Notes: generated by a model from the letters alone, not told the origin. Counted from the first letter of the stretch, positions 1 to 64,000 are shown. The stretch is 64,000 nt of DNA from an uncultured Spirochaetota bacterium (GCA_963768055.1 CAVYGN010000002.1:288001-352000), one strand, 5' to 3'. Program-made: numbers and translations.

Positions 1-1
1 C

Positions 2-547
2 CTCCGCATAGAGATAAGGCATAACATGAAAAAACTTATCAAAGAAAACGGCATCACAACGATATATGTCTCGCATAATCAGACGGAAATCGGCGAAATA
101 TCCGACAATATCGCCGTAATGAGGAAGGGGAAATTCGAACAGACCGGCTCATACCTCGATCTTTATGACAACCCGAAGACCCTGTTTGTTTCAACTCTTA
201 TCGGGGAAAAATCCAGCAATTTTCTTACCTCCGGGGAAGTGTCGAGCCTCACAGGCGGTAAGATAAAATATTCCCTCACGATCAGGCCGGGGGAATGCGG
301 TCTTGAGGAAAAAGGGGAATCTATTTCAATCGAAGGCAAAGTTTCCTTCATAGAGAATTTTATCCAGGAAAGCAAAAAGATCGTTTTCTTAAACAAAGAG
401 GGAGAACTCTTCGGCGTGGAGGTCAGTATCGACTACCCGGTAAATAAAGACGACAGCATTAAAATTTATATACCTATCGGCAAGGCCAAGTTTTTCGACG
501 ACATAGAAAACTCTGAGTCTCCATCAAGGGTCTATAATCTATGGTGA
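2..547 (+). CDS. ABC transporter ATP-binding protein (MalK/PotA-like), 5' truncated by window edge
   Basis: TTIYVSHNQTE switch region, 'IAVMRKGKFEQTGS..LYDNPKTLFV'; frame open from base 2. Confidence 0.85.
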   Translation, partial: LRIEIRHNMKKLIKENGITTIYVSHNQTEIGEISDNIAVMRKGKFEQTGSYLDLYDNPKTLFVSTLIGEKSSNFLTSGEVSSLTGGKIKYSLTIRPGECGLEEKGESISIEGKVSFIENFIQESKKIVFLNKEGELFGVEVSIDYPVNKDDSIKIYIPIGKAKFFDDIENSESPSRVYNLW

Positions 548-1827
548 TAAAAAACGGCTTAGTATATGATTTTGAAGAAAAGATCGGCGGACGGAAACTG
601 GACATCCTTATAAAAGAAGGCAGGATAAAAAAAATCTCCCCCTCTATCGATGCTGCAGACGGACCGGTGATAGACGCAAGCTCTATGTATGTAATTCCCG
701 GGCTTGTCGACTTGCACGCTCATCTCAGGGAACCCGGCGAGACGCAAAAGGAAACGCTTGAATCGGGGTCCCGCGCTGCCGCAAGGGGAGGAATAACAAC
801 CCTTCTGGCTATGCCGAATACCTTACCCCCCGCCGACAATCCCGAATTAATAAGCTCGCTCGTTAAAAAGGCGGCTTCCATCGCGCCGGTTTCGATATTG
901 TTCGCGTCCTGCATGACTATTAAAAGGGAAGGCCTTTATCCCGTGGATATTGCGAAGAACAGGGAAGCGGGCTGCGCCGCCTTTTCGGACGACGGTTCGA
1001 GCATCCAGGACCTGAATGTCCTGATAGGCCTGTGCCGGGCTGCCGCGGATCAAAAAGTTCTCCTGATTGACCACCCCGAAATCAGGGCCTTGTCCGGGAA
1101 CGGCCCGGTAAGCTACGGGCAGCTTCCTTTGAAATTCGGCCTGGAGGGCCAGCCCGCCGAGGCTGAAAGCCTTGCAATTTGGACCCTTGGCTCTGCGGCA
1201 GGTTTATTCGGTGCGCAAGTCCATTTCACTCATATTTCGACCCGTAAATCCGCGGAAGCGGTCCGGATGCTGAAGTCTTACTATCCCGGAAGGATATCCT
1301 GCGATACAACCCCGCACCATCTCCTGCTCTCGGAGGAAGATCTCTTGAAAATCCTTGATACGAATAAAAAAATAAACCCTCCCCTCCGCCCGGAGGACGA
1401 CAGGCGAGCCGTCGAAGAAGCCCTTTGCGCCGGGGTAATAGATGCGATCGCGACAGACCATGCCCCTCATACGGATGAAGAGAAGAGCAGGCCCTTCGAA
1501 TCGGCACCCTTCGGGACTATAGGATTCGAGACATTTTTAGCCTCAACATACACACATCTTGTAAGGAAGAGGGGGCTAAATGTCCTTGACTGGCTCCGGA
1601 TGGTTACAAGCAGTCCTTCGGGAATCCTGGGAATAGAAAGAGGCGTGATAAGGACAGGCGGCAGGGCCGACATTACGGTATTCCATCCCGGGAAAAAATT
1701 CACCGTCGAAAGGGAAGCCATCATATCTAAATCCAAAAACAGCGCCTTCCTGGGCATGACTTTTTACGGCAATGTCGAATACACCATAGCAGGCGGAAGG
1801 ATAGCTTACCCTTTTAACCTTTTTTAG
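541..1827 (+). CDS. pyrC: Dihydroorotase (type I)
   Basis: DLHAHLREPG, MPNT, TPHHL, KINPPLR, ATDHAPH motifs. Confidence 0.95.
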   Translation: MVIKNGLVYDFEEKIGGRKLDILIKEGRIKKISPSIDAADGPVIDASSMYVIPGLVDLHAHLREPGETQKETLESGSRAAARGGITTLLAMPNTLPPADNPELISSLVKKAASIAPVSILFASCMTIKREGLYPVDIAKNREAGCAAFSDDGSSIQDLNVLIGLCRAAADQKVLLIDHPEIRALSGNGPVSYGQLPLKFGLEGQPAEAESLAIWTLGSAAGLFGAQVHFTHISTRKSAEAVRMLKSYYPGRISCDTTPHHLLLSEEDLLKILDTNKKINPPLRPEDDRRAVEEALCAGVIDAIATDHAPHTDEEKSRPFESAPFGTIGFETFLASTYTHLVRKRGLNVLDWLRMVTSSPSGILGIERGVIRTGGRADITVFHPGKKFTVEREAIISKSKNSAFLGMTFYGNVEYTIAGGRIAYPFNLF

Positions 1828-2965
1828 CCAGCAGGCTTTCCCCGTCCCTCATCAGCCTCTCCTGCCTCAATACCTGGTAGGGAATGAAACTGTCGATGAA
1901 GCAGTTCCCCCCCACTTTCATACCCGACGGCACCCTCACATCCTTTCCGATAAGCGTCACGCCGAAATTGAGGATTTCAGGAAAATCCGCGTTGACCGCC
2001 GAAGAATTCTCGGCGCCGATAGAGGCATGGGACTCGATGGTAGGCATACTGCTGTCTTTCGAATACTCGTCTATGATGGAATTCACAATGACCGAATTAG
2101 GGCCTATATGATTGCCCGGCAGGATCAGGGAGTTTTTAACATGGGCATGCTTATCCACCCTTACATTCGAGAATATTATCGAATTCTCGACCCTGCCGAA
2201 AAGGTCCACATTTTCACCTACAATTGAATTCTTGACGTATGAACCGCGCCCGAAGGTGGAAGAACTTGAAAGGGATAGGCCCCCGTTGACAGGGACATAA
2301 GCGTTGTAAAGGTCGAGCATCAGGTAGTCGTCGATCATGTCGAGATGTATGTTGTAATATTCCTTGAGGCTTTTGAAAGGCATTATATATCCCTTGGTTT
2401 CAACAGATTTGATATCGAATTCCTTGATGATCTTTTCCATAATATCCAGGTCCAGGTTGGATTCGTCGAGGAAAAAGCTTTCATATTTCTTGATAAATAT
2501 ATTTTTCTCTACAACAAGGCCTGAATAAATATTTTTTAAGTTATATTTAGTTTTAATGGCAAGATTAGTGTTTTTTTCAAGCTCGTCCGCCAGGACCCTC
2601 ATATCGAACCATATGGGATAATTCCCCTTAAGGATAACTATTCCCTCAAGCGAATGCTCTTTAGAGAATTCCGTCAAAAACGTGGAAAATTTTTCCGAAA
2701 TATCGAGGTAATCGAAGATATAAAATTTTACCGAAGGCCAGCCCTTTACGAGGTAATTCAGTACAATATCCTTGTCTCTTTTAACAAAAACGACGACATT
2801 CCTTACCTGGATCGATGACAGGGAACTGATGGCGAAATCGATATTGCAGAAGCGGGGCGAATAAGGCAGAAGGAAATGTTCGGCGTATTCGTCGAAAGAC
2901 AGAAAATTATAACTATTCTCCCCGATTATAATGCCCAGGTCAAGACTTTTCTTTGATGAGGCCAT
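1814..2965 (-). CDS. Glucose-1-phosphate adenylyltransferase-like (GlgC/GlgD family), degenerate N-terminal motif
   Basis: LLPY..RF..IDFAISSL N-terminus and C-terminal beta-helix (VKNSIVG..VENSIIFSNV). Confidence 0.75.
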   Translation of the reverse strand: MASSKKSLDLGIIIGENSYNFLSFDEYAEHFLLPYSPRFCNIDFAISSLSSIQVRNVVVFVKRDKDIVLNYLVKGWPSVKFYIFDYLDISEKFSTFLTEFSKEHSLEGIVILKGNYPIWFDMRVLADELEKNTNLAIKTKYNLKNIYSGLVVEKNIFIKKYESFFLDESNLDLDIMEKIIKEFDIKSVETKGYIMPFKSLKEYYNIHLDMIDDYLMLDLYNAYVPVNGGLSLSSSSTFGRGSYVKNSIVGENVDLFGRVENSIIFSNVRVDKHAHVKNSLILPGNHIGPNSVIVNSIIDEYSKDSSMPTIESHASIGAENSSAVNADFPEILNFGVTLIGKDVRVPSGMKVGGNCFIDSFIPYQVLRQERLMRDGESLLAKKG

Positions 2966-2970
2966 ATCGA

Positions 2971-4014
2971 CTACCTTTTAATCATCTTCTGTATATTTTC
3001 CTTGAATGGCGGATAAATGACCCCAAATTCCGTGACAATCCCCGTAACAAGCCTGTGCGGGGTTACATCGAAGGCGGGGTTGTAGGCGTCGGCATTTTCA
3101 GGGGCGCTCTGCATTCCCCTGAATTTGATAACTTCCTCCTTGTCCCTCTCTTCTATGGGTATAAGTTCACCGTTTTCAATACCGGGATCAAATGTCGAGA
3201 CCGGCGCAGCGGTATAAAAAGGCACTCCATGATAATGGGCCATAACGGCCAGGGAATAAGTGCCTATCTTGTTAGCGAAATCCCCGTTCAGTGCGATCCT
3301 ATCGGCGCCGACAATGACCAGGTCGATCCCTTTTTTGGCCATTACCGCGGCAGCCATGTTGTCGCATATTACTTTATATGGAATTCCTGTTTTTCCCAGC
3401 TCCCAGGCGGTCAATCGCGAACCCTGAAGGAGGGGCCTTGTTTCATCGGCATACACGAAGACGTTTTTTCCCTCCTCATGCGCTTTGAATACCACTGAAA
3501 GCGCGGTACCGTTTCCTCCGGTGGCAAGCCCCCCCGTATTGCAATGTGTGAGGATTTTAGCGTTTTCCGGTATCAGATTTAGGCCGTATTTCGCGATTCC
3601 CTCGGATTTATTCAGATCTTCCTTATGAATAGAAAGGGCCTCTTTTTTCCAGCCTGCGAGAATCTCCCTCTGATCGGCGCTTCCGTCAAGCACGGCTTTC
3701 ATTCTCTTTATCGCATAAAAGAGATTATATGCAGTCGGCCTGCTTTTCCCTATATAATCCAGTATTTCCCTGCCCTTTTCCCTATACGCCTTAAAATCCT
3801 TGATCGATGAATAACCGGCCAGCGATATATAAGCCCCGTAAGCCGCCGTGATGCCGATCGCCGGCGCGCCTCTGACGGCAAGCGTGTAGATCGCTTCAAA
3901 GACCTCGGATTCATTCCTGAGCTCTATAACCTTTTCCTGCTGGGGAAGGGCCCGCTGATCGATTATGAACAGCCTGTCATCATCAAGGAAAACGGTTTTA
4001 ATGACCTGATTCAT
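2971..4014 (-). CDS. mtnA: S-methyl-5-thioribose-1-phosphate isomerase
   Basis: VRGAPAIG, THCNTG, ETRPLLQG, GADRI, NKIGTY, NPAFDVTP. Confidence 0.95.
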   Translation of the reverse strand: MNQVIKTVFLDDDRLFIIDQRALPQQEKVIELRNESEVFEAIYTLAVRGAPAIGITAAYGAYISLAGYSSIKDFKAYREKGREILDYIGKSRPTAYNLFYAIKRMKAVLDGSADQREILAGWKKEALSIHKEDLNKSEGIAKYGLNLIPENAKILTHCNTGGLATGGNGTALSVVFKAHEEGKNVFVYADETRPLLQGSRLTAWELGKTGIPYKVICDNMAAAVMAKKGIDLVIVGADRIALNGDFANKIGTYSLAVMAHYHGVPFYTAAPVSTFDPGIENGELIPIEERDKEEVIKFRGMQSAPENADAYNPAFDVTPHRLVTGIVTEFGVIYPPFKENIQKMIKR

Positions 4015-4775
4015 ACCGTCGCCCTGCTGAATTTGCTTTTTAATTTATAAAACAGGGTAAATAAAAACAAAAAGAAAATCCTGAAAATACGGGCTAAATT
4101 ATACGGATGGATGAGGGTCGTATAAAACCCGTTCCATCCCTTCTTCTGGAACCAGATCGGCGGCATTTTCTTCTTGCCGGCTATAACCTTAAAAGAATTT
4201 CCGACCCCGACCGTTATCGAAGACTGGTAATAACCGAAATTTTTCGTAATCCATTTTTCCTGCTTCGGCCCTGAACCGTAGCTGGCTATAAATATCTGCG
4301 GCGAACTTTTCCTTATTGTGATCAGGACGTCCTGGAGTTCCTGGTTTTTGATATTGGAACGGTAGCTCCCGACAATCCTCGCCTGTGCGAAGGATTTCCG
4401 TATTCTCTTCAGGGTTTCCAGCGCCACGTTTTTTGTCCCCCCGAAAAGAAAGACCGTGTAATTCATCTCGTCGGCGGCGCGCATGAGATCGAGGTATAAT
4501 GTAACAGGCATGATGACATGGACCGTTTTTCCGGTTAGAAGCCTGACCATCCATGCGACGGTCTGGGAAGCGCAGATCACAATTTCAGTCTTTTTAAGGA
4601 TCTGCCGGAGTTCATGATTGAATAAAGAAAAGAACATTATCTTTTCATCCAGCAGCAATATTCGGAACCTTTCCTTGTCATAGATTGTCTGGATAAGGCA
4701 TTCTTTTAATTCTTCACGGTTCGTAAGGCTTATTTTTACTCCGAGCAAATTAACCGATTGAGGCAGCATCAGCAA
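4011..4775 (-). CDS. WecB/TagA/CpsF family glycosyltransferase
   Basis: FLFGG, P.QEKWI, GVGNSFKVIAG..K.PP.W motifs. Confidence 0.85.
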   Translation of the reverse strand: MLMLPQSVNLLGVKISLTNREELKECLIQTIYDKERFRILLLDEKIMFFSLFNHELRQILKKTEIVICASQTVAWMVRLLTGKTVHVIMPVTLYLDLMRAADEMNYTVFLFGGTKNVALETLKRIRKSFAQARIVGSYRSNIKNQELQDVLITIRKSSPQIFIASYGSGPKQEKWITKNFGYYQSSITVGVGNSFKVIAGKKKMPPIWFQKKGWNGFYTTLIHPYNLARIFRIFFLFLFTLFYKLKSKFSRATV

Positions 4776-4823
4776 GTCCCTCCTCCCCGAAGATTCTAAT
4801 ACAAAAGTGAAATTAATACAAAT

Positions 4824-6281
4824 CTATCCGAAGCAGACCCTTGTTTCCCTGGCGGCCTTTGTCTCATCCAGTCTTGTGACAGGGGTATTTCCGGGAGCGG
4901 CCAGAAGTTTACCGGGAGCCGCGGCCGCGGTTTCGGCTATTTCCTTCATTACCCCGATAAAATTATCGAGGGTTTCCTTATTCTCGGTTTCAGTCGGCTC
5001 TATCATTATCGCTTCTTTAACGATCAGGGGAAAATAAACCGTAGGAGGGTGGATACCCCTCTCAATCAGGCCCTTTGCTATGTCGAGGGCATGGACGCCG
5101 TAAGGCAATTGCTTTTCCGCCGAAAAGACGCATTCATGCATGCAGGTCCTGTCATATGGAAGATGATAATATTTTTTTAATTTTTCCTTTATATAATTCG
5201 CGTTAAGCACGGCCTGCTCCGAAACCCTTATCAGGCCCTCCCTGCCCAGAAGCAGGATATAAGCGTAAGCCTTGACCAGCACCCCGAAATTACCGAAAAA
5301 TCCGGATACGCGCCCGATGCTGTTTTTATTTTCGGGCGGCAGGAAATAACCGCCGGAGGCATTCCTTTTTATCACGGGAGATGGCAGAAATTCTATAAGC
5401 TCCTTTTTTACTCCGACAGGTCCGGCTCCGGGACCGCCGCCGCCATGAGGAGTCCCGAATGTTTTATGGAGGTTGACATGTACTACGTCAAACCCCGCAT
5501 CGCCGGGCTTTACCTTGCCCATTATCGCATTCAAATTTGCCCCGTCATAGTACATCAGGGCCCCGGCGGAATGGGCGAGCCCCGCTATTTCGGCGATCCT
5601 GGTTTCAAAAATCCCAAGGGTGTTTGGGCAGGTCATCATGACCGCAGCGGTTTCTTCATTCAATACTTTTTTAAATTCTTCAAGGTCCATTTCGCCATTT
5701 TCCAGGCTTTTGACGGTCACTATCTCGTAACCCGCCATCGCAGCCGAGGCAGGGTTCGTCCCATGGGAAGAATCCGGTACAATGACATATTTTTTCTTAT
5801 TCCCTTTCGATTTATGATAAGCGCCTATAAGGAGTATGCCCGTCATCTCGCCCTGAGCCCCCGCCATAGGCGCGGTTGTGACGCTGTCCATCCCGGTGAT
5901 CTCCGCGATGAGGCCTTCCAGGTCTTTTATAACGGCAAGACAGCCCTGGACAAGGCTTTCACCGCCGTCAATGTAACTTGAGAGAGGGTGGGCCCCCCGA
6001 AATCCGGGGAGATCGGCAGCTTTTTCCATAACCTTCGGGTTGTATTTCATAGTGCAGGATCCCAGGGGATAAAATTCAGTGTCGGCCGAAAAATTCAAAC
6101 GCGACAGCCTGGTGTAATGACGCACAACGTCGGGTTCGCTAACCTCTGGAAGGGCCGGCACTGAAAGTGTCAGCAATTCCGGGGGAAGACCGGGGGCCTC
6201 GGGTATATCAGCCCCGGGAATATCCAGGCCTCTTCTTCCCGGGACCGATTTCTCGAAGATCAGTTTTTCCATCCCGTTCAT
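4824..6281 (-). CDS. gcvPB: Glycine dehydrogenase subunit 2
   Basis: YPLGSCTMKYNP, NLHKTFGTPHGGGGPG, MIEPTETE. Confidence 0.97.
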   Translation of the reverse strand: MNGMEKLIFEKSVPGRRGLDIPGADIPEAPGLPPELLTLSVPALPEVSEPDVVRHYTRLSRLNFSADTEFYPLGSCTMKYNPKVMEKAADLPGFRGAHPLSSYIDGGESLVQGCLAVIKDLEGLIAEITGMDSVTTAPMAGAQGEMTGILLIGAYHKSKGNKKKYVIVPDSSHGTNPASAAMAGYEIVTVKSLENGEMDLEEFKKVLNEETAAVMMTCPNTLGIFETRIAEIAGLAHSAGALMYYDGANLNAIMGKVKPGDAGFDVVHVNLHKTFGTPHGGGGPGAGPVGVKKELIEFLPSPVIKRNASGGYFLPPENKNSIGRVSGFFGNFGVLVKAYAYILLLGREGLIRVSEQAVLNANYIKEKLKKYYHLPYDRTCMHECVFSAEKQLPYGVHALDIAKGLIERGIHPPTVYFPLIVKEAIMIEPTETENKETLDNFIGVMKEIAETAAAAPGKLLAAPGNTPVTRLDETKAARETRVCFG

Positions 6282-7582
6282 AAAATTCCCTCCAGGCAGG
6301 CTGCGTAGCCTTCCATTTCAGCCCTGGTCCTCATTTCAGTAACCGCTACCAGCAGCATTTTTTCCATCCCGGTATACAACCTTCCGAGAGGGAAACCGGC
6401 TAAAAACCCCTTTGTTCTCATCTCTTTTTCAATTTCTTCCGCGCTCACTGGCAGTTCGATTGTAAACTCGTTAAATGTAGGATATCTATTGTATATGCGG
6501 ACATTTTTAATCCTTCCGGCGAGATTTTTAAGAAATTCCGCCTTCCTGTAATTCAGGACGGCAAGTTCTCTGAATCCCTCCTTCCCCAGGAGCGAAAGGT
6601 ATATAACAGCTCGAAGGGCGCATAGGCTCTGGTTTGAGCAGATATTCGATGTGGCTTTATGACGCCTTATATGCTGCTCCCTTGCCTGAAGGGTCAAAAC
6701 AAACCCCCTTTTACCGTTCCTGTCGGCAGTCTCGCCCACTATCCTTCCGGGCAGATTTCTAATAAGTTCTTTTTTCGACGTTATAAACCCGAAAGAAGGG
6801 CCCCCGAAGCTTAAGGGTATGCCGAGGCTCTGTCCGTCCCCCGCGGCTATGTCTGCACCCATCTCCGACGGTTTTTTCAACATCCCAAGCGACACCGGAT
6901 ATACGGACATTATTAAAAGGGACCCGCTTTCATGTACCTTGCGGGCCAATTCAGCAAAGTCTTTTACGTTCCCGAAAAAGTCCGGGTTTTGAACGATAAC
7001 CGCGGCGGCACCGGAACCGGGGCCGCTGACATCCAATGTGAATTCATCCAATTCGATCGAACGGTTTGAAAGATAGGTCTTTAACACCTGCCTGTAAAAC
7101 GGGTTTACGCCGGAATCGACACAGATGAGCGGCCTTCCCGTGACCCTGACAGCCATAAGCGAAGCTTCGGCAAGGGCGCTCGCCCCGTCGTAAAGCGAGG
7201 CGTTGGAGACTGCCATGCCCGTAATAGCGCACATCGCCGTCTGGTATTCGTAAAGGGCCTGGAGAGTACCCTGGGAGCATTCGGGCTGATAGGGTGTATA
7301 GGCGGTATAAAATTCGGACCTCCCCGCAAGTAAGTCCACTGCAGCAGGTACATAATGATCGTAAGTCCCGCCGCCTAAAAAAGAAAGGTGATCCGAAATA
7401 TTCCGTTCGGAATACTCCCGCAATAAACTTATTACCTCTAACTCGGATCTTGCCCCCGGGATATCGAATTTCTTCGTCCTGAGGCTGTCCGGTATGGATG
7501 AAAACAGCTCTTCTATCGAATTTACGCCAATGTCAAGAAGCATGCCTAAGCTTTCCGGACCGGTATTCGGACTGTAATTCAT
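6278..7582 (-). CDS. gcvPA: Glycine dehydrogenase subunit 1
   Basis: EFYTAYTPYQPE, LQAREQHIRR..ATSNICSNQ. Confidence 0.97.
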   Translation of the reverse strand: MNYSPNTGPESLGMLLDIGVNSIEELFSSIPDSLRTKKFDIPGARSELEVISLLREYSERNISDHLSFLGGGTYDHYVPAAVDLLAGRSEFYTAYTPYQPECSQGTLQALYEYQTAMCAITGMAVSNASLYDGASALAEASLMAVRVTGRPLICVDSGVNPFYRQVLKTYLSNRSIELDEFTLDVSGPGSGAAAVIVQNPDFFGNVKDFAELARKVHESGSLLIMSVYPVSLGMLKKPSEMGADIAAGDGQSLGIPLSFGGPSFGFITSKKELIRNLPGRIVGETADRNGKRGFVLTLQAREQHIRRHKATSNICSNQSLCALRAVIYLSLLGKEGFRELAVLNYRKAEFLKNLAGRIKNVRIYNRYPTFNEFTIELPVSAEEIEKEMRTKGFLAGFPLGRLYTGMEKMLLVAVTEMRTRAEMEGYAACLEGIL

Positions 7583-7953
7583 ATTAATCCTTTGATGTAC
7601 TCATCATAGGCCTTCCTGTCCATCAAGGCCGTCTTTTCAGCAGGTTCTGATAGCTCAATTACCGCGATCCAGCCCTCTTCCTCGGGGCTGCGGTTTACAA
7701 GCTCCGGGTTTTCTCCGAGGATTTCGTTCTCGCTTTTTACAACACCCGACATAGGTGCGAAGATATCGCTCGCGGCTTTTACCGATTCGATAGAGCAAAG
7801 TACGTCCCCGAGTTTCACCGTCTTCCCTGTTTTTGGAAGCTCCACAAAGGTAATGTCGCCGAGCTGATTCGCGGCGTATGCAGTAATTCCGACAGTCCCG
7901 CTGATGCCCTCGATCCTTACCCATTCGTGGTCCTTAGTGTAATAGACGTTCAT
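7579..7953 (-). CDS. gcvH: Glycine cleavage H protein
   Basis: YTKDHEW, IESVKAASD lipoyl-Lys motif; GGAGG before ATG at 7953. Confidence 0.95.
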   Translation of the reverse strand: MNVYYTKDHEWVRIEGISGTVGITAYAANQLGDITFVELPKTGKTVKLGDVLCSIESVKAASDIFAPMSGVVKSENEILGENPELVNRSPEEEGWIAVIELSEPAEKTALMDRKAYDEYIKGLI

Positions 7954-7964
7954 CCGGCCCTCCA

Positions 7965-9059
7965 TTATTTTCTCAAGCTGCCGTTTTTATAGAACGGCAA
8001 TTCGCATATTAGCGCCTCGATTTCTACACTGTCATGCTTTAAAAGCAGTTTTTCGCCTATTTTAGAATACTCAGGCCTCACATAGCCGAGCCCGATCCCG
8101 CATGAAAGCATGGGTGAAAAAACGCCGCTTGTAACATTACCGATCCAGGCCCCTCCTGAGGTTATGTCGTAACCCGGGCGCGGCGTACGCCGGCTATTTG
8201 TTATAAAAGCGATCTTCCTCTTCTCCACGCCGGTTTCCTTTCGCTTCGCCAGGGCCGTTTTGCCGGTAAAATCCTTCGAATAATCGACATAAGATTCCAG
8301 CCCGGCTTCTATCGGGTCGGTCCATTCCCCCAGGTCATGCCCGTAAAGGCTGTAGCCGACTTCGAGGCGAAGTATATCGCGCGCGCCCAGGCCCGCCGGT
8401 TTTACTCGCGGGTCCCCGAGAAGTTTTTCCCACAATTCCAATACCCTTCCGCTGTCGATATAAATCTCGTAACCCAGCTCTCCGGTGTAGCCTGTCCTGC
8501 TGATAAGGGTATTTATACCGCCCATGAGGGTGAATTTTTGAAAAGAGTAGTATTTTAAATGCTCTATACCGCTTCCGGCGACTTCTTTAAGCACATCCCT
8601 GGATAGCGGGCCCTGGAGATCGAGCTTGGCGGTATGGATTGAAATATCTTTAAAGACAGCGGAGGAATTAACAAAGGTTCTCATATTTTCAAAATCGCGG
8701 TCCTTCGTTTCCGCGTTTACTACGATCATAAGCTTTTCCCCGGACAGCCTGTAAATTATAAGGTCGTCGAGTATGCCGCCGGTTTCAGAGAGCATAAGGC
8801 CGTACTTGCAGCGCCCCTCCGGGATCTTAGATACCCTGAAGGTCACGGCTTCTTCGATGCCGCTTTTTTCAATGTCTCCCTCTAAATAAAACTCACCCAT
8901 ATGGCAGATGTCGAAAAGAGCCGCGGATTCCCGGCAAGTCTTATGTTCCGATAGGATGCCTTCGTACCGGATGGGCATTTCCCAGCCCCCGAATCCGGCC
9001 ATCCCGGCTTTAAGGCGTAAATGTTCGTTATAGAGTGGAGTTCTTAAAAGGTCCTGCAT
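7965..9059 (-). CDS. gcvT: Glycine cleavage aminomethyltransferase T
   Basis: RTPL, FGGWEMP, FDICHMG, SRTGYTGELGYE, GLGARDILRLE. Confidence 0.96.
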   Translation of the reverse strand: MQDLLRTPLYNEHLRLKAGMAGFGGWEMPIRYEGILSEHKTCRESAALFDICHMGEFYLEGDIEKSGIEEAVTFRVSKIPEGRCKYGLMLSETGGILDDLIIYRLSGEKLMIVVNAETKDRDFENMRTFVNSSAVFKDISIHTAKLDLQGPLSRDVLKEVAGSGIEHLKYYSFQKFTLMGGINTLISRTGYTGELGYEIYIDSGRVLELWEKLLGDPRVKPAGLGARDILRLEVGYSLYGHDLGEWTDPIEAGLESYVDYSKDFTGKTALAKRKETGVEKRKIAFITNSRRTPRPGYDITSGGAWIGNVTSGVFSPMLSCGIGLGYVRPEYSKIGEKLLLKHDSVEIEALICELPFYKNGSLRK

Positions 9060-9196
9060 ATTCCGTCCTTTTTGATCGGAATATTTTAACACCAAGCGCC
9101 GCTTTTCACAAGGGATTGGATAATAGATGAGGATGATTTGACAAACATTATATACGGAAATAAAATAAGCGATAATTTTTTACCGGGGAAACTAAA

Positions 9197-10537
9197 ATGA
9201 TTAAAAAGATTTCGGCTTACTTGCTGATTTCATTCGGTTTTGCCGGCCTGGCCTGGCCGCAGCAGCTCGAGATGAAATCGGCGACCGTGGCGGGATTCAT
9301 AAACAGGGGAAAATCCAGCCAGGACAATATCAACATACTTATGACAAAGTCATTGTCAACCTTTCTTTCAAAGATATCGAAAAATATCACCCCGTACAAG
9401 GACGTGGAGGAAATAGCCGGGGGTACTAATTTCTGGGGCCAAAAGGCGCTGGACGGCAGCCGGGCGATAAATATCGCGCAGCATTTTTCAACAGAGCAGG
9501 TGATCACCGGGGATTACCTCGTCAATGACAAAAACAGCACAATTGTTATCGACGTCCTGGTTTACAATGTCATTAACGGCCAGGTACTGTTTAAAAGAAA
9601 TTACAAGGGCAATGCGGGCCCCGAGATTTTCGATACGGTCGATAAAATGATACTCGACGTATCGGGTCTTCTTGTCGGGAAGACTATTTCGCTCGGATAT
9701 TTCAAGCTCGATATAAAGCCTGAGAATGTGAAGTACAGATTGTTTGTTAATAATTCGTTCATAAAACTTGTGGACAGCAGGAACGGATACTTCGACAGGT
9801 TTATATCCGGGCAATCGATCGATATAAGCTTAAAGCCCGAGAAATCAGACGAGGAAACACTGAGGAAAATAATCGAGATCAAAAGCGGGACCAATGAGCT
9901 TGAGTTCAACCCATCCGGCGTCTTGATACTTGAAACGATGAAAGAGGGTGTTGATGTTTACCTGAACGGGATAAAAACAGGGAAAACCGACAGTTCGGGT
10001 GAATTGAAAATCCCGAATATTGGAGCCGGTAAAGAGAATGCAATATCATTGAAAAAAGGCGATACCATGTTATCGGAAACAAATATAAGCATCAAAGAAG
10101 GAGATACTAAAGTAATCGTTTTTAAAACCCCGGCGTTTCAGACAGATGAAAATAAGCAAATTGAAGAAATTGTGGTTTATGGAGATATTGAATTAGGAAC
10201 AAAATATATTGCCGGGACGACTGGTGTTTATAAATTTGAAATTAATAGAGGGGCTTATAAAGCAGGCCCTAATGCCTTCTATAAAACCAGTATAGTTGTC
10301 TATACAAACCGGAATATTATGTGGGGCGGGGGTGGAGGCGGCCCGATATCTTTTGATTACCAGCTGGGCAACGGCGAAGAAACAAGTTATGAAAAAGCCG
10401 AAAAAAAAGGAAAGGGCCAATTTATTACCGTTAATATGCAGAAGGACGATTTTATAATCTTTGTTGCTATTGACGGTAAAGGCGGTTTCGGAGATAACGA
10501 AGGCCGCGTTTATTTATCCGTTACCCGGGAAAAATAG
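9197..10537 (+). CDS. Secreted hypothetical protein with PEGA-like segments
   Basis: Signal peptide; 'GVDVYLNGIKTGKT' PEGA-like segment. Confidence 0.6.
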   Translation: MIKKISAYLLISFGFAGLAWPQQLEMKSATVAGFINRGKSSQDNINILMTKSLSTFLSKISKNITPYKDVEEIAGGTNFWGQKALDGSRAINIAQHFSTEQVITGDYLVNDKNSTIVIDVLVYNVINGQVLFKRNYKGNAGPEIFDTVDKMILDVSGLLVGKTISLGYFKLDIKPENVKYRLFVNNSFIKLVDSRNGYFDRFISGQSIDISLKPEKSDEETLRKIIEIKSGTNELEFNPSGVLILETMKEGVDVYLNGIKTGKTDSSGELKIPNIGAGKENAISLKKGDTMLSETNISIKEGDTKVIVFKTPAFQTDENKQIEEIVVYGDIELGTKYIAGTTGVYKFEINRGAYKAGPNAFYKTSIVVYTNRNIMWGGGGGGPISFDYQLGNGEETSYEKAEKKGKGQFITVNMQKDDFIIFVAIDGKGGFGDNEGRVYLSVTREK

Positions 10538-10540
10538 GAT

Positions 10541-12366
10541 TTATGGTTTTTCAAACTCTAAAATAATTTTTGTACCACAGGCACGAGTACCACAGGCACG
10601 AGTACCACAGGCACGACCTTCGGCCCTTCGGGCAGAACTACCTTTCCCCCTTACTATTCTGATGGTTCCGTTAATTTGTTTTACAAGTTCGCGCACCAGT
10701 TGAAGGCCGAAACTGTTTTTATTTTCAAAACCAACCGATCCCGGCATACCGATGCCGTTATCGGCAACCGTAATAGAAACAGTATTTTCACGCTGTTTAA
10801 CCGATACTTCAATTAATCCGTTATCCATTCCAGTAAACGCATACTTCATAATATTCGTTAGAAGCTCATTGATTATTATCCCTAACGGTTGTAATATTTT
10901 TGTATCGAGTACGAAATCATCTATATTTTTCATAAGTCTGACCGATTTGCTATTCGGAAAGTTTGCGATGACTTCATCCACCAGGTTCGAAAGATAATTC
11001 ATAACCGGGATATTATCTACACCCGTAAACTGGTATAGTTTATTATATAAAATCATCATATTTTTTACACGGTTTCCGGCGTCTTTAAGAGCATCTATAG
11101 CCGAAGGATCTTTCAGGGTCCCCGCCTGGAGCATGAGAAGCTTGCAATGGTATTCATATTGTTCTTTATGCGATGATGAACTTCTTGAAGAATAAGCTCT
11201 TTTTCTTCAAGAAGTTTTTTAATTTTTCCTTCGGATTGCTTATGTTCGGTATTATCGGCGATAATTGACATCCGGCCGTTCAAATTCCCGGCAGCGTCAT
11301 AAACAGGCGCTGAAGCGATGCTCACATCTACTAACGAACCATCCTTGCGCTGACGGACAGCCTCCAGGTTGACCACCGCTTTGCCGCTCAAGACCTTGGC
11401 GCTCAGGTTGGCGTATTCCTTTTGCTTACTTTCCGGTACAATCGGATTGGGGCGGCCGATAATTTCCCGGAATGTCCAGCCGAATATTTTTTCCGCCGCA
11501 GGGTTCCATAATTGAACTTTCCCATCGAGATCAAGCAGACTGATCCCGAGCGGTGAAAAATGAACCAGGGTTTCAAGTTTAGTGGTAAGAGAGCGGAGAT
11601 TCTCTTCAGTCTGTTTGCGTTCTGTAATATCATTGGAATATCCTGTCGTACCTATTACAGCCCCATTTTTATCGATAATCGGGGTTTTATAAGTCTCGAA
11701 CCATCTGATATTACCCTGGTCGGCAATCTGTTCTTCAACCATGTATGGTTTCCCGGATTTTATAACCTTTTTATCGACCTCGACGTATCCCTGGGCAAGG
11801 TTATGCGGCCAAATATCAAAATCGGATTTCCCTACAAGGAGTTCCGGATCATTGAAATTGCAGGAAATTGCGAATTTTTTATTGACTGACAGAAACCTGC
11901 TGTCAAGATCTTTAAGCCACAGCAGCCCGGGCTGGTTTTCAATGATTGCGGACAGGTAAGATTCCCGAAGGCGCAAAGCCTCATAGGCTTCAAAAAGTTT
12001 AAAAGCCATTTTTATTGTTGCATCCAAAACCGTGATGCCTGAATTCTTTGCAATAAATCCGTATGAAGTGATCTTTTCTGTTTTCTCGACGATTTCAACT
12101 TCGGTATGATTCGACAAAAAAATTATGGGAATGTTGCGTTCTTTTAAAATCAAAATAGCAGTATCTGTGCCGTCAATACCCGGGCCCAGGTCTATATCCA
12201 TAAGAACCATATCGATATCATGCCTGTTCCCGAATATTTTAATCGCTTCTTCCCCGGCTTTTGCTATGATTATATTATAGCCGTATTTCTCGAGGGCCAT
12301 TTTCTCCTGCATGGCTATGATTACTTCATCTTCGACAAGCAGAATGGTTTTCTGAATTTTATTCAT
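10541..12366 (-). pseudogene. Receiver-PAS-PAS-HisKA_2 sensor kinase split by a 1-nt deletion near 11140
   Basis: ILLVEDE..LMDIDL receiver, two PAS domains, EVHHRIKNN H-box; adding one C to agc ttc tca joins to LLMLQAG..NELLTN..DNGIG. Confidence 0.85.
10572..10616. repeat. 3 x 15-bp perfect tandem repeat GTACCACAGGCACGA inside kinase 3' end
   Basis: Read directly; encodes (RACGT)3. Confidence 0.95.
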
Positions 12367-12483
12367 TCCATCTTTCCTTGATGAATAATAGTATTATATT
12401 AGTTAATTAATGTCAATACCTGAATTTAAAATGAAAGGACCCGTGTCTTTGCAGGGTGGTGCCCGGATATTTTAAAAGTTTTT

Positions 12484-12594
12484 GGGCACTTCTAATAACC
12501 GCCTTTTTAAGGCGGATAGGTAGTGCCCATTGGGCGGATTATAAATAATTAGAATACTAATTGTTAACAACATTGGTAATTATTGGAACCGCCC
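12484..12594. mobile_element. MITE-like repeat, copy 1 (shortest form)
   Basis: Ends GGGCACTTCTAA / TTGGAACCGCCC; homologous to 21503-21653 and 38423-38591. Confidence 0.75.
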
Positions 12595-12600
12595 TTTATT

Positions 12601-12714
12601 CTATTCTTTTTTTGCCGGCTGTTTGTCCAATTTCTTTTTTGTTTCCTGCTTCAATTTGTCATCATGCTGCTTTTGCTGTTTTTCCTTGTTCTTCTTACCC
12701 TTCTTATCGCCCAT
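12601..12714 (-). CDS. Small Lys-rich protein, 37 aa (MGDKKGKKNKEKQQKQ...)
   Basis: GGGGAGG RBS before ATG, clean TAG; below ORF-track cutoff. Confidence 0.6.
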   Translation of the reverse strand: MGDKKGKKNKEKQQKQHDDKLKQETKKKLDKQPAKKE

Positions 12715-12931
12715 TAATAACCTCCCCGGTATATTTATATCCACCAGCATTGCATATTAAAAAATAAAAGGGAAACCCTTCGTTTTAAAATACCCTCTAT
12801 ATAGAAGGCTTTTACATAGGACTGCTAATTATCGGATATAGTATTATATTAGATAAGTAATATCATCGTGTAAAGTAAAATGAGAGGATTTTTCTAACAT
12901 TTACTTATTTTCATTAGAATCGATTCGGCCC

Positions 12932-13780
12932 CTACGCCAGTCCCCTTCCGACCTGGTTGACCGCCCTCGAAAGGGTTTCGTCGGCGGTCTGGATAACCTT
13001 TTGATTGGCTTCATAAAGGCGGTTGATCTCGATCATTCTGGTCATCTCGACAACGGGGTCTACGTTGGATTTCTCTATGAATCCCTGGTGGACCTGGGGC
13101 CTCGAATTGCCGTCGATTATCGCCGCCTTGCCTGAAAAATCGCTTTCCTTGTACATGGTGTAGCCGTCTTTTTGAAGGTAGCGCCTTTCGGGAAAATCTA
13201 CGATTTTAAGCCTGTCGATCTTCGTCATATTCTTCCATTCGTTGCCCGTTTTATCCACAAAATCCCCCGGTTTATAATCCAGGTTTTCATAAACGTTACC
13301 GTCTTTATCTATCTGAAAGTTGTTCCTTTCAAGCAGGATGTTCCCATTTTCCCCCATGAGTTTATTCCCATGTATATCCGTAAGATAACCTTCGTTGTCA
13401 ATTTTGAAATTCCCGTTCCTGGTATACCTTTCGCCCTCATCAGTCATGACCGTGAAAAAGCCCTCTCCGTCAAGAGCCAGGTCGAAATCGTTGGAGGTTT
13501 CCATGAGGCTTCCCTGTTCGAACCTTATATACGATTCGTTGAATTCGACACCGGTCCCAAGCTTGCCTACTACAGGGGCAAGATCGTAACTCCCCAGGGG
13601 GAACCTGACCTGCCCGTCGTCATTCTCCCTGCGTATCAGCATCTCGGGAAAAGACTTTGTTACAGTGGTCTCTTTTTTATAACCGTCCGTATTTACATTA
13701 GCCAGGTTGTTGGCGACGGTGTTCAACTCTTCCATCGTTACCATCATTCCGCTTGCGCCTGTAAAAATACTTCTGACCAT
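12932..13780 (-). CDS. flgF: Flagellar basal-body rod protein FlgF/FlgG family
   Basis: ANNLANVNTDGYK, YTRNGNF, EKSNVDPVVEM. Confidence 0.8.
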   Translation of the reverse strand: MVRSIFTGASGMMVTMEELNTVANNLANVNTDGYKKETTVTKSFPEMLIRRENDDGQVRFPLGSYDLAPVVGKLGTGVEFNESYIRFEQGSLMETSNDFDLALDGEGFFTVMTDEGERYTRNGNFKIDNEGYLTDIHGNKLMGENGNILLERNNFQIDKDGNVYENLDYKPGDFVDKTGNEWKNMTKIDRLKIVDFPERRYLQKDGYTMYKESDFSGKAAIIDGNSRPQVHQGFIEKSNVDPVVEMTRMIEINRLYEANQKVIQTADETLSRAVNQVGRGLA

Positions 13781-13978
13781 AAATACCTCCGAAACCTTAT
13801 TCAAAATATCGGCCTAATAAAATAAATATTGAGCGGTAACGGAAATTTACAGGGAGACGCAGAGGCACGGAGAGGTTCATCATACCGGGATTGCCAACAT
13901 ATATCATTATTTGTTAGTAACCGCTGTTATTGTTATATTATATTCCTACTCGTAAAATTAATCCTTAAAAGGTGAATT

Positions 13979-14840
13979 ATGACAAAAAATGACCTCGCAT
14001 CGATCCCCGAAAAAAAGGCAAGGGAATGGTCGCTTGTCCTTTCAGCCATGAATATACCGCATGGCCGTGAACTACAAGGGGATGATTCGTCTGTAATTGT
14101 TCCTGAAACATCCCTTGAAGAATCATTAAAACAGATAGACCTATACGAACAGGAGAATAAAGTCGAAACCATAAAAGAATTTCCGCATACCTCGCCCCTG
14201 GCGTCGGTTCTCTCAGTATTCCTCACCCTTTTCATTTTCCAGACATTTCTCTACCGGACAGGTTCTTATGATGACTGGCTTAAGGCGGGAAATTCATCGA
14301 ACCTGGATATCAGGAACGGCGCATTCTGGAGAATTTTTACAGCAATGACGCTTCATGCCCGGCATGGCCCATTTCCTTTCAAACGCATTCATGGGCAGTG
14401 TTGTTTTTTACAGCCTTTTTTCCATAACCGGCTCCGGGATAGGCCTCTTCCTTGCAATAATGGCAGGTGCCGCCGGTAATCTGGCCACCGCTTTAATTTT
14501 ACCTTTGGAATACCACAGTATCGGGGCTTCCGGTTCGATATTCGGCGCTTTCGGCATCCTCGCCGCTTACAGGATCATCAGGAGTCCGGCACGGATCACA
14601 AAACCGGACTGGAAACCCGCCGCCGCCGCTCTGGCATTCCTGGGTTTCCTCGGCACAGCGGCAGGTTCCGACTTTTATGGGCATTTTTTTTCTCTTCTGG
14701 CCGGATTTTTGATAGGTTTTTCCGCGGCAGCGCTATCCCCGAAAGAGAAACTGCCGCCCGCGGGTTTACGGGCAGTATTCGCTATGCTGTCAATCATCGT
14801 AATAATTATTTCATGGTACATGGCCATGGATCGATTTTAA
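13979..14840 (+). pseudogene. Rhomboid intramembrane serine protease with 1-nt insertion at 14358-14360
   Basis: WRIFTAMTLH, HFLSN, GASG, GHF; removing one C gives LHAGMAHFLSN. Confidence 0.85.
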
Positions 14841-14884
14841 TTAAAGGGCGGCCCTGCCGATCATTATATTATAGACAAAAAATC

Positions 14885-15407
14885 GAAACCACTGATTTCA
14901 CAGATGACACTGATTTTAATTTTTGAAGAATCAGTGTAATCGTTTTTTAATTATGAATATGAATAAATTAACTAATAATGATCCACGGACATATGAAATT
15001 ATTGGAGCGGCAATTAATGTCCATAAAGAAATGGGTTCGGGTTTTCTAGAAGCTATATATCAGGAATGTCTTGAAATTGAATTTAGGCTGAAGAAAATAC
15101 CATACGAATCACAACCATTGCTTAAGGTTTTCTATAAAGGTGAAGAATTGAAGAAGTATTACATACCTGATTTTATTATTTATGAACAAATAATTTTAGA
15201 AATAAAAGCAGAACGATACTTAACGAGAGTGGATGAAGCTCAAATCATAAACAGTCTAAAGAATTCTGGAAAGAAGGTAGGTTTACTTATTAACTTTGGA
15301 GAAAGTTCATTAAAATTTAAGCGGTTTGTTTATTAATATAGCTTTAATTATAATTTTGTACTGATTTCACAGAAATTATCAATGAAATCAGTGAAATCTG
15401 TGGTTTC
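14885..15407. mobile_element. GxxExxY cassette 1 bounded by 21-bp imperfect inverted repeats
   Basis: GAAACCACTGATTTCACAGAT (14885-14905) vs ATCAGTGAAATCTGTGGTTTC (15387-15407), 2 mismatches; mobility inferred. Confidence 0.6.
14953..15336 (+). CDS. GxxExxY family protein (PD-(D/E)XK nuclease-like)
   Basis: GSGFLEAIY, PDFII..LEIKA, GLLINFG. Confidence 0.92.
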   Translation: MNMNKLTNNDPRTYEIIGAAINVHKEMGSGFLEAIYQECLEIEFRLKKIPYESQPLLKVFYKGEELKKYYIPDFIIYEQIILEIKAERYLTRVDEAQIINSLKNSGKKVGLLINFGESSLKFKRFVY

Positions 15408-15454
15408 AACAGTTGATGATACAAAATATTTTTTCATTTGGATAAAATATTTTT

Positions 15455-16780
15455 ATGATTATTCGAAAATTACGAATCATTATTCCCGCAATATTTATAT
15501 ATTTATTCACAAGTTTATATGCCTCTCCTCCGACGCCATATAGCCAATCCGGGCTTTCAGGTCTTATCAAAGACCTCGTAATAATGAATCGTCTTGAAGA
15601 TTTTGACAGGCTGCGCCTTAATAACCCGGAAAGATTTTCAAACCTTGACCTGTGCGAGGGTTTTTATGAAACCGGCACCTCTTTTTACACTACAAAAAAA
15701 AGAATGCTGTCCCTTAAAACTTTTCTGAAAGGCGCTTTAATATTTCAGGACAGTCCGTATAAAGAGTACTGCATGCTCTACGCCGCGAAGATCTACTATC
15801 AGAAAAACAATAGGAACAGCGCCCTGTTTTATATCAACAGGGGCATTGAAATGGGCAATGCTGATAAATCATTCCTTGAAGAAGCTGAAAAGCTCAAGCG
15901 TAGGATCCGATGGGAATATATTGACAGCTCTGCCGGCCTGCCTGACAACAGCATCAGCGCTATCGGATTCGACGGAGACGATGTATGGATCGGAATGTGG
16001 GTGGGGGGATTATGCCGCTTTACAAGGAGTTCGCGAAAACTTACCAGATTTACTTCTGCCGGAGGGCTTATATCGGGTCATGTAAGGAGCCTGGCCGTTA
16101 CCAAAGACAGGGTATGGGTCGGCACTTACGAGGGCCTTTTCAGCTTCGACAAGAAGAGGGAAAAGTGGTCCAGGGAAAAAAGCGAACTCGGAAGCGTCCC
16201 AGTTAAACAGTTAAAAACGTTCGGCGGCAGGTTGTATGCCGCTACTCTCGGCAACGGGCTTTATATGCTTGACGGGATATCGTCAAGATGGAAGAGGATC
16301 TTTCATCAGGGGTCCCAGGTGAGCGACATTCTGCTCTCAGGAGGTATTCTTTATATCGCTACTCTTGACAGCGGTTTGTATATCCATAAGGATGGGACCG
16401 ATCTGAAGATACTGAGTGACTGCTCCCCTAAATCGATCTGCATGCACGGGGGTCTTCTCTGGGTGGGGACACATGGAAACGGCATTTTCCTGCTGGACTC
16501 TAAAAACTCTGTAGTCAAACATATAACAACGGCAAACGGCCTGACTTCGGATTACATCGAATCGGTCCGGGACAGGAATAACAGCGTTTTCATCGGGACT
16601 CTCGGCGGCGGCGCAATGTCGTACAATTTTTTATCGCGCCGCTGGTCTTTTGTCAGCGTCCTGGGCGGCCTGCCTTCGGACGACGTTGTAGATATCAATT
16701 TCGAGAAAAACAGGATATGGTTCGGGACGCTGTCCGGAGGGATAGGGATACTCTTGACGGAGAATTTTGACGATATTTAA
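15455..16780 (+). CDS. Secreted TPR-like + ligand-binding beta-propeller protein
   Basis: Repeated GLP.NSI..I...WIG / WVGT.GG blades after a helical N-terminus. Confidence 0.75.
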   Translation: MIIRKLRIIIPAIFIYLFTSLYASPPTPYSQSGLSGLIKDLVIMNRLEDFDRLRLNNPERFSNLDLCEGFYETGTSFYTTKKRMLSLKTFLKGALIFQDSPYKEYCMLYAAKIYYQKNNRNSALFYINRGIEMGNADKSFLEEAEKLKRRIRWEYIDSSAGLPDNSISAIGFDGDDVWIGMWVGGLCRFTRSSRKLTRFTSAGGLISGHVRSLAVTKDRVWVGTYEGLFSFDKKREKWSREKSELGSVPVKQLKTFGGRLYAATLGNGLYMLDGISSRWKRIFHQGSQVSDILLSGGILYIATLDSGLYIHKDGTDLKILSDCSPKSICMHGGLLWVGTHGNGIFLLDSKNSVVKHITTANGLTSDYIESVRDRNNSVFIGTLGGGAMSYNFLSRRWSFVSVLGGLPSDDVVDINFEKNRIWFGTLSGGIGILLTENFDDI

Positions 16781-16801
16781 ATTTATAAAAATAAACTGGT
16801 T

Positions 16802-17253
16802 TTACACAGAGGCACAGAGGAACGGAGAGTTTTATTGGAAACAAAAAAAACAGAAATTAATAAGCTTACTGAGAAAATAATAGGGCTAGTAATTGAAGTA
16901 CATCGTAACCTTGGTCCAGGTCTTCTAGAAAATGTTTATAAAAAATGTCTTTCTTATGAATTAAAGCAAGCTAAGATTGATTTTGAATTAGAAAAAGAAT
17001 TGCCAATTTATTACAAGGGTATAAAAATTGATTGCAATTATAGATTGGATATAATAATAAACAAAATACTAATTCTTGAATTAAAAAGTGTTGATAAATT
17101 AATGCCTGTTCATGAAGCTCAAATATTAACTTATATGAAACTTACCAATACGCCTGTTGGATTGCTTATTAATTTTAATGAAGCTATTGTTATAAATGGT
17201 ATAAAAAGGTTTTTATTAAAACAATAGCTCCGTGCCTCTGTGCCTCCGTGTAA
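16802..17253. mobile_element. GxxExxY cassette 2 bounded by 26-bp imperfect inverted repeats
   Basis: TTACACAGAGGCACAGAGGAACGGAG (16802-16827) vs CTCCGTGCCTCTGTGCCTCCGTGTAA (17228-17253), 2 mismatches; mobility inferred. Confidence 0.65.
16835..17227 (+). CDS. GxxExxY family protein
   Basis: GPGLLENVY, RLDII..LELKSV, HEAQILTY, GLLINFN. Confidence 0.93.
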   Translation: METKKTEINKLTEKIIGLVIEVHRNLGPGLLENVYKKCLSYELKQAKIDFELEKELPIYYKGIKIDCNYRLDIIINKILILELKSVDKLMPVHEAQILTYMKLTNTPVGLLINFNEAIVINGIKRFLLKQ

Positions 17254-17314
17254 TCCTCCGAAGGCATTTATGGCAATATCTGGCAGAAATATATAATAAA
17301 GGTAAAGGTATTTT

Positions 17315-18868
17315 ATGAAACTTGCATTAAAGGAAGATATCTACCGGATCGATAGGGAATGCGCCGAGAAGTTCGGGCTGACGCCCCTGCTTTTGATGGA
17401 AAACGCCGGAGGCGCGGCTTATAATATCATTAAAGATGTTATCCCCGGATATAGGCAAAAGAAATTCCTTGTACTTTGCGGTCCGGGCAATAACGGAGGC
17501 GACGGAGCTGTACTTGCGCGGCGGTTGTTCTCTTCAGGGATAAATGTAAGGGTCATATACACCGGGTCGATGGAAAAAACCTCTTCCGAAGCCTCGATAA
17601 ATTTTTCTATAATCGAGAAAATCGGGGTTAAAATCAATAAGTTTCCTCCTGATTTTTCAGATCTAATTGAAGCAGCCGGACAGTGCGATGTAATGGTGGA
17701 TGCAATTTTCGGCATCGGGTTTCATGGCGAACCGGATGATCTCACAAAAAAAATCATCGATTCGATCAATAAATCGGGGAAAAAGGTGATATCCCTGGAC
17801 ATACCCTCGGGGCTCCAGGCGGACGGGCGGGCGTCGGGGCACTGCGTTAAAGCGGATTACACAATAACGTTCGGGCTCGCCAAGTTAGGAATGGCCGACT
17901 TTCCCGGAAGGGACCTGGCCGGAAAGATCCTTACCGACCCTATATCAATTCCGCCGAAATTACTGGAGGATCCTTCGATTAAAAACAATCTCATTACATT
18001 CGGCGATATTCAACACGCATATTCCCCAAGAAAACGCGACACAAATAAGGGGTCCTTCGGCCATCTCCTGATCGCCGGAGTGCAGATGAGCGGCGCTGTC
18101 ATTCTTGCCGGCGTAGGCGCCCTTAAATCCGGAACGGGACTCTTAACAATAGCCGCACCGGAAAAGATCTTACCGGCTATACGGAGAAAACTCCCGGAGG
18201 CTATAACCCTGCCCCTCAATGCGGACAATACAGAGGAAACCATCAAAATTCTGGGCGGTTTCATCAAGGAAAGAAAAATACGGACGGTCCTCGCAGGGAA
18301 CGGTTTCGGCACGGGGCCTTTCCAGAAATCTTTGATGCAATTTTTGCTGGCAAACGGCCAGCTTGAAAGACTCGTCATCGACGCCGACGGGCTTAACAAT
18401 ATAGCGGGCGACCGGGACCTGGCGCTTATGTTAAAAAACTCTAAGATGGATAAAATACTTACGCCTCATATCGGAGAGATGGCAAGGCTCCTCAATACTG
18501 ATAACTTGCGGGTAAAAAACAACAAGGCCGAATGCGCAAGACAATTTGCAAGGGAGTACAAGCTTTATCTCGTTTTAAAAGATGCGGTAAGCGTCATCGC
18601 CGAACCCCGGGGCGATATTTATATAAGCGATCGCGGCAGTTCAAGCCTTGCAAAGGGCGGGAGCGGGGACATTCTGGCGGGCATAATCTCAGGCCTATGG
18701 GCATCGGGCTATCCGCCCCTCGCGGCATGCCAGCTGGGAACCTATCTCCTTGGAAGGGCCGGAGAAAAATACGAGGAAAAATGGGGTGCGGAATCGGCAC
18801 TCGCAAGAGATATTTTGAGAGTTGTCCCGGCTGTTTTCTCTGAGATCAATCGGGGGATTTCCAGATAA
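17315..18868 (+). CDS. nnr: Bifunctional NAD(P)H-hydrate epimerase/dehydratase
   Basis: LMENAG, GPGNNGGDG, DIPSG, DADGLN, TPHIGEM, KGGSGDILAG. Confidence 0.93.
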   Translation: MKLALKEDIYRIDRECAEKFGLTPLLLMENAGGAAYNIIKDVIPGYRQKKFLVLCGPGNNGGDGAVLARRLFSSGINVRVIYTGSMEKTSSEASINFSIIEKIGVKINKFPPDFSDLIEAAGQCDVMVDAIFGIGFHGEPDDLTKKIIDSINKSGKKVISLDIPSGLQADGRASGHCVKADYTITFGLAKLGMADFPGRDLAGKILTDPISIPPKLLEDPSIKNNLITFGDIQHAYSPRKRDTNKGSFGHLLIAGVQMSGAVILAGVGALKSGTGLLTIAAPEKILPAIRRKLPEAITLPLNADNTEETIKILGGFIKERKIRTVLAGNGFGTGPFQKSLMQFLLANGQLERLVIDADGLNNIAGDRDLALMLKNSKMDKILTPHIGEMARLLNTDNLRVKNNKAECARQFAREYKLYLVLKDAVSVIAEPRGDIYISDRGSSSLAKGGSGDILAGIISGLWASGYPPLAACQLGTYLLGRAGEKYEEKWGAESALARDILRVVPAVFSEINRGISR

Positions 18869-19301
18869 CCCTGATCTTCTCCCAGGCGCTTTCTTTATAG
18901 CGTTTGAAAGTATCCCTGGTTTCCTGGCTGTTTACATCCACGGAACTTTGAAAGGCGTCCGCCTCGTTAATTATTTTATCATAAGCGTCGATTATACTCA
19001 TAGCAAGCTGCCTGTCTTCAGGGCTTAATTTAACAGAATCCGATATCTTTCTGAAAGTTTCCCTGGATTTTCTCGCCGATAAGGATACATTCCCGGCCAT
19101 CTTTCTGGCGAAACCGCTGTCATAAATGCTTCCGTAATAAGAGTCGGCGAGAAGCCCGATCGATGTATAAAGATAATACAGGTTCTCTCCCCCGAGGAAA
19201 CCTATAACCTCCAGGTTCTGCTCCTGCGTATAAGTGGCGGCTTTCAGGACTAAAAATAAAATCGTTAAAATAATGGCCTTTTTCATATCTTTCTCCTGCA
19301 T
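18846..19301 (-). CDS. Secreted hypothetical protein
   Basis: Signal-like N-terminus; directly downstream of the ATPase gene. Confidence 0.65.
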   Translation of the reverse strand: MQEKDMKKAIILTILFLVLKAATYTQEQNLEVIGFLGGENLYYLYTSIGLLADSYYGSIYDSGFARKMAGNVSLSARKSRETFRKISDSVKLSPEDRQLAMSIIDAYDKIINEADAFQSSVDVNSQETRDTFKRYKESAWEKIRVIWKSPD

Positions 19302-19303
19302 AT

Positions 19304-20461
19304 TTAATGATCTATAACCTTGCCCGGTTCAAGCCCGCTTAAAAACTCCTCACAGGGCAGGCAAAGAATTCCATCGATCTTTAATCTTTCTTTTCCACGG
19401 TAAAGAAGATATGCATTTGACTCCGGGTAATCGTCCTTAAATGCCTTGAGAGACTTAAGGTCGGATCTGTCTATCCTGCCCGAATTTTTTACTTCCAGGG
19501 CAATAAATATTTTTTTGCCGTAAACCACAAAATCCACTTCGGTGCCGGATGAAGTGCGCCAGTAATATAACCGGCTGTCCAAACCCGAATAATCGCACCA
19601 TGCAGCAAGATGTTGAGCCACAATGCCTTCCAGTGCTGCCCCATCGATTTCGGATGGCCGGTCCAGGGGTCCCGACGGCCTGATAATATGAAAAACTCCG
19701 GCATCAAAAAAGTAAAATTTAGGATGTGCCGAAACCGCCCTTTTAGCTCTCCTGTCGAATACCTGCAGGCGGAAACCGAGAAGCAGGTCTTCGAGAATAG
19801 CAATATAACCTTCGACCACCTTTCTTTCAACCGCGCATTCCCGGGCTATGTTGCTGACATTTATCACACTGCCATGAGAAAAGCTTATAGATTCAAGAAA
19901 TCGTGAAAAATTTCCAATGTTCCTTGTAAGGCCTTCCATCATTATTTCTTCTTTTAGATATAAAGAAACATAGGAATTAAGAATTTCAGCAGGATCTTCC
20001 CTGAAATATACAAGCGGAAGCATGCCTGAATTAATCGCTTTTTCAAGTTCAAAATACTTTCCAAGTTCAGACGCCAAAAAAGGATGCATATGTTTCATTA
20101 CAGCCCTTCCCGCCAGAAGGTTCACACCTGTTCTTTTAAGTTTCCGGGGGCTTGAACAGGTCATTATAAAATGCAGATCCTTCCTATCTTCAATTAATTT
20201 ATGGATAACGTCAAGCAATTCAGGGACTTTTTGTATCTCATCGATTATTACAGCCGTTTTTTCAATGCCGCCCTCTATCATTTCAATCAGCCTTTCCGGC
20301 CTTGACGCCAGAAGGCGGAAGAGATCAGGTTCGAGAAGATCCACATACAAAGCATCGGGGAATTTCTTTTTCAGCCACGAAGACTTGCCGGTTCCCCTCG
20401 GCCCAAAAAGAAATACACTTCCTTCAGATATTGTCAATGATCTTGGAATCCATTTTTCCAT
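19304..20461 (-). CDS. AAA+ ATPase with DUF4143 domain
   Basis: GPRGTGKS, IIDEIQK, LAGRA, PKFYFFD, EVDFV..ALEVK. Confidence 0.9.
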   Translation of the reverse strand: MEKWIPRSLTISEGSVFLFGPRGTGKSSWLKKKFPDALYVDLLEPDLFRLLASRPERLIEMIEGGIEKTAVIIDEIQKVPELLDVIHKLIEDRKDLHFIMTCSSPRKLKRTGVNLLAGRAVMKHMHPFLASELGKYFELEKAINSGMLPLVYFREDPAEILNSYVSLYLKEEIMMEGLTRNIGNFSRFLESISFSHGSVINVSNIARECAVERKVVEGYIAILEDLLLGFRLQVFDRRAKRAVSAHPKFYFFDAGVFHIIRPSGPLDRPSEIDGAALEGIVAQHLAAWCDYSGLDSRLYYWRTSSGTEVDFVVYGKKIFIALEVKNSGRIDRSDLKSLKAFKDDYPESNAYLLYRGKERLKIDGILCLPCEEFLSGLEPGKVIDH

Positions 20462-20661
20462 ATTTGGTCCATTTTTGGAATTATAACTTCCAATATTCTA
20501 AAATAATTTTTATCTGTTGTCAAGCAAGAGAATTGCATCAAGGGATAAGGCTGCCGGAAAGCGATACAAGCTGCGCCATCTCCGTGTTCATTGGCGTGGC
20601 TTAGCGGAAAACCTCAGAAGCTACGCTAATATAGCGTTGAATTGTAACAAATAATAATACT

Positions 20662-21492
20662 TCAATCGTTCACAACATTTTTCAATTGATTGGATATTAT
20701 GTCATAATCATTTGAGAAATCTATAGTACGGTCGTTTTCCCTGGGATAAATTATTGCCGTTACAACGGCTTTAGTGCCGTTCTGGTAAGGATACACGGTT
20801 AAATATATATCAGCCCTGGAGCTAGACGGCCCTTCAAAGGCAAAATATGATTTAACCATTTTCCCGGAAACCGGATCAATCGAAGGCTTATTCTGAACAT
20901 TCAGAAGCCTTTGAAAATTACCATTGATGGAATCAGGGTTATATTTCGAGATATATTCGAAACTTGCGACAAGATAAATATCCCTTGCAAAATCCGTATA
21001 AATCTGGCCGGCGTTTTTATAGTAGCTTCCCGAACTATAAACTAATAATTCAGAGTGTATCTTATCCTTGATGCCGCTATATTCAAGTATGTACTGGATA
21101 TTACCCGGTTCGCTATTCTTTTTACAGGTTAAAAACAAATTAAAATCGCTCTTGCCGTTATACTGCCTTTGTAAAATAATTGTATTCGATATGGATATAT
21201 ATTTCTTCCCATCCAGTAAAAAGCCTGCAGGATAATCAGTGTAGCCGTTAACATAATCGTAGATTTTCCAGCCCTGGTCGCCTTTAAACAGTACGGCATC
21301 TATCATGGAGCTGTTATTCGAGATATATTCGCCGGAGAGGGCAGGATTTTTAACTCCGGCGGGCGCTTTAATCGTTAAAAAAATTCCTCTTCCGACGCCG
21401 TAATCGGTTTTAACAATATCTAATTGGCATGAAGAACACGCTGTTATTAATATTAAAGGTAAAAAATAACGGAACATTTCCCTGACCTCCAA
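20662..21492 (-). CDS. Putative lipoprotein
   Basis: LILITAC lipobox-like signal. Confidence 0.65.
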   Translation of the reverse strand: MEVREMFRYFLPLILITACSSCQLDIVKTDYGVGRGIFLTIKAPAGVKNPALSGEYISNNSSMIDAVLFKGDQGWKIYDYVNGYTDYPAGFLLDGKKYISISNTIILQRQYNGKSDFNLFLTCKKNSEPGNIQYILEYSGIKDKIHSELLVYSSGSYYKNAGQIYTDFARDIYLVASFEYISKYNPDSINGNFQRLLNVQNKPSIDPVSGKMVKSYFAFEGPSSSRADIYLTVYPYQNGTKAVVTAIIYPRENDRTIDFSNDYDIISNQLKNVVND

Positions 21493-21502
21493 ACATGCAT
21501 GA

Positions 21503-21653
21503 GGGCACTTCTAAATACCGCCTTTTCACCGGACAAGCCGGTACAGGCAAGGCGGCAAGGTAGCCCCCTTACGGGGACAAGTGCACCATAGGGCGATTTC
21601 ATTACTATTAGAAAATCATTTATTAATAACAAGGTTAGTTTTTAGAACCGCCC
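21503..21653. mobile_element. MITE-like repeat, copy 2
   Basis: Ends GGGCACTTCTAA / TTAGAACCGCCC; two internal hairpin inserts. Confidence 0.75.
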
Positions 21654-21757
21654 ATAAGAATAACATTTGTTTAATATAATTTCAAATAAAAAATATACAT
21701 TAATCAGGATTTCAATTTATAATAATTCCTTCATTTTAATGAAATCCCGGAGGGTTT

Positions 21758-22927
21758 ATGCAAAAGCTGTTTTTATTAAGTTTCCTTTTGTTATTTGCCG
21801 CTTCTATTTCTTTCTCCAGCCCCTCCGTTACTTTCGACATATTCAATTCGTCGTATGTTTACGATGACGAGAACGGCAATGGGAACGGAAACGACTGGGA
21901 CTTGACCCAGTATACGCTCACTTACATCCAGGACATTTTTCAGCCCACTTTCACTATAAAGATGAACGACTCCCTTTCTTTTAAAGCCGGCTCGGGCTTC
22001 CTTATAGATTTTAACCAGCAGTCGAAGGTTGACGGATATTACCCTTATGTTCAGACAAAGATCAATTTCGGTGAAACTGTGCTTACGGTCGGAAACATCG
22101 ACTGCAACCATAACATGCCCGCCCCAATGATGGACGAGGCTTCGAGCATCACCCCTTTCATCCGCATCACCAATCATAACCACATGATGTACAGCCTGTT
22201 CAGCAACGTCGCACCCAACGAGAACGGGGATTACAACCCCACGATCGACGACGATACATGCGGCTTCTATCAATACGGCGCCGCTTACAACTGGAATGCT
22301 AAAAACGGAGTGCAGGGCGAACTATATCTTAACTGGCAGGAGATGGACATCTCGAACTCTTTTGAGAGCCATCGTGAAAGGTTCGACTGCGCACTTATCG
22401 AAAGTTACCAGCTGTTCGACATTTTGCCGCTTTACGGCTGCGTCCATTACTGGCATAACGGCGGCCATGAAACATACCATCCTGTCCCGGTCACCGAAAA
22501 TTATACCGGTGCCTTCGGATTGCGTAATACCAATTTCGATATCCTTTACATGGTATCGCAAATGTACTACGACAGGGATATCCCATCCTTTTCAGTCTTC
22601 GGCCAGGCTATATACATTGACTACCATTTGAGATTCGGAGACCTTGATATACAGCCGGAATTTTTTGTTTCGGACGCGTGGATCAATCCCAGCGATCATT
22701 TCATATCAGTCGAGGGCGATCCTTATTTTTATGCGCCGTTTTATGCCGGGATTAATGTTTATTATAATTTCTATTTCGATAAGGAAAGGACGACTCTTTG
22801 CCAGATGGGATTTGTAAACGGGACGTACATTGCCGCACCCTTTGAGCCTTATGAGATTGAGGATTTAAGGAACGACTTCCTGCTAAGGGTAAATTTTCAG
22901 TATTCGTTCGATATAATCAAAAATTGA
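21758..22927 (+). CDS. Putative outer-membrane beta-barrel protein
   Basis: Signal peptide; aromatic alternating strands, C-terminal NFQYSF. Confidence 0.6.
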   Translation: MQKLFLLSFLLLFAASISFSSPSVTFDIFNSSYVYDDENGNGNGNDWDLTQYTLTYIQDIFQPTFTIKMNDSLSFKAGSGFLIDFNQQSKVDGYYPYVQTKINFGETVLTVGNIDCNHNMPAPMMDEASSITPFIRITNHNHMMYSLFSNVAPNENGDYNPTIDDDTCGFYQYGAAYNWNAKNGVQGELYLNWQEMDISNSFESHRERFDCALIESYQLFDILPLYGCVHYWHNGGHETYHPVPVTENYTGAFGLRNTNFDILYMVSQMYYDRDIPSFSVFGQAIYIDYHLRFGDLDIQPEFFVSDAWINPSDHFISVEGDPYFYAPFYAGINVYYNFYFDKERTTLCQMGFVNGTYIAAPFEPYEIEDLRNDFLLRVNFQYSFDIIKN

Positions 22928-23121
22928 CCGGGGATAAACTATCCGCAGATCCTTCGACGCAGATTATCATTAAAATATGAAGGGATCAAAATATAATTTT
23001 TGGATTGTTTCCCATTTTTCAAATGAAAATCCGTTCGTTCTATTAAAAATACATTGCTGATATGATTTGAGTATTTGCAGCAAACATTATAAAATAAACC
23101 AAAGGCAGGGAGAATTAATTT

Positions 23122-23709
23122 ATGCCCGACTACATTAAAGCATCTTACCTTGAATCTCTCAACGCTTTAAGCGATTTCATCGAAAACGGCGTCAACATTA
23201 ACAAAACCGCCGAGGTGTCGAAACTTATAGCCGAAACTTTTAAAAGCGGGAACAAGGTCATCATTGCGGGCAACGGCGGCAGCGCCTGCGACGCAATGCA
23301 TTTTGCGGAGGAATTTACGGGCAAGTTCAGGTCCGACAGGAAAAGCCTGCCCGTCATCGCCCTGACTGACCCTGCGCATATAACCGCGGTAGGCAACGAC
23401 TTCGGGTTCGAGCACGTATTCTCCCGCGGGATCGAGGCCTATGGGAAAAAAGGCGATGTTTTTATAGGCATATCGACCAGCGGAAATTCTAAAAATATCG
23501 TAAAAGCCCTGGAAAAATGCCTCGAACTGGGCATAACACCGGTCGCTCTCCTCGGAAAGGGCGGGGGTGTTATAAAGGGGACATGCCCTTACGAGTTCAT
23601 AGCGCCGGGGAAGACCTCGGACAGGGCGCAGGAGATCCACATGGTGATCCTGCATATAATAATCGAAGGGGCGGAAAGGCTCCTGTTTCCCGGGAATTAT
23701 TCAGGGTAA
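23122..23709 (+). CDS. gmhA: Phosphoheptose isomerase
   Basis: GNGGSACDAMHFAEE, NDFGF, STSGNS, QEIH. Confidence 0.95.
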   Translation: MPDYIKASYLESLNALSDFIENGVNINKTAEVSKLIAETFKSGNKVIIAGNGGSACDAMHFAEEFTGKFRSDRKSLPVIALTDPAHITAVGNDFGFEHVFSRGIEAYGKKGDVFIGISTSGNSKNIVKALEKCLELGITPVALLGKGGGVIKGTCPYEFIAPGKTSDRAQEIHMVILHIIIEGAERLLFPGNYSG

Positions 23710-23726
23710 TACAGAAGGAGGAATAG

Positions 23727-24659
23727 ATGAAAAGAATATTGTTAATTGCAGTACTAATTTCCCTGTCCGCGGTTTTATCGACGGCAGGGTACGGCTCCGT
23801 GGACGACAACTCAAATTCGTTTAAAATCCAGGCCGGCGGGGAATGGATGTACGGGTACACCCTTTACGAGATAGGGGGTACAGTCCAGGATTATACAGGC
23901 GGAAATACGTGGACTCAGCCTTTTCCTACAAGCGAGCTCAAATATCCCGTCAACATTTTCCTTGCGACATTAAAAGCGGATTGGTCCTTCCATGACAGAT
24001 TCGAAATCGAGCTTACCGTCAAACAAAGCGTTTCGTCAAACTACGGGCTGGTTGAAGATTCAGACTGGTGGATACTGTCGGGCAATCCGAATACTCTGGA
24101 TGTTTACTCGACATCGGACGCATCCCTGGAATTTTCTTCAATCGACGCCCTATTCATGATCAAACTATTTTCCAGGTCGGGCTTCTCCTTGTCGGTCGGG
24201 CCCGGCTTTTTGTTCCAGTATTTTTATTACGATATAAGCAACCTTGACCAGACTTACCCCTCAGGCTATTATTCGGAAACTAATGTCTCCGGACAGATAG
24301 GGACTTACCAACTGGAAGAATATATATTCTACGCCGGATTTAAATTAAAATACTACACGGACTTTATTAATATCCAGTTGCTTCTCGGGCTGTCCCCGGC
24401 GGTCAGTTCGGACACGGATGAGCATTTACTCAGGAGTCTGGAGCTGGACGGTTCCGGTACCGGCCTCGGAGCGCTTGCGCGCCTTGACATAGCGATGTAT
24501 TTCACCGAAAATTTTTTCCTGGACCTGAAGGGCGGATTTATCTATATAACGACCAAAGGCACTCAGTATCAGTATACATCAGGAGACACAGCCTCTATAG
24601 ACTATTCGCATGAGAGCATGCAGGCCACGGCCGGCCTGGATATAGGGTTTGCTTTTTAA
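23727..24659 (+). CDS. Omptin-like outer-membrane beta-barrel
   Basis: SELKYP, EDSDW, DTDEHLLRS, C-terminal IGFAF. Confidence 0.7.
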   Translation: MKRILLIAVLISLSAVLSTAGYGSVDDNSNSFKIQAGGEWMYGYTLYEIGGTVQDYTGGNTWTQPFPTSELKYPVNIFLATLKADWSFHDRFEIELTVKQSVSSNYGLVEDSDWWILSGNPNTLDVYSTSDASLEFSSIDALFMIKLFSRSGFSLSVGPGFLFQYFYYDISNLDQTYPSGYYSETNVSGQIGTYQLEEYIFYAGFKLKYYTDFINIQLLLGLSPAVSSDTDEHLLRSLELDGSGTGLGALARLDIAMYFTENFFLDLKGGFIYITTKGTQYQYTSGDTASIDYSHESMQATAGLDIGFAF

Positions 24660-24695
24660 ACAGGCGGATTCCGGAGGTTTTATGGACGGCGCAGA

Positions 24696-27560
24696 ATGAT
24701 AAGAAGATCGATGATCGTTTTTGCCGTAATGCTTTCCTGCTGCATATTTCATTCAAAAGACATTGAAATAAAGCCGATGCTTCATCTTAATACCTCCATG
24801 CACACCTCCGATATCTGGGGGCTTGACACGGATCAGCGCGGTAAATATGTCCTGACCGCTTCCCAGGATAAAACAGCAAGGCTCTGGGACACAAAAACAG
24901 GAGACCTTATAAGGATCTTCAGGCCTCCGATAGATACGGGAAGCGAGGGCATGCTTTACGCGGGGGCCATCTCCCCCGACGGAAAAACGGCCGCAGTAGG
25001 AGGATATACCGGTTATGACTGGACAGGCACATTCAATGTTTATATTTTCAACGCAAAAACCGGTGAATTAACCCATGAGCTGACAAATATTGACGAATCG
25101 CCTCAGAAAATCATCTATTCCCCCGACGGCAAATTTCTGGCCGTATGCCAGGGAAGAAAGGGCGGCGTATCGGTTTTCAATACTTCGGGCTGGTCTGAAA
25201 TACATCTAGGGGGATACGGGGACAAGGTCTTCGACGCCGTTTTTTATAAAAAAATGTTCGTTACCGTATCTTACGACGGCAAAATAAGGATTTACGACAT
25301 GGGCAAGCTTCCCCGCCCTGTCAAATCCGCCGTCCTGACTGGCGGTACCCAGCCCTGCAGCGTCGCGGTAAACCCTGACGGCAGCAAGATCGCTGTCGGC
25401 TACAGCGATGAGAACAGGATCCAGGTCCTGGACTTCGAATCCCTCGGCCTTCTTTATGAGCCTGACTGCACGGGAGGTTCCCAGATATATAACCTGTCAA
25501 GGGTCGCCTGGTCGCTCGATGGGAATTACCTTTACGCAGGCGGCAATTATATAGTTAAAATCAAAAACGAATGGTGGTGCCCTATCCGGATGTGGTCGGA
25601 AGGAGGCAAAGGGGAATACGATGAATCTCCGGCGGCTTACGGCTCTGTAAGAAATATAAAGGTACTTCCCGACAGCACTATCCTTTACAGCGGCTACGCC
25701 CCCGACTGGGGAAAAATGGACACTAACGGGAAAAAGTTGATATACAAAAGAGGGGAAATATTCCCGATGAATTCTTCCGACAGCGACTTCCTGAAAATCA
25801 AGGATGACGGCGAGGGCGTCAGCTTTACGCCGGTTGGAGGAATCCCTTATTCATTTTCGATACCGGACCGTAAACTCCTCGAAGGAGAGAGCATTTACAG
25901 CAATAACAGCCGGCCGGTCGAAGTGATGGAAATCAGCGATTTCGCTTATTCCACCGCTCCACGACTTAACGGCAAGATACTCAACATCCTTGACGACTAC
26001 GAGCATTCCAGATGCTACGCGGTGAATCCCTCAGGCGAATCCTTTCTTCTAGGAGCAGACTGGGACATTTATTATCTCGGTAAAAGCGGCGATATTATCT
26101 GGAAAAAGCAGGTTAACGCCGCCGTTTATTCCATAGGCATCGCGCAAACAAGGGAAATATTCGCCGCAGCTGTGGGGGACGGCACGATAAGGTGGTACAG
26201 GTTGAGGGACGGCATGGAACTTTTATCCCTTTATATAAACAGCGCCACGAAGAAATGGGTCCTCTGGACGCCTTCCGGCTACTACGATTGCTCAACCGGG
26301 GGCGACAATCTGATCGGATGGCATATTAATAACGGCCTTGAAAGGGCGGCGGACTTTTACCCGGCAAGCCGTTTCTCGGAAAAGTTCTACAGGCCGGATG
26401 TCATACCCCTGATATTCGATCATTATAACGACGAGTCGTTCGAGAACCTTGCCATAAACAATGCCACAAATGAAATAATGACTATACTGCCGCCGGTGGT
26501 TTCAATACTTTCGCCGGAAAACGGCGCAACGGTCGACAATCCCCGGGTAGAGCTTGTCATTAACGTGAGGACCCCTTTAAATACTAAAGTAATCGAGATC
26601 AAGACTCTGGTTAACGGCCGCCCTATAGCTAATAAAACAAAGGGGCTGACGGTTACCCCTGCAGGAAGGGAGGGTGAAACCGAGTCGATCGCCCTGACCC
26701 TTACCGGGGAAGTGAACGAAATTTCGGTCCTCGCCAGGAACGAAAACAGCTGGAGCGAACCCGCAACGATAAAAGTGACATACAGGAAGGGCGGTTCAGG
26801 CGAGGAATTCGTAATCAAGCCTAAGCTTTACCTTCTTGCGATAGGCGTCAGCCTTTACGACAACAAGGATATACGCCTGAAGTATCCGGCGAAAGACGCC
26901 GGCGATTTCGCACAGGCGATGATCCCTCAAAAGGGCGGCCTTTACAGGGATATTGAAGAAAAGATCTTAACAAATGAAAACGCAACGAAAGACAATATTT
27001 TAGACGCCCTGGATTGGATACAGAAGGAGACTACTTCCAAGGACGTGGCAATGATATTCCTTTCAGGACATGGAGTCGACGACGCCAATGGATTTTTCTA
27101 TTACCTGCCCGTAAACACGGACCTCGATAAACTGAAAAGGACCGCTGTACCTTTTACGGATATTAAAAACACAATAGCAAGCATTGCCGGAAAGACGGTC
27201 TTTTTCGTAGACGCCTGCCATTCCGGCAACATAATGGGGACAAGGAAGGGAATACCGGATATAAACGGGATAGTGAACGAACTTACATCAGCTGAAAACG
27301 GGGCCGTTGTCTTCACCTCGTCCACAGGCAACCAGTACTCGCTTGAATCCGACGAATGGGCGAACGGAGCCTTTACCAAGGCCCTCGTCGAAGGCTTGCG
27401 CGGAAAAGCGGACTATGATAAAACCGGAAGGATCACGATCAATATGATAGATCTGTACGTATCCGAAAGGGTCAAGGAATTGACCAAAGGTGCCCAAACC
27501 CCGTCGACGACTAAACCCCAGACGATACCGGATTTTCCCGTAGCTATCGAGAAAAAATGA
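24696..27560 (+). CDS. Secreted WD40-repeat protein with C-terminal caspase (peptidase C14) domain
   Basis: TASQDKTARLWD WD40 repeats; FLSGHG and DACHSG dyad; NGAFT. Confidence 0.9.
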   Translation: MIRRSMIVFAVMLSCCIFHSKDIEIKPMLHLNTSMHTSDIWGLDTDQRGKYVLTASQDKTARLWDTKTGDLIRIFRPPIDTGSEGMLYAGAISPDGKTAAVGGYTGYDWTGTFNVYIFNAKTGELTHELTNIDESPQKIIYSPDGKFLAVCQGRKGGVSVFNTSGWSEIHLGGYGDKVFDAVFYKKMFVTVSYDGKIRIYDMGKLPRPVKSAVLTGGTQPCSVAVNPDGSKIAVGYSDENRIQVLDFESLGLLYEPDCTGGSQIYNLSRVAWSLDGNYLYAGGNYIVKIKNEWWCPIRMWSEGGKGEYDESPAAYGSVRNIKVLPDSTILYSGYAPDWGKMDTNGKKLIYKRGEIFPMNSSDSDFLKIKDDGEGVSFTPVGGIPYSFSIPDRKLLEGESIYSNNSRPVEVMEISDFAYSTAPRLNGKILNILDDYEHSRCYAVNPSGESFLLGADWDIYYLGKSGDIIWKKQVNAAVYSIGIAQTREIFAAAVGDGTIRWYRLRDGMELLSLYINSATKKWVLWTPSGYYDCSTGGDNLIGWHINNGLERAADFYPASRFSEKFYRPDVIPLIFDHYNDESFENLAINNATNEIMTILPPVVSILSPENGATVDNPRVELVINVRTPLNTKVIEIKTLVNGRPIANKTKGLTVTPAGREGETESIALTLTGEVNEISVLARNENSWSEPATIKVTYRKGGSGEEFVIKPKLYLLAIGVSLYDNKDIRLKYPAKDAGDFAQAMIPQKGGLYRDIEEKILTNENATKDNILDALDWIQKETTSKDVAMIFLSGHGVDDANGFFYYLPVNTDLDKLKRTAVPFTDIKNTIASIAGKTVFFVDACHSGNIMGTRKGIPDINGIVNELTSAENGAVVFTSSTGNQYSLESDEWANGAFTKALVEGLRGKADYDKTGRITINMIDLYVSERVKELTKGAQTPSTTKPQTIPDFPVAIEKK

Positions 27561-27615
27561 CAGGGCTTTTACTGTAAAACCGCAGGGACGTTAAGGAGTT
27601 TGTGTAATTCCTTGT

Positions 27616-28161
27616 TTAAAAGCCGTATTTGGATTGCAACTCCACTACAACCTTGTTGTACTTTTCATGTATCATTTTCATATCGAATTCGTAGTATTCT
27701 TTAAGCTGAAGGTCAAGCTCCGCCGGGGTAAAATACTTTTCAGTATCGGGGAAAAACAAATCGTCCTCTTTACGAATATGAACAGGATAAAATTCGATAA
27801 GCCATGTCAAATGCCCCAGGATATCCTCGAGGGCTTTAAGATCCCCGTTGACATATCTCATTTTTGAATCGACAAGTTCGCCGACTGTTTTGCGCGCCCT
27901 ATTATGTTCGCCTATGAGGTCTTCCATCGATTTCCTGTCGCTATCGCTTAATTTTTTACTTTCCAGTTCTTTAAAGAGGATCCCCTCTTCCTTGCCATGA
28001 TGGGTCCGGTCGGCGTATGTCCTGATGAAATCAACCGCCGTATCTATGAAAACAGGATCGACTTTACCCTGCTTTTTAATATTGATCGATTCCTTGTCGA
28101 TTACAAAGAGCATCTTTTCTATCAGCCTGTGTTCGATCATAAGAAGGCCTCTCGGTTTCAT
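27616..28161 (-). CDS. Hemerythrin (HHE) domain protein
   Basis: EH, HHGKEE, EH, HIRKED. Confidence 0.9.
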   Translation of the reverse strand: MKPRGLLMIEHRLIEKMLFVIDKESINIKKQGKVDPVFIDTAVDFIRTYADRTHHGKEEGILFKELESKKLSDSDRKSMEDLIGEHNRARKTVGELVDSKMRYVNGDLKALEDILGHLTWLIEFYPVHIRKEDDLFFPDTEKYFTPAELDLQLKEYYEFDMKMIHEKYNKVVVELQSKYGF

Positions 28162-28754
28162 ACTTCCTCCATTATTTCAGCGAACATATATTTTGCTTCC
28201 ATAATAAAATCATCCTGCAGCATGACTTTTAAATAAACAGGGTTAAGTACGACAATATCCAATTTATTAGTCCAGCGGATATCAAGAGCGATACCTGGAA
28301 TATTCATATAGATATCTCTTTTCCAGTTTTGAAAATATTCTTCAAAACCGGAAGTTTTTGGAAATTTCTCTTTATCGAAGGCGTTAAAAAAAGTCATAAA
28401 ACGATTATTTATTTCATACGATCTATCCAGGTTATTTTTAATTATGCCGGGAAAGGCGGCAATGAATTTTTCATCGAATTTATACTTCACCTCGCAAAAA
28501 AATTCGTCAAGGTGGCTTGCGTTTAAGAGGAGCTGGTTTTTAGCGATAAGCTGAGAGCTTGTCGCCCAGTGCATCGATAATGGATAATCGTTATAACGCT
28601 TGTTCATATCCTTCGTCCAGTTCATAAAAACCACATCGTAATCCGTTGTGGAAGACTTATATCTTGAATAAAAATATTCGTTGAGTATATGGAATTCGCT
28701 TAAGATCTTCCTGATTATATCGATATAAACTCCAACCTGTATCAACATATGCAC
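28158..28754 (-). CDS. Hypothetical protein
   Basis: 198-aa ORF overlapping the next start by ATGA. Confidence 0.65.
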   Translation of the reverse strand: MHMLIQVGVYIDIIRKILSEFHILNEYFYSRYKSSTTDYDVVFMNWTKDMNKRYNDYPLSMHWATSSQLIAKNQLLLNASHLDEFFCEVKYKFDEKFIAAFPGIIKNNLDRSYEINNRFMTFFNAFDKEKFPKTSGFEEYFQNWKRDIYMNIPGIALDIRWTNKLDIVVLNPVYLKVMLQDDFIMEAKYMFAEIMEEV

Positions 28755-28817
28755 CGCCAGACTATTTTACATTCAAATGTGCCAATTTGCAATATTAAAA
28801 GCCACAATTCTAAGGAA

Positions 28818-29105
28818 GCCGTTCAAACAACATACTGTCTGTATGAAGTCAATTTTTATCGAGCAGCACTTGAGAGCTTGAGCCGTATCAGCTCAAAACG
28901 GCTGCAAGCGTAACTCAACCGCTCATTGAAAGTTTTTAAGCAAAGAAATATTTTTTTTATTATCAATTTAAATAATAAATACAATGAGCGGTCTCGGACA
29001 AAGCGCTTGCTTTTCGCCGTTTTTTCGCTGACGGCTTCTACGCTCTCTTCGTAAGGCTCGATAAAAATTGCTTCATAAAAGATTGTATATTGTTTCGAAT
29101 CCGGC
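28818..29105. repeat. Long imperfect inverted repeat (~110-120-nt arms, AT-rich loop)
   Basis: TATGAAGTCAATTTTTATCGAGC pairs with GCTCGATAAAAATTGCTTCATA; ACCGCTCATTG pairs with CAATGAGCGGT. Confidence 0.85.
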
Positions 29106-29201
29106 GTGAAAGTGAAGGACTTGCCTTTTCATCACCTTGTGTTTTTTTCAAAAAATAGTAATTAGGAAAATAATAATGTAAAATAATAAGGGAGAGGGAT
29201 C

Positions 29202-29648
29202 GTGAAAAAATTTGAATTCAAGCTTCAAAAGCTGCTTGAAATCAGGCAGAAAAAAGAGGACCAGGAGAAGATCGAACTCTCGAAAGCAAGCGGGGCTTAT
29301 CAATTCGTATTGAACAAAAAGGAAAAAATCCTTTCAAACGTCCAGAAAATGCTCGATGAGCTTAAAAAAAATAAAAACAATCTTTTACTGAAAGACCTGC
29401 AGGAATATGACAGGCTTGTAAAGAATTCGGAGGCATCCGTCGCCATGCTGGAGGATGAAATTGAGGAAAAACGGAAAATCATGCAGGAACATATAGACAA
29501 ATACTCGGCCCTGAAAAGGGAAAGGAAGGTCGTTGAAACCCTCAAGGAAAAGGCCTTGATAAGATATGAACTCGAAGCCGGCAGGGAAGAGCAAAAAGAG
29601 ACGGATGAAATCGGGCAGGACTTATTCCTTAGAAATAAAGAGAATTAA
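29202..29648 (+). CDS. fliJ: Flagellar export protein FliJ
   Basis: MKKFEFKLQKLLEIR...EEQKETDE. Confidence 0.9.
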   Translation: MKKFEFKLQKLLEIRQKKEDQEKIELSKASGAYQFVLNKKEKILSNVQKMLDELKKNKNNLLLKDLQEYDRLVKNSEASVAMLEDEIEEKRKIMQEHIDKYSALKRERKVVETLKEKALIRYELEAGREEQKETDEIGQDLFLRNKEN

Positions 29649-29702
29649 ATAACTTCCGACAATTAAAACAGGAGTATTGATTATTATTTAGAGGAGGGGA
29701 AA

Positions 29703-30404
29703 ATGCTTGAAAGTATAAGCGGCGTTTTCAACAGAATAAGCGAGATAAATTCGAGGATCGAGGAAATAAAGTCGATCGTGAAACGGCCTGAGACAAAACC
29801 TCTCGAACTGAAAAATAACGACGTAAAAGATGAAAATTCCCCCGATAATCAGAAATTCAGCGAAATTCTAAAACAGGTCCTTGAAGATAACAATACCCTG
29901 CCGGGCCGGGACAGCCTGCTTGATTACAACAAGGTAAATGAAGTCGTAGGGACAAGGAACGATTCAAAAGAACTTCTCAATTTGCTTTATAAAAAGGGTA
30001 TGAATAACGTTAACAGCGATGTAAACGGCATTATAGGAGACGCATCGGAATTATTTCATGTCGATAAATCCCTGATCAAGGCTGTAATTCAGCAGGAATC
30101 GGGCTTCAACCCGGAAGCGGTCTCCCCGAAGGGTGCGATGGGGCTTATGCAGCTTATGCCCCAGACGGCGGAGCTTCTCGGGGTCGGCAATCCATTCGAT
30201 ATAAAAGAAAATATCCTTGGAGGAACACGCTATCTCAAGGCGCTGTTGACAAAATATGACGGCGACCTGGACAAGACCCTTGCGGCGTATAACGCGGGGC
30301 CCGATTCGGTAGACAGATACGGCGGCATCCCTCCGTATGAGGAAACACAGGGGTATGTCAAAAATGTCCTCCAGTATTACAACGATTATAAAAATTTCAA
30401 GTGA
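29703..30404 (+). CDS. Lytic transglycosylase (SLT domain)
   Basis: QESGF, GAMGLMQLMP, AAYNAG, ETQGYV. Confidence 0.93.
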   Translation: MLESISGVFNRISEINSRIEEIKSIVKRPETKPLELKNNDVKDENSPDNQKFSEILKQVLEDNNTLPGRDSLLDYNKVNEVVGTRNDSKELLNLLYKKGMNNVNSDVNGIIGDASELFHVDKSLIKAVIQQESGFNPEAVSPKGAMGLMQLMPQTAELLGVGNPFDIKENILGGTRYLKALLTKYDGDLDKTLAAYNAGPDSVDRYGGIPPYEETQGYVKNVLQYYNDYKNFK

Positions 30405-30416
30405 CGGTCCTTCTCA

Positions 30417-30998
30417 ATGAATAGAAACAGGCGAATTATTTTCCTTCTTTTCATTAATCTTGGGCTGGCTTTCCTGTCAATCTATATACTGGATATTCTC
30501 CAGATAATCGATTACAGGCAGATCATAAACGAGGTCCCATTCCTGAGGGAATCCCCTTCCGCCAAGATCGAGGACCCTTACCTGCTCGAAAAGGTCGAAC
30601 TGGATAAAAAATGGCAGACGCTTGATGAGAGGATCAGGAATTTCGAGGAGGAAAAGAAAAAACTCGAGGAAGAATCGAGAAAAATAGAGATAGATAAGGA
30701 AAACGTCGCCAAGGATAAAGAAAACGTAAAGAATATGATCGATAATTTTCAAAAGGATAAAAATGAAAAGGATTCTTACGACAAAAGGGTAGACCAGGTC
30801 TCCATCCAGCTTGAAAATATGCCTCCGGAAGACGCGGTTAAGATACTCGGCAAGCAGGACGATATGATGATCATGGATATATTGAAAAGAATGGACGCCC
30901 GCGCACAGGAGGCAGGACGTTCCTCGCCTGTTTCCCACCTTCTCTCATTAATGGACCCGGACCAATCCGCCAGGATCCAGCGGAAAATGCTTCAATAA
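30417..30998 (+). CDS. flbB: Periplasmic flagellar collar protein FlbB-like
   Basis: N-terminal TM, coiled coil, MPPEDAVKIL...LSLMDP; downstream of fliJ. Confidence 0.75.
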   Translation: MNRNRRIIFLLFINLGLAFLSIYILDILQIIDYRQIINEVPFLRESPSAKIEDPYLLEKVELDKKWQTLDERIRNFEEEKKKLEEESRKIEIDKENVAKDKENVKNMIDNFQKDKNEKDSYDKRVDQVSIQLENMPPEDAVKILGKQDDMMIMDILKRMDARAQEAGRSSPVSHLLSLMDPDQSARIQRKMLQ

Positions 30999-31639
30999 TC
31001 CACTGCTTTAAGCCTGACATGTGCGAAGGCCCTGTAAAAATTAGCGGCGACATAATCTTTTTTGGAAAACCCTTCACCCCTGTCGATACGGAGATACGAA
31101 TTTATCGTATACAGATCGCCGTCGGAGAGTTTTACGGCATAAGTATCAGGATAATAAAGATTTAAACGGCTTTCTTCCACTCCGCGGTTCGCAAAATGGA
31201 TGAAATCAAGAGTATCGAATCTACCGTTCCCGACAACGATCCCGATATGGCTGAGAGGATTATTCCACCTCTTCCTGCCTTTTATATCGTATGTATTGTC
31301 AAAAAATACGATATCCCCGGGGTTCGCTATTTTTTCTTTATATACGAACCCGTATTTCTCAAGGCCGTCATAGAGCGTATCGACCCCGCCCCTTCCCTTT
31401 CCATAAGCAGTGTAGAGGTCGAAGCCCGCCCTGTAATAAACATAGTCGACGAAGCCTATGCAGTCGCTTGTAAAATGCTTTCCGTTAACCGGGGGAACGC
31501 TTTTAAGGCCTATCGAATCCCTTGCTATCTTGGCGACTTTTATATAGAAAGCGTCAACCCTGGGGTCCGACGGGTAGCATATCCCGCAAAAGAAAAAAAT
31601 CGTAATCGCAAATAAAATCCCTTTCATGTAATCCGCCAT
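30992..31639 (-). CDS. NlpC/P60-CHAP family cell-wall peptidase
   Basis: DCIGFV, PGDIVFF, SHIGIV. Confidence 0.85.
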   Translation of the reverse strand: MADYMKGILFAITIFFFCGICYPSDPRVDAFYIKVAKIARDSIGLKSVPPVNGKHFTSDCIGFVDYVYYRAGFDLYTAYGKGRGGVDTLYDGLEKYGFVYKEKIANPGDIVFFDNTYDIKGRKRWNNPLSHIGIVVGNGRFDTLDFIHFANRGVEESRLNLYYPDTYAVKLSDGDLYTINSYLRIDRGEGFSKKDYVAANFYRAFAHVRLKAVDY

Positions 31640-31823
31640 ATGTATAACCCGCTTATTTATATCGACAATATACCTTAATTATATCACAAAAAAAGCTTTA
31701 CAAAAACAATCAATCTATATCTTGACAGAATCTTTTCCGGTCCATAAAATGATGAATCTCGCTTTTTTCGGTTATATTTCAATACCGCAGGTCATGTTGT
31801 TATTTATATAGGAGGTTATTTTT

Positions 31824-32057
31824 ATGGCTGATGTTTTTGACAAGGTGAAGGAAATTATTGTTGACAAGCTTGGTGTCGATGAAACGGCCGTCAAGCTTGA
31901 GGCTTCGTTTATTGAGGATTTAGGTGCCGATTCCCTGGATATTGTCGATTTAATAATGGCTTTAGAAGAAGAATTCGGTGTTGATATTCCCGACGAGGAA
32001 GCCCAGAATATCAAGAATGTCGGTGATGCTGTTAATTATATTAAAAGTCATCAGTAA
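31824..32057 (+). CDS. acpP: Acyl carrier protein
   Basis: DLGADSLD. Confidence 0.97.
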
Positions 32058-32064
32058 ATTTATT

Positions 32065-32095
32065 AAAAAAACGGGGACTCGCTCCCCGTTTTTTT
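32065..32095 (+). terminator. Intrinsic terminator after acpP
   Basis: AAAAAAACGGGGA-ctcgc-TCCCCGTTTTTTT. Confidence 0.9.
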
Positions 32096-32111
32096 ATTCC
32101 CGGAGGGAACG

Positions 32112-33299
32112 TTGAAAAAGGGCGTAATCGTGCTGTTAGCCTTTATTTTCATACCGAAATTCCTGTCGGGGACCGTTTTTCATTACGATAACTCGATAGG
32201 CCGCAAGATCAGGATCAAAAATATCGTCACCCAGGAAATTTTCATAAACGGGGTAATGCAGGAAAAAGTTGAATCGATGAATAAGGCCGTACTCGAAACC
32301 ATGCAGGAATCGAATGATTACACGCTTTACAAGGGAAAATTCGAATATTACGAAAAAAATCTTTCGGCCGGCGATCCTTATAAATTGATCAATGTTTATG
32401 ACAGCAGCTTTTTCCAGGACATCCGCGGCAATATGAAAATTTCCCCCGATATTTTAAAACCCGACGTTCGGAACGTCCCGACATTCCCGACAAACGATTT
32501 AAAGCCGGGCGATTCCTGGAAGGCCCCGGGAGAGGAGGTCCAGGAGGGCGTATTCGATTCCAACGCAATAATAATTTCAGATTTCGACGCGGATTACGCC
32601 TACCTTGGAGACGAAAGCATCGGGGCTACGAACTATTCAAAAATCTCTATAGACTATCAAATAGTCGATTATCCGAAAAACGATCCGAATATATTCAGCA
32701 TTACCGGCTATTCGCACATCATTTATTACTGGGACACCTCCCATAATAGCCCCGGCTTCTATAACGATAAATTTTCCCTGCTTTATACAAGCCATGCGGG
32801 GGAGACGGTTCTGATAAAGAGCGCATCGCAGGGCCGGGGAGAGCTCGTCAGCGATACGACGTCCGACAGGAAAAAACAGATTGTTTCAGAAATGAACGTA
32901 AGCATTCCGACAAACAGCGGAATGTCGGTCAGGGAAGTCGCCGACGGCATAATACTCAGCCTCGGCAATATACTCTTCGATTTCAATAAATTCACATTGA
33001 AAAAAGGGTTCGATAGTAAACTTGAAAAGGTCGCAGAAGTACTGAAAAAATATCCTTCGATAGACCTGACCGTGTCGGGTTTTACCGACAATATCGGCAG
33101 TGAAGAATATAACACCGTCTTATCCGAAAACCGGGCTAAAACGGTCGCGGATTTCCTGATCGGCCATGGCATAAGCCCGTCAAGGCTTTCCTATTCAGGA
33201 TACGGCAGCTCCAACCCGGTTTCCGCAAACGACAGCGAAGAAGGCCGTGCTCTGAACAGGCGCGTAGAGATCAAATTGATCACTAAAGAGGAGCCCTGA
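32112..33299 (+). CDS. OmpA-family protein
   Basis: ILFDFN, GFTDNIG..YN..LSENRA, NRRVEI. Confidence 0.9.
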   Translation: MKKGVIVLLAFIFIPKFLSGTVFHYDNSIGRKIRIKNIVTQEIFINGVMQEKVESMNKAVLETMQESNDYTLYKGKFEYYEKNLSAGDPYKLINVYDSSFFQDIRGNMKISPDILKPDVRNVPTFPTNDLKPGDSWKAPGEEVQEGVFDSNAIIISDFDADYAYLGDESIGATNYSKISIDYQIVDYPKNDPNIFSITGYSHIIYYWDTSHNSPGFYNDKFSLLYTSHAGETVLIKSASQGRGELVSDTTSDRKKQIVSEMNVSIPTNSGMSVREVADGIILSLGNILFDFNKFTLKKGFDSKLEKVAEVLKKYPSIDLTVSGFTDNIGSEEYNTVLSENRAKTVADFLIGHGISPSRLSYSGYGSSNPVSANDSEEGRALNRRVEIKLITKEEP

Positions 33300-33309
33300 T
33301 TAAGCCGCC

Positions 33310-34479
33310 GTGAAAAAATTTATTTTCAGCCCCGCTTTTATCCTTCTCTTCATGGAAAATTTTTTCTTTTTTACCGCCCGCAGTTCCCTCTGTATGCTGC
33401 CCCCTTATCTGACCGCCCTGGGGGCCTCGAAGGGATACATCGGGTTCTTTATGAACATCAATGCGCTTATGCTTGTCCTTTTTGTAATTTTCTTTAACCG
33501 GATATTTTCACATTTTAAAAAGAAACAGCTTTTGCTTACCGGTTTCCTGCTTCAACTCATTTCAACGCTTTTTATGTTCGTTTTTCCCCAAAACCTCTAC
33601 GTTCTCCTTATCCTGCAATTAACAGGTTCATTATCTTACGCTTTCGGCTTTACAATAAACTCATCCATCGCTTTCGAGATCATACCTCCTCAAAAAAGAA
33701 CAGGCGGAATCGCCATTTTCGGTTTATCCGGGGTCATGGCGTCGCCTGCAGGCTCTTTTCTCGGAGAGAAGGTTTCCAGCCTCCTCCAGCCGAAATACCT
33801 TTTTCTCCTGTCGGCATTATTTTGCATATCGGCTATAGTCTGTGTTTTTTTTATACCCGGGGAGAAATCCGACGAGGAACGCCGGGCTGTTTCTTTCTGG
33901 CGGATAATAGTAAAAAGGGACTTGAGCTTGTTATTTGTCTACGGCCTCGTACTGGGCGGCGCATGGAGCGTACTGGCGACATTCATCCCGGATTTCACAA
34001 GGGTCAGGCTCGGAATTGCAAATCTTTCCTCGTATTTTCTAGCCAATACGATCATCGCTATCCTCTCGAGGACGGTATTCGCTAAAACTATCGACAACAC
34101 GCCGAGGAAAAGGCTGATCGCCGCCGCCCTTATTCTGATCTTTCTGTCCATGGGCATGACAGGCTTCCTCGCATTCCACTGGCAGTTATACGCCATCGGC
34201 ATTCTTTACGGACTGGGGCATTCTATCCTCTATCCCGTCCTGAACGCCTCCTTCGTCGACAGCGGGAAGGGGACCGATAAATTCTCACTGTCAAACGCAT
34301 TCATAGCGACGTATACCTTAGGCAACGTAGCGCTCAGCACCCTCCTCGGGGTCCAGGGCGACTGGCTGGGCAGGCTTTTCGGTGAAAACGGGGGCCTCAC
34401 CTCGATCTTTGTTTCAATGGGCCTGCTGGCGGCTCTCTGCGTCCCGGCCGTATTCGTCCTTAAAGAAAGATCATCGTAA
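33310..34479 (+). CDS. MFS transporter
   Basis: Many hydrophobic segments in an MFS-like 6+6 layout. Confidence 0.85.
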   Translation: MKKFIFSPAFILLFMENFFFFTARSSLCMLPPYLTALGASKGYIGFFMNINALMLVLFVIFFNRIFSHFKKKQLLLTGFLLQLISTLFMFVFPQNLYVLLILQLTGSLSYAFGFTINSSIAFEIIPPQKRTGGIAIFGLSGVMASPAGSFLGEKVSSLLQPKYLFLLSALFCISAIVCVFFIPGEKSDEERRAVSFWRIIVKRDLSLLFVYGLVLGGAWSVLATFIPDFTRVRLGIANLSSYFLANTIIAILSRTVFAKTIDNTPRKRLIAAALILIFLSMGMTGFLAFHWQLYAIGILYGLGHSILYPVLNASFVDSGKGTDKFSLSNAFIATYTLGNVALSTLLGVQGDWLGRLFGENGGLTSIFVSMGLLAALCVPAVFVLKERSS

Positions 34480-34596
34480 TTTCGGAAATCCTCCCCAGTT
34501 ATCCTCGAAATGACAACTAAAACAACTAAAAAGATTTGAAATATAAACCATGAACTGCTATAATATCTGTCATTATTGCTATTGGAGAAAGTACCA

Positions 34597-35670
34597 ATGA
34601 AAAAACTCAGAGCGGGGATCATAGGCGCTACCGGAATGGTTGGACAGCGTTTTGCGACTATCCTCGAAAATCATCCGTGGTTCGATACCGCGCTTCTGGC
34701 GGCAAGCCCGGTGTCGGCCGGCAAACCCTACGCGGAAGCTGTCAGGGGCCGGTGGTCTATGAAAAACCCTATACCGGAAAAGTTATCTCAAATGATTGTC
34801 TATAACGCGTCCGATTGTGAAAAGATCGCCATGGAAGTGGATTTCGTGTTCTGCGCTGTCGATATGCCAAAGGCCGAGGTTTTGAAACTCGAAGAAAGAT
34901 ACGCCAGGCTTGAAATCCCGGTGATCTCCAATAATTCCGCTTCACGGGGCTTTTCGGACGTCCCGATGGTCATACCTGAAATAAATCATGGGCATCTTGC
35001 CGTAATAGAAACCCAGAGGAAACGCCTCAATACGAAAAAGGGCTTCATAGCTGTAAAACCCAACTGCTCAATACAGAGCTACGTCCCGGCAATTCACCCC
35101 CTTCTGGATTACAGGCCTGTAAAAGTGCTTGCCTGCACTTACCAGGCCATTTCCGGGGGCGGTAAAACCTTCAAAAGCTGCCCCGAGATGGTCGATAACG
35201 TAATCCCATTCATAAGCGGCGAGGAGCAGAAAAGCGAAAAAGAACCGCTGAAAATCTGGGGCGAGGTAAGGGACGGAAACGTAGTTAACGCTGCCGGACC
35301 CTTGATCACCTCGCAATGCATCCGCGTCCCTGTTACCGACGGCCACATGGCCGCTGTTTTCGTAGCCTTTGAAAAAAAGCCGCCGCGCGATGAAATACTT
35401 TCAAGATGGAAATCCTTCACCGGCAAACCGCAAAATTTGGGACTTCCGAGCGCCCCGGTCCCTTTCCTGACCTATTTTGAGGAAGAAAACAGGCCTCAGA
35501 CCGCACTCGACAGGGAAATAAACAGGGGCATGGGCATATCCATCGGCAGGCTGAGGGAAGATCCGATCTTCGACTATAAATTTGTCTGCCTATCCCATAA
35601 TACCATTCGCGGAGCAGCAGGAGGAGGGGTCCTCATAGCGGAACTCCTCATGGAGGAAGGGTATCTTTGA
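34597..35670 (+). CDS. asd: Aspartate-semialdehyde dehydrogenase
   Basis: GATGMVGQ, PNCS, QAISGGG, HNTIRGAAG. Confidence 0.95.
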   Translation: MKKLRAGIIGATGMVGQRFATILENHPWFDTALLAASPVSAGKPYAEAVRGRWSMKNPIPEKLSQMIVYNASDCEKIAMEVDFVFCAVDMPKAEVLKLEERYARLEIPVISNNSASRGFSDVPMVIPEINHGHLAVIETQRKRLNTKKGFIAVKPNCSIQSYVPAIHPLLDYRPVKVLACTYQAISGGGKTFKSCPEMVDNVIPFISGEEQKSEKEPLKIWGEVRDGNVVNAAGPLITSQCIRVPVTDGHMAAVFVAFEKKPPRDEILSRWKSFTGKPQNLGLPSAPVPFLTYFEEENRPQTALDREINRGMGISIGRLREDPIFDYKFVCLSHNTIRGAAGGGVLIAELLMEEGYL

Positions 35671-36827
35671 AAATCGACGATGTACCCTCTTCAAAGATAA
35701 CTATTTTTGCACACTTCAGCGTTACAGGCGCTACCGAAGAACTCAGGGACTGGCTCCTGTCCCGAAAAATTAAAGAACTCGTTTATATCGCTTTTCCATT
35801 CGGGGGCTACTCGCAAGGCGCATCCTCCAGCCGGATCAAGGTCTTTGTTTACAGGTACGGAAAGCTTGCAAGGACAAAGGAATCTTTTGTCAGGTTCAAA
35901 AAACCCGAGATCGTTTCATACGTCAAAGATTTTATATACGCGCTTTATTACGGCTTCTTATTCTGCAAAAAAAACGATATTCTTTTCGGCGGGGATAATC
36001 TTCTGGCGATGGCCGGAAATATATTGAAACTGGCGGGGATCGTGAAAAAAACCGTTTATTACATGATCGATTACACGCCCGTGAGGTATAAAAACCCTTT
36101 CATAAACGGCCTGTACTATGCCTTCGACAGGAGGGCGTCGTACGGATCCGACGCAGTCTGGCCCCTCTGCGATAAGACCATCGGGGGAAGGTTCGACGAC
36201 GGCAGGCTGAGTAATTGCAGGGTGAGATGGTATCCTGTCCCGTACGGCAATCATTTCAATGATTTTTTCCCAAAGTTCAAACATAATAAAATGAAAATAG
36301 CCTATATGGGGAGGATCGATAAATTAAAGGGCGCCGAACTCCTTATCCCCCTCGCGGAATATCTGCTGAAGAAAAAAGCCGGTTTTAAAATCACGGCCAT
36401 CGGAGACGGCCCTTACTCGGAGACTTTCAGGGAAGATATAAAAAACAAGGGTCTTTCAGGTTCTATAGATTTCATAGGCTACATCGAAAGGTTCGAAGAT
36501 GTCATGCAGATACTTCTTACCTGCGGAATAGCGATCGCCCCTTACTACCCCTTCGACAGGAACAACTATACCTTTTACGCCGACCCCGGAAAGATCAAGT
36601 CGTACCTGGGGGCGGGCCTGCCTGTCGTCCTTACTTCCGTACCGCCGGTCGCGGCCCTGATAAAAGAAAAAGGGGCGGGCCTCATAGCAGAATACGATCC
36701 GCAGAGCTTCGGGGATAGGATCATAGAAATAATGGATAATTACGGCGGTTTCGAAAAGCGCGCGGCGAAGCTCGGGGAAGAGTTCGACTGGGAAAGGGTG
36801 CTGACCGAGGCTTTTGAAAAACTCTAA
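35667..36827 (+). CDS. Glycosyltransferase family 4 (GT-B)
   Basis: YMGRI...KG, IGDGP, KIKSYLGAGLPVV. Confidence 0.85.
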   Translation: MKIDDVPSSKITIFAHFSVTGATEELRDWLLSRKIKELVYIAFPFGGYSQGASSSRIKVFVYRYGKLARTKESFVRFKKPEIVSYVKDFIYALYYGFLFCKKNDILFGGDNLLAMAGNILKLAGIVKKTVYYMIDYTPVRYKNPFINGLYYAFDRRASYGSDAVWPLCDKTIGGRFDDGRLSNCRVRWYPVPYGNHFNDFFPKFKHNKMKIAYMGRIDKLKGAELLIPLAEYLLKKKAGFKITAIGDGPYSETFREDIKNKGLSGSIDFIGYIERFEDVMQILLTCGIAIAPYYPFDRNNYTFYADPGKIKSYLGAGLPVVLTSVPPVAALIKEKGAGLIAEYDPQSFGDRIIEIMDNYGGFEKRAAKLGEEFDWERVLTEAFEKL

Positions 36828-37022
36828 CCATAGGGGGTAAAAGCATTTATCTTGCTAAAATACTGAAAACACGGTCTACGGCTTTCCCTCAGGGGAATTT
36901 GTACAGGGATTCATTTTTCTCAAGTTACTGACAAACAATGAAATTTTGATAAATATTTTGGACCGGCTTAAAATGAAGATAGCGGGCTTCGATGGCGAAT
37001 CGGTTAAAAAAGGAGAAAATCC

Positions 37023-37334
37023 ATGTTTTGTTCTAATTGCGGGAAGGAAATTTCAAGTGAAGCTAATTATTGCCAATTCTGCGGCCATAAGATCAAACAA
37101 TATCAAATTCAAATTATGGATGCAAGCCCGCGAAGTCAGATAGCGGCGACAATCTTATGCTTTTGCCTGGGAGGAATCGGAGTTCACCGGTTTTATGTGG
37201 GGAAAGTCGGCACAGGAATTTTAATGATATGTACAATCGGCGGCCTGGGCATCTGGTGGCTTATAGATTTTATCATGATCGTTACAAGTTCCTTTACCGA
37301 CAAGGAAGGAAGACTGGTTGCGGGGTGGGAGTAA
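37023..37334 (+). CDS. Zinc-ribbon + TM2 domain protein
   Basis: FCSNCG..YCQFCG; GGIGVHRFYVG..W.LID. Confidence 0.9.
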   Translation: MFCSNCGKEISSEANYCQFCGHKIKQYQIQIMDASPRSQIAATILCFCLGGIGVHRFYVGKVGTGILMICTIGGLGIWWLIDFIMIVTSSFTDKEGRLVAGWE

Positions 37335-37416
37335 GGGGATCGGCCGCCTGAAATTTCTCCGATTGCGTATATATATATATATACAGAAAAATATTAAACA
37401 TACTCTTGAGGATTCG

Positions 37417-37950
37417 TCATTTTTTGTCTTTTACGAGGTTCATTATAAAATTCCTGAAATTATTTATATCATTTTCATCCGGATACGCATTCATATCGGC
37501 CCTGTAATTCTTCCAATCATCCTTTTCTTTTTTGAAAACCATCATTTTTATGAAAATCGAAATCAGTCTGGGAGGCTTGCCTCTGCAATGAAAGTAATTA
37601 TACCGTTCGATTGAATTATCTTTACAATACTGCCGGAAATATGTTTCACAGCCCTTTGCCCATGAATCATAATACGGCCCGCTATCATATGTTGAATGCG
37701 TGACAAAACAAGCGATATTTTTATTTTTGTGTAAAGAATTGAAAAGTTTTAGAACCGGTCTTGCCATTGAATTAGAATCACAGTAAGACCCTATGATTAA
37801 AAGGTCGAATAATTGTTCGTTTTTATAATTATATTTTTTGATCGGAATGAGCGATACATTATTGGATAAATCAGTAAATAATTCGGCTGCATATTCCGCA
37901 AGTTTTTCAGTATTCCCGGTTTTTGAGCAATAGATAATTCCAATATTCAT
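37417..37950 (-). CDS. Flavodoxin-like protein
   Basis: IYCSKTGNTEKLA. Confidence 0.85.
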   Translation of the reverse strand: MNIGIIYCSKTGNTEKLAEYAAELFTDLSNNVSLIPIKKYNYKNEQLFDLLIIGSYCDSNSMARPVLKLFNSLHKNKNIACFVTHSTYDSGPYYDSWAKGCETYFRQYCKDNSIERYNYFHCRGKPPRLISIFIKMMVFKKEKDDWKNYRADMNAYPDENDINNFRNFIMNLVKDKK

Positions 37951-37962
37951 AAAAACTCCTGC

Positions 37963-38358
37963 TTAAAGCTTTTCTTGCACTAAATCCATCAGTTTTCTAA
38001 TATCCTCCGAATAAGCCAGTCCGTCGATCCGGTCTAGTTTTTCAAGCAAAAAAAACGCTTTATTGTAATTCAATTCCGTTTCATTTCTATTACCAAGCGA
38101 CTCCTGCTTTTGCGCTTCATGGATCAAAAGGGCCGCCGCCAGATAAGCCTTTATTGCATAAGTATCCGGATTCATTCCTAAAATTCCTGCAAGAGCGGGC
38201 CCATCCAAACTTAATAAAGTATTATATGGCAGACCGATTTTTTCACTGGAAATACTTTCGATATCTCCGGATTCCCATTTCGTACCATTTATTAAAGCCG
38301 TAAGAAAATCACCCATGAATTCGATTATCCGTAATATAAAATCGTCCCGCAGTTCCAT
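37963..38358 (-). CDS. Hypothetical protein
   Basis: 131-aa ORF with upstream AAGGA RBS. Confidence 0.6.
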   Translation of the reverse strand: MELRDDFILRIIEFMGDFLTALINGTKWESGDIESISSEKIGLPYNTLLSLDGPALAGILGMNPDTYAIKAYLAAALLIHEAQKQESLGNRNETELNYNKAFFLLEKLDRIDGLAYSEDIRKLMDLVQEKL

Positions 38359-38422
38359 GAAATATTTTCCTTATATTTGATTTCGAATCGTAAATCAATT
38401 CTGTTATGAAAAATTATAATAT

Positions 38423-38591
38423 GGGCACTTCTAATAACTGCCCCCCTTACGGGGACAAGCCCTTTGGGGCAGCAAGGTAGTGCACCTGTCCTGGGGACTG
38501 GCACCAGTCCAGGCACCAGGGCCCATTGGGCGGAATTATTAAGATTCATTATTATGATTGTTTTTCAAAAATCTAGTTTTTGGAACCGCCC
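38423..38591. mobile_element. MITE-like repeat, copy 3, flanked by ATAT/ATAT
   Basis: Same termini as copies 1 and 2; overlaps 3' end of the methyltransferase gene. Confidence 0.75.
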
Positions 38592-39138
38592 ATATGAAAG
38601 GAATAAACATTTTGGTTTTTCCCATATATTGTATATACTCATTCCCGAACCTGCCAATCATTTCCTTTTCCTCTACTTTGGCGGTAAATATTATTGATAT
38701 TATATTTATAATTAACAATACCAGTTGAATGAAACCGGTTTGTTTTAACAGCGCTCCAAATCCCAGTAGAATTAAAGAAAGATATAAGGGGTGCCTTATA
38801 TATTTAAATAAACTGATTGATATTATATTGGTTGTATTTTCAAGTTTCCCTTTCGGCTTACCAATCACTTTCAGAAGGTAAAACCCCAAGGATGCAATAA
38901 TAATTGATGATAATAAAAAGATCCATGATATTATTTGCATAACCTTAAAGGGATTAATAAACCAATATTTCGCATTTATTATAATTAAAATAAAAATACT
39001 TTCGAAAGAAAAAAATCTAAAAATACCATGATACCTTTTATCTTTTATTGAAGCCCACCATGAAAAGATGATAATCAATATTGTTCCCAAAATAATAAAT
39101 ATAATGGAAATATTATTCATGATAATTACCTCTATCAT
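38539..39138 (-). CDS. Isoprenylcysteine carboxylmethyltransferase/PEMT family membrane protein
   Basis: YIRHPLY, EEKEM..RFG.EY, FIPFI. Confidence 0.85.
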   Translation of the reverse strand: MIEVIIMNNISIIFIILGTILIIIFSWWASIKDKRYHGIFRFFSFESIFILIIINAKYWFINPFKVMQIISWIFLLSSIIIASLGFYLLKVIGKPKGKLENTTNIISISLFKYIRHPLYLSLILLGFGALLKQTGFIQLVLLIINIISIIFTAKVEEKEMIGRFGNEYIQYMGKTKMFIPFIWAVPKTRFLKNNHNNES

Positions 39139-39275
39139 TATAGTATAAAATTAAATTGAAAAAAAGAAATTTTCATTTCAATATTCTTCAATTGATATCC
39201 CATCAGGTGAACACGGATTTTGGGGGATTTTTACAGGGAGTCGCGGAACGACCTGCTCGAGTAGAATTACAATAA

Positions 39276-40265
39276 TTATACCCCGAAAGCCTTCGCCAGG
39301 ACTTCCATAAAAGCCTTTTGGGGAAGGACCGCTTTTAATAACGGAAGGGCAACAGCCTGGGAGAAAGTTCCGGATTTATAATGGAGTTTAGGTTTTTTGC
39401 TGCGAATGATCTTCAAAATCTTTTTTGAAACGGTATAAGGAGGCGGGGCTACTATATGATTTGTTATAAATATTTTCCACATGTCCTTCGACCGGTCATA
39501 ATAGGAAGAATCTTTTAGCGTGGGCAGTTCATCAACCATCGTCCCGATATCGGTCGATGATAGTTTTCCCCCGCTCTTATGGCGGCCGATCATATTTGCG
39601 TCAACGCTTGTATTTATATCTCCAGGAAGCAATGAAGAAACGCTTATGTTGAACGGTTTTAATTCATTATAAAGAGATTCGGTAATGCGCTCAACACCCG
39701 ATTTGGCAGCGGAATAATGGGAAGAGAACGGCAATCCGACTATCGCAGCCAGCGAGGTCGTATTTATGATCAGGCCGGCCTTGCGGGATCTCATGTGAGG
39801 AAGGACCGCTTTTATGACCCGGAGCTGGCCGAAATAATCCACTTCAAATAGTTTCTTCGCTTCTTCAATGGAGACTTCTTCGACAGGCCCCCAATATACG
39901 TACCCGGCGTTATTGATCAGGACATCGATCGGACCGGCGGATTCAATCCTTTCGACCGCGTTCCTGACCGAATTTTCATCGGTTACATCCATTGTAACAT
40001 ACTGAATTTTTTTTAAATATACGGGAAGATCTTGAACCAGGGCTTTCTCTGCAATAATCCTGTCCTCGCTGACTTTCCTTTTTTCCGGACCGGTAAAACG
40101 ATATTTTGAATTATCCCGCAAGAAAATCTCACGAAGTTTGTCAATATCGGTATTTTTCGGATCTCTCGACGTGCCTATTACAGTATAGCCTTTTGAAGCC
40201 AGGTAAACCGCATGCGACAAACCCAATCCGGACGATGCCCCGGTAATAAAAATTTTTCCCGGCAT
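39276..40265 (-). CDS. SDR family oxidoreductase
   Basis: TGASSGLG, NNAG, YSAAK. Confidence 0.92.
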   Translation of the reverse strand: MPGKIFITGASSGLGLSHAVYLASKGYTVIGTSRDPKNTDIDKLREIFLRDNSKYRFTGPEKRKVSEDRIIAEKALVQDLPVYLKKIQYVTMDVTDENSVRNAVERIESAGPIDVLINNAGYVYWGPVEEVSIEEAKKLFEVDYFGQLRVIKAVLPHMRSRKAGLIINTTSLAAIVGLPFSSHYSAAKSGVERITESLYNELKPFNISVSSLLPGDINTSVDANMIGRHKSGGKLSSTDIGTMVDELPTLKDSSYYDRSKDMWKIFITNHIVAPPPYTVSKKILKIIRSKKPKLHYKSGTFSQAVALPLLKAVLPQKAFMEVLAKAFGV

Positions 40266-40612
40266 AAATTTTTCCTCCTCTGTGTATAATTTATTAAACT
40301 TTATAATCAATTAAAACAAAAAATGACCTATTATAATATTACTTTATTACTTTTTTATCAATAGTAGGGGGGAGGCGCTGAGGATCCTTGGACCTTCCCT
40401 GACGCACAAGATCTGGGCAGTGTCCGGCAGCTCCCCGGCCAGCTTAAGACAATTCTACTCTTTTGATCTTTCAGAAGGCTTTAATTATAATACAGAAAGG
40501 TTTAAATTTGCCGGAGTTTAATAAATGAGTAAAATAGGACCCAATGAACCATGTAGAATGCGGTAAAGTGGACGCGAGCCATTTGGAAAATATCGAATAA
40601 TATAATCACTTT

Positions 40613-41419
40613 ATGGAGGGTAATTTGATGAGATTTGTATTATCCTTAGTCTTGGCTGTTCTATGCCTCGGATCGATGCATTCCCAAAGTACGGCAAATA
40701 AAGGCCCTTTCTTCTTCGTCCAGATCACCGATACCCATCTCGGAGACCCGGCAGGCGATAACAGGATAAACAAGGTCATCGAGGCAATCAACAGCCTGCC
40801 CTTCCCTGTTGAATTCGTAGTCCACACCGGGGATATAGTTAACAATAAAATGTCGGATAAGGATTTTATTTCGAAAGTCCGGGGCATGTTTAATAAGATA
40901 AAGTACCCGGTTTATTTTGTAGCGGGAAACCATGACATCTTCCCCGGCGAAATCGAACAGGACCTCGACAACTATACGAATTTTTTCGGGCCCCTGGCCC
41001 ATGAAGAGGACCTGCATGGCGTGCGGTTCCTTTTTGTTTATACCGAGCCCTGGGCCGGTAAGATTTCAATCCCGGGATACGACCCGAAGGCCTGGCTGGA
41101 AAAGTCCCTTAAAGATAAGCCGGGGATGCCCGTCATCATCCTTCACCACAGGCCGAACGCAGGGGATTTTTTCAACAATGAGGTGCATGACAACTGGCCT
41201 GCGGCAGCTGAGAAGGAATGGGAGATGTTGATTTCTTCCGATACTAATATAAACGCCGTTCTATGCGGACATTTCCACAGGGACGAGCTTTACTGGATAA
41301 CCGGTGTACCGGAATATGTCTGCCCCCCTGTTGTCGCGTTTTTCGGACGGCAGACCTGCATCAGGATCTATGAATACCGTGACGGCCGCCTGTCCTACAG
41401 GACGGATTATATAGAATAA
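40613..41419 (+). CDS. Secreted calcineurin-like metallophosphoesterase
   Basis: DTH, TGD, GNHD, GHFH. Confidence 0.92.
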   Translation: MEGNLMRFVLSLVLAVLCLGSMHSQSTANKGPFFFVQITDTHLGDPAGDNRINKVIEAINSLPFPVEFVVHTGDIVNNKMSDKDFISKVRGMFNKIKYPVYFVAGNHDIFPGEIEQDLDNYTNFFGPLAHEEDLHGVRFLFVYTEPWAGKISIPGYDPKAWLEKSLKDKPGMPVIILHHRPNAGDFFNNEVHDNWPAAAEKEWEMLISSDTNINAVLCGHFHRDELYWITGVPEYVCPPVVAFFGRQTCIRIYEYRDGRLSYRTDYIE

Positions 41420-41428
41420 GAAGGGAAT

Positions 41429-41506
41429 ATGAAAGCTATTGTCTGCCACGGGTACGGAACGCCCGATATTCTCATGTATGAAGACATCGAAAAACCGACC
41501 CCCGGG
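41429..41506 (+). pseudogene. N-terminal stub of an MDR/quinone-oxidoreductase-type dehydrogenase
   Basis: MKAIVCHGYGTPDILMYEDIEKPTPG, then similarity ends. Confidence 0.7.
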
Positions 41507-41584
41507 TCACTTGGGGTGCCGCATTGCAGTGGTGGGGAATCCAGGCGGCCTGGACAAATATTGCCTATAATTGCTGATATTTAA

Positions 41585-41615
41585 CCAGTATGTCGATGAA
41601 ATATCGACATACTGG
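41585..41615. promoter_or_regulatory. Perfect 13-bp inverted repeat upstream of AbiEi-like start
   Basis: CCAGTATGTCGAT-gaaat-ATCGACATACTGG. Confidence 0.6.
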
Positions 41616-41623
41616 AGAATTTT

Positions 41624-41797
41624 ATGGTTAATTTAGGGAATCTTGCTTCCGAACTTGATTATCTTGCTATAATGAATGCTCTTTCAGGTTACAAGCAGCC
41701 AAGAGATAAACTGACAAAACTTCTAATTAACGGTGATTTGATAAGAGTAAAAAAAGGGATTTTTAATTGCTTCACCTGGAAAGTCCTTGATCGATAA
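41624..41797 (+). pseudogene. Truncated AbiEi-like antitoxin N-terminus
   Basis: LDY..IMNALSGYKQPRDKLTKLL..GDLIRVKKGIF. Confidence 0.65.
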
Positions 41798-41850
41798 GAT
41801 TTTTTCGACTGTGATGCTGAAAATATGGATGACGTGAAGGAATACATTAT

Positions 41851-42237
41851 TTGCTTGAACCAGTGCCTATAAGTGTGCGATTATACTCTCCTTCAAGTAT
41901 TTTCAGCGGAAAAATGCATGCTGTCCTTTTCAGAGGCTGGAAGAACAGGGTGAAGGGCAGGGACTGGTACGATATGGTATTTCTTATAGGGCAGGGTATT
42001 GCTGTCAGTCTTTCGCATCTAAAAGAAAGGCTTGTTCAAACAGTGCACTGGAAACCTGGTGATAATTTCAGTAAAAATGATCTGCTGCAAATGCTAGAAA
42101 AAAGAATTGAGCAGACGGATTTTGACTCTGCAAAAAACGACGTGCTCCCATTCATCAAAGATCCTGATTCTGTGAGAGTCTGGTCGAAAGAGTTTTTTAG
42201 AGGGCTTTTATTGAAACTCAAAACAGTAGATTTATAG
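41851..42237 (+). pseudogene. AbiEii nucleotidyltransferase toxin, C-terminal fragment
   Basis: GKMHAVLFRGWKNRVKGRDWYD, DVLPFIKDP; N-terminal half absent. Confidence 0.8.
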
Positions 42238-42315
42238 TCCCCTTATATTCTTCCCATAGATTCTTTAAATTAACCCCTGGCCTGGTTAATTCCTTTAATA
42301 TGGTTCTATTTTAAC

Positions 42316-42368
42316 AAAAGCGGAAAACCAGATCGGTGAAAAGCGGAAAATTTAAACCGGTGTTAACA
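42316..42368. mobile_element. Orphan IS21-like terminus
   Basis: Reverse strand TGTTAACACCGG.. with two CACCG..TTTTCCGCTTTT repeats. Confidence 0.55.
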
Positions 42369-42540
42369 TCAAGGATTACAATGAAAACAGGCCACATAGC
42401 AGGAAATATTGTTATGGGAAAACTCCAATGCAGACTTTTATCGATTCGATCCCTCTGGCCAAGGAAAAAATGATCGGATATGAGAATGTCGTTGGGGGGT
42501 AGAAATGGGTTGTTTGTCAGATGAAGTTCTGGCTAGTACA
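42369..42540 (+). mobile_element. IS481-family 3' remnant
   Basis: KDYNENRPHSRKYCYGKTPMQTFIDSIPLAKEKM then end TGTCAGATGAAGTTCTGGCTAGTACA. Confidence 0.75.
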
Positions 42541-43346
42541 AATAACATTACTGATCACACTGAAATCTTATATTTATATTTCCTTTAATCCCCTTATTAT
42601 ATAGTATATTCTTGTAACTATTTTGAAGCTTCATCATTCAAAATATTTGAACTCATTAACCAATAAATTATATATTTCTTCTTTAACTATTTTCATTTGT
42701 TCAGATATCTCTTTAAACATTGAAATTAAATCATGGCAGCCATTGATTTCTGCATACTTTTTTATTTGAATTAAACCCGAATCTTTAGTTAAAAAATCAG
42801 GATAGTTAAAATATTTAAAGTATGGTTCATTTTGTAGTCCAATGTTACGTAATATATCACCTTTGCAGTAGTTAATATTCCATTCTTTATATAATATTTT
42901 AATAGTATTAACGAGGTTAATAGCTTGAGATGGAGTTTCCACAATAAAATTATCTAATTCTTTCATCCAAAAGGAATCAGGATTATTGGTACTCAGCGGA
43001 TTATTGACAAAGACTTCTGGAGCTCCATCTACAGGATTATCTTTTTCAAATTTAGTTACAACACATCCATTTTCAGCCAAACCAAAGGCAAAGCATAATG
43101 AATAAAAATATGCTTCTAAATGTTGAAAAATTTCTGGTTGCCAGATATCAAATTGATTTGCCCAAATGGGATATTTCCCATTCAAGGCTTTTGTTATTGC
43201 AAACCAAGAAAATATTTTCTTTGCGGAAATAAAATTATATGCCGAATATCCTTTTTGATCGGGAGTTAAATTAGTACATCTTGATTTATTCATATCAAGA
43301 AAAGCTGTATCTATCGGTTTTTGTCAAGGGAGTTGTCGCTTTTATT

Positions 43347-44375
43347 TTACGCCGCAACCAACGATTCCTTGTTAGTCTTACTCGGGTTTAAAAATACCGA
43401 TTCTATCCGTTCCCATTTTTTAGATTCTCCTGACCATCTTTCAGGATGTCTGCTTTTTGCAGCCGCATAAGTTTCCGCTCTCTTCAGGAGTATCGCCTTA
43501 TCTTTACCTTCATGTCTCTGTGCTGGTGTGACATATCCGATCCCTGAATGAAGATGTTTATTATTATACCAGTCTACAAAATTTTGCATCCATATTTCTA
43601 CCGATTCCATTGTCTCGAAATTGCCTGGGTATTTCACATTATATTTCAATGTTTTAAACAATGATTCTGAGTAAGGGTTATCGTTACTTACACTCGGCCT
43701 TGAAAACGACGGCATAACCTGTAACCTCTGCAAGGTCGCTAACATCGTAGCCCCTTTCATAGGAGAACCATTATCAGAATGTAAATACAAGCCTTTCAAA
43801 TCAATGGTTTCTCCGATCTCTGCCACCATTCTTGCGGCATGATCAGAGCTTTCCTCCTCGTGCATTTTCCAGCCGACTATCTTACGGCTCCAGACATCTT
43901 CGATCATATAGAGGTAGAAATACTTACCTTTTATATGACTGGATATATATGTAATATCCCAACTCCATACCTGATTAGGACCCGTCGCTTCCAGTTCTCT
44001 TGGCGTTTTCCTTGCCGTTTTCGGCTTCGTTTCGTATCTATGGTGCAGCAAATCATTGTCCTTTAAAACGCGGTAAAAAGATGATTCTGATGCTATATAC
44101 CGACCTTCCTCTGCCAGCATGGGCACTATTTCATTCGGCGTCATATCTCTAAATCTCTCGCTGCAACAGCAGGAGATGATCTCCTCCCTTTCTTCGGCCG
44201 ACAGGGCATTTGAAGGCATTACATTTCTCAATTTTCTTCTGTCTCCCTCAAGATTTTTATTCCAGCGCTGTATGGTCCTTATATCATAGCCAGATTCTTC
44301 ACAAGCCTTATCCCTGCTGGCCCCTGTCGTAACAGCCTCATTAATCAAGGCACAGATATCTATGCGTATATCCAA
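43347..44375 (-). CDS. IS3-family transposase OrfB
   Basis: WSWDITY, HSDNG, DNPYSESLFKTLK DDE motifs. Confidence 0.95.
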   Translation of the reverse strand: MDIRIDICALINEAVTTGASRDKACEESGYDIRTIQRWNKNLEGDRRKLRNVMPSNALSAEEREEIISCCCSERFRDMTPNEIVPMLAEEGRYIASESSFYRVLKDNDLLHHRYETKPKTARKTPRELEATGPNQVWSWDITYISSHIKGKYFYLYMIEDVWSRKIVGWKMHEEESSDHAARMVAEIGETIDLKGLYLHSDNGSPMKGATMLATLQRLQVMPSFSRPSVSNDNPYSESLFKTLKYNVKYPGNFETMESVEIWMQNFVDWYNNKHLHSGIGYVTPAQRHEGKDKAILLKRAETYAAAKSRHPERWSGESKKWERIESVFLNPSKTNKESLVAA

Positions 44376-44380
44376 TGGAG

Positions 44381-44863
44381 TTAATCTTCCTCGATCCCGA
44401 ACAGCTTGTTCAGTTTTTTTTTAAGCACCAGCAGAGAAGTAACCTCGGCTATAGTTTTATCCTTACGGTTAATTTCTTTTTCTAACTCTATGATTTTTGC
44501 TTTCAAACCCTTGTTTTCTTCTCTGTATGAGTTATTAGATATCACTGATAAACACTCCTGTTTCCAGAGTTCGATATGAGTCGACTGGAGACCATTTTTT
44601 CTCAACCACTGTCCTAACTCTTCTCCCGATTGGCTTGCTGCGTCTACTACCGCCTGATATTTATCAGATAATTTCCAGCCTCTCGGGCTTCTATCCTGGA
44701 ATCCTCTGGATACATTATTCTGGATCATTTTCCTCCAGTTGTAAAGGGTTTGTTCACATACTCCTATTTCCTGGCTCAGTTCAGATACTGTTTTTCCTCC
44801 TGGCATACACATCTTTTGAACGATAGATTTCCTGAATTCCTCTGAACGAATTTGACTATTCAT
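44381..44863 (-). CDS. IS3-family OrfA
   Basis: HTH with QTLYNW; A9 run near 3' end. Confidence 0.92.
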   Translation of the reverse strand: MNSQIRSEEFRKSIVQKMCMPGGKTVSELSQEIGVCEQTLYNWRKMIQNNVSRGFQDRSPRGWKLSDKYQAVVDAASQSGEELGQWLRKNGLQSTHIELWKQECLSVISNNSYREENKGLKAKIIELEKEINRKDKTIAEVTSLLVLKKKLNKLFGIEED

Positions 44864-46248
44864 TTTTTGTCTCCTAATATTTTAGGCGACAACTATCCTA
44901 ACACACGGGGCTATCCTGAACCAAACAGAATTAATATTATTTATTGAAAATCTTATATTATCTCTTGGATTAATTCTTACAGGTGTACCATCTTCCATTC
45001 CTCCAATAAAATTAGAATTCGTTACCCCATATGTTTTCTTATTATTTCTCCTTTCATCTTTTAACGGTAAACCGCCATAAATCTGTTTGGAATCAATTTC
45101 TTGTTTTGTAGGGTCTCTTTTAAAATCATACATCGCCTGTTTAGACCATATTTTTATAGATGTTCTATTTTGTGAAAAATTAATTATTTTAGATTGTTTT
45201 ATGACTTTTAATATTATTTTGTTAAGTTCTTCGAGTGATAAACCCCAGTTAATTGATAACTCTTTAGCCTCTACATTTGAATAATCATTAATTTTGATGA
45301 TATTACTATTTCCTTTTTCATTAAAATTATAACTCCAAATTGTAAATGAAACCGGGAAATTACCAATATTTTTAAAAAATCCATTGCCATTTACAATAAA
45401 CCCTTTTTCATATTTAAAATGCTTATCAAAAACTTCTCTAAATGCTTTATACGAAGGCCTTGGTATCAACCATGAAGTTGCAGTAAATATTAATAAAATT
45501 GGATTCAAACCCGGATGCTTCTCTAAATATAATTTTGACAGATTTAAAATTTGAGCCAAAAAAGCAGTATATCTTTCATTTCCCGCATCGTTACCTGTAA
45601 GTTCAATTATAGATGGATCTACTTTATAATTTGAATTAGCATTTATTCTTATATTAATATTCTCATCAGTATTTTTATAAGGTGGATTTAACAGGAATGC
45701 CAAAGGCTTATCGAAAGATAAATTTTTTTCTTTCAACTCATTTTCTAAAATTTGAAGATATTCATTTGCGGTTTTATCAATAAAATTCAACCCTTTATTT
45801 TCTGATGTCTTTGGTATTATAGTAAACCCTGCTTGAATATCATCCGGATCATTTTTCATTCTTCTTTCAATCGTTTTTAATAAATCCGGCTGCAATTCAG
45901 AAACTATTTTATGTTTTAAATGTCCTCTCCAGCTTGTTACTAAATTCCCTGATCCGCCTGCAGGATCAAATACTATATATTTGTCTGATAATTTGGTTTC
46001 GTAATAATGATGGACAAACCACAATGCGAATTTGCTTAAATTAATATTTGTAAAAAAAATTCCATTCTGTCTTACGTAATCAGGATTTATTCTATTAATA
46101 ACTTCATCAAATCTACTAAAATAATGGGAATTACATACTTGACTACCTAATATGAATATTTTGGGTTTGTTTGATAATTTTATTAGAGTAAATTAAAAAT
46201 AAGAAAATAAACTCTTTTATATTTATTAATAAAATAAAGGAATTACTT

Positions 46249-46425
46249 ATGTCTATTAAAAAATTCAAAGAAGGAAAATTAATTAAAGAATATAGCATTC
46301 CTAATAAACGATTAGAATCTATAATTAAAATTTTAGATGAAAATAAAATCAATGTTCTGATGTATAATTGCGATCCTCAAATGAATACGGCAGACCTTAG
46401 AATAGAATTTTTAGAAGAAAATTAA
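46249..46425 (+). CDS. Small hypothetical protein (58 aa)
   Basis: AAGGA RBS after R1; MSIKKFKEGK... Confidence 0.6.
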   Translation: MSIKKFKEGKLIKEYSIPNKRLESIIKILDENKINVLMYNCDPQMNTADLRIEFLEEN

Positions 46426-46571
46426 ATCTGTCCTGAACCGCCGCATTTTGGGCATGCTTTTCTTTTGTCGCCACCACAAGAATGACATTCTTTCCCATTA
46501 ATTTTCCCGGTTCCATGACAAACAGGGCAGATAATTGTTTTTGCTCCGTGACAAGTTGGACACATAGCCAT
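46422..46571 (-). CDS. Stand-alone DnaJ-type zinc finger protein (49 aa)
   Basis: MAMCPTCHG..CPVCHGTG..CHSCGG..CPKCGGSG; GGAGG RBS. Confidence 0.85.
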   Translation of the reverse strand: MAMCPTCHGAKTIICPVCHGTGKINGKECHSCGGDKRKACPKCGGSGQI

Positions 46572-46715
46572 TTTATTCCTCCGCAATAATTAATAGTTAA
46601 GTGTAGTTCGTTTTCGTAAATTGTCAATAGTTTGTTTGATAATTTTATTAGAGTAAATTAAAAATAAGAAAATAAACTCTTTTATATTTTTAAATAATAT
46701 AAAGGAGTGTATATT

Positions 46716-46889
46716 ATGTTAAACTTTAAAATCGGTGATTCTGTAATGTTAAAATCAGGGGGAGTTACAAGAACAGTCATTAAAATATTGAAAAATGGGT
46801 TTATAAAATGTTCTTATTTAAACCCCAATAAAAGATTCTTTAAAAAAATGATTAATGTTTTTAATCCTTTGGTACTTACTAAAGTTTAA
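46716..46889 (+). CDS. DUF2158/YodC-like small protein
   Basis: FKIGDSVMLKSGG. Confidence 0.8.
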   Translation: MLNFKIGDSVMLKSGGVTRTVIKILKNGFIKCSYLNPNKRFFKKMINVFNPLVLTKV

Positions 46890-46894
46890 TTAAA

Positions 46895-47095
46895 TTAATC
46901 TTTTACCAATTCTATCACATTTGGATTAAAAGTAGCAAATATTGGTTTCTTTGTTGATTCATCTTCTCTTGTACATCTTATATCACCAATATGTACAGCA
47001 AATAGTGGATTATTTTCTGTTACAATGGAATGAACTACCCATTTAGACCCACCACTTTTCATTTTAACAATATCTCCAATATTAAACGTATCCAT
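46895..47095 (-). CDS. DUF2158/YodC-like small protein
   Basis: FNIGDIVKMKSGG. Confidence 0.8.
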   Translation of the reverse strand: MDTFNIGDIVKMKSGGSKWVVHSIVTENNPLFAVHIGDIRCTREDESTKKPIFATFNPNVIELVKD

Positions 47096-47293
47096 TTTAT
47101 TCTTCCCAATAGTTATTGGTTAAGCGTACCATTTATTTAATAAAATTGTCAATATTACGAATACACAAATCAAAAAAATTGATTTAAAATTATTCTTATC
47201 TTATTGTAATCAAAGGAGTTCTGCGCCTATACCCCTCATTTTATAAAGTAGTCAAAATATGTTATAATATATGTGCTGAAAGGGAGAAAAGGC

Positions 47294-48215
47294 ATGAAAA
47301 ACACGGCGATCAGCACGTATGAGTTTTTGAAAAGTTTTCCCGATGAAAAGTCTGCGAGGATTTATTTAGAGAAGGAACGCTGGAATGGTAAAATAACTTG
47401 TCCTTTCTGTGGAAATAAAGATCGTATTCAGGTAAGGAAAGAAGAAGGCTATTTTCGTTGTTTGGCTTGCAAAAAGGATTTCACTGTCCGTACAGGGACT
47501 ATTTTTGAAAGGTCTCATGTTCCTCTTGATAAATGGCTTTACGCAATGTACCTTGTCGTAACCGACCGTAAAGGAATTTCATCATTGGAACTATCAAAGG
47601 TTATTGGGATTACTCAAAAGTCAGCCTGGTTTTTATTACAGCGTTTACATGAAGCATGCAAAGGCGAGAACACTATCCTTTCCGGCATAATCGAAGCCGA
47701 TGAAACGTATATCGGCGGCAAAGAGAAAAACAAACATTCTAATAAAAAAGCGAGAGCCGGACGTGGTGCAGTTGGAAAGACGGCAGTATTAGGCATGAAA
47801 GAAAGGAATGGAGACGTAAAAGCAATTGCAATTCCTAATACGGAAGCTTCGACTATTCAAGATATTATCAGAGAAACAGTCGTTCCAGGTTCAATGCTTT
47901 TTACAGATGAACATCGGTCGTATAATGGTATGACGGAATATACACATCTTTCAGTCAATCATAGTGCGAAGGAATTTGTAAACGGCATGGCTCACACAAA
48001 CGGTATTGAAAGCGTATGGGCTGTGTTGAAGCGTGGATATTACGGCACATTCCATCATTTTTCAGTCAAGCATCTTCAAAGATATGTTGACGAGTTTTCA
48101 TTTCAGGTTGAATGAAGGCAAATGTAAGATTAAATCTATAGATCGTATTAATGCTTTATTCACTAAAACTGTCGGTGTTCACATGACGTATAAAGAATTG
48201 AAGGATATACATTAA
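47294..48215 (+). CDS. IS1595-family transposase with 1-nt frameshift near 48102
   Basis: CPFC..CLAC Zn ribbon, EADETY, TDE, HTNGIES, YVDEF; removing one T gives DEFSFRLNEG...MTYKEL. Confidence 0.93.
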
Positions 48216-48257
48216 TTCTAACTCCTTTATATTTAGTAATAATAAAGGAGTTTATCT

Positions 48258-48482
48258 ATGCGAAAATGTAGAATTGTAAAAAATTTAGACAATCAGAAAT
48301 TTTATCCAGAAGTGTTTACAGATTATTTTGGTTATGATGACTGGCTAAATTTTGAAGATGAAAAACAAGGTTCAGGGTCAATAGCATCATTTGACACTCT
48401 TAAAGAAGCAGAAGATTTTTGTAATAAATTTATTAAGCATTCTCAAGCAGATAAAATAGAATCTCAAAAAGAATTAAACTAA
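48258..48482 (+). CDS. Small hypothetical protein (74 aa)
   Basis: AAGGAG RBS inside a partial R1 motif. Confidence 0.65.
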   Translation: MRKCRIVKNLDNQKFYPEVFTDYFGYDDWLNFEDEKQGSGSIASFDTLKEAEDFCNKFIKHSQADKIESQKELN

Positions 48483-48821
48483 TTTTTTAGGGACATCATA
48501 ATCATTATCAAGTTCTGTCGAGGCTTTTGCAAGATCAAAATAATCACTTAAATGGTTTATTAACATTTCAATAAATCTTCCATGATAAACACCATAAGTT
48601 TCTCTTTCTAATTCCTCATCTTTTCTTTTTAGAATTCCAAAATTTATTTGTTTATCAAGTAAATACGGTTTTAACCATGCTTTATTTTCCCAATTATCAG
48701 CGATATGTGTAAAATCACCAGCCTTGTCTGGTTTCCATGTTCTTATTTTGTTACTTTCAATAAGTTCATTGATTTTTTCTAAAAAACCTCTTGGATTATT
48801 TGTCTGGATATAAATAGCCAT
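48474..48821 (-). CDS. Hypothetical protein (115 aa)
   Basis: Starts within R2; TW..D..GDFTH, YHGRFIEML. Confidence 0.75.
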   Translation of the reverse strand: MAIYIQTNNPRGFLEKINELIESNKIRTWKPDKAGDFTHIADNWENKAWLKPYLLDKQINFGILKRKDEELERETYGVYHGRFIEMLINHLSDYFDLAKASTELDNDYDVPKKLV

Positions 48822-48937
48822 TTTATTCCTCCGCAATAATTAATAGTTAAGTGTAGTTCGTTTTCGTAAATTGTCAATAGTTTGTATTCTAAAGTTTTTG
48901 TTATATAATATTGGAAATAGGATAATGGAGGCAAAAT

Positions 48938-49432
48938 ATGTTTTGTCCTAAATGTGGAAAAGAAAACGTTGACACGGCGGCTTTCTGTATCGCTTGTGGA
49001 AACAAAATTAGCCAAGACAATTCTACTGTTCAAGAGAAGGTTGAAGTCCAGGAGAAACCTACTAAGGTAAAATTACCAGGATTAATTCTCGCATTTGTTT
49101 TGGGACTAATCGCATTTTTAACACAAATAATAAGTATAATATTCCTTGTAATTATGGAAAATTGGAAAGTAATTTCATTTACTAATACAATTAAAGAGGC
49201 AGTGAATAATAGTTTATTGATATTTGGGGTTATATTGGTAATATTAGCCATTATAGTAATTGTTTTTAGTATCATTGGTCTGGTTTTGGGTAGTAAAGCA
49301 TTAAAAACTTTTAAATTGAATCCAACACAATATCAAGGTAAGGGTTATGCAACGGCGGGAAAAGTTTTTTGTATTCTTAGTCTTGCAATATATATTATTC
49401 CAATAATTATTCTTATTTGGTTATTATTTTAA
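48938..49432 (+). CDS. Zinc-ribbon membrane protein (DUF4190-like C-terminus)
   Basis: MFCPKCG..FCIACG; G.GYATAG TM segments. Confidence 0.8.
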   Translation: MFCPKCGKENVDTAAFCIACGNKISQDNSTVQEKVEVQEKPTKVKLPGLILAFVLGLIAFLTQIISIIFLVIMENWKVISFTNTIKEAVNNSLLIFGVILVILAIIVIVFSIIGLVLGSKALKTFKLNPTQYQGKGYATAGKVFCILSLAIYIIPIIILIWLLF

Positions 49433-49472
49433 TCGGACATATTTACAGACAATAAATAAGAAGGTTAAATAA

Positions 49473-49598
49473 ATGAAGAAACAAATTAAACCAAAAGAAA
49501 GTAAGAATAAAGGCAAGAAATATGAAAAGCCGTTATCACTCTATTCAATAGGAATGAAGAAGGTTTTAAATATAGTGCTAAAGAAGAATAAAGCTTGA
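49473..49598 (+). CDS. Small basic protein (41 aa)
   Basis: MKKQIKPK...KPLSLYSIGMKKVLNIVL. Confidence 0.45.
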   Translation: MKKQIKPKESKNKGKKYEKPLSLYSIGMKKVLNIVLKKNKA

Positions 49599-49637
49599 TT
49601 CCTCTTTATATTTAGGTAAAAACCGGAGGATTCAATT

Positions 49638-50255
49638 ATGAATACTTTTGAAGCATTTCAAATAACATTATTTTTAATTCCAGGATTTCTATCATCAATT
49701 ATATTAAATGCACTTATTGTCCAAAAGGAGAAAAATAAATTTAATCTTATTATTGAAGCTTTGATTTTTTCATTGTTTATATATCTTCCATTAGCTATTT
49801 TAAATCAAAGTAATCCATTAATAATAGATTCCCAATTTAAGATAAGTTATAATGCGGTATCAATGATTTTTCTTGTTATTTTTAGTTTGATTTATCCTAT
49901 GGTTTTATCTTTTCTAATTAATAATGATGAGTTATTAAAATTTGCCAGAAAAATTCATATAACTAAAAGAACTTCAAGAGAATCTGTATGGTATGATGTA
50001 TTTTATGATCATAATAATTTGATTGTCGTAAATTTTTTAGATGGACGAAGGCTTTGTGGATATCCATTACATTATTCTGATAATCCAGAACATCCCTATT
50101 TATATCTAAAAAAACCTGCTTGGATTACTACAAATGAAAATAAAGAACTAAAATATTTAGGAATCGATCAAGATGATGGTATATTGATAACTCCAGAACA
50201 AAAAATAACCTATATTGAATTTTTAAATATACCAAAAGAAAAACTGATAGGGTAA
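49638..50255 (+). CDS. Membrane protein, DUF6338-like
   Basis: LIPGF, TM helices, SVWYDVF, GILI. Confidence 0.7.
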   Translation: MNTFEAFQITLFLIPGFLSSIILNALIVQKEKNKFNLIIEALIFSLFIYLPLAILNQSNPLIIDSQFKISYNAVSMIFLVIFSLIYPMVLSFLINNDELLKFARKIHITKRTSRESVWYDVFYDHNNLIVVNFLDGRRLCGYPLHYSDNPEHPYLYLKKPAWITTNENKELKYLGIDQDDGILITPEQKITYIEFLNIPKEKLIG

Positions 50256-50256
50256 A

Positions 50257-50490
50257 TTAATTATCTTTTTTAGTTGTTTCAGTTGATGTTGTTGTAACGA
50301 TAGGAGCCGCAATTGGTGGAGTTAAATTATTATAAAATTCCGTTGCATTTAATTTATTAAATAATGCTTCAGGATTTTTTGATAAATTATTATCTATTGA
50401 AGCAGTCTTTGATTTTTTGGCGATATTCTCTAAATCGTTTTTAGATTCTTTGAGATATTTTATTAAATCTTCTGGTTTATTATCAGGCAT
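50257..50490 (-). CDS. Small hypothetical protein (77 aa)
   Basis: GGGAG RBS; stop abuts 50255. Confidence 0.55.
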   Translation of the reverse strand: MPDNKPEDLIKYLKESKNDLENIAKKSKTASIDNNLSKNPEALFNKLNATEFYNNLTPPIAAPIVTTTSTETTKKDN

Positions 50491-50561
50491 ATTAAACTCC
50501 CGAAATAGTGTATCATATTTATATTTGTGATGTCAAATGAAATTAAAAGGCAAAGATGATG

Positions 50562-50586
50562 TTAGGTAGTTAAGTATGTAATTCCC
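50562..50586. repeat. Internal second copy of the IS1595 right end (1 mismatch)
   Basis: TTAGGTAGTTAAGTATGTAATTCCC plus shared subterminal GAAATTAAAA.GCAAAGATGATG. Confidence 0.9.
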
Positions 50587-50677
50587 ATTTGTAAATAATA
50601 TAAAGGAGTATGTATTATGAAAAATTCTATGGTTTCAGTCATAACGACTGATCATGATTTTTTAATGGAGGAATATC

Positions 50678-50848
50678 ATGGCAACAACTTTTAAAAAGGG
50701 TGATAAAGCTAAACTTAATTCTGGAAGTCCTGTTTATACTATAACACGAATTAGAAAAGATGGACTTGTTGATTATTATTGGATTGGTAATGATGGGAAA
50801 AAACAAAAAAGTTTTGCTCCGTCTGCTTGTTTAACTAAGATTGAGTAA
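50678..50848 (+). CDS. DUF2158/YodC-like small protein (56 aa)
   Basis: MATTFKKGDKAKLNSGSP; GGAGG RBS. Confidence 0.75.
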   Translation: MATTFKKGDKAKLNSGSPVYTITRIRKDGLVDYYWIGNDGKKQKSFAPSACLTKIE

Positions 50849-51065
50849 CAAGCATTACTTCTTCTGGTCCATAAAAATTTAATTCATCTTTATTGGAAGA
50901 AGAATCATACCATTTACAAATTAAATCTCCATGAGAACGGTGTCTTAATAAAGCTTGCATGTTATAAGGTCCTTCATTGGTTCCATCATAGATACAGACA
51001 ATAACCATGTCAGGACCACCACTTTTTAATCTAACAACATCACCGACTTTAAATTTTTCAGCCAT
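50835..51065 (-). CDS. DUF2158/YodC family protein
   Basis: FKVGDVVRLKSGGPDM..CKWY. Confidence 0.85.
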   Translation of the reverse strand: MAEKFKVGDVVRLKSGGPDMVIVCIYDGTNEGPYNMQALLRHRSHGDLICKWYDSSSNKDELNFYGPEEVMLVTQS

Positions 51066-52081
51066 TTTAATCTTTTCCTCCTTTTTATATTTCATTGTAG
51101 CATAATTTGGATGAAATTAAAAAGCAAAGATGATGTTAGGTAGTCAAGTATGTAATTCCCAAAATAATCATCAATAGTTAATCCTGCATTTGGATTAGTA
51201 TAAATATAATGTTGTTCAACAAATTTTCTAAACTCATATTGATTTTTTGAAGCTAATAAAAATCTTTCACTATTTTTTCTTCCACCTTGGCAACTTACCC
51301 ATACTTCATCAGGTTTATTCTCTGCTGGTTCGGCTACAACACTAGTAATATCCCAATAAGAAACAATAGCATAGAAGCAATGAATTGCTGCCATAGGCTC
51401 TTCAAAATACTCTTTAAGCATTTCAATTTTATTTATAAAATTTTGAGGATCGATTTGTAGTCTAGTTGAATCTAAGTTCTTCAAATGTTCAACAAATTCT
51501 TCTAATTTACGGTCAATAAATAGTGAATGAATTTCATCTTTGTTAATAACTAATATTGCATAATCAAGCAATTCTTTCTTTTCAGTACTTTTTAATTTAT
51601 TTGAATTAATATGGCCGATTTCACTTGGTGATTTATTCGGATCAGAATTTGTTACAATTTCAAAAATATAATTAGGTAAATTAGATATTTTCCATAAACC
51701 AATAAAATTATGAGAAATTATACAAATACTGGAAAATGTTAGTCCTTTTTTATTGTAATGATATGCTTGAAAAAATCCTGATAGCCAATCATCTTCTTTA
51801 GTTTTTAATTCAACAATTAAACGTCCTTTTATATAAATATCGGCACCATGTGCTTCTGATTCTTTTAGAAAATCTTTTGAACTGAATATATTTTTAAACA
51901 AAGGAAATATAAGATAATCATCAGCTTTTTCAGAATGAGAACTTGTTAAATATTTGTATAATTGTTTAAGCTCTTTCATACAAATGCCACCTGAATATCC
52001 TGCCAAGATAGTAAATTATCTAATCCCATCAATAATTATAACAGATTTATTTGTTTTATAAAAGAGTCATTTTGAAGCTCT

Positions 52082-52849
52082 TTATAAAATTGGTATCAAT
52101 CTTAGCTTTTTTGATCCAAAAAGTTTCACCCGGAATACCCTGCAGGTTTCCGCCGGATTGGGCGACAGTTTTGAACCAGAAACCAGGCAGGTTAAAGCAT
52201 AAACGAATAACAGATAAGAGATGTTTTTGGTGGCTAAAAAAACAATAATATTAATAAATAACCCCCATATTATCCCTGAAGAAAATCGTACTATTCCTTC
52301 ACAAAAAATAATCTCTTCATGAAGCCATTCGGATTTTTCACATACATGCGTTTTACATATATTAATAAATTCATTGTGTTCCATCCTCTCTGGATTTCCG
52401 CTAAATTGTTTATTCATAATTTTGTTATAAAATTCTGTAAATAATTTTGGATGAATTGAATTTTCTTTAAGAAACCATTTAACGTATGGAAACTTCTCTA
52501 TATGTAATTTTATACTATCATTTTTACCAAAACCAAATATTTTTTTAAATTTATTAATAAGACAATATGAATAGCCTGAAAATTTATCAATGATATTTGG
52601 GTTTATTGACCGTAATGAAAATCCAATAATATATGAAAGAATAATAAAAAGAAAATAATAGGAAATATTATAATTTGATTTATCAATAAAACTACCTAAA
52701 CCAAAAATATCAAAAATTTTGTTCCAATAAGATAAAAATTAAATAATAAAAATGCTCCAGGTATTAAAATTCCAAAAAAATCACCTCTTCCAAACTTAAA
52801 AACTTCAGCATATCTACTTATACCCCTTTCTACTTCTTTTAAATATCAT
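52082..52849 (-). pseudogene. Frameshifted hypothetical membrane protein
   Basis: DFFGILIPGAF frame joins SYIIGFSL...MNKQF frame by one T near 52735; start unclear. Confidence 0.45.
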
Positions 52850-53018
52850 AATTTCAATTCCTCTATTTTATATATTTTATCAAAAAATTCTTTTCTAATT
52901 TCGCCACTATTTAAATCATTTTTTATTCGTTTAATATAATCATTAAAATTAGGATTAATCTTTGCCATCTTCCCCGTGTGTTAGGATAGTTGTCGCCTAA
53001 AATATTAGGAGACAAAAA

Positions 53019-53501
53019 ATGAATAGTCAAATTCGTTCAGAGGAATTCAGGAAATCTATCGTTCAAAAGATGTGTATGCCAGGAGGAAAAACAGTATCTG
53101 AACTGAGCCAGGAAATAGGAGTATGTGAACAAACCCTTTACAACTGGAGGAAAATGATCCAGAATAATGTATCCAGAGGATTCCAGGATAGAAGCCCGAG
53201 AGGCTGGAAATTATCTGATAAATATCAGGCGGTAGTAGACGCAGCAAGCCAATCGGGAGAAGAGTTAGGACAGTGGTTGAGAAAAAATGGTCTCCAGTCG
53301 ACTCATATCGAACTCTGGAAACAGGAGTGTTTATCAGTGATATCTAATAACTCATACAGAGAAGAAAACAAGGGTTTGAAAGCAAAAATCATAGAGTTAG
53401 AAAAAGAAATTAACCGTAAGGATAAAACTATAGCCGAGGTTACTTCTCTGCTGGTGCTTAAAAAAAAACTGAACAAGCTGTTCGGGATCGAGGAAGATTA
53501 A
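53019..53501 (+). CDS. IS3-family OrfA
   Basis: Identical protein to 44381-44863; A9 at 53460-53468, OrfB in -1 frame. Confidence 0.92.
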   Translation: MNSQIRSEEFRKSIVQKMCMPGGKTVSELSQEIGVCEQTLYNWRKMIQNNVSRGFQDRSPRGWKLSDKYQAVVDAASQSGEELGQWLRKNGLQSTHIELWKQECLSVISNNSYREENKGLKAKIIELEKEINRKDKTIAEVTSLLVLKKKLNKLFGIEED

Positions 53502-53506
53502 CTCCA

Positions 53507-54535
53507 TTGGATATACGCATAGATATCTGTGCCTTGATTAATGAGGCTGTTACGACAGGGGCCAGCAGGGATAAGGCTTGTGAAGAATCTGGCTATGATA
53601 TAAGGACCATACAGCGCTGGAATAAAAATCTTGAGGGAGACAGAAGAAAATTGAGAAATGTAATGCCTTCAAATGCCCTGTCGGCCGAAGAAAGGGAGGA
53701 GATCATCTCCTGCTGTTGCAGCGAGAGATTTAGAGATATGACGCCGAATGAAATAGTGCCCATGCTGGCAGAGGAAGGTCGGTATATAGCATCAGAATCA
53801 TCTTTTTACCGCGTTTTAAAGGACAATGATTTGCTGCACCATAGATACGAAACGAAGCCGAAAACGGCAAGGAAAACGCCAAGAGAACTGGAAGCGACGG
53901 GTCCTAATCAGGTATGGAGTTGGGATATTACATATATATCCAGTCATATAAAAGGTAAGTATTTCTACCTCTATATGATCGAAGATGTCTGGAGCCGTAA
54001 GATAGTCGGCTGGAAAATGCACGAGGAGGAAAGCTCTGATCATGCCGCAAGAATGGTGGCAGAGATCGGAGAAACCATTGATTTGAAAGGCTTGTATTTA
54101 CATTCTGATAATGGTTCTCCTATGAAAGGGGCTACGATGTTAGCGACCTTGCAGAGGTTACAGGTTATGCCGTCGTTTTCAAGGCCGAGTGTAAGTAACG
54201 ATAACCCTTACTCAGAATCATTGTTTAAAACATTGAAATATAATGTGAAATACCCAGGCAATTTCGAGACAATGGAATCGGTAGAAATATGGATGCAAAA
54301 TTTTGTAGACTGGTATAATAATAAACATCTTCATTCAGGGATCGGATATGTCACACCAGCACAGAGACATGAAGGTAAAGATAAGGCGATACTCCTGAAG
54401 AGAGCGGAAACTTATGCGGCTGCAAAAAGCAGACATCCTGAAAGATGGTCAGGAGAATCTAAAAAATGGGAACGGATAGAATCGGTATTTTTAAACCCGA
54501 GTAAGACTAACAAGGAATCGTTGGTTGCGGCGTAA
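53507..54535 (+). CDS. IS3-family transposase OrfB
   Basis: Identical protein to 43347-44375. Confidence 0.95.
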   Translation: MDIRIDICALINEAVTTGASRDKACEESGYDIRTIQRWNKNLEGDRRKLRNVMPSNALSAEEREEIISCCCSERFRDMTPNEIVPMLAEEGRYIASESSFYRVLKDNDLLHHRYETKPKTARKTPRELEATGPNQVWSWDITYISSHIKGKYFYLYMIEDVWSRKIVGWKMHEEESSDHAARMVAEIGETIDLKGLYLHSDNGSPMKGATMLATLQRLQVMPSFSRPSVSNDNPYSESLFKTLKYNVKYPGNFETMESVEIWMQNFVDWYNNKHLHSGIGYVTPAQRHEGKDKAILLKRAETYAAAKSRHPERWSGESKKWERIESVFLNPSKTNKESLVAA

Positions 54536-55611
54536 AATAAAAGCGACAACTCCCTTGACAAAAACCGTCTTGTTAATAGTTTCAAGGTCAATAACTTCTT
54601 TGAATTTCGCTTGAAATATTGTTTTAGTAGAATTTGGATCTTCCAAATCAAGTTTTATTATACCTATTCCAAATGATGATGAGAGTCTTTCAAGTTCATT
54701 TGTAAAATTTTCATCATCAAGTATATCAGCAGCAACCAGATAACCTTCATTTGCCCATGAAGAATTAGATACTGCTTGAAAAAATGATTCCCTAAGATTA
54801 TTAAAATTCAAAGATATTTTTAATTCATACGAATATAACTTTATGGGCGAAATATTTAATTCTTTAGTTAAATTTATTACTTCTGGTAACCAATTGGGGT
54901 AATAAACGCCAACAATATCAGGATGTGCCCATTGACCAAATGTTTTTTTAGTTGATTCTTCGTGATAAATTGTTTTTGTATAAATATCTTGAAAGGCATA
55001 AACATAATAAGAGAGAAATTTATGTAAATCTTTTTCTTTAAGTTTTTTAATTTCATCTGATTCTTCTATTTTTATTTCTTTTGATTTTATTTGGTTAGAT
55101 AAAGATTTTAGATAAAATTTTGTTGGCCGTTCTTCTGCCTTGTAAAATTTAGAATTCTTATTATCTTTCAGGTCTAAATATAACAAAGCTGCCATTGTCT
55201 GCCATGGAGTTTTTCCTGATGAATTTAATTGTTTATCATAATTCATTTCTTTACCAATTTTCCAAATTTCCATTTTTGTTAATGGCCTTTTTGTGTCATT
55301 AAGAACTTTCTCGGCAAAATCAAGAAAATTCATATTACCTTCTATTTAACATTATTTATCCCAAGTATAGTTAAAATGCCATACATATAAAGAATTTTTG
55401 TCTTATAAAATGTTCTATCTAAAATTAATAATCGTACTTCTTCATTATTGTACAACTCTAATTAATGTAATTATACCCCCGCTTTTAAATTCTCTCAATA
55501 GATTGCCAATAATTCTGTGGAATTGATATGTTTGATAGGAAAAAAATTATATAAATTAATCTACCCCTCGCGCAATCTGTACCCATCTGTGAAATCAGTG
55601 TTTCCGTCCCC

Positions 55612-58386
55612 CTAAAACGGTAGATTCACCCCGCCCGAGATATAGAACTCGTTCGTCGTTATATTGTACGCCGCTTCGGCGTAGTAGTCGAACTGCAGGG
55701 CGTTTAATATTCCGACGGGCAGGGCCAGTTTGAGGTCGAGGCGGGTGTATACGGACTGCAGGTAGTTTTGGGCGAGATACGCCCTGTATCCGGCGGTCAT
55801 ATAAAGACGGTTGAAGTACAGGGGGAACCATCCGTTCTGGAGCTCGGCGTTGAATATGAGTTTTGAAAATTCCCCCTCGAAATAATAAACCGAGGTGAAA
55901 GTCTCGGACGAAAATTCCATGTAGGCCGGATAATGGTCCCCGCCGAAATACGGGTCGGAAGCCGATGCGGAAAGCGCCGCTTCCGGGCAGTATGCGCCGT
56001 AAAGGTTGATGACGGAATATATGAAAGGCAGGGCGAAATTTAGCGCCCCCTCTGCTTTATAAAGGCTGTAGGCGAGCGAGTAATCTATGTAGCCTGTAAA
56101 GCTCATTCCCCGCTGTCCGTAGAGCAGGTCGGTGTAAAGGAGGGTGGAAAAGCCCGCGTACCCGGATAGAATGACAGAGGAATAATTATATGGCCAGTCG
56201 TAGGGCGTAACGCCGGTCCCCGGATCGTCGGCCTCCGCGTATAACCTGGCGCCGGCGCCGAAATAGAGATTGTTGTTGACCGGAAGCAGGGCGATCGAAT
56301 AATCCAGGTTTACGGAAGCGCTGGTTTGCCTGTCGTATGAATAATTCTGCCAGTTGAATGCCATATCGTCCGCCGCGGTCAGGTAAAACCCCGCCGGGAA
56401 AGCGCTCATATTGCTCCATTCGCCCGAGAGGTTGGCGAATTTCTCTATGTAGTTGTATCCTATTTCGAATAATGCTATGTTTTCATCTATAGGGTCCGAG
56501 ACTTCGGATATTACGCCTATGCTGTCGACGGTGAAATACTTCCCTCCCGGGGAGGATACAGACGTCGGAAGGACCAGCCAGCACTGGAATGGGGAAAGGT
56601 AATTGAACGGTGAGTAATTTTCCTGTTTAAAACCGTTATTGCTCAGGAGGACATTTGAATCGGTTCCTGTATCGGCACCGGACTGCGTCCAGGCCCGGAA
56701 TTTTTCCATGCTTGCCGTAATGTTCGTCCCCCTTATATCGGTGATCTTATCGGGATATTTCATGAGCTTGTCGCCCTTCGAAAATTTCCCGGTATAATAG
56801 ACCGCATCGCCGTCCGAAACCGGGTAGAAAACGCCGCCCCCAAAGTTGTTGGTCTGGAGCGTCAGCTTATTCCCTTCGAGCACTCCCAGCCTGTAGAATT
56901 CATGGGCGGTGTTGTAGCAGAATAAAAGGCGTCCTCCCTCCGAGGACAGTCCGCGGATATAATCCGCGCCTCCGGCCCCTTCCGGCAGTTTCATCGTAAA
57001 AAGTTCGCCTGTCTTTTTATTATAGACCATTAATTTCCTGGGGCCGTTATCTGTCATAATGAAGGCGATCCTCGCGTCGTCCATCGCGACGGGCGCGGAA
57101 AGGACGGATGTATCGTTCCCGTCAAAAAGCGTTTCTTCCCTGTCGCCCTCAAGGTATACGAGGGAATTTCTATGGGTGTCGGCTTTCAATGCTATTATCC
57201 CCTTCCCGAAAAAGCGGGCGCCATAGATCCCGTCGATGTATTTATCGAGGAACTTCTTCTGAGTCAGGTCGTAAAATAAGACCCTTCTGCCGTAAAAACT
57301 TTCCTGATATGTATATAAACTTACAAGCATATACCGGCCGTCGGGGGAAATATCAAGACAATCGACCCCGTCGGAGTTGTCGATCACCGTCTCGTAATTT
57401 TTCCCGGCGGCGGAGTAGGCCATTACACTGTATTTGAACGAATCTATAAAATAAATTTTACCCTGCGAATACACGGGCGAACTTATCGAATAATAATCTC
57501 TGGACAGACAGTCCGGATTATCGGAGACGTTCGTTATTGTAAGCGAATTTTTAAAGTCGGCCCATAATTTTTTCAGCGGGAGGCCGAACGCCGCTTCGAA
57601 AAAGTAGCTGTAAAACCAGTAGTCGTATTCCGACTGGGTTATATTAGTCCCCATGTTCCCGAGGTTGGCCATGGAGTGCCAGTACTGTTTATACTTTTCC
57701 ATCCCGAACCTGTCCTCAAGGTACTTGTTGAAAAGTCCTCCGTAATAGTAGTAGGAATAGGAATTCGGGTAGATGTCGCGGCTCCCGGACGCCTGGAGGG
57801 TGGACAGGAATTCGTTTTCATATATGTCTTCCCTCAGTAATTCCTGGACTATGGGGTCGTTGGCCCTGCCGGAACCGGAGAGGCTTTCGAAACTGACCGC
57901 CGAACCCTCAACCATGTATTCGGGTTCGAACGCCAGGGCGAACGCGAAAGGGGCGCCGAAAATGCCGTAAAAAAATTCGCAGAAGGGGCTCTTCAAATCC
58001 ATCGTCACGGCATGGGTCAATTCATGCATGAAAACATATTTCAGGGTGTCGGATAGGAAAGCTTCCTCCCCGTCGGGCGGGGAATCGTAAAGGACGATGT
58101 GGATGTAGGGCAGCGGGGACGTGTAGCCGTTAAAATATCCGATGTCCGGTGTGATGACTACCGGTATCCTCCTGCTGTTGGTGTAGCTTAAAAGGGTAGT
58201 GACCTTGTCGAAGATCCCGTCCGCCATGCCGGCCAGCCGCATTGCGGACTTCACGGAGCCCTTCGAATAGATTATATCGAAATGTTTTGTTTTTATAGTG
58301 TAAAGGGTCTGCCCGGATTTAAAGGTAGCGCCATGGACGCCGCTGAAAAATACAGTTGCACTCAGTATTATTAACAGCGCTCTCAT
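55612..58386 (-). CDS. Large secreted/outer-membrane protein: HExxH peptidase-like domain, beta-propeller, beta-rich C-terminus
   Basis: Signal peptide, HELTH..EGSAV, DISPDG, terminal VNLPF. Confidence 0.75.
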   Translation of the reverse strand: MRALLIILSATVFFSGVHGATFKSGQTLYTIKTKHFDIIYSKGSVKSAMRLAGMADGIFDKVTTLLSYTNSRRIPVVITPDIGYFNGYTSPLPYIHIVLYDSPPDGEEAFLSDTLKYVFMHELTHAVTMDLKSPFCEFFYGIFGAPFAFALAFEPEYMVEGSAVSFESLSGSGRANDPIVQELLREDIYENEFLSTLQASGSRDIYPNSYSYYYYGGLFNKYLEDRFGMEKYKQYWHSMANLGNMGTNITQSEYDYWFYSYFFEAAFGLPLKKLWADFKNSLTITNVSDNPDCLSRDYYSISSPVYSQGKIYFIDSFKYSVMAYSAAGKNYETVIDNSDGVDCLDISPDGRYMLVSLYTYQESFYGRRVLFYDLTQKKFLDKYIDGIYGARFFGKGIIALKADTHRNSLVYLEGDREETLFDGNDTSVLSAPVAMDDARIAFIMTDNGPRKLMVYNKKTGELFTMKLPEGAGGADYIRGLSSEGGRLLFCYNTAHEFYRLGVLEGNKLTLQTNNFGGGVFYPVSDGDAVYYTGKFSKGDKLMKYPDKITDIRGTNITASMEKFRAWTQSGADTGTDSNVLLSNNGFKQENYSPFNYLSPFQCWLVLPTSVSSPGGKYFTVDSIGVISEVSDPIDENIALFEIGYNYIEKFANLSGEWSNMSAFPAGFYLTAADDMAFNWQNYSYDRQTSASVNLDYSIALLPVNNNLYFGAGARLYAEADDPGTGVTPYDWPYNYSSVILSGYAGFSTLLYTDLLYGQRGMSFTGYIDYSLAYSLYKAEGALNFALPFIYSVINLYGAYCPEAALSASASDPYFGGDHYPAYMEFSSETFTSVYYFEGEFSKLIFNAELQNGWFPLYFNRLYMTAGYRAYLAQNYLQSVYTRLDLKLALPVGILNALQFDYYAEAAYNITTNEFYISGGVNLPF

Positions 58387-58389
58387 AAA

Positions 58390-59310
58390 TCACCCGTTTC
58401 TTAATTTTTCCAGCAGGTCCTGCATCTCGCCCGGGAGGTCGATCTCGAAATTCATCTCCCTTCCGTCGCCGGGGTGCCTGAATTTGAGCTTTTTCGCGCA
58501 GAGGGCGAGGCCTGTCAGGCCGTACCTGCCCGGGGACGAGGAATAAAGCCTGTCTCCCGCCACGGGATGCCCAATGTGGGCCAGATGCACCCTGATCTGA
58601 TGGGTCCTTCCCGTAAGGAGATTTACCTCTAAATAACTATGGCCTTTAAGGTTTTCAAGTAACGTGTACTCGGTAATTGAAGGTTTCCCGCTAGACGTTA
58701 CCCCCATAATCTTCCTGTTCTTTTTCGACCTTCCTATAGGGGTTTCGATCCTGCCGCCGGACATAAGCTCCCCCTTCACTATCGCATGGTAGATCTTGGT
58801 GATATTTCTCATTTTAAAGTCATCTGTCAGGCGCCGGTGAGCCTTTTCATTCAATGCGACTATCATGAGACCCGCCGTGTCTTTATCGAGGCGGTGGACG
58901 ATCCCCGGACGTTCTGGAACGCCTCCGTCGGGCAGGCTGCTGCCCAGATAATAGAGCAGTCCGTTTACAAGCGTTCCGTCCTCATGGCCCCTTGCGGGAT
59001 GTACGGTCAGTCCGAACGGCTTGTTTATCACGGCGATATCATCGTCCCTGTAAACGATATCGAAATCCACTTTTTGAGGCAGGGCCTTTATTTCTATCGG
59101 AGGGGTCAGGACGAATTCAACCAGGTCCCCCTCCCTGACCCTGCAGGCGAGCTTCTCGATTTTCCCGTTTACAAGGACGGGTACGTCCCTGGATTTCAGG
59201 GAACTCCTGCTGAAATCTATCGACTCCGATAAACAGTATTCGGTTATCGCCACGTCGAGCCTTTTGCCCTGCTGTTCTCCCTTTATTCTAAACGAGTAGC
59301 TGCCGCCCAT
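58390..59310 (-). CDS. rluD: RluA-family pseudouridine synthase with S4 domain
   Basis: RLD, NKP.GL.VHP, HRLDKDT, TGRTHQIRVH. Confidence 0.9.
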   Translation of the reverse strand: MGGSYSFRIKGEQQGKRLDVAITEYCLSESIDFSRSSLKSRDVPVLVNGKIEKLACRVREGDLVEFVLTPPIEIKALPQKVDFDIVYRDDDIAVINKPFGLTVHPARGHEDGTLVNGLLYYLGSSLPDGGVPERPGIVHRLDKDTAGLMIVALNEKAHRRLTDDFKMRNITKIYHAIVKGELMSGGRIETPIGRSKKNRKIMGVTSSGKPSITEYTLLENLKGHSYLEVNLLTGRTHQIRVHLAHIGHPVAGDRLYSSSPGRYGLTGLALCAKKLKFRHPGDGREMNFEIDLPGEMQDLLEKLRNG

Positions 59311-60600
59311 TTATTCCAGGTCGAAGGCTGCGACGGAATAGGGAGGCAGGCTTAAGGAAATCTTTTTCCCGGTTATAGCAATAGACTTAGGATCCATGTC
59401 TTTGCCGTTGGAATCTTTAGACAATAGGTATCCCTTGACTGATTTGACTCCGCCTGAAATCCCTTCGGGGGATATCTCGAGCTGTTTAACCGCGGACGGA
59501 TTATCGTTGATCAGTATCAAATGTTTGCCGCCGTCGGCGTCGATGCCCGCGAAGGCCTTAACCTCGGGATCGGCTGATGCAGCGTAAGCCATGCGGCTGC
59601 CGAAATGGCTCGCGTAAAACGGGAATACATAATAAACGGGCCTGGGAACGTACGAATCGGCCTCGAAAATGGCATGTGCGCCGTAAGCCCCGAGGCAGTA
59701 ATAGAGGGAATAATCTATCCCGTATAAAGCCATATACCCCAGGACCTCCGCGGTCCAGACGGCCCCGGACATCTCGGTAAGCTGGGCGGGATTCTGGGTG
59801 TTCCAGTGTATGGCGTATTCCGAAAGGGCCAGCTTGATGTCCCTTTTATAGCCCTTGGGGTTCATTTCAGGGTCTTTCAGCCATGCCCTGTACCTTGTTA
59901 TCTGATTGGTAATATCGTAAGTGGTGGATACGGCTATGTCGTCGGAGGCGCTTCCGTCGGTCGGATACCAGTGCCATGACAGGACATCGACAATGTCGCC
60001 GTTTTCTTTTATAAAACTCGTGATCCAGTCGTCTTTCGGCTTGCTGACAAGCGGGCCCGCGAACTTAAGGGAGGGGTCGGCTTTTTTCATAGCGGTTACA
60101 TATTCGCGGTATATTTTATTATATTTATCGGGGGTCCAGGGCGTCGAGGTTTTATCATAAAGATCGGGCTCGTTGCCTATGCTCCATACGTCCACCCTTA
60201 CCTTGTTCGATAAAGCCGTATAGACCGTCTGGACGGCTTTCTCGGCCGAACTGTTATACACTCTGATCTGCGAGAATGTAAACGGCGCTTGAAGCATGCT
60301 CTGCTGAAGATGGAAAAAGCTGTAACTCGCGCTGTCGAACGGGTTTTCATTCTGCTGGTCCCCGATATTGCCGGCCGGGTATGTTATAACGGGGATATTC
60401 ATAAGCCTTATCTTTTTTATAATCTTGGCGATCATCATAGAGTTATTTACGTTCATCCCCCGGATCGATTCGGGTTTGACGTCCGCGATAATTTTCGAAT
60501 AATCGACGCTTATAGCGGAATTACCGGCCCCGTAAGCGGCCGCACTGATCAACAGCAAAATGAGAGCTGAAACCGGAATTAAAGACTTTTTTAACATCAT
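59311..60600 (-). CDS. Secreted clan GH-A-like glycoside hydrolase
   Basis: WSIGNEPD acid/base, SWHWY, LSEY. Confidence 0.75.
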   Translation of the reverse strand: MMLKKSLIPVSALILLLISAAAYGAGNSAISVDYSKIIADVKPESIRGMNVNNSMMIAKIIKKIRLMNIPVITYPAGNIGDQQNENPFDSASYSFFHLQQSMLQAPFTFSQIRVYNSSAEKAVQTVYTALSNKVRVDVWSIGNEPDLYDKTSTPWTPDKYNKIYREYVTAMKKADPSLKFAGPLVSKPKDDWITSFIKENGDIVDVLSWHWYPTDGSASDDIAVSTTYDITNQITRYRAWLKDPEMNPKGYKRDIKLALSEYAIHWNTQNPAQLTEMSGAVWTAEVLGYMALYGIDYSLYYCLGAYGAHAIFEADSYVPRPVYYVFPFYASHFGSRMAYAASADPEVKAFAGIDADGGKHLILINDNPSAVKQLEISPEGISGGVKSVKGYLLSKDSNGKDMDPKSIAITGKKISLSLPPYSVAAFDLE

Positions 60601-60751
60601 TTGAAACCTCCTAAAATCGAACCCCTAGTTACACTGATTAAGCCCTTTAAGGGAACACGGATTTAATCTGAGAAATCTATATAAAATTATAGCGGCCGTC
60701 CCCATCCATGGATCCTTACAGGACTTAATCTGTGGTCCCGGCCTCTATTGT

Positions 60752-61756
60752 CTATAATTGTTCTTTTATCTTCGCTACTATAGCGGTTTTGAATTCTTCA
60801 AAACTCAATTTATCGGTCCTGCAGCCCGCAGCCCTCATATGGCCTCCGCCGTTAAAGGAGGAAGCGACCCTGGCTACGTCTACGCCGTGTTTGCTTCGAA
60901 GGCTTGCGTTAAATCGGCCCGGCGATTTTTCCTTTATAAGAATATAAACTGAAACGCTCTCGAGCATGCCCAGGTATTCGACTATGCCTTCGGTGTCGTC
61001 CTCTTCTCCGGGAATAAAATCGCCGTAGAAAAGGTGGGAAACCGCGATACGGGAATTCTCAAGGAGTTCAAGATTGTCGAGCGTCCCCGTTAAAAGTTTC
61101 ATATAGGCTTCCGATTTGTTCTGATAAAGCGATATATTGAAATCGGCGGGGACTACTCCATGCCTCATCAGGTCGGCGGCGATAATGTGGACTGCCGGTT
61201 GCATGCAGTCGTAATTAAAAGAGCCCGTGTCTGTCGCTATCGATACGTAAAGATCGGCGGCAATCGACGTTGTGATCGCGATGCCGTTAAGAATAAAAAA
61301 ATAATATAACAATTCCCCGACACTGCAGGCTTTTTCAAAAACAATATTCAGGTTTCCGAAGTTCGTGTTGCTTTTATGGTGATCGATATTGACTACTTTA
61401 TGCCCCGGCCTCATAATATTTCTTACATCGCCTATCCTGTCGATATCTCCCGAATCTACTGCTATGAAGAGGTCGAATTCGCCGGGATCGACCGGATTTT
61501 TATTGATATTTACGATCGACTGGGAATTTGGGAGGAACCTGAAACCCTTCGGGACGTCCTCGCTCCATGCTATTAAGTACCTTTTCCCTATCGATTTCAG
61601 GTATTCGCCGATAGCGAGCTGGCTGGCTATGTCGTCGCCGTCGGGATTTACATGGCCCGCGATGATGACCGCGCGGGACCTCTTTATGGTTTTATAAAGA
61701 GCCTTTAATTTTTTCTTTAGCAAATAACGGTCAGGGATTATCGGTTTGTACTTCAT
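60752..61756 (-). CDS. nrnA: DHH/DHHA1 phosphoesterase NrnA
   Basis: HVNPDGD, IDHH, TDTG, SLRS, GGGH; follows rbfA. Confidence 0.9.
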   Translation of the reverse strand: MKYKPIIPDRYLLKKKLKALYKTIKRSRAVIIAGHVNPDGDDIASQLAIGEYLKSIGKRYLIAWSEDVPKGFRFLPNSQSIVNINKNPVDPGEFDLFIAVDSGDIDRIGDVRNIMRPGHKVVNIDHHKSNTNFGNLNIVFEKACSVGELLYYFFILNGIAITTSIAADLYVSIATDTGSFNYDCMQPAVHIIAADLMRHGVVPADFNISLYQNKSEAYMKLLTGTLDNLELLENSRIAVSHLFYGDFIPGEEDDTEGIVEYLGMLESVSVYILIKEKSPGRFNASLRSKHGVDVARVASSFNGGGHMRAAGCRTDKLSFEEFKTAIVAKIKEQL

Positions 61757-62105
61757 TATCGAGTAATTCCTTTAATTTTACGTTCATTGCCACTCCCAAT
61801 TCTATCGAATGCGTCCTTTCAAAGGTCAGATGCGGCGCATGGGGAAGCCGCATCGCTTTACTCACTACCGAAGAAATGAAACCCGCGGCGCTGTTAAGGG
61901 CCTCGAGGGTTTTAAGATTGTTAAGCTCGTTACTGGAATAGATGCTCACCAGGATTGTAGCGTTTTTCATGTCGCTCGACATGTCCGCCTCGACGACGGA
62001 TACCAGCGAAATGATCCTGGGGTCTTTGACCTCCCGCATGATGACCTCGCTGATCTCCTTCATCAGCGTTTTATTTATCCTTTGTATTCTCCTGCTCGTC
62101 GCCAT
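61731..62105 (-). CDS. rbfA: Ribosome-binding factor A
   Basis: VKDPRI, P.LTF; downstream of infB. Confidence 0.93.
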   Translation of the reverse strand: MATSRRIQRINKTLMKEISEVIMREVKDPRIISLVSVVEADMSSDMKNATILVSIYSSNELNNLKTLEALNSAAGFISSVVSKAMRLPHAPHLTFERTHSIELGVAMNVKLKELLDNEVQTDNP

Positions 62106-62107
62106 TG

Positions 62108-64000
62108 CTATTCCTTAATCTCTTCAGTGAAACATTCGATAATATCGCCCTTTTTGAAATTTTCATAATTGACAAAGGAGGCTCCGAATTCGAAACCTTC
62201 CTGGACTTCCGAAACTTCGTCCTTGAATCTTCTCAGGTCCTTTATCCTGCCCTCCCAGAATTGCGCCCCTTCGCGGAAAAGGCGGACCTTTTCGCTTTTC
62301 CTGATGAAGCCCTCTTTCACAATGCTGCCCGCGATCTTTCCGACGTCCTTGATCTTGAAAATTTCCCTGATCTCGGCGGTCCCGATGATCTTTTGAATTA
62401 TCTCCGCCTTGTGCATGCCCTTCATGACGCCTTCAATGTAATCGAGCAATTCGTATATGATCGCAAATCTCTTTATATTTATTCCTTCGGATTCGGCCTT
62501 GTCCTTGGCTATGGAATCTACACGCACACGGAAAGCGAGGATGATAACCCCGGTTTCGGCCGTATTTGCTGTTGCCGTCGCCAGCATAACGTCGCTTTCA
62601 AGGACCGTTCCGACGCCCGAATGGATGATAGTGACTTTAACATCCGGGTTTTCCATTTTATTGAGCATGTTGTTTATTGCTTCCACCGAACCCTGCACAT
62701 CGCCCTTTACTATGACTTTCAGTTCCTTTATTTCCTTCGCGGTTATCGCTTCCATCGTGTCCTGGACCTGGACCCTCTTGATGCTTGCAGTCTCTTCTAT
62801 TCTCTTCAAGTCGAGCCTTTTTGAAGACATGGATTTAGCGACTTCCTCGCTTTCGACGACATAAAATTTATCGCCGGCCGTAGGGACTTCGTCAAATCCC
62901 ATTATTTCGACGGGGTATGACGGCAGGGCGATATCCATTTTTTTGCCCATTTCATCGAACATGCCCCTCACTTTGCCCATGGTAGTCCCGACCACGAAAT
63001 TATCCCCTATCCTCACGCTGCCGTTTTTAACGATGACGGTCGCTACGGCCCCGCGTCCGATATCCATTTTCGATTCTATTATGAATCCGGCCCCTCTTTT
63101 ATCGGGATTGGCCTTGAGTTCCATCATTTCAGCCTGCAGCAGCAGCGCGTCAAGAAGGTCCTGAATCCCTATCTTTTTTAAAGCCGAAACGTTGACATAA
63201 ATGGTTTCGCCGCCCCATTCCTCCCAGAGCAGGCCATGGTCGGATAACTGCTGCTTAACCCTGTCTACGCTTGCTTCAGGAAGGTCGATCTTGTTTACGG
63301 CGACCATGACCGGAACGCCTGCGGCCTTTGCATGGTTAAGAGCTTCGATTGTCTGGGGCATAACCCCGTCAACGGCCGATACGACAAGAATGACTATATC
63401 CGTAACGTTGGCGCCCCTGGCGCGCATCGCGGTAAAGGCTTCATGGCCCGGTGTATCGATGAAGGTTATATCGCCCTTCGGCGTTTTTACGCGGTATGCG
63501 CCAATGTGCTGTGTAATACCGCCTGTTTCATGCTCGGCGATGGTGGAATTCCTGATAGCGTCGAGAAGTTTTGTTTTGCCATGATCTACATGGCCCATTA
63601 TCGTGACCACGGGAGACCTCGGCTTGAGGTCCTTGGCCTTGTCCTCTTCTTCCTTTATCTCGACTTCCTCTTTCAGGCTTTTCACGACGACCTTGCAGTT
63701 GAATTCCGAGGCGACGATCGACGCCGTATCGGAGTCTATATTATCGTTTATCGTGGCCTGCACGCCCAGGTCGAGGAGCCTTTGTATTATTTCACTGGCC
63801 TTCAGGTTCATTTTCTTGGCCAGGTCCGAAATCTTGACCGCCTCTCCTATCTCTATCGAATCCGGGATCGCGGCCTCGCCCTTTCTGGACCTCTTCCTGA
63901 TGGAATCTTCCATTTTTGAAAGGATCACCGCCTCTTCCCTGTTCTTCGTCTTTTCTTTAATTTCAGCCGCGCTCTTAGGCCTTCCGAAAAATGCGTTTCT
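62108..64000 (-). CDS. infB: Translation initiation factor IF-2, 5' truncated by window edge
   Basis: [25 protein letters not shown]; frame open to 64000. Confidence 0.97.

Follow-up and report, generated by a model that had tools for sequence, protein, structure and literature searches.

The transposon and its insertion site

We analysed a window of 64,000 nucleotides from an uncultured Spirochaetota bacterium (GCA_963768055.1, CAVYGN010000002.1:288001-352000), to which all coordinates refer. An IS1595-family transposon of 5,035 bp was found at positions 46126-51160. A repeat search of the window gave three matches to the terminal inverted repeat GGGAATTACATACTTGACTACCTAA, with 0.00 expected. 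Two of them, at 46126-46150 on the plus strand (IRL) and at 51136-51160 on the minus strand (IRR), agreed at 25 of 25 positions, and the third, at 50562-50586 on the minus strand, had one mismatch. Outside both ends lies an 8-bp direct repeat, and flanking direct repeats of about 8 bp are known for the IS1595 family (ISfinder).

46118-46125, no strand: left target-site duplication AAAATAAT, recurring at 51161-51168
46126-46150, plus strand: left terminal inverted repeat IRL, 25 bp, 0 mismatches
51111-51160, minus strand: outer right end, consisting of the IRR repeat (51136-51160) and 25 subterminal nt
51161-51168, no strand: right target-site duplication AAAATAAT
42634-52006, minus strand: target gene, about 900 codons after removal of both insertions

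Deletion of the element and one copy of AAAATAAT in silico gave an unbroken minus-strand frame of 696 codons. With the terminal repeats and the duplication, the restored target frame shows that the element was inserted by transposition. The target gene is broken twice: besides the transposon, an IS3 copy lies in it at 43315-44910. Its predicted product is methyltransferase-like or restriction-enzyme-like, with FDPAGGSGNL and NPPY motifs recognised by eye, and the parts of the gene had no match in Pfam, NCBIfam, PADLOC or PDB sequences. The insertion site is a low-GC island. Housekeeping genes are present elsewhere in the 64-kb window, and the transposon is chromosomal.

Transposase

47294-48215, plus strand: IS1595-family transposase gene (PF12762, PF12760)

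The transposase combines an ISXO2-like DDE catalytic domain (PF12762, 2.1e-43, 148 bits versus a cut-off of 27) with an N-terminal zinc ribbon (PF12760, 1.1e-10; both from Pfam). These domains, together with the terminal inverted repeats, the target duplication and the restored target frame, bear out the preliminary description of an IS1595-family transposon with passenger genes. The protein has at least 8000 relatives, several of them labelled as IS1595 family transposase by their sources, and a promoter-like site precedes the gene at 47240-47268. Frame 1 ends at a stop at 48115, giving 273 aa, versus 301-326 aa in most relatives among the 119 matches listed. The C-terminal part of about 38 residues is found in the +1 frame (48093-48215), and this tail aligns with residues 273-307 of the intact transposase of a related element, L001, to which the protein is 68% identical. 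Judged from these alignments the transposase is frameshift-truncated, and the intact transposase of an autonomous element is lacking. The frameshift is possibly a sequencing error; taken as real, it means that the element has probably lost its autonomy, and given the truncation it may be a decaying relic.

Cargo genes and convergent pairs

The cargo consists of 12 small passenger genes, which flank the transposase gene on either side.

46249-46425, plus strand: gene A, 58 aa, orphan, Shine-Dalgarno-like motif
46422-46571, minus strand: gene B, 49 aa, four CXXC motifs, putative DnaJ-type zinc finger; pair A/B, 4-nt overlap
46716-46889, plus strand: gene C, 57 aa, DUF2158-like (phrog_3261, 5.2e-5)
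46895-47095, minus strand: gene D, 66 aa, DUF2158-like (phrog_3261, 4.9e-4); pair C/D, 5-nt gap
48258-48482, plus strand: gene E, 74 aa, near-orphan with one relative
48474-48821, minus strand: gene F, 115 aa, unnamed conserved family of about 110-aa proteins; pair E/F, 9-nt overlap
48938-49432, plus strand: gene G, 164 aa, N-terminal zinc ribbon and hydrophobic DUF4190-like part, unpaired
49473-49598, plus strand: gene H, 41 aa, lysine-rich, Shine-Dalgarno-like motif, unpaired
49638-50255, plus strand: gene I, 205 aa, DUF6338 family (PF19865)
50257-50490, minus strand: gene J, 77 aa, Shine-Dalgarno-like motif; pair I/J, 1-nt gap
50678-50848, plus strand: gene K, 56 aa, DUF2158-like (phrog_3261, 9.9e-7)
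50835-51065, minus strand: gene L, 76 aa, DUF2158 (phrog_3261, 1.2e-11); pair K/L, 14-nt overlap

Ten of the 12 genes form five convergent pairs, with ends -14 to +5 nt apart. A terminator scan of the region gave two terminator-like sites (48967-48979 and 50635-50651; 1.7 expected), none of them at any of the five pair junctions. All five pairs lie where the preliminary description had placed them, with abutting or overlapping stops. Genes G and H had been overlooked in that description, as had a 25-codon leader ORF at 50617-50694, the frameshift in the transposase and the internal copy of the right end.

In 10 of the 12 cargo ORFs, and in the transposase, positions -16 to -5 contain a Shine-Dalgarno-like 4-mer, as compared to none of four alternative ORFs of at least 40 aa; the background was 7.6% of such 12-nt windows. 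Eight cargo proteins matched PHROG families at E<0.01. This Shine-Dalgarno contrast, the DUF2158 and DUF6338 matches and the relatives of F and E argue for the cargo ORFs being genuine genes. PADLOC found known defence proteins among none of 14 proteins, and no toxin or antitoxin Pfam family was matched by the proteins of the element.

Genes C, D, K and L are probably DUF2158 paralogues. All four match phrog_3261, and they have in common an F-x-x-G-D...S-G motif in the alignment; L alone exceeds the Pfam cut-off of 22.3 bits for PF09926 (1.8e-10, 40.8 bits), with D (4.7e-4, 20.3 bits) and C (0.0034, 17.5 bits) under it and K without a Pfam match. Pairwise scores were best for D and L (75), with 56 for C and K. 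From its model, the gene L product may be an SH3-like barrel, which we take as a lead only.

Gene B matched PF00684 (3.2e-5, under the curated cut-off) and phrog_28723 (3e-5), and has a strong GGAGG ribosome-binding site. For gene F, 81 proteins were found at E<=0.001, itself included (80 relatives), with 15 invariant columns, and one phage protein matched at E 6.5e-5. At E<=0.001, no fold in the PDB matched its predicted structure (pLDDT 94.6). In four of the seven plasmid loci inspected, F relatives adjoin NYN, TIR, dCTP-deaminase or AAA-ATPase plus UvrD genes. Gene I matched PF19865 over the cut-off (7.3e-13) and its N-terminal half appeared hydrophobic by eye; plasmid relatives of this DUF6338 protein come after an ATPase and an S8 peptidase, or after ThiF and MPN genes, in two of three loci inspected. 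Gene G matched PF13240 (2.5e-8), PF13828 (2.3e-7, under the cut-off), phrog_2546 and phrog_4852. The single relative of gene E has 66 aa (42% identity, E 1.4e-6), and the gene further led to phage hypothetical clusters (score 0.90); tblastn of E against plasmids gave no match. A word-based search with gene A returned A alone, and its Pfam matches were all sub-threshold. Gene H had no match in Pfam, PHROG or PADLOC. Gene J had no relatives in Pfam and no usable atlas match, and is preceded by a promoter-like TTGACA-18-TACACT at 50536-50507. By these matches, most cargo genes belong to families found on phages or beside defence genes, which suggests that the cargo may play a part where phages, mobile elements and hosts are in conflict.

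Repeated leader modules

Two sequence modules, R1 and R2, recur ahead of rightward and leftward genes, respectively.

46165-46241, plus strand: R1a, TTGATA-18-AAAAAT, weak hairpin, AAGGA, ahead of gene A
46630-46706, plus strand: R1b, back to back with R2a, ahead of gene C
48220-48252, plus strand: R1c, partial R1, ahead of gene E, right behind the transposase frame
49595-49635, plus strand: R1d, partial R1, ahead of gene I
50587-50694, plus strand: R1e (3' half of R1 only, 50587-50616) and 25-codon leader ORF
46564-46635, minus strand: R2a, TTGACA-16-TACACT and GGAGG, with gene B starting as ATGGCTAT
48814-48885, minus strand: R2b, ahead of gene F, matching R2a at all 72 nt
47087-47150 (about), minus strand: R2c, diverged R2 copy, ahead of gene D

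R1a and R1b are 96% identical over 77 nt, with the first 60 nt identical, and the R2 copies (46564-46649 versus 48814-48899) are identical over the first 72 nt. The 64-kb window contains exactly two copies of each core (0 expected), all of them within the element. Similarity stops abruptly after the identical cores, and the ORFs downstream are unrelated (A versus C, B versus F). By its divergence, R2c appears to be an older copy of R2.

Hairpins over the ribosome-binding site were predicted for R1b (46672-46712, -12.8 kcal/mol, z -4.44, none of 200 shuffles as stable), R1c (-12.0 kcal/mol, z -2.94) and R1d (-11.9 kcal/mol, z -2.68), the last pairing UCCUCU with a GGAGGA ribosome-binding site; the hairpin of R1a was weaker (-4.5 kcal/mol, z -0.95). 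The anti-Shine-Dalgarno arm co-varies, CUCUUUU or CUCCUUU occurring with AAAGGAG and UCCUCU with GGAGGA. At R1e the leader ORF overlaps the start of gene K. No hairpin folding was found in the leaders of three leftward genes. R2 matched the promoter consensus at 10 of 12 positions in both copies and R1 at 9 of 12, in AT-rich DNA where promoter-like matches numbered 50 versus 31.5 +/- 6.5 in shuffles. The two modules look like promoter plus ribosome-binding-site units, as had been proposed along with their exact, partial and degenerate copies, and may act as promoters.

A second right end

50537-50587, minus strand: internal right end, consisting of the IRR' repeat (50562-50586) and 25 subterminal nt

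The right end of the element is duplicated, the internal copy covering 51 nt at 96% (48 of 50 positions in the alignment of the internal and outer copies). IRR' directly abuts the 3' half of R1, at the R1 hairpin loop. Genes J and L each lie just inside a right end, and the K/L unit measures 574 bp. This extra right end suggests that fusion with a second element brought in the last gene pair.

Discussion

We consider it somewhat probable (about 55%) that the element is a transporter IS with a mosaic cargo, built by recombination between modules and by fusion of ends. The whole element transposed as one unit, by its outer repeats, into the methyltransferase-like gene, with a cargo of 12 small genes that would each be separately expressed. 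Recombination at re-used short expression modules would have set the same promoter and leader before unrelated genes, R1 providing a promoter, a hairpin hiding the ribosome-binding site and then that site, and R2 a promoter and a ribosome-binding site that is left open, together with ATGGCTAT. The K/L pair and the second right end would have arrived when two related elements were joined end to end, with IRR' of one inserted into the R1 hairpin loop of its neighbour; the simplest route for such a fusion would be IS-end-mediated adjacent deletion. No left-end remnant was found that would explain why A to D separate the transposase gene from the left repeat. Tail-to-tail packing without terminators may reflect compaction of promoter-plus-gene units, and as a side effect each transcript would read antisense into the partner gene. 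Such facing transcripts might regulate each other, with possible antisense effects between partners. The data are consistent with an array that gains or swaps genes, the points in its favour being the abrupt end of the 60- and 72-nt identity, the internal right end and the different cargo of L001. The mosaic reading is weakened by the single copy of this cargo, by the truncated transposase, by the lack of relatives for A, H and J in the searches made, by the absence of PADLOC matches and by the frequency of promoter-like matches in such AT-rich DNA. Gene conversion could also have produced the exact repeats, as could a single local duplication in which genes were later replaced.

The element might instead be a conventional transporter IS with a few internal tandem duplications (R1, R2 and the right end), now decaying, in which the modules do not serve recombination, no genes are being exchanged and the packing is incidental. 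The frameshifted transposase fits such a relic, as does the single copy: the cargo turned up a second time neither in the window nor in a genome scan with the terminal repeat, nor by blastn of the element against plasmids and phages. The scores of D with L and C with K also suit duplication of a unit, since C/D and K/L are paralogous DUF2158 pairs. However, uniform divergence cannot leave 60-72 nt at 100% beside ORFs that cannot be aligned, A is unrelated to C and B to F, and IRR' is joined within the R1 hairpin and not at a duplication border. We regard this account as rather unlikely.

More doubtful is the idea that each convergent pair is a two-gene system, toxin/antidote-like or a mutually exclusive switch, operating via antisense transcripts or protein binding. 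The close ends of all five pairs, without a terminator, would suit it, and so would the hidden ribosome-binding sites or leader ORF of the rightward genes beside the open sites of the leftward ones, the two pairs made of DUF2158 with DUF2158, and the membrane-type DUF6338 protein of gene I. Yet F relatives have varied neighbours, with an E-like partner in none of the seven loci inspected, E is without a match in plasmids, a J-like partner is absent from all three DUF6338 loci inspected, and no toxin, antitoxin or defence family was matched in Pfam or PADLOC. It is very improbable that the small ORFs arose by chance in AT-rich filler and that the repeats are non-coding end sequences of the transposon. 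Chance frames of 50-80 codons do exist on other strands, and A, H and J are without relatives, but this reading is largely refuted by the Shine-Dalgarno contrast, the family or PHROG matches for eight of the 12 ORFs, the conserved families of F and I, and the near lack of non-coding space outside the modules.

Comparison with known systems

The mosaic cargo proposed here resembles integron arrays in that a mobile platform carries small genes that are variable and mostly unknown. It differs in the absence of an IntI-type recombinase and of attC-like 3' sites: a Pfam scan of the element's 13 proteins gave no recombinase domain, the abutting or overlapping gene ends leave no room for attC, and the recurrent hairpins of the element are 5' leaders only. 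In place of the one Pc promoter of an integron, each gene has its own predicted promoter, in mixed orientations. Convergent antisense-coupled genes, such as type I toxin-antitoxin loci with 3' overlap and excludons, have facing promoters and overlapping 3' ends. The present pairs share facing predicted promoters and overlapping 3' ends with no terminator between; both partners are, however, protein-coding with good ribosome-binding sites, and belong to no known toxin family.

The genome scan with the terminal repeat gave one relative that shares the left repeat, L001, whose cargo is a DNA methylase and unknown ORFs. L001 has the ordinary layout, the transposase beside the left repeat and then co-directional cargo, unlike the present element. 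IS1595-family transporter ISs (tIS) carry passenger genes, according to excerpts of PMC3129680, which cites Siguier, Gagnevin and Chandler 2009. Set against these excerpts, the element is alike in encoding an IS1595-type DDE transposase with zinc ribbon and in having terminal inverted repeats, an 8-bp duplication and passenger genes without a role in transposition, and differs in 12 cargo genes that flank the transposase on both sides, in the convergent pairs, the re-used modules and the internal right end.

Near-identical promoter regions before unrelated genes were reported as promoter reuse, or putative mobile promoters, in a whole-genome survey (PMC3575422, in excerpt). The same is seen here, but the reuse takes place inside a single element of 5 kb and extends to the leader and the first codons. 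The promoter-early stem-loop (PeSL) cassettes of T4-like phages consist, in excerpts of PMC2839356 and PMC4122927, of an AT-rich stretch, a sigma-70-type promoter, a stem-loop and a ribosome-binding site. They precede small, mostly unknown and unrelated ORFs, which are believed to be shuffled through recombination between the copies, with no dedicated recombinase needed; about 50 occur per genome, in hyperplastic regions of lytic phages, with GC-rich stems of terminator or attenuator type. Genome differences that map to module recombination, and mini-circles, are further marks of PeSLs. As far as these excerpts go, R1 is similar, with a predicted sigma-70-like promoter, a stem-loop and AAGGAG before small ORFs in two full and three partial copies. 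In contrast to PeSLs, there are two module types with two exact copies each, in a transposon and not in a phage hyperplastic region; the R1 stem is AT-rich and covers the ribosome-binding site, and the genes face each other. The terminator scan did not call the R1 stems. The architecture had been thought to lack a described counterpart, a claim that is not supported, as transporter ISs (PMC3129680) and PeSL cassettes (PMC2839356, PMC4122927) cover most of the idea. The collection of cargo by this transposon is unusual, not unprecedented.

Element boundaries and insertion site

The element (window 46126-51160, 5,035 bp) is a genuine, sharply bounded and unusually organised transporter IS. The terminal 25-mer GGGAATTACATACTTGACTACCTAA was found at both outer ends, at 46126-46150 (+) and 51136-51160 (-), with 0 mismatches each, and a third copy with 1 mismatch lies inside at 50562-50586 (-); the three matches in the window compare with 0.00 expected from shuffles. 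Immediately outside the two ends, AAAATAAT is directly repeated (46118-46125 and 51161-51168). When the element and one copy of AAAATAAT were removed by script, a single open frame of 696 codons was obtained on the minus strand. An IS3 copy (43315-44910) interrupts this frame a second time, close to the 3' end, and removal of that copy with its CTAT duplication extended the frame to about 900 codons (42634-52006, -). The repeats, the 8-bp duplication and the restored target frame together indicate true transposition into a gene. By eye, the target gene contains a PD-ExK-like stretch (DIYIKG...VELK) and the motifs FDPAGGSGNL and NPPY. Its sequence suggests a fused nuclease-methyltransferase, the methyltransferase reading being based on the latter two motifs; parts of the gene gave 0 matches in Pfam, NCBIfam, PADLOC and PDB sequences.

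The assignment to the IS1595 family with passengers in the preliminary description was borne out by the transposase domains (PF12762, 2e-43; PF12760, 1e-10), the repeats, the duplication and the passenger genes, with the qualification that the transposase, as its frame reads, is not intact: it stops at 273 residues. The +1 frame encodes the final ~38 residues, a tail matching residues 273-307 of an intact relative. Among the matches listed, relatives are mostly 301-326 aa long, and the best non-self match in this clade of at least 8000 matches has 77-78% identity.

The GC content is 45-52% in the host flanks and about 27% in the island around the element. The cargo genes have 23-33%, with the exception of B (43%), and the transposase gene has 39%. 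Two IS3-family copies of 1596 bp each (43315-44910 and 52972-54567), 100% identical and in inverted orientation, enclose 8061 bp of low-GC DNA. A composite transposon formed by these copies was ruled out, as the two are flanked by different 4-bp duplications (CTAT; TCTT), which indicates two separate insertions. The right copy is abutted by a gene for a HARE-HTH domain protein (PF05066, 2.4e-10; 54491-55333, -). This gene and the interrupted gene suggest that the low-GC region of ~42-56 kb is a defence-type island full of insertion sequences. Elsewhere in the window, a 954-aa protein (24696-27560, +) carries at its C-terminus an EACC1-associated-type caspase domain (NF047832, 3.3e-27, below cut-off) and is, judged by this domain, another conflict-system-like gene.

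Arrangement of the cargo

Twelve small cargo ORFs (A-L) are arranged around the transposase gene, together with copies of two recurring promoter/leader modules, R1 ahead of rightward and R2 ahead of leftward genes.

Features of the element in order from the left
IRL, left outer terminal inverted repeat
R1a
gene A (+)
gene B (-)
R2a, back to back with R1b
gene C (+)
gene D (-)
R2c, a diverged R2
promoter-like site of the transposase and transposase gene
R1c, with hairpin
gene E (+)
gene F (-)
R2b
genes G (+) and H (+), both unpaired
R1d, with hairpin
gene I (+)
gene J (-)
50537-50587, IRR', 51-nt copy of the right end
R1e, the 3' half of R1
50617-50694 (+), 25-codon leader ORF behind the ribosome-binding site of the truncated R1e, overlapping the start of K by 17 nt
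gene K (+)
gene L (-)
IRR, right outer terminal inverted repeat

All five convergent pairs of the preliminary description were found where it had placed them, with gene ends ranging from a 14-nt overlap to a 5-nt gap. Its statement that the junctions leave no room for a terminator agreed with a scan, in which terminator-like sites were detected at none of the five, and the identity between copies over the first 60 nt of R1 and the first 72 nt of R2 was likewise reproduced. No known RNA family was detected in 45500-51700 (Rfam, E<=1).

Modules R1 and R2

On the minus strand R2 reads TTGACA, 16 nt, TACACT, ~25 nt, GGAGG, 6 nt and ATGGCTAT; its promoter-like site scores 10/12 at both copies, and the same hexamers are found ahead of J. 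R1 consists of TTGATA, 18 nt and AAAAAT (9/12), followed by a hairpin with the ribosome-binding site as its 3' arm. As promoter-like matches are common in this AT-rich DNA (50 vs 31.5 +/- 6.5), the R1 and R2 promoters are considered putative.

Folding energies of the hairpins were -12.8 (z -4.4), -12.0 (z -2.9) and -11.9 (z -2.7) kcal/mol for R1b, R1c and R1d, respectively; R1a is degraded and R1e is truncated. In the same analysis the leaders of B/F, J and L gave no fold. The hairpin arms co-vary, CUCUUUU or CUCCUUU being paired with AAAGGAG, and UCCUCU with GGAGGA, and these paired changes argue that sequestration of the ribosome-binding site is under selection. With hairpins or a leader ORF on the rightward leaders and non-folding leftward leaders, gating is predicted for the rightward pair partners only, in the case of K through the leader ORF. 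The overlap of this ORF with K suggests translational coupling that would replace the lost hairpin.

Each module core occurs exactly twice within the 64-kb window. The 100% identity over 60 or 72 nt ends abruptly at unrelated ORFs (A vs C for R1; B vs F for R2), and on the other side R2a enters R1b via a shared GTTTGT and R2b enters the promoter-like region before G. Such abrupt borders do not fit old duplication and divergence, and are better explained by recombination, gene conversion or module capture.

The small genes and their relatives

The element holds 18 ATG-started ORFs of >=40 codons, and some cargo genes stand nearly or entirely by themselves: the search with A returned only A itself, no relatives of J were found, H had no match in family libraries, and for E a single relative was found (42% identity, E 1e-6). 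That the cargo consists of chance ORFs is nevertheless very improbable. A Shine-Dalgarno-like 4-mer was present at -16 to -5 in 10 of the 12 cargo genes and in the transposase gene, as compared to none of four alternative ORFs and a background of 7.6% of 12-nt windows in this DNA. The exceptions were D, in which GGGAAG was seen by eye, and L, for which the scoring used an upstream ATG; also by eye, GGAGG lies 11 nt ahead of the inner ATG of L at 51065. Genes C, D, K and L match phrog_3261 (E 5e-5, 5e-4, 1e-6 and 1e-11, respectively) and have F-x-x-G-D...S-G in common; L is above the Pfam cut-off for DUF2158, and C and D are just below it. Gene I is a DUF6338 gene (7e-13), G combines a zinc ribbon with a DUF4190-like hydrophobic part, and B has 49 residues with four CXXC motifs of DnaJ type (Pfam, below cut-off).

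In the literature searched, DUF2158 was met in table entries only, as the small protein YodC under the RpoS stress sigma factor and as a weak match to a mycobacteriophage protein. L was modelled from a 4-sequence alignment (pLDDT 80) as a small barrel of five strands, with PWWP, ribosomal, R67 DHFR, PsaE and NdhS chains as best PDB matches. Because all of these have E>=0.024, an SH3-like barrel for L is a lead only.

Gene F (48474-48821, -; model pLDDT 94.6) belongs to an unnamed family of 81 proteins including F (E<=0.001), ~110 aa long and 35-53% identical, with 15 invariant columns. At E<=0.001 its fold matched nothing in the PDB, a KA1 domain (E 0.074) coming closest, and its profile gave nothing below E 0.36 against PDB sequences. 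The one viral match was an uncharacterised Burkholderia phage protein (E 6.5e-5). Relatives of F were detected by tblastn in nine plasmid records, seven of which were inspected.

Surroundings of gene F relatives at the seven plasmid loci, one locus per line
NYN-domain gene 3 nt downstream
TIR-domain gene downstream
anti-phage dCTP deaminase upstream
convergent UvrD-helicase and AAA-ATPase pair
DUF4041 gene
DUF2188 gene
unannotated record end

With the NYN, TIR, dCTP deaminase and UvrD plus AAA-ATPase neighbours, four of the seven loci are defence-type, and the family of F is a candidate for a small part of defence islands. An E-like partner was found beside the F relative at none of the seven. 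DUF6338 relatives were detected by tblastn in six plasmid records, and in the three inspected they follow an ATP-binding protein and S8 peptidase, ThiF and MPN, or small unknown ORFs. PADLOC detected known defence proteins in 0 of 14 proteins tested. The cargo thus appears to resemble the small accessory genes found in phages and defence islands, its role being read from genomic company only. The element supplies candidate genes in four DUF2158 paralogues, a DUF6338 membrane protein and the well-folded ~110-aa family of F.

A relative with different cargo

The preliminary description had proposed a search with the terminal repeats. Among the genome contigs scanned, one locus was found (L001, a 6.2-kb MAG contig); the genome of the window itself was not among the matches. 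The left repeat of L001 is identical to that of the element, and its right repeat is imperfect (~19/25 positions, by eye). Its transposase is intact (312 aa, 68% identical) and starts 42 nt past the left repeat. The cargo is co-directional and comprises a DNA methylase gene (PF01555) together with fragmented unknown ORFs. The difference in cargo between L001 and the element indicates that the lineage carries different cargo in different hosts, like transporter ISs. R1, R2 and convergent pairs are absent from L001. The whole element had 0 blastn matches in plasmids and phages; by tblastn, L had 0 matches in plasmids and phages and E had 0 in plasmids.

The L001 element (2356-5015) follows a HindIII-type restriction-modification pair at a distance of 117 nt. 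The sequence preceding the element, AAAATAATT, closely resembles the target AAAATAAT in the window. These two cases may point to a preference for AT-rich targets and to an association with restriction-modification loci. By eye, positions 1-78 of L001 repeat a segment of the contig's transposase gene (2479-2556) almost exactly; either a second copy or an artefact of assembly could account for this.

Proposed origin of a mosaic cargo

We favour, with a probability of roughly 0.55, a transporter IS whose cargo is a promoter-plus-gene mosaic, its units joined by module recombination and end fusion and packed tail to tail. Directly inside the two 51-nt right-end copies lie J and L, respectively, and IRR' is fused directly to the 3' half of R1, within the hairpin loop. 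The simplest route to the extra end would probably be IS-end-mediated adjacent deletion: two related elements would have lain near each other, the right end of one would have attacked the R1 loop of the other, deleting the DNA between them, and the fused element would later have moved as one unit on its outer ends, giving the present 8-bp duplication. No internal left-end remnant that would explain A-D between IRL and the transposase gene was detected at >=62% identity. A decaying relic with local duplications, to which the interrupted transposase might belong, is less likely; the abrupt module borders speak against old duplication.

Two further readings give the modules or the pairs a function. 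IS1595 transposons of this lineage may, although this is quite doubtful, contain a recombinase-free cassette system, with R1, R2 and spare ends as handles and the pairs as antisense-coupled switches. Small phage-type counter-defence or defence genes would then be captured, swapped and lost between elements via these handles. In such a switch the hairpin-hidden rightward gene would be on solely while its leftward partner, itself constitutively translatable, is off. True two-gene switches or toxin/antidote-like pairs are improbable; the one-sided hairpins could speak for them, and the F relatives without an E-like partner speak against them.

Comparison with known systems

An integron was ruled out, since the element has no IntI and its gene ends leave no room for attC. 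The earlier view that the architecture has no recognised counterpart could not be upheld: the element belongs to IS1595, promoter reuse as such is already documented in the parts of the literature consulted (PMC3575422), and the promoter-early stem-loop (PeSL) cassettes of T4-like phages are alike in concept. In PeSLs, small unrelated ORFs are each preceded by a repeated unit of AT-rich stretch, sigma-70 promoter, stem-loop and ribosome-binding site, and the repeats are reported to recombine, shuffling genes (PMC2839356, PMC4122927). On these accounts they are the closest concept to the modules, and the element differs from them in the host element, the number of copies, the type of stem and the orientation of its genes, exchange at the element being hypothetical. 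PeSLs and an insertion sequence were not mentioned together in the literature searched. The cassette-system reading, if true, would give transposons an equivalent of the hyperplastic regions found in T4-like phages. If the modules mediate exchange, they would add to integrons and phage PeSLs a third way of gathering and reshuffling small accessory genes, one that would ride on one of the simplest transposons known.
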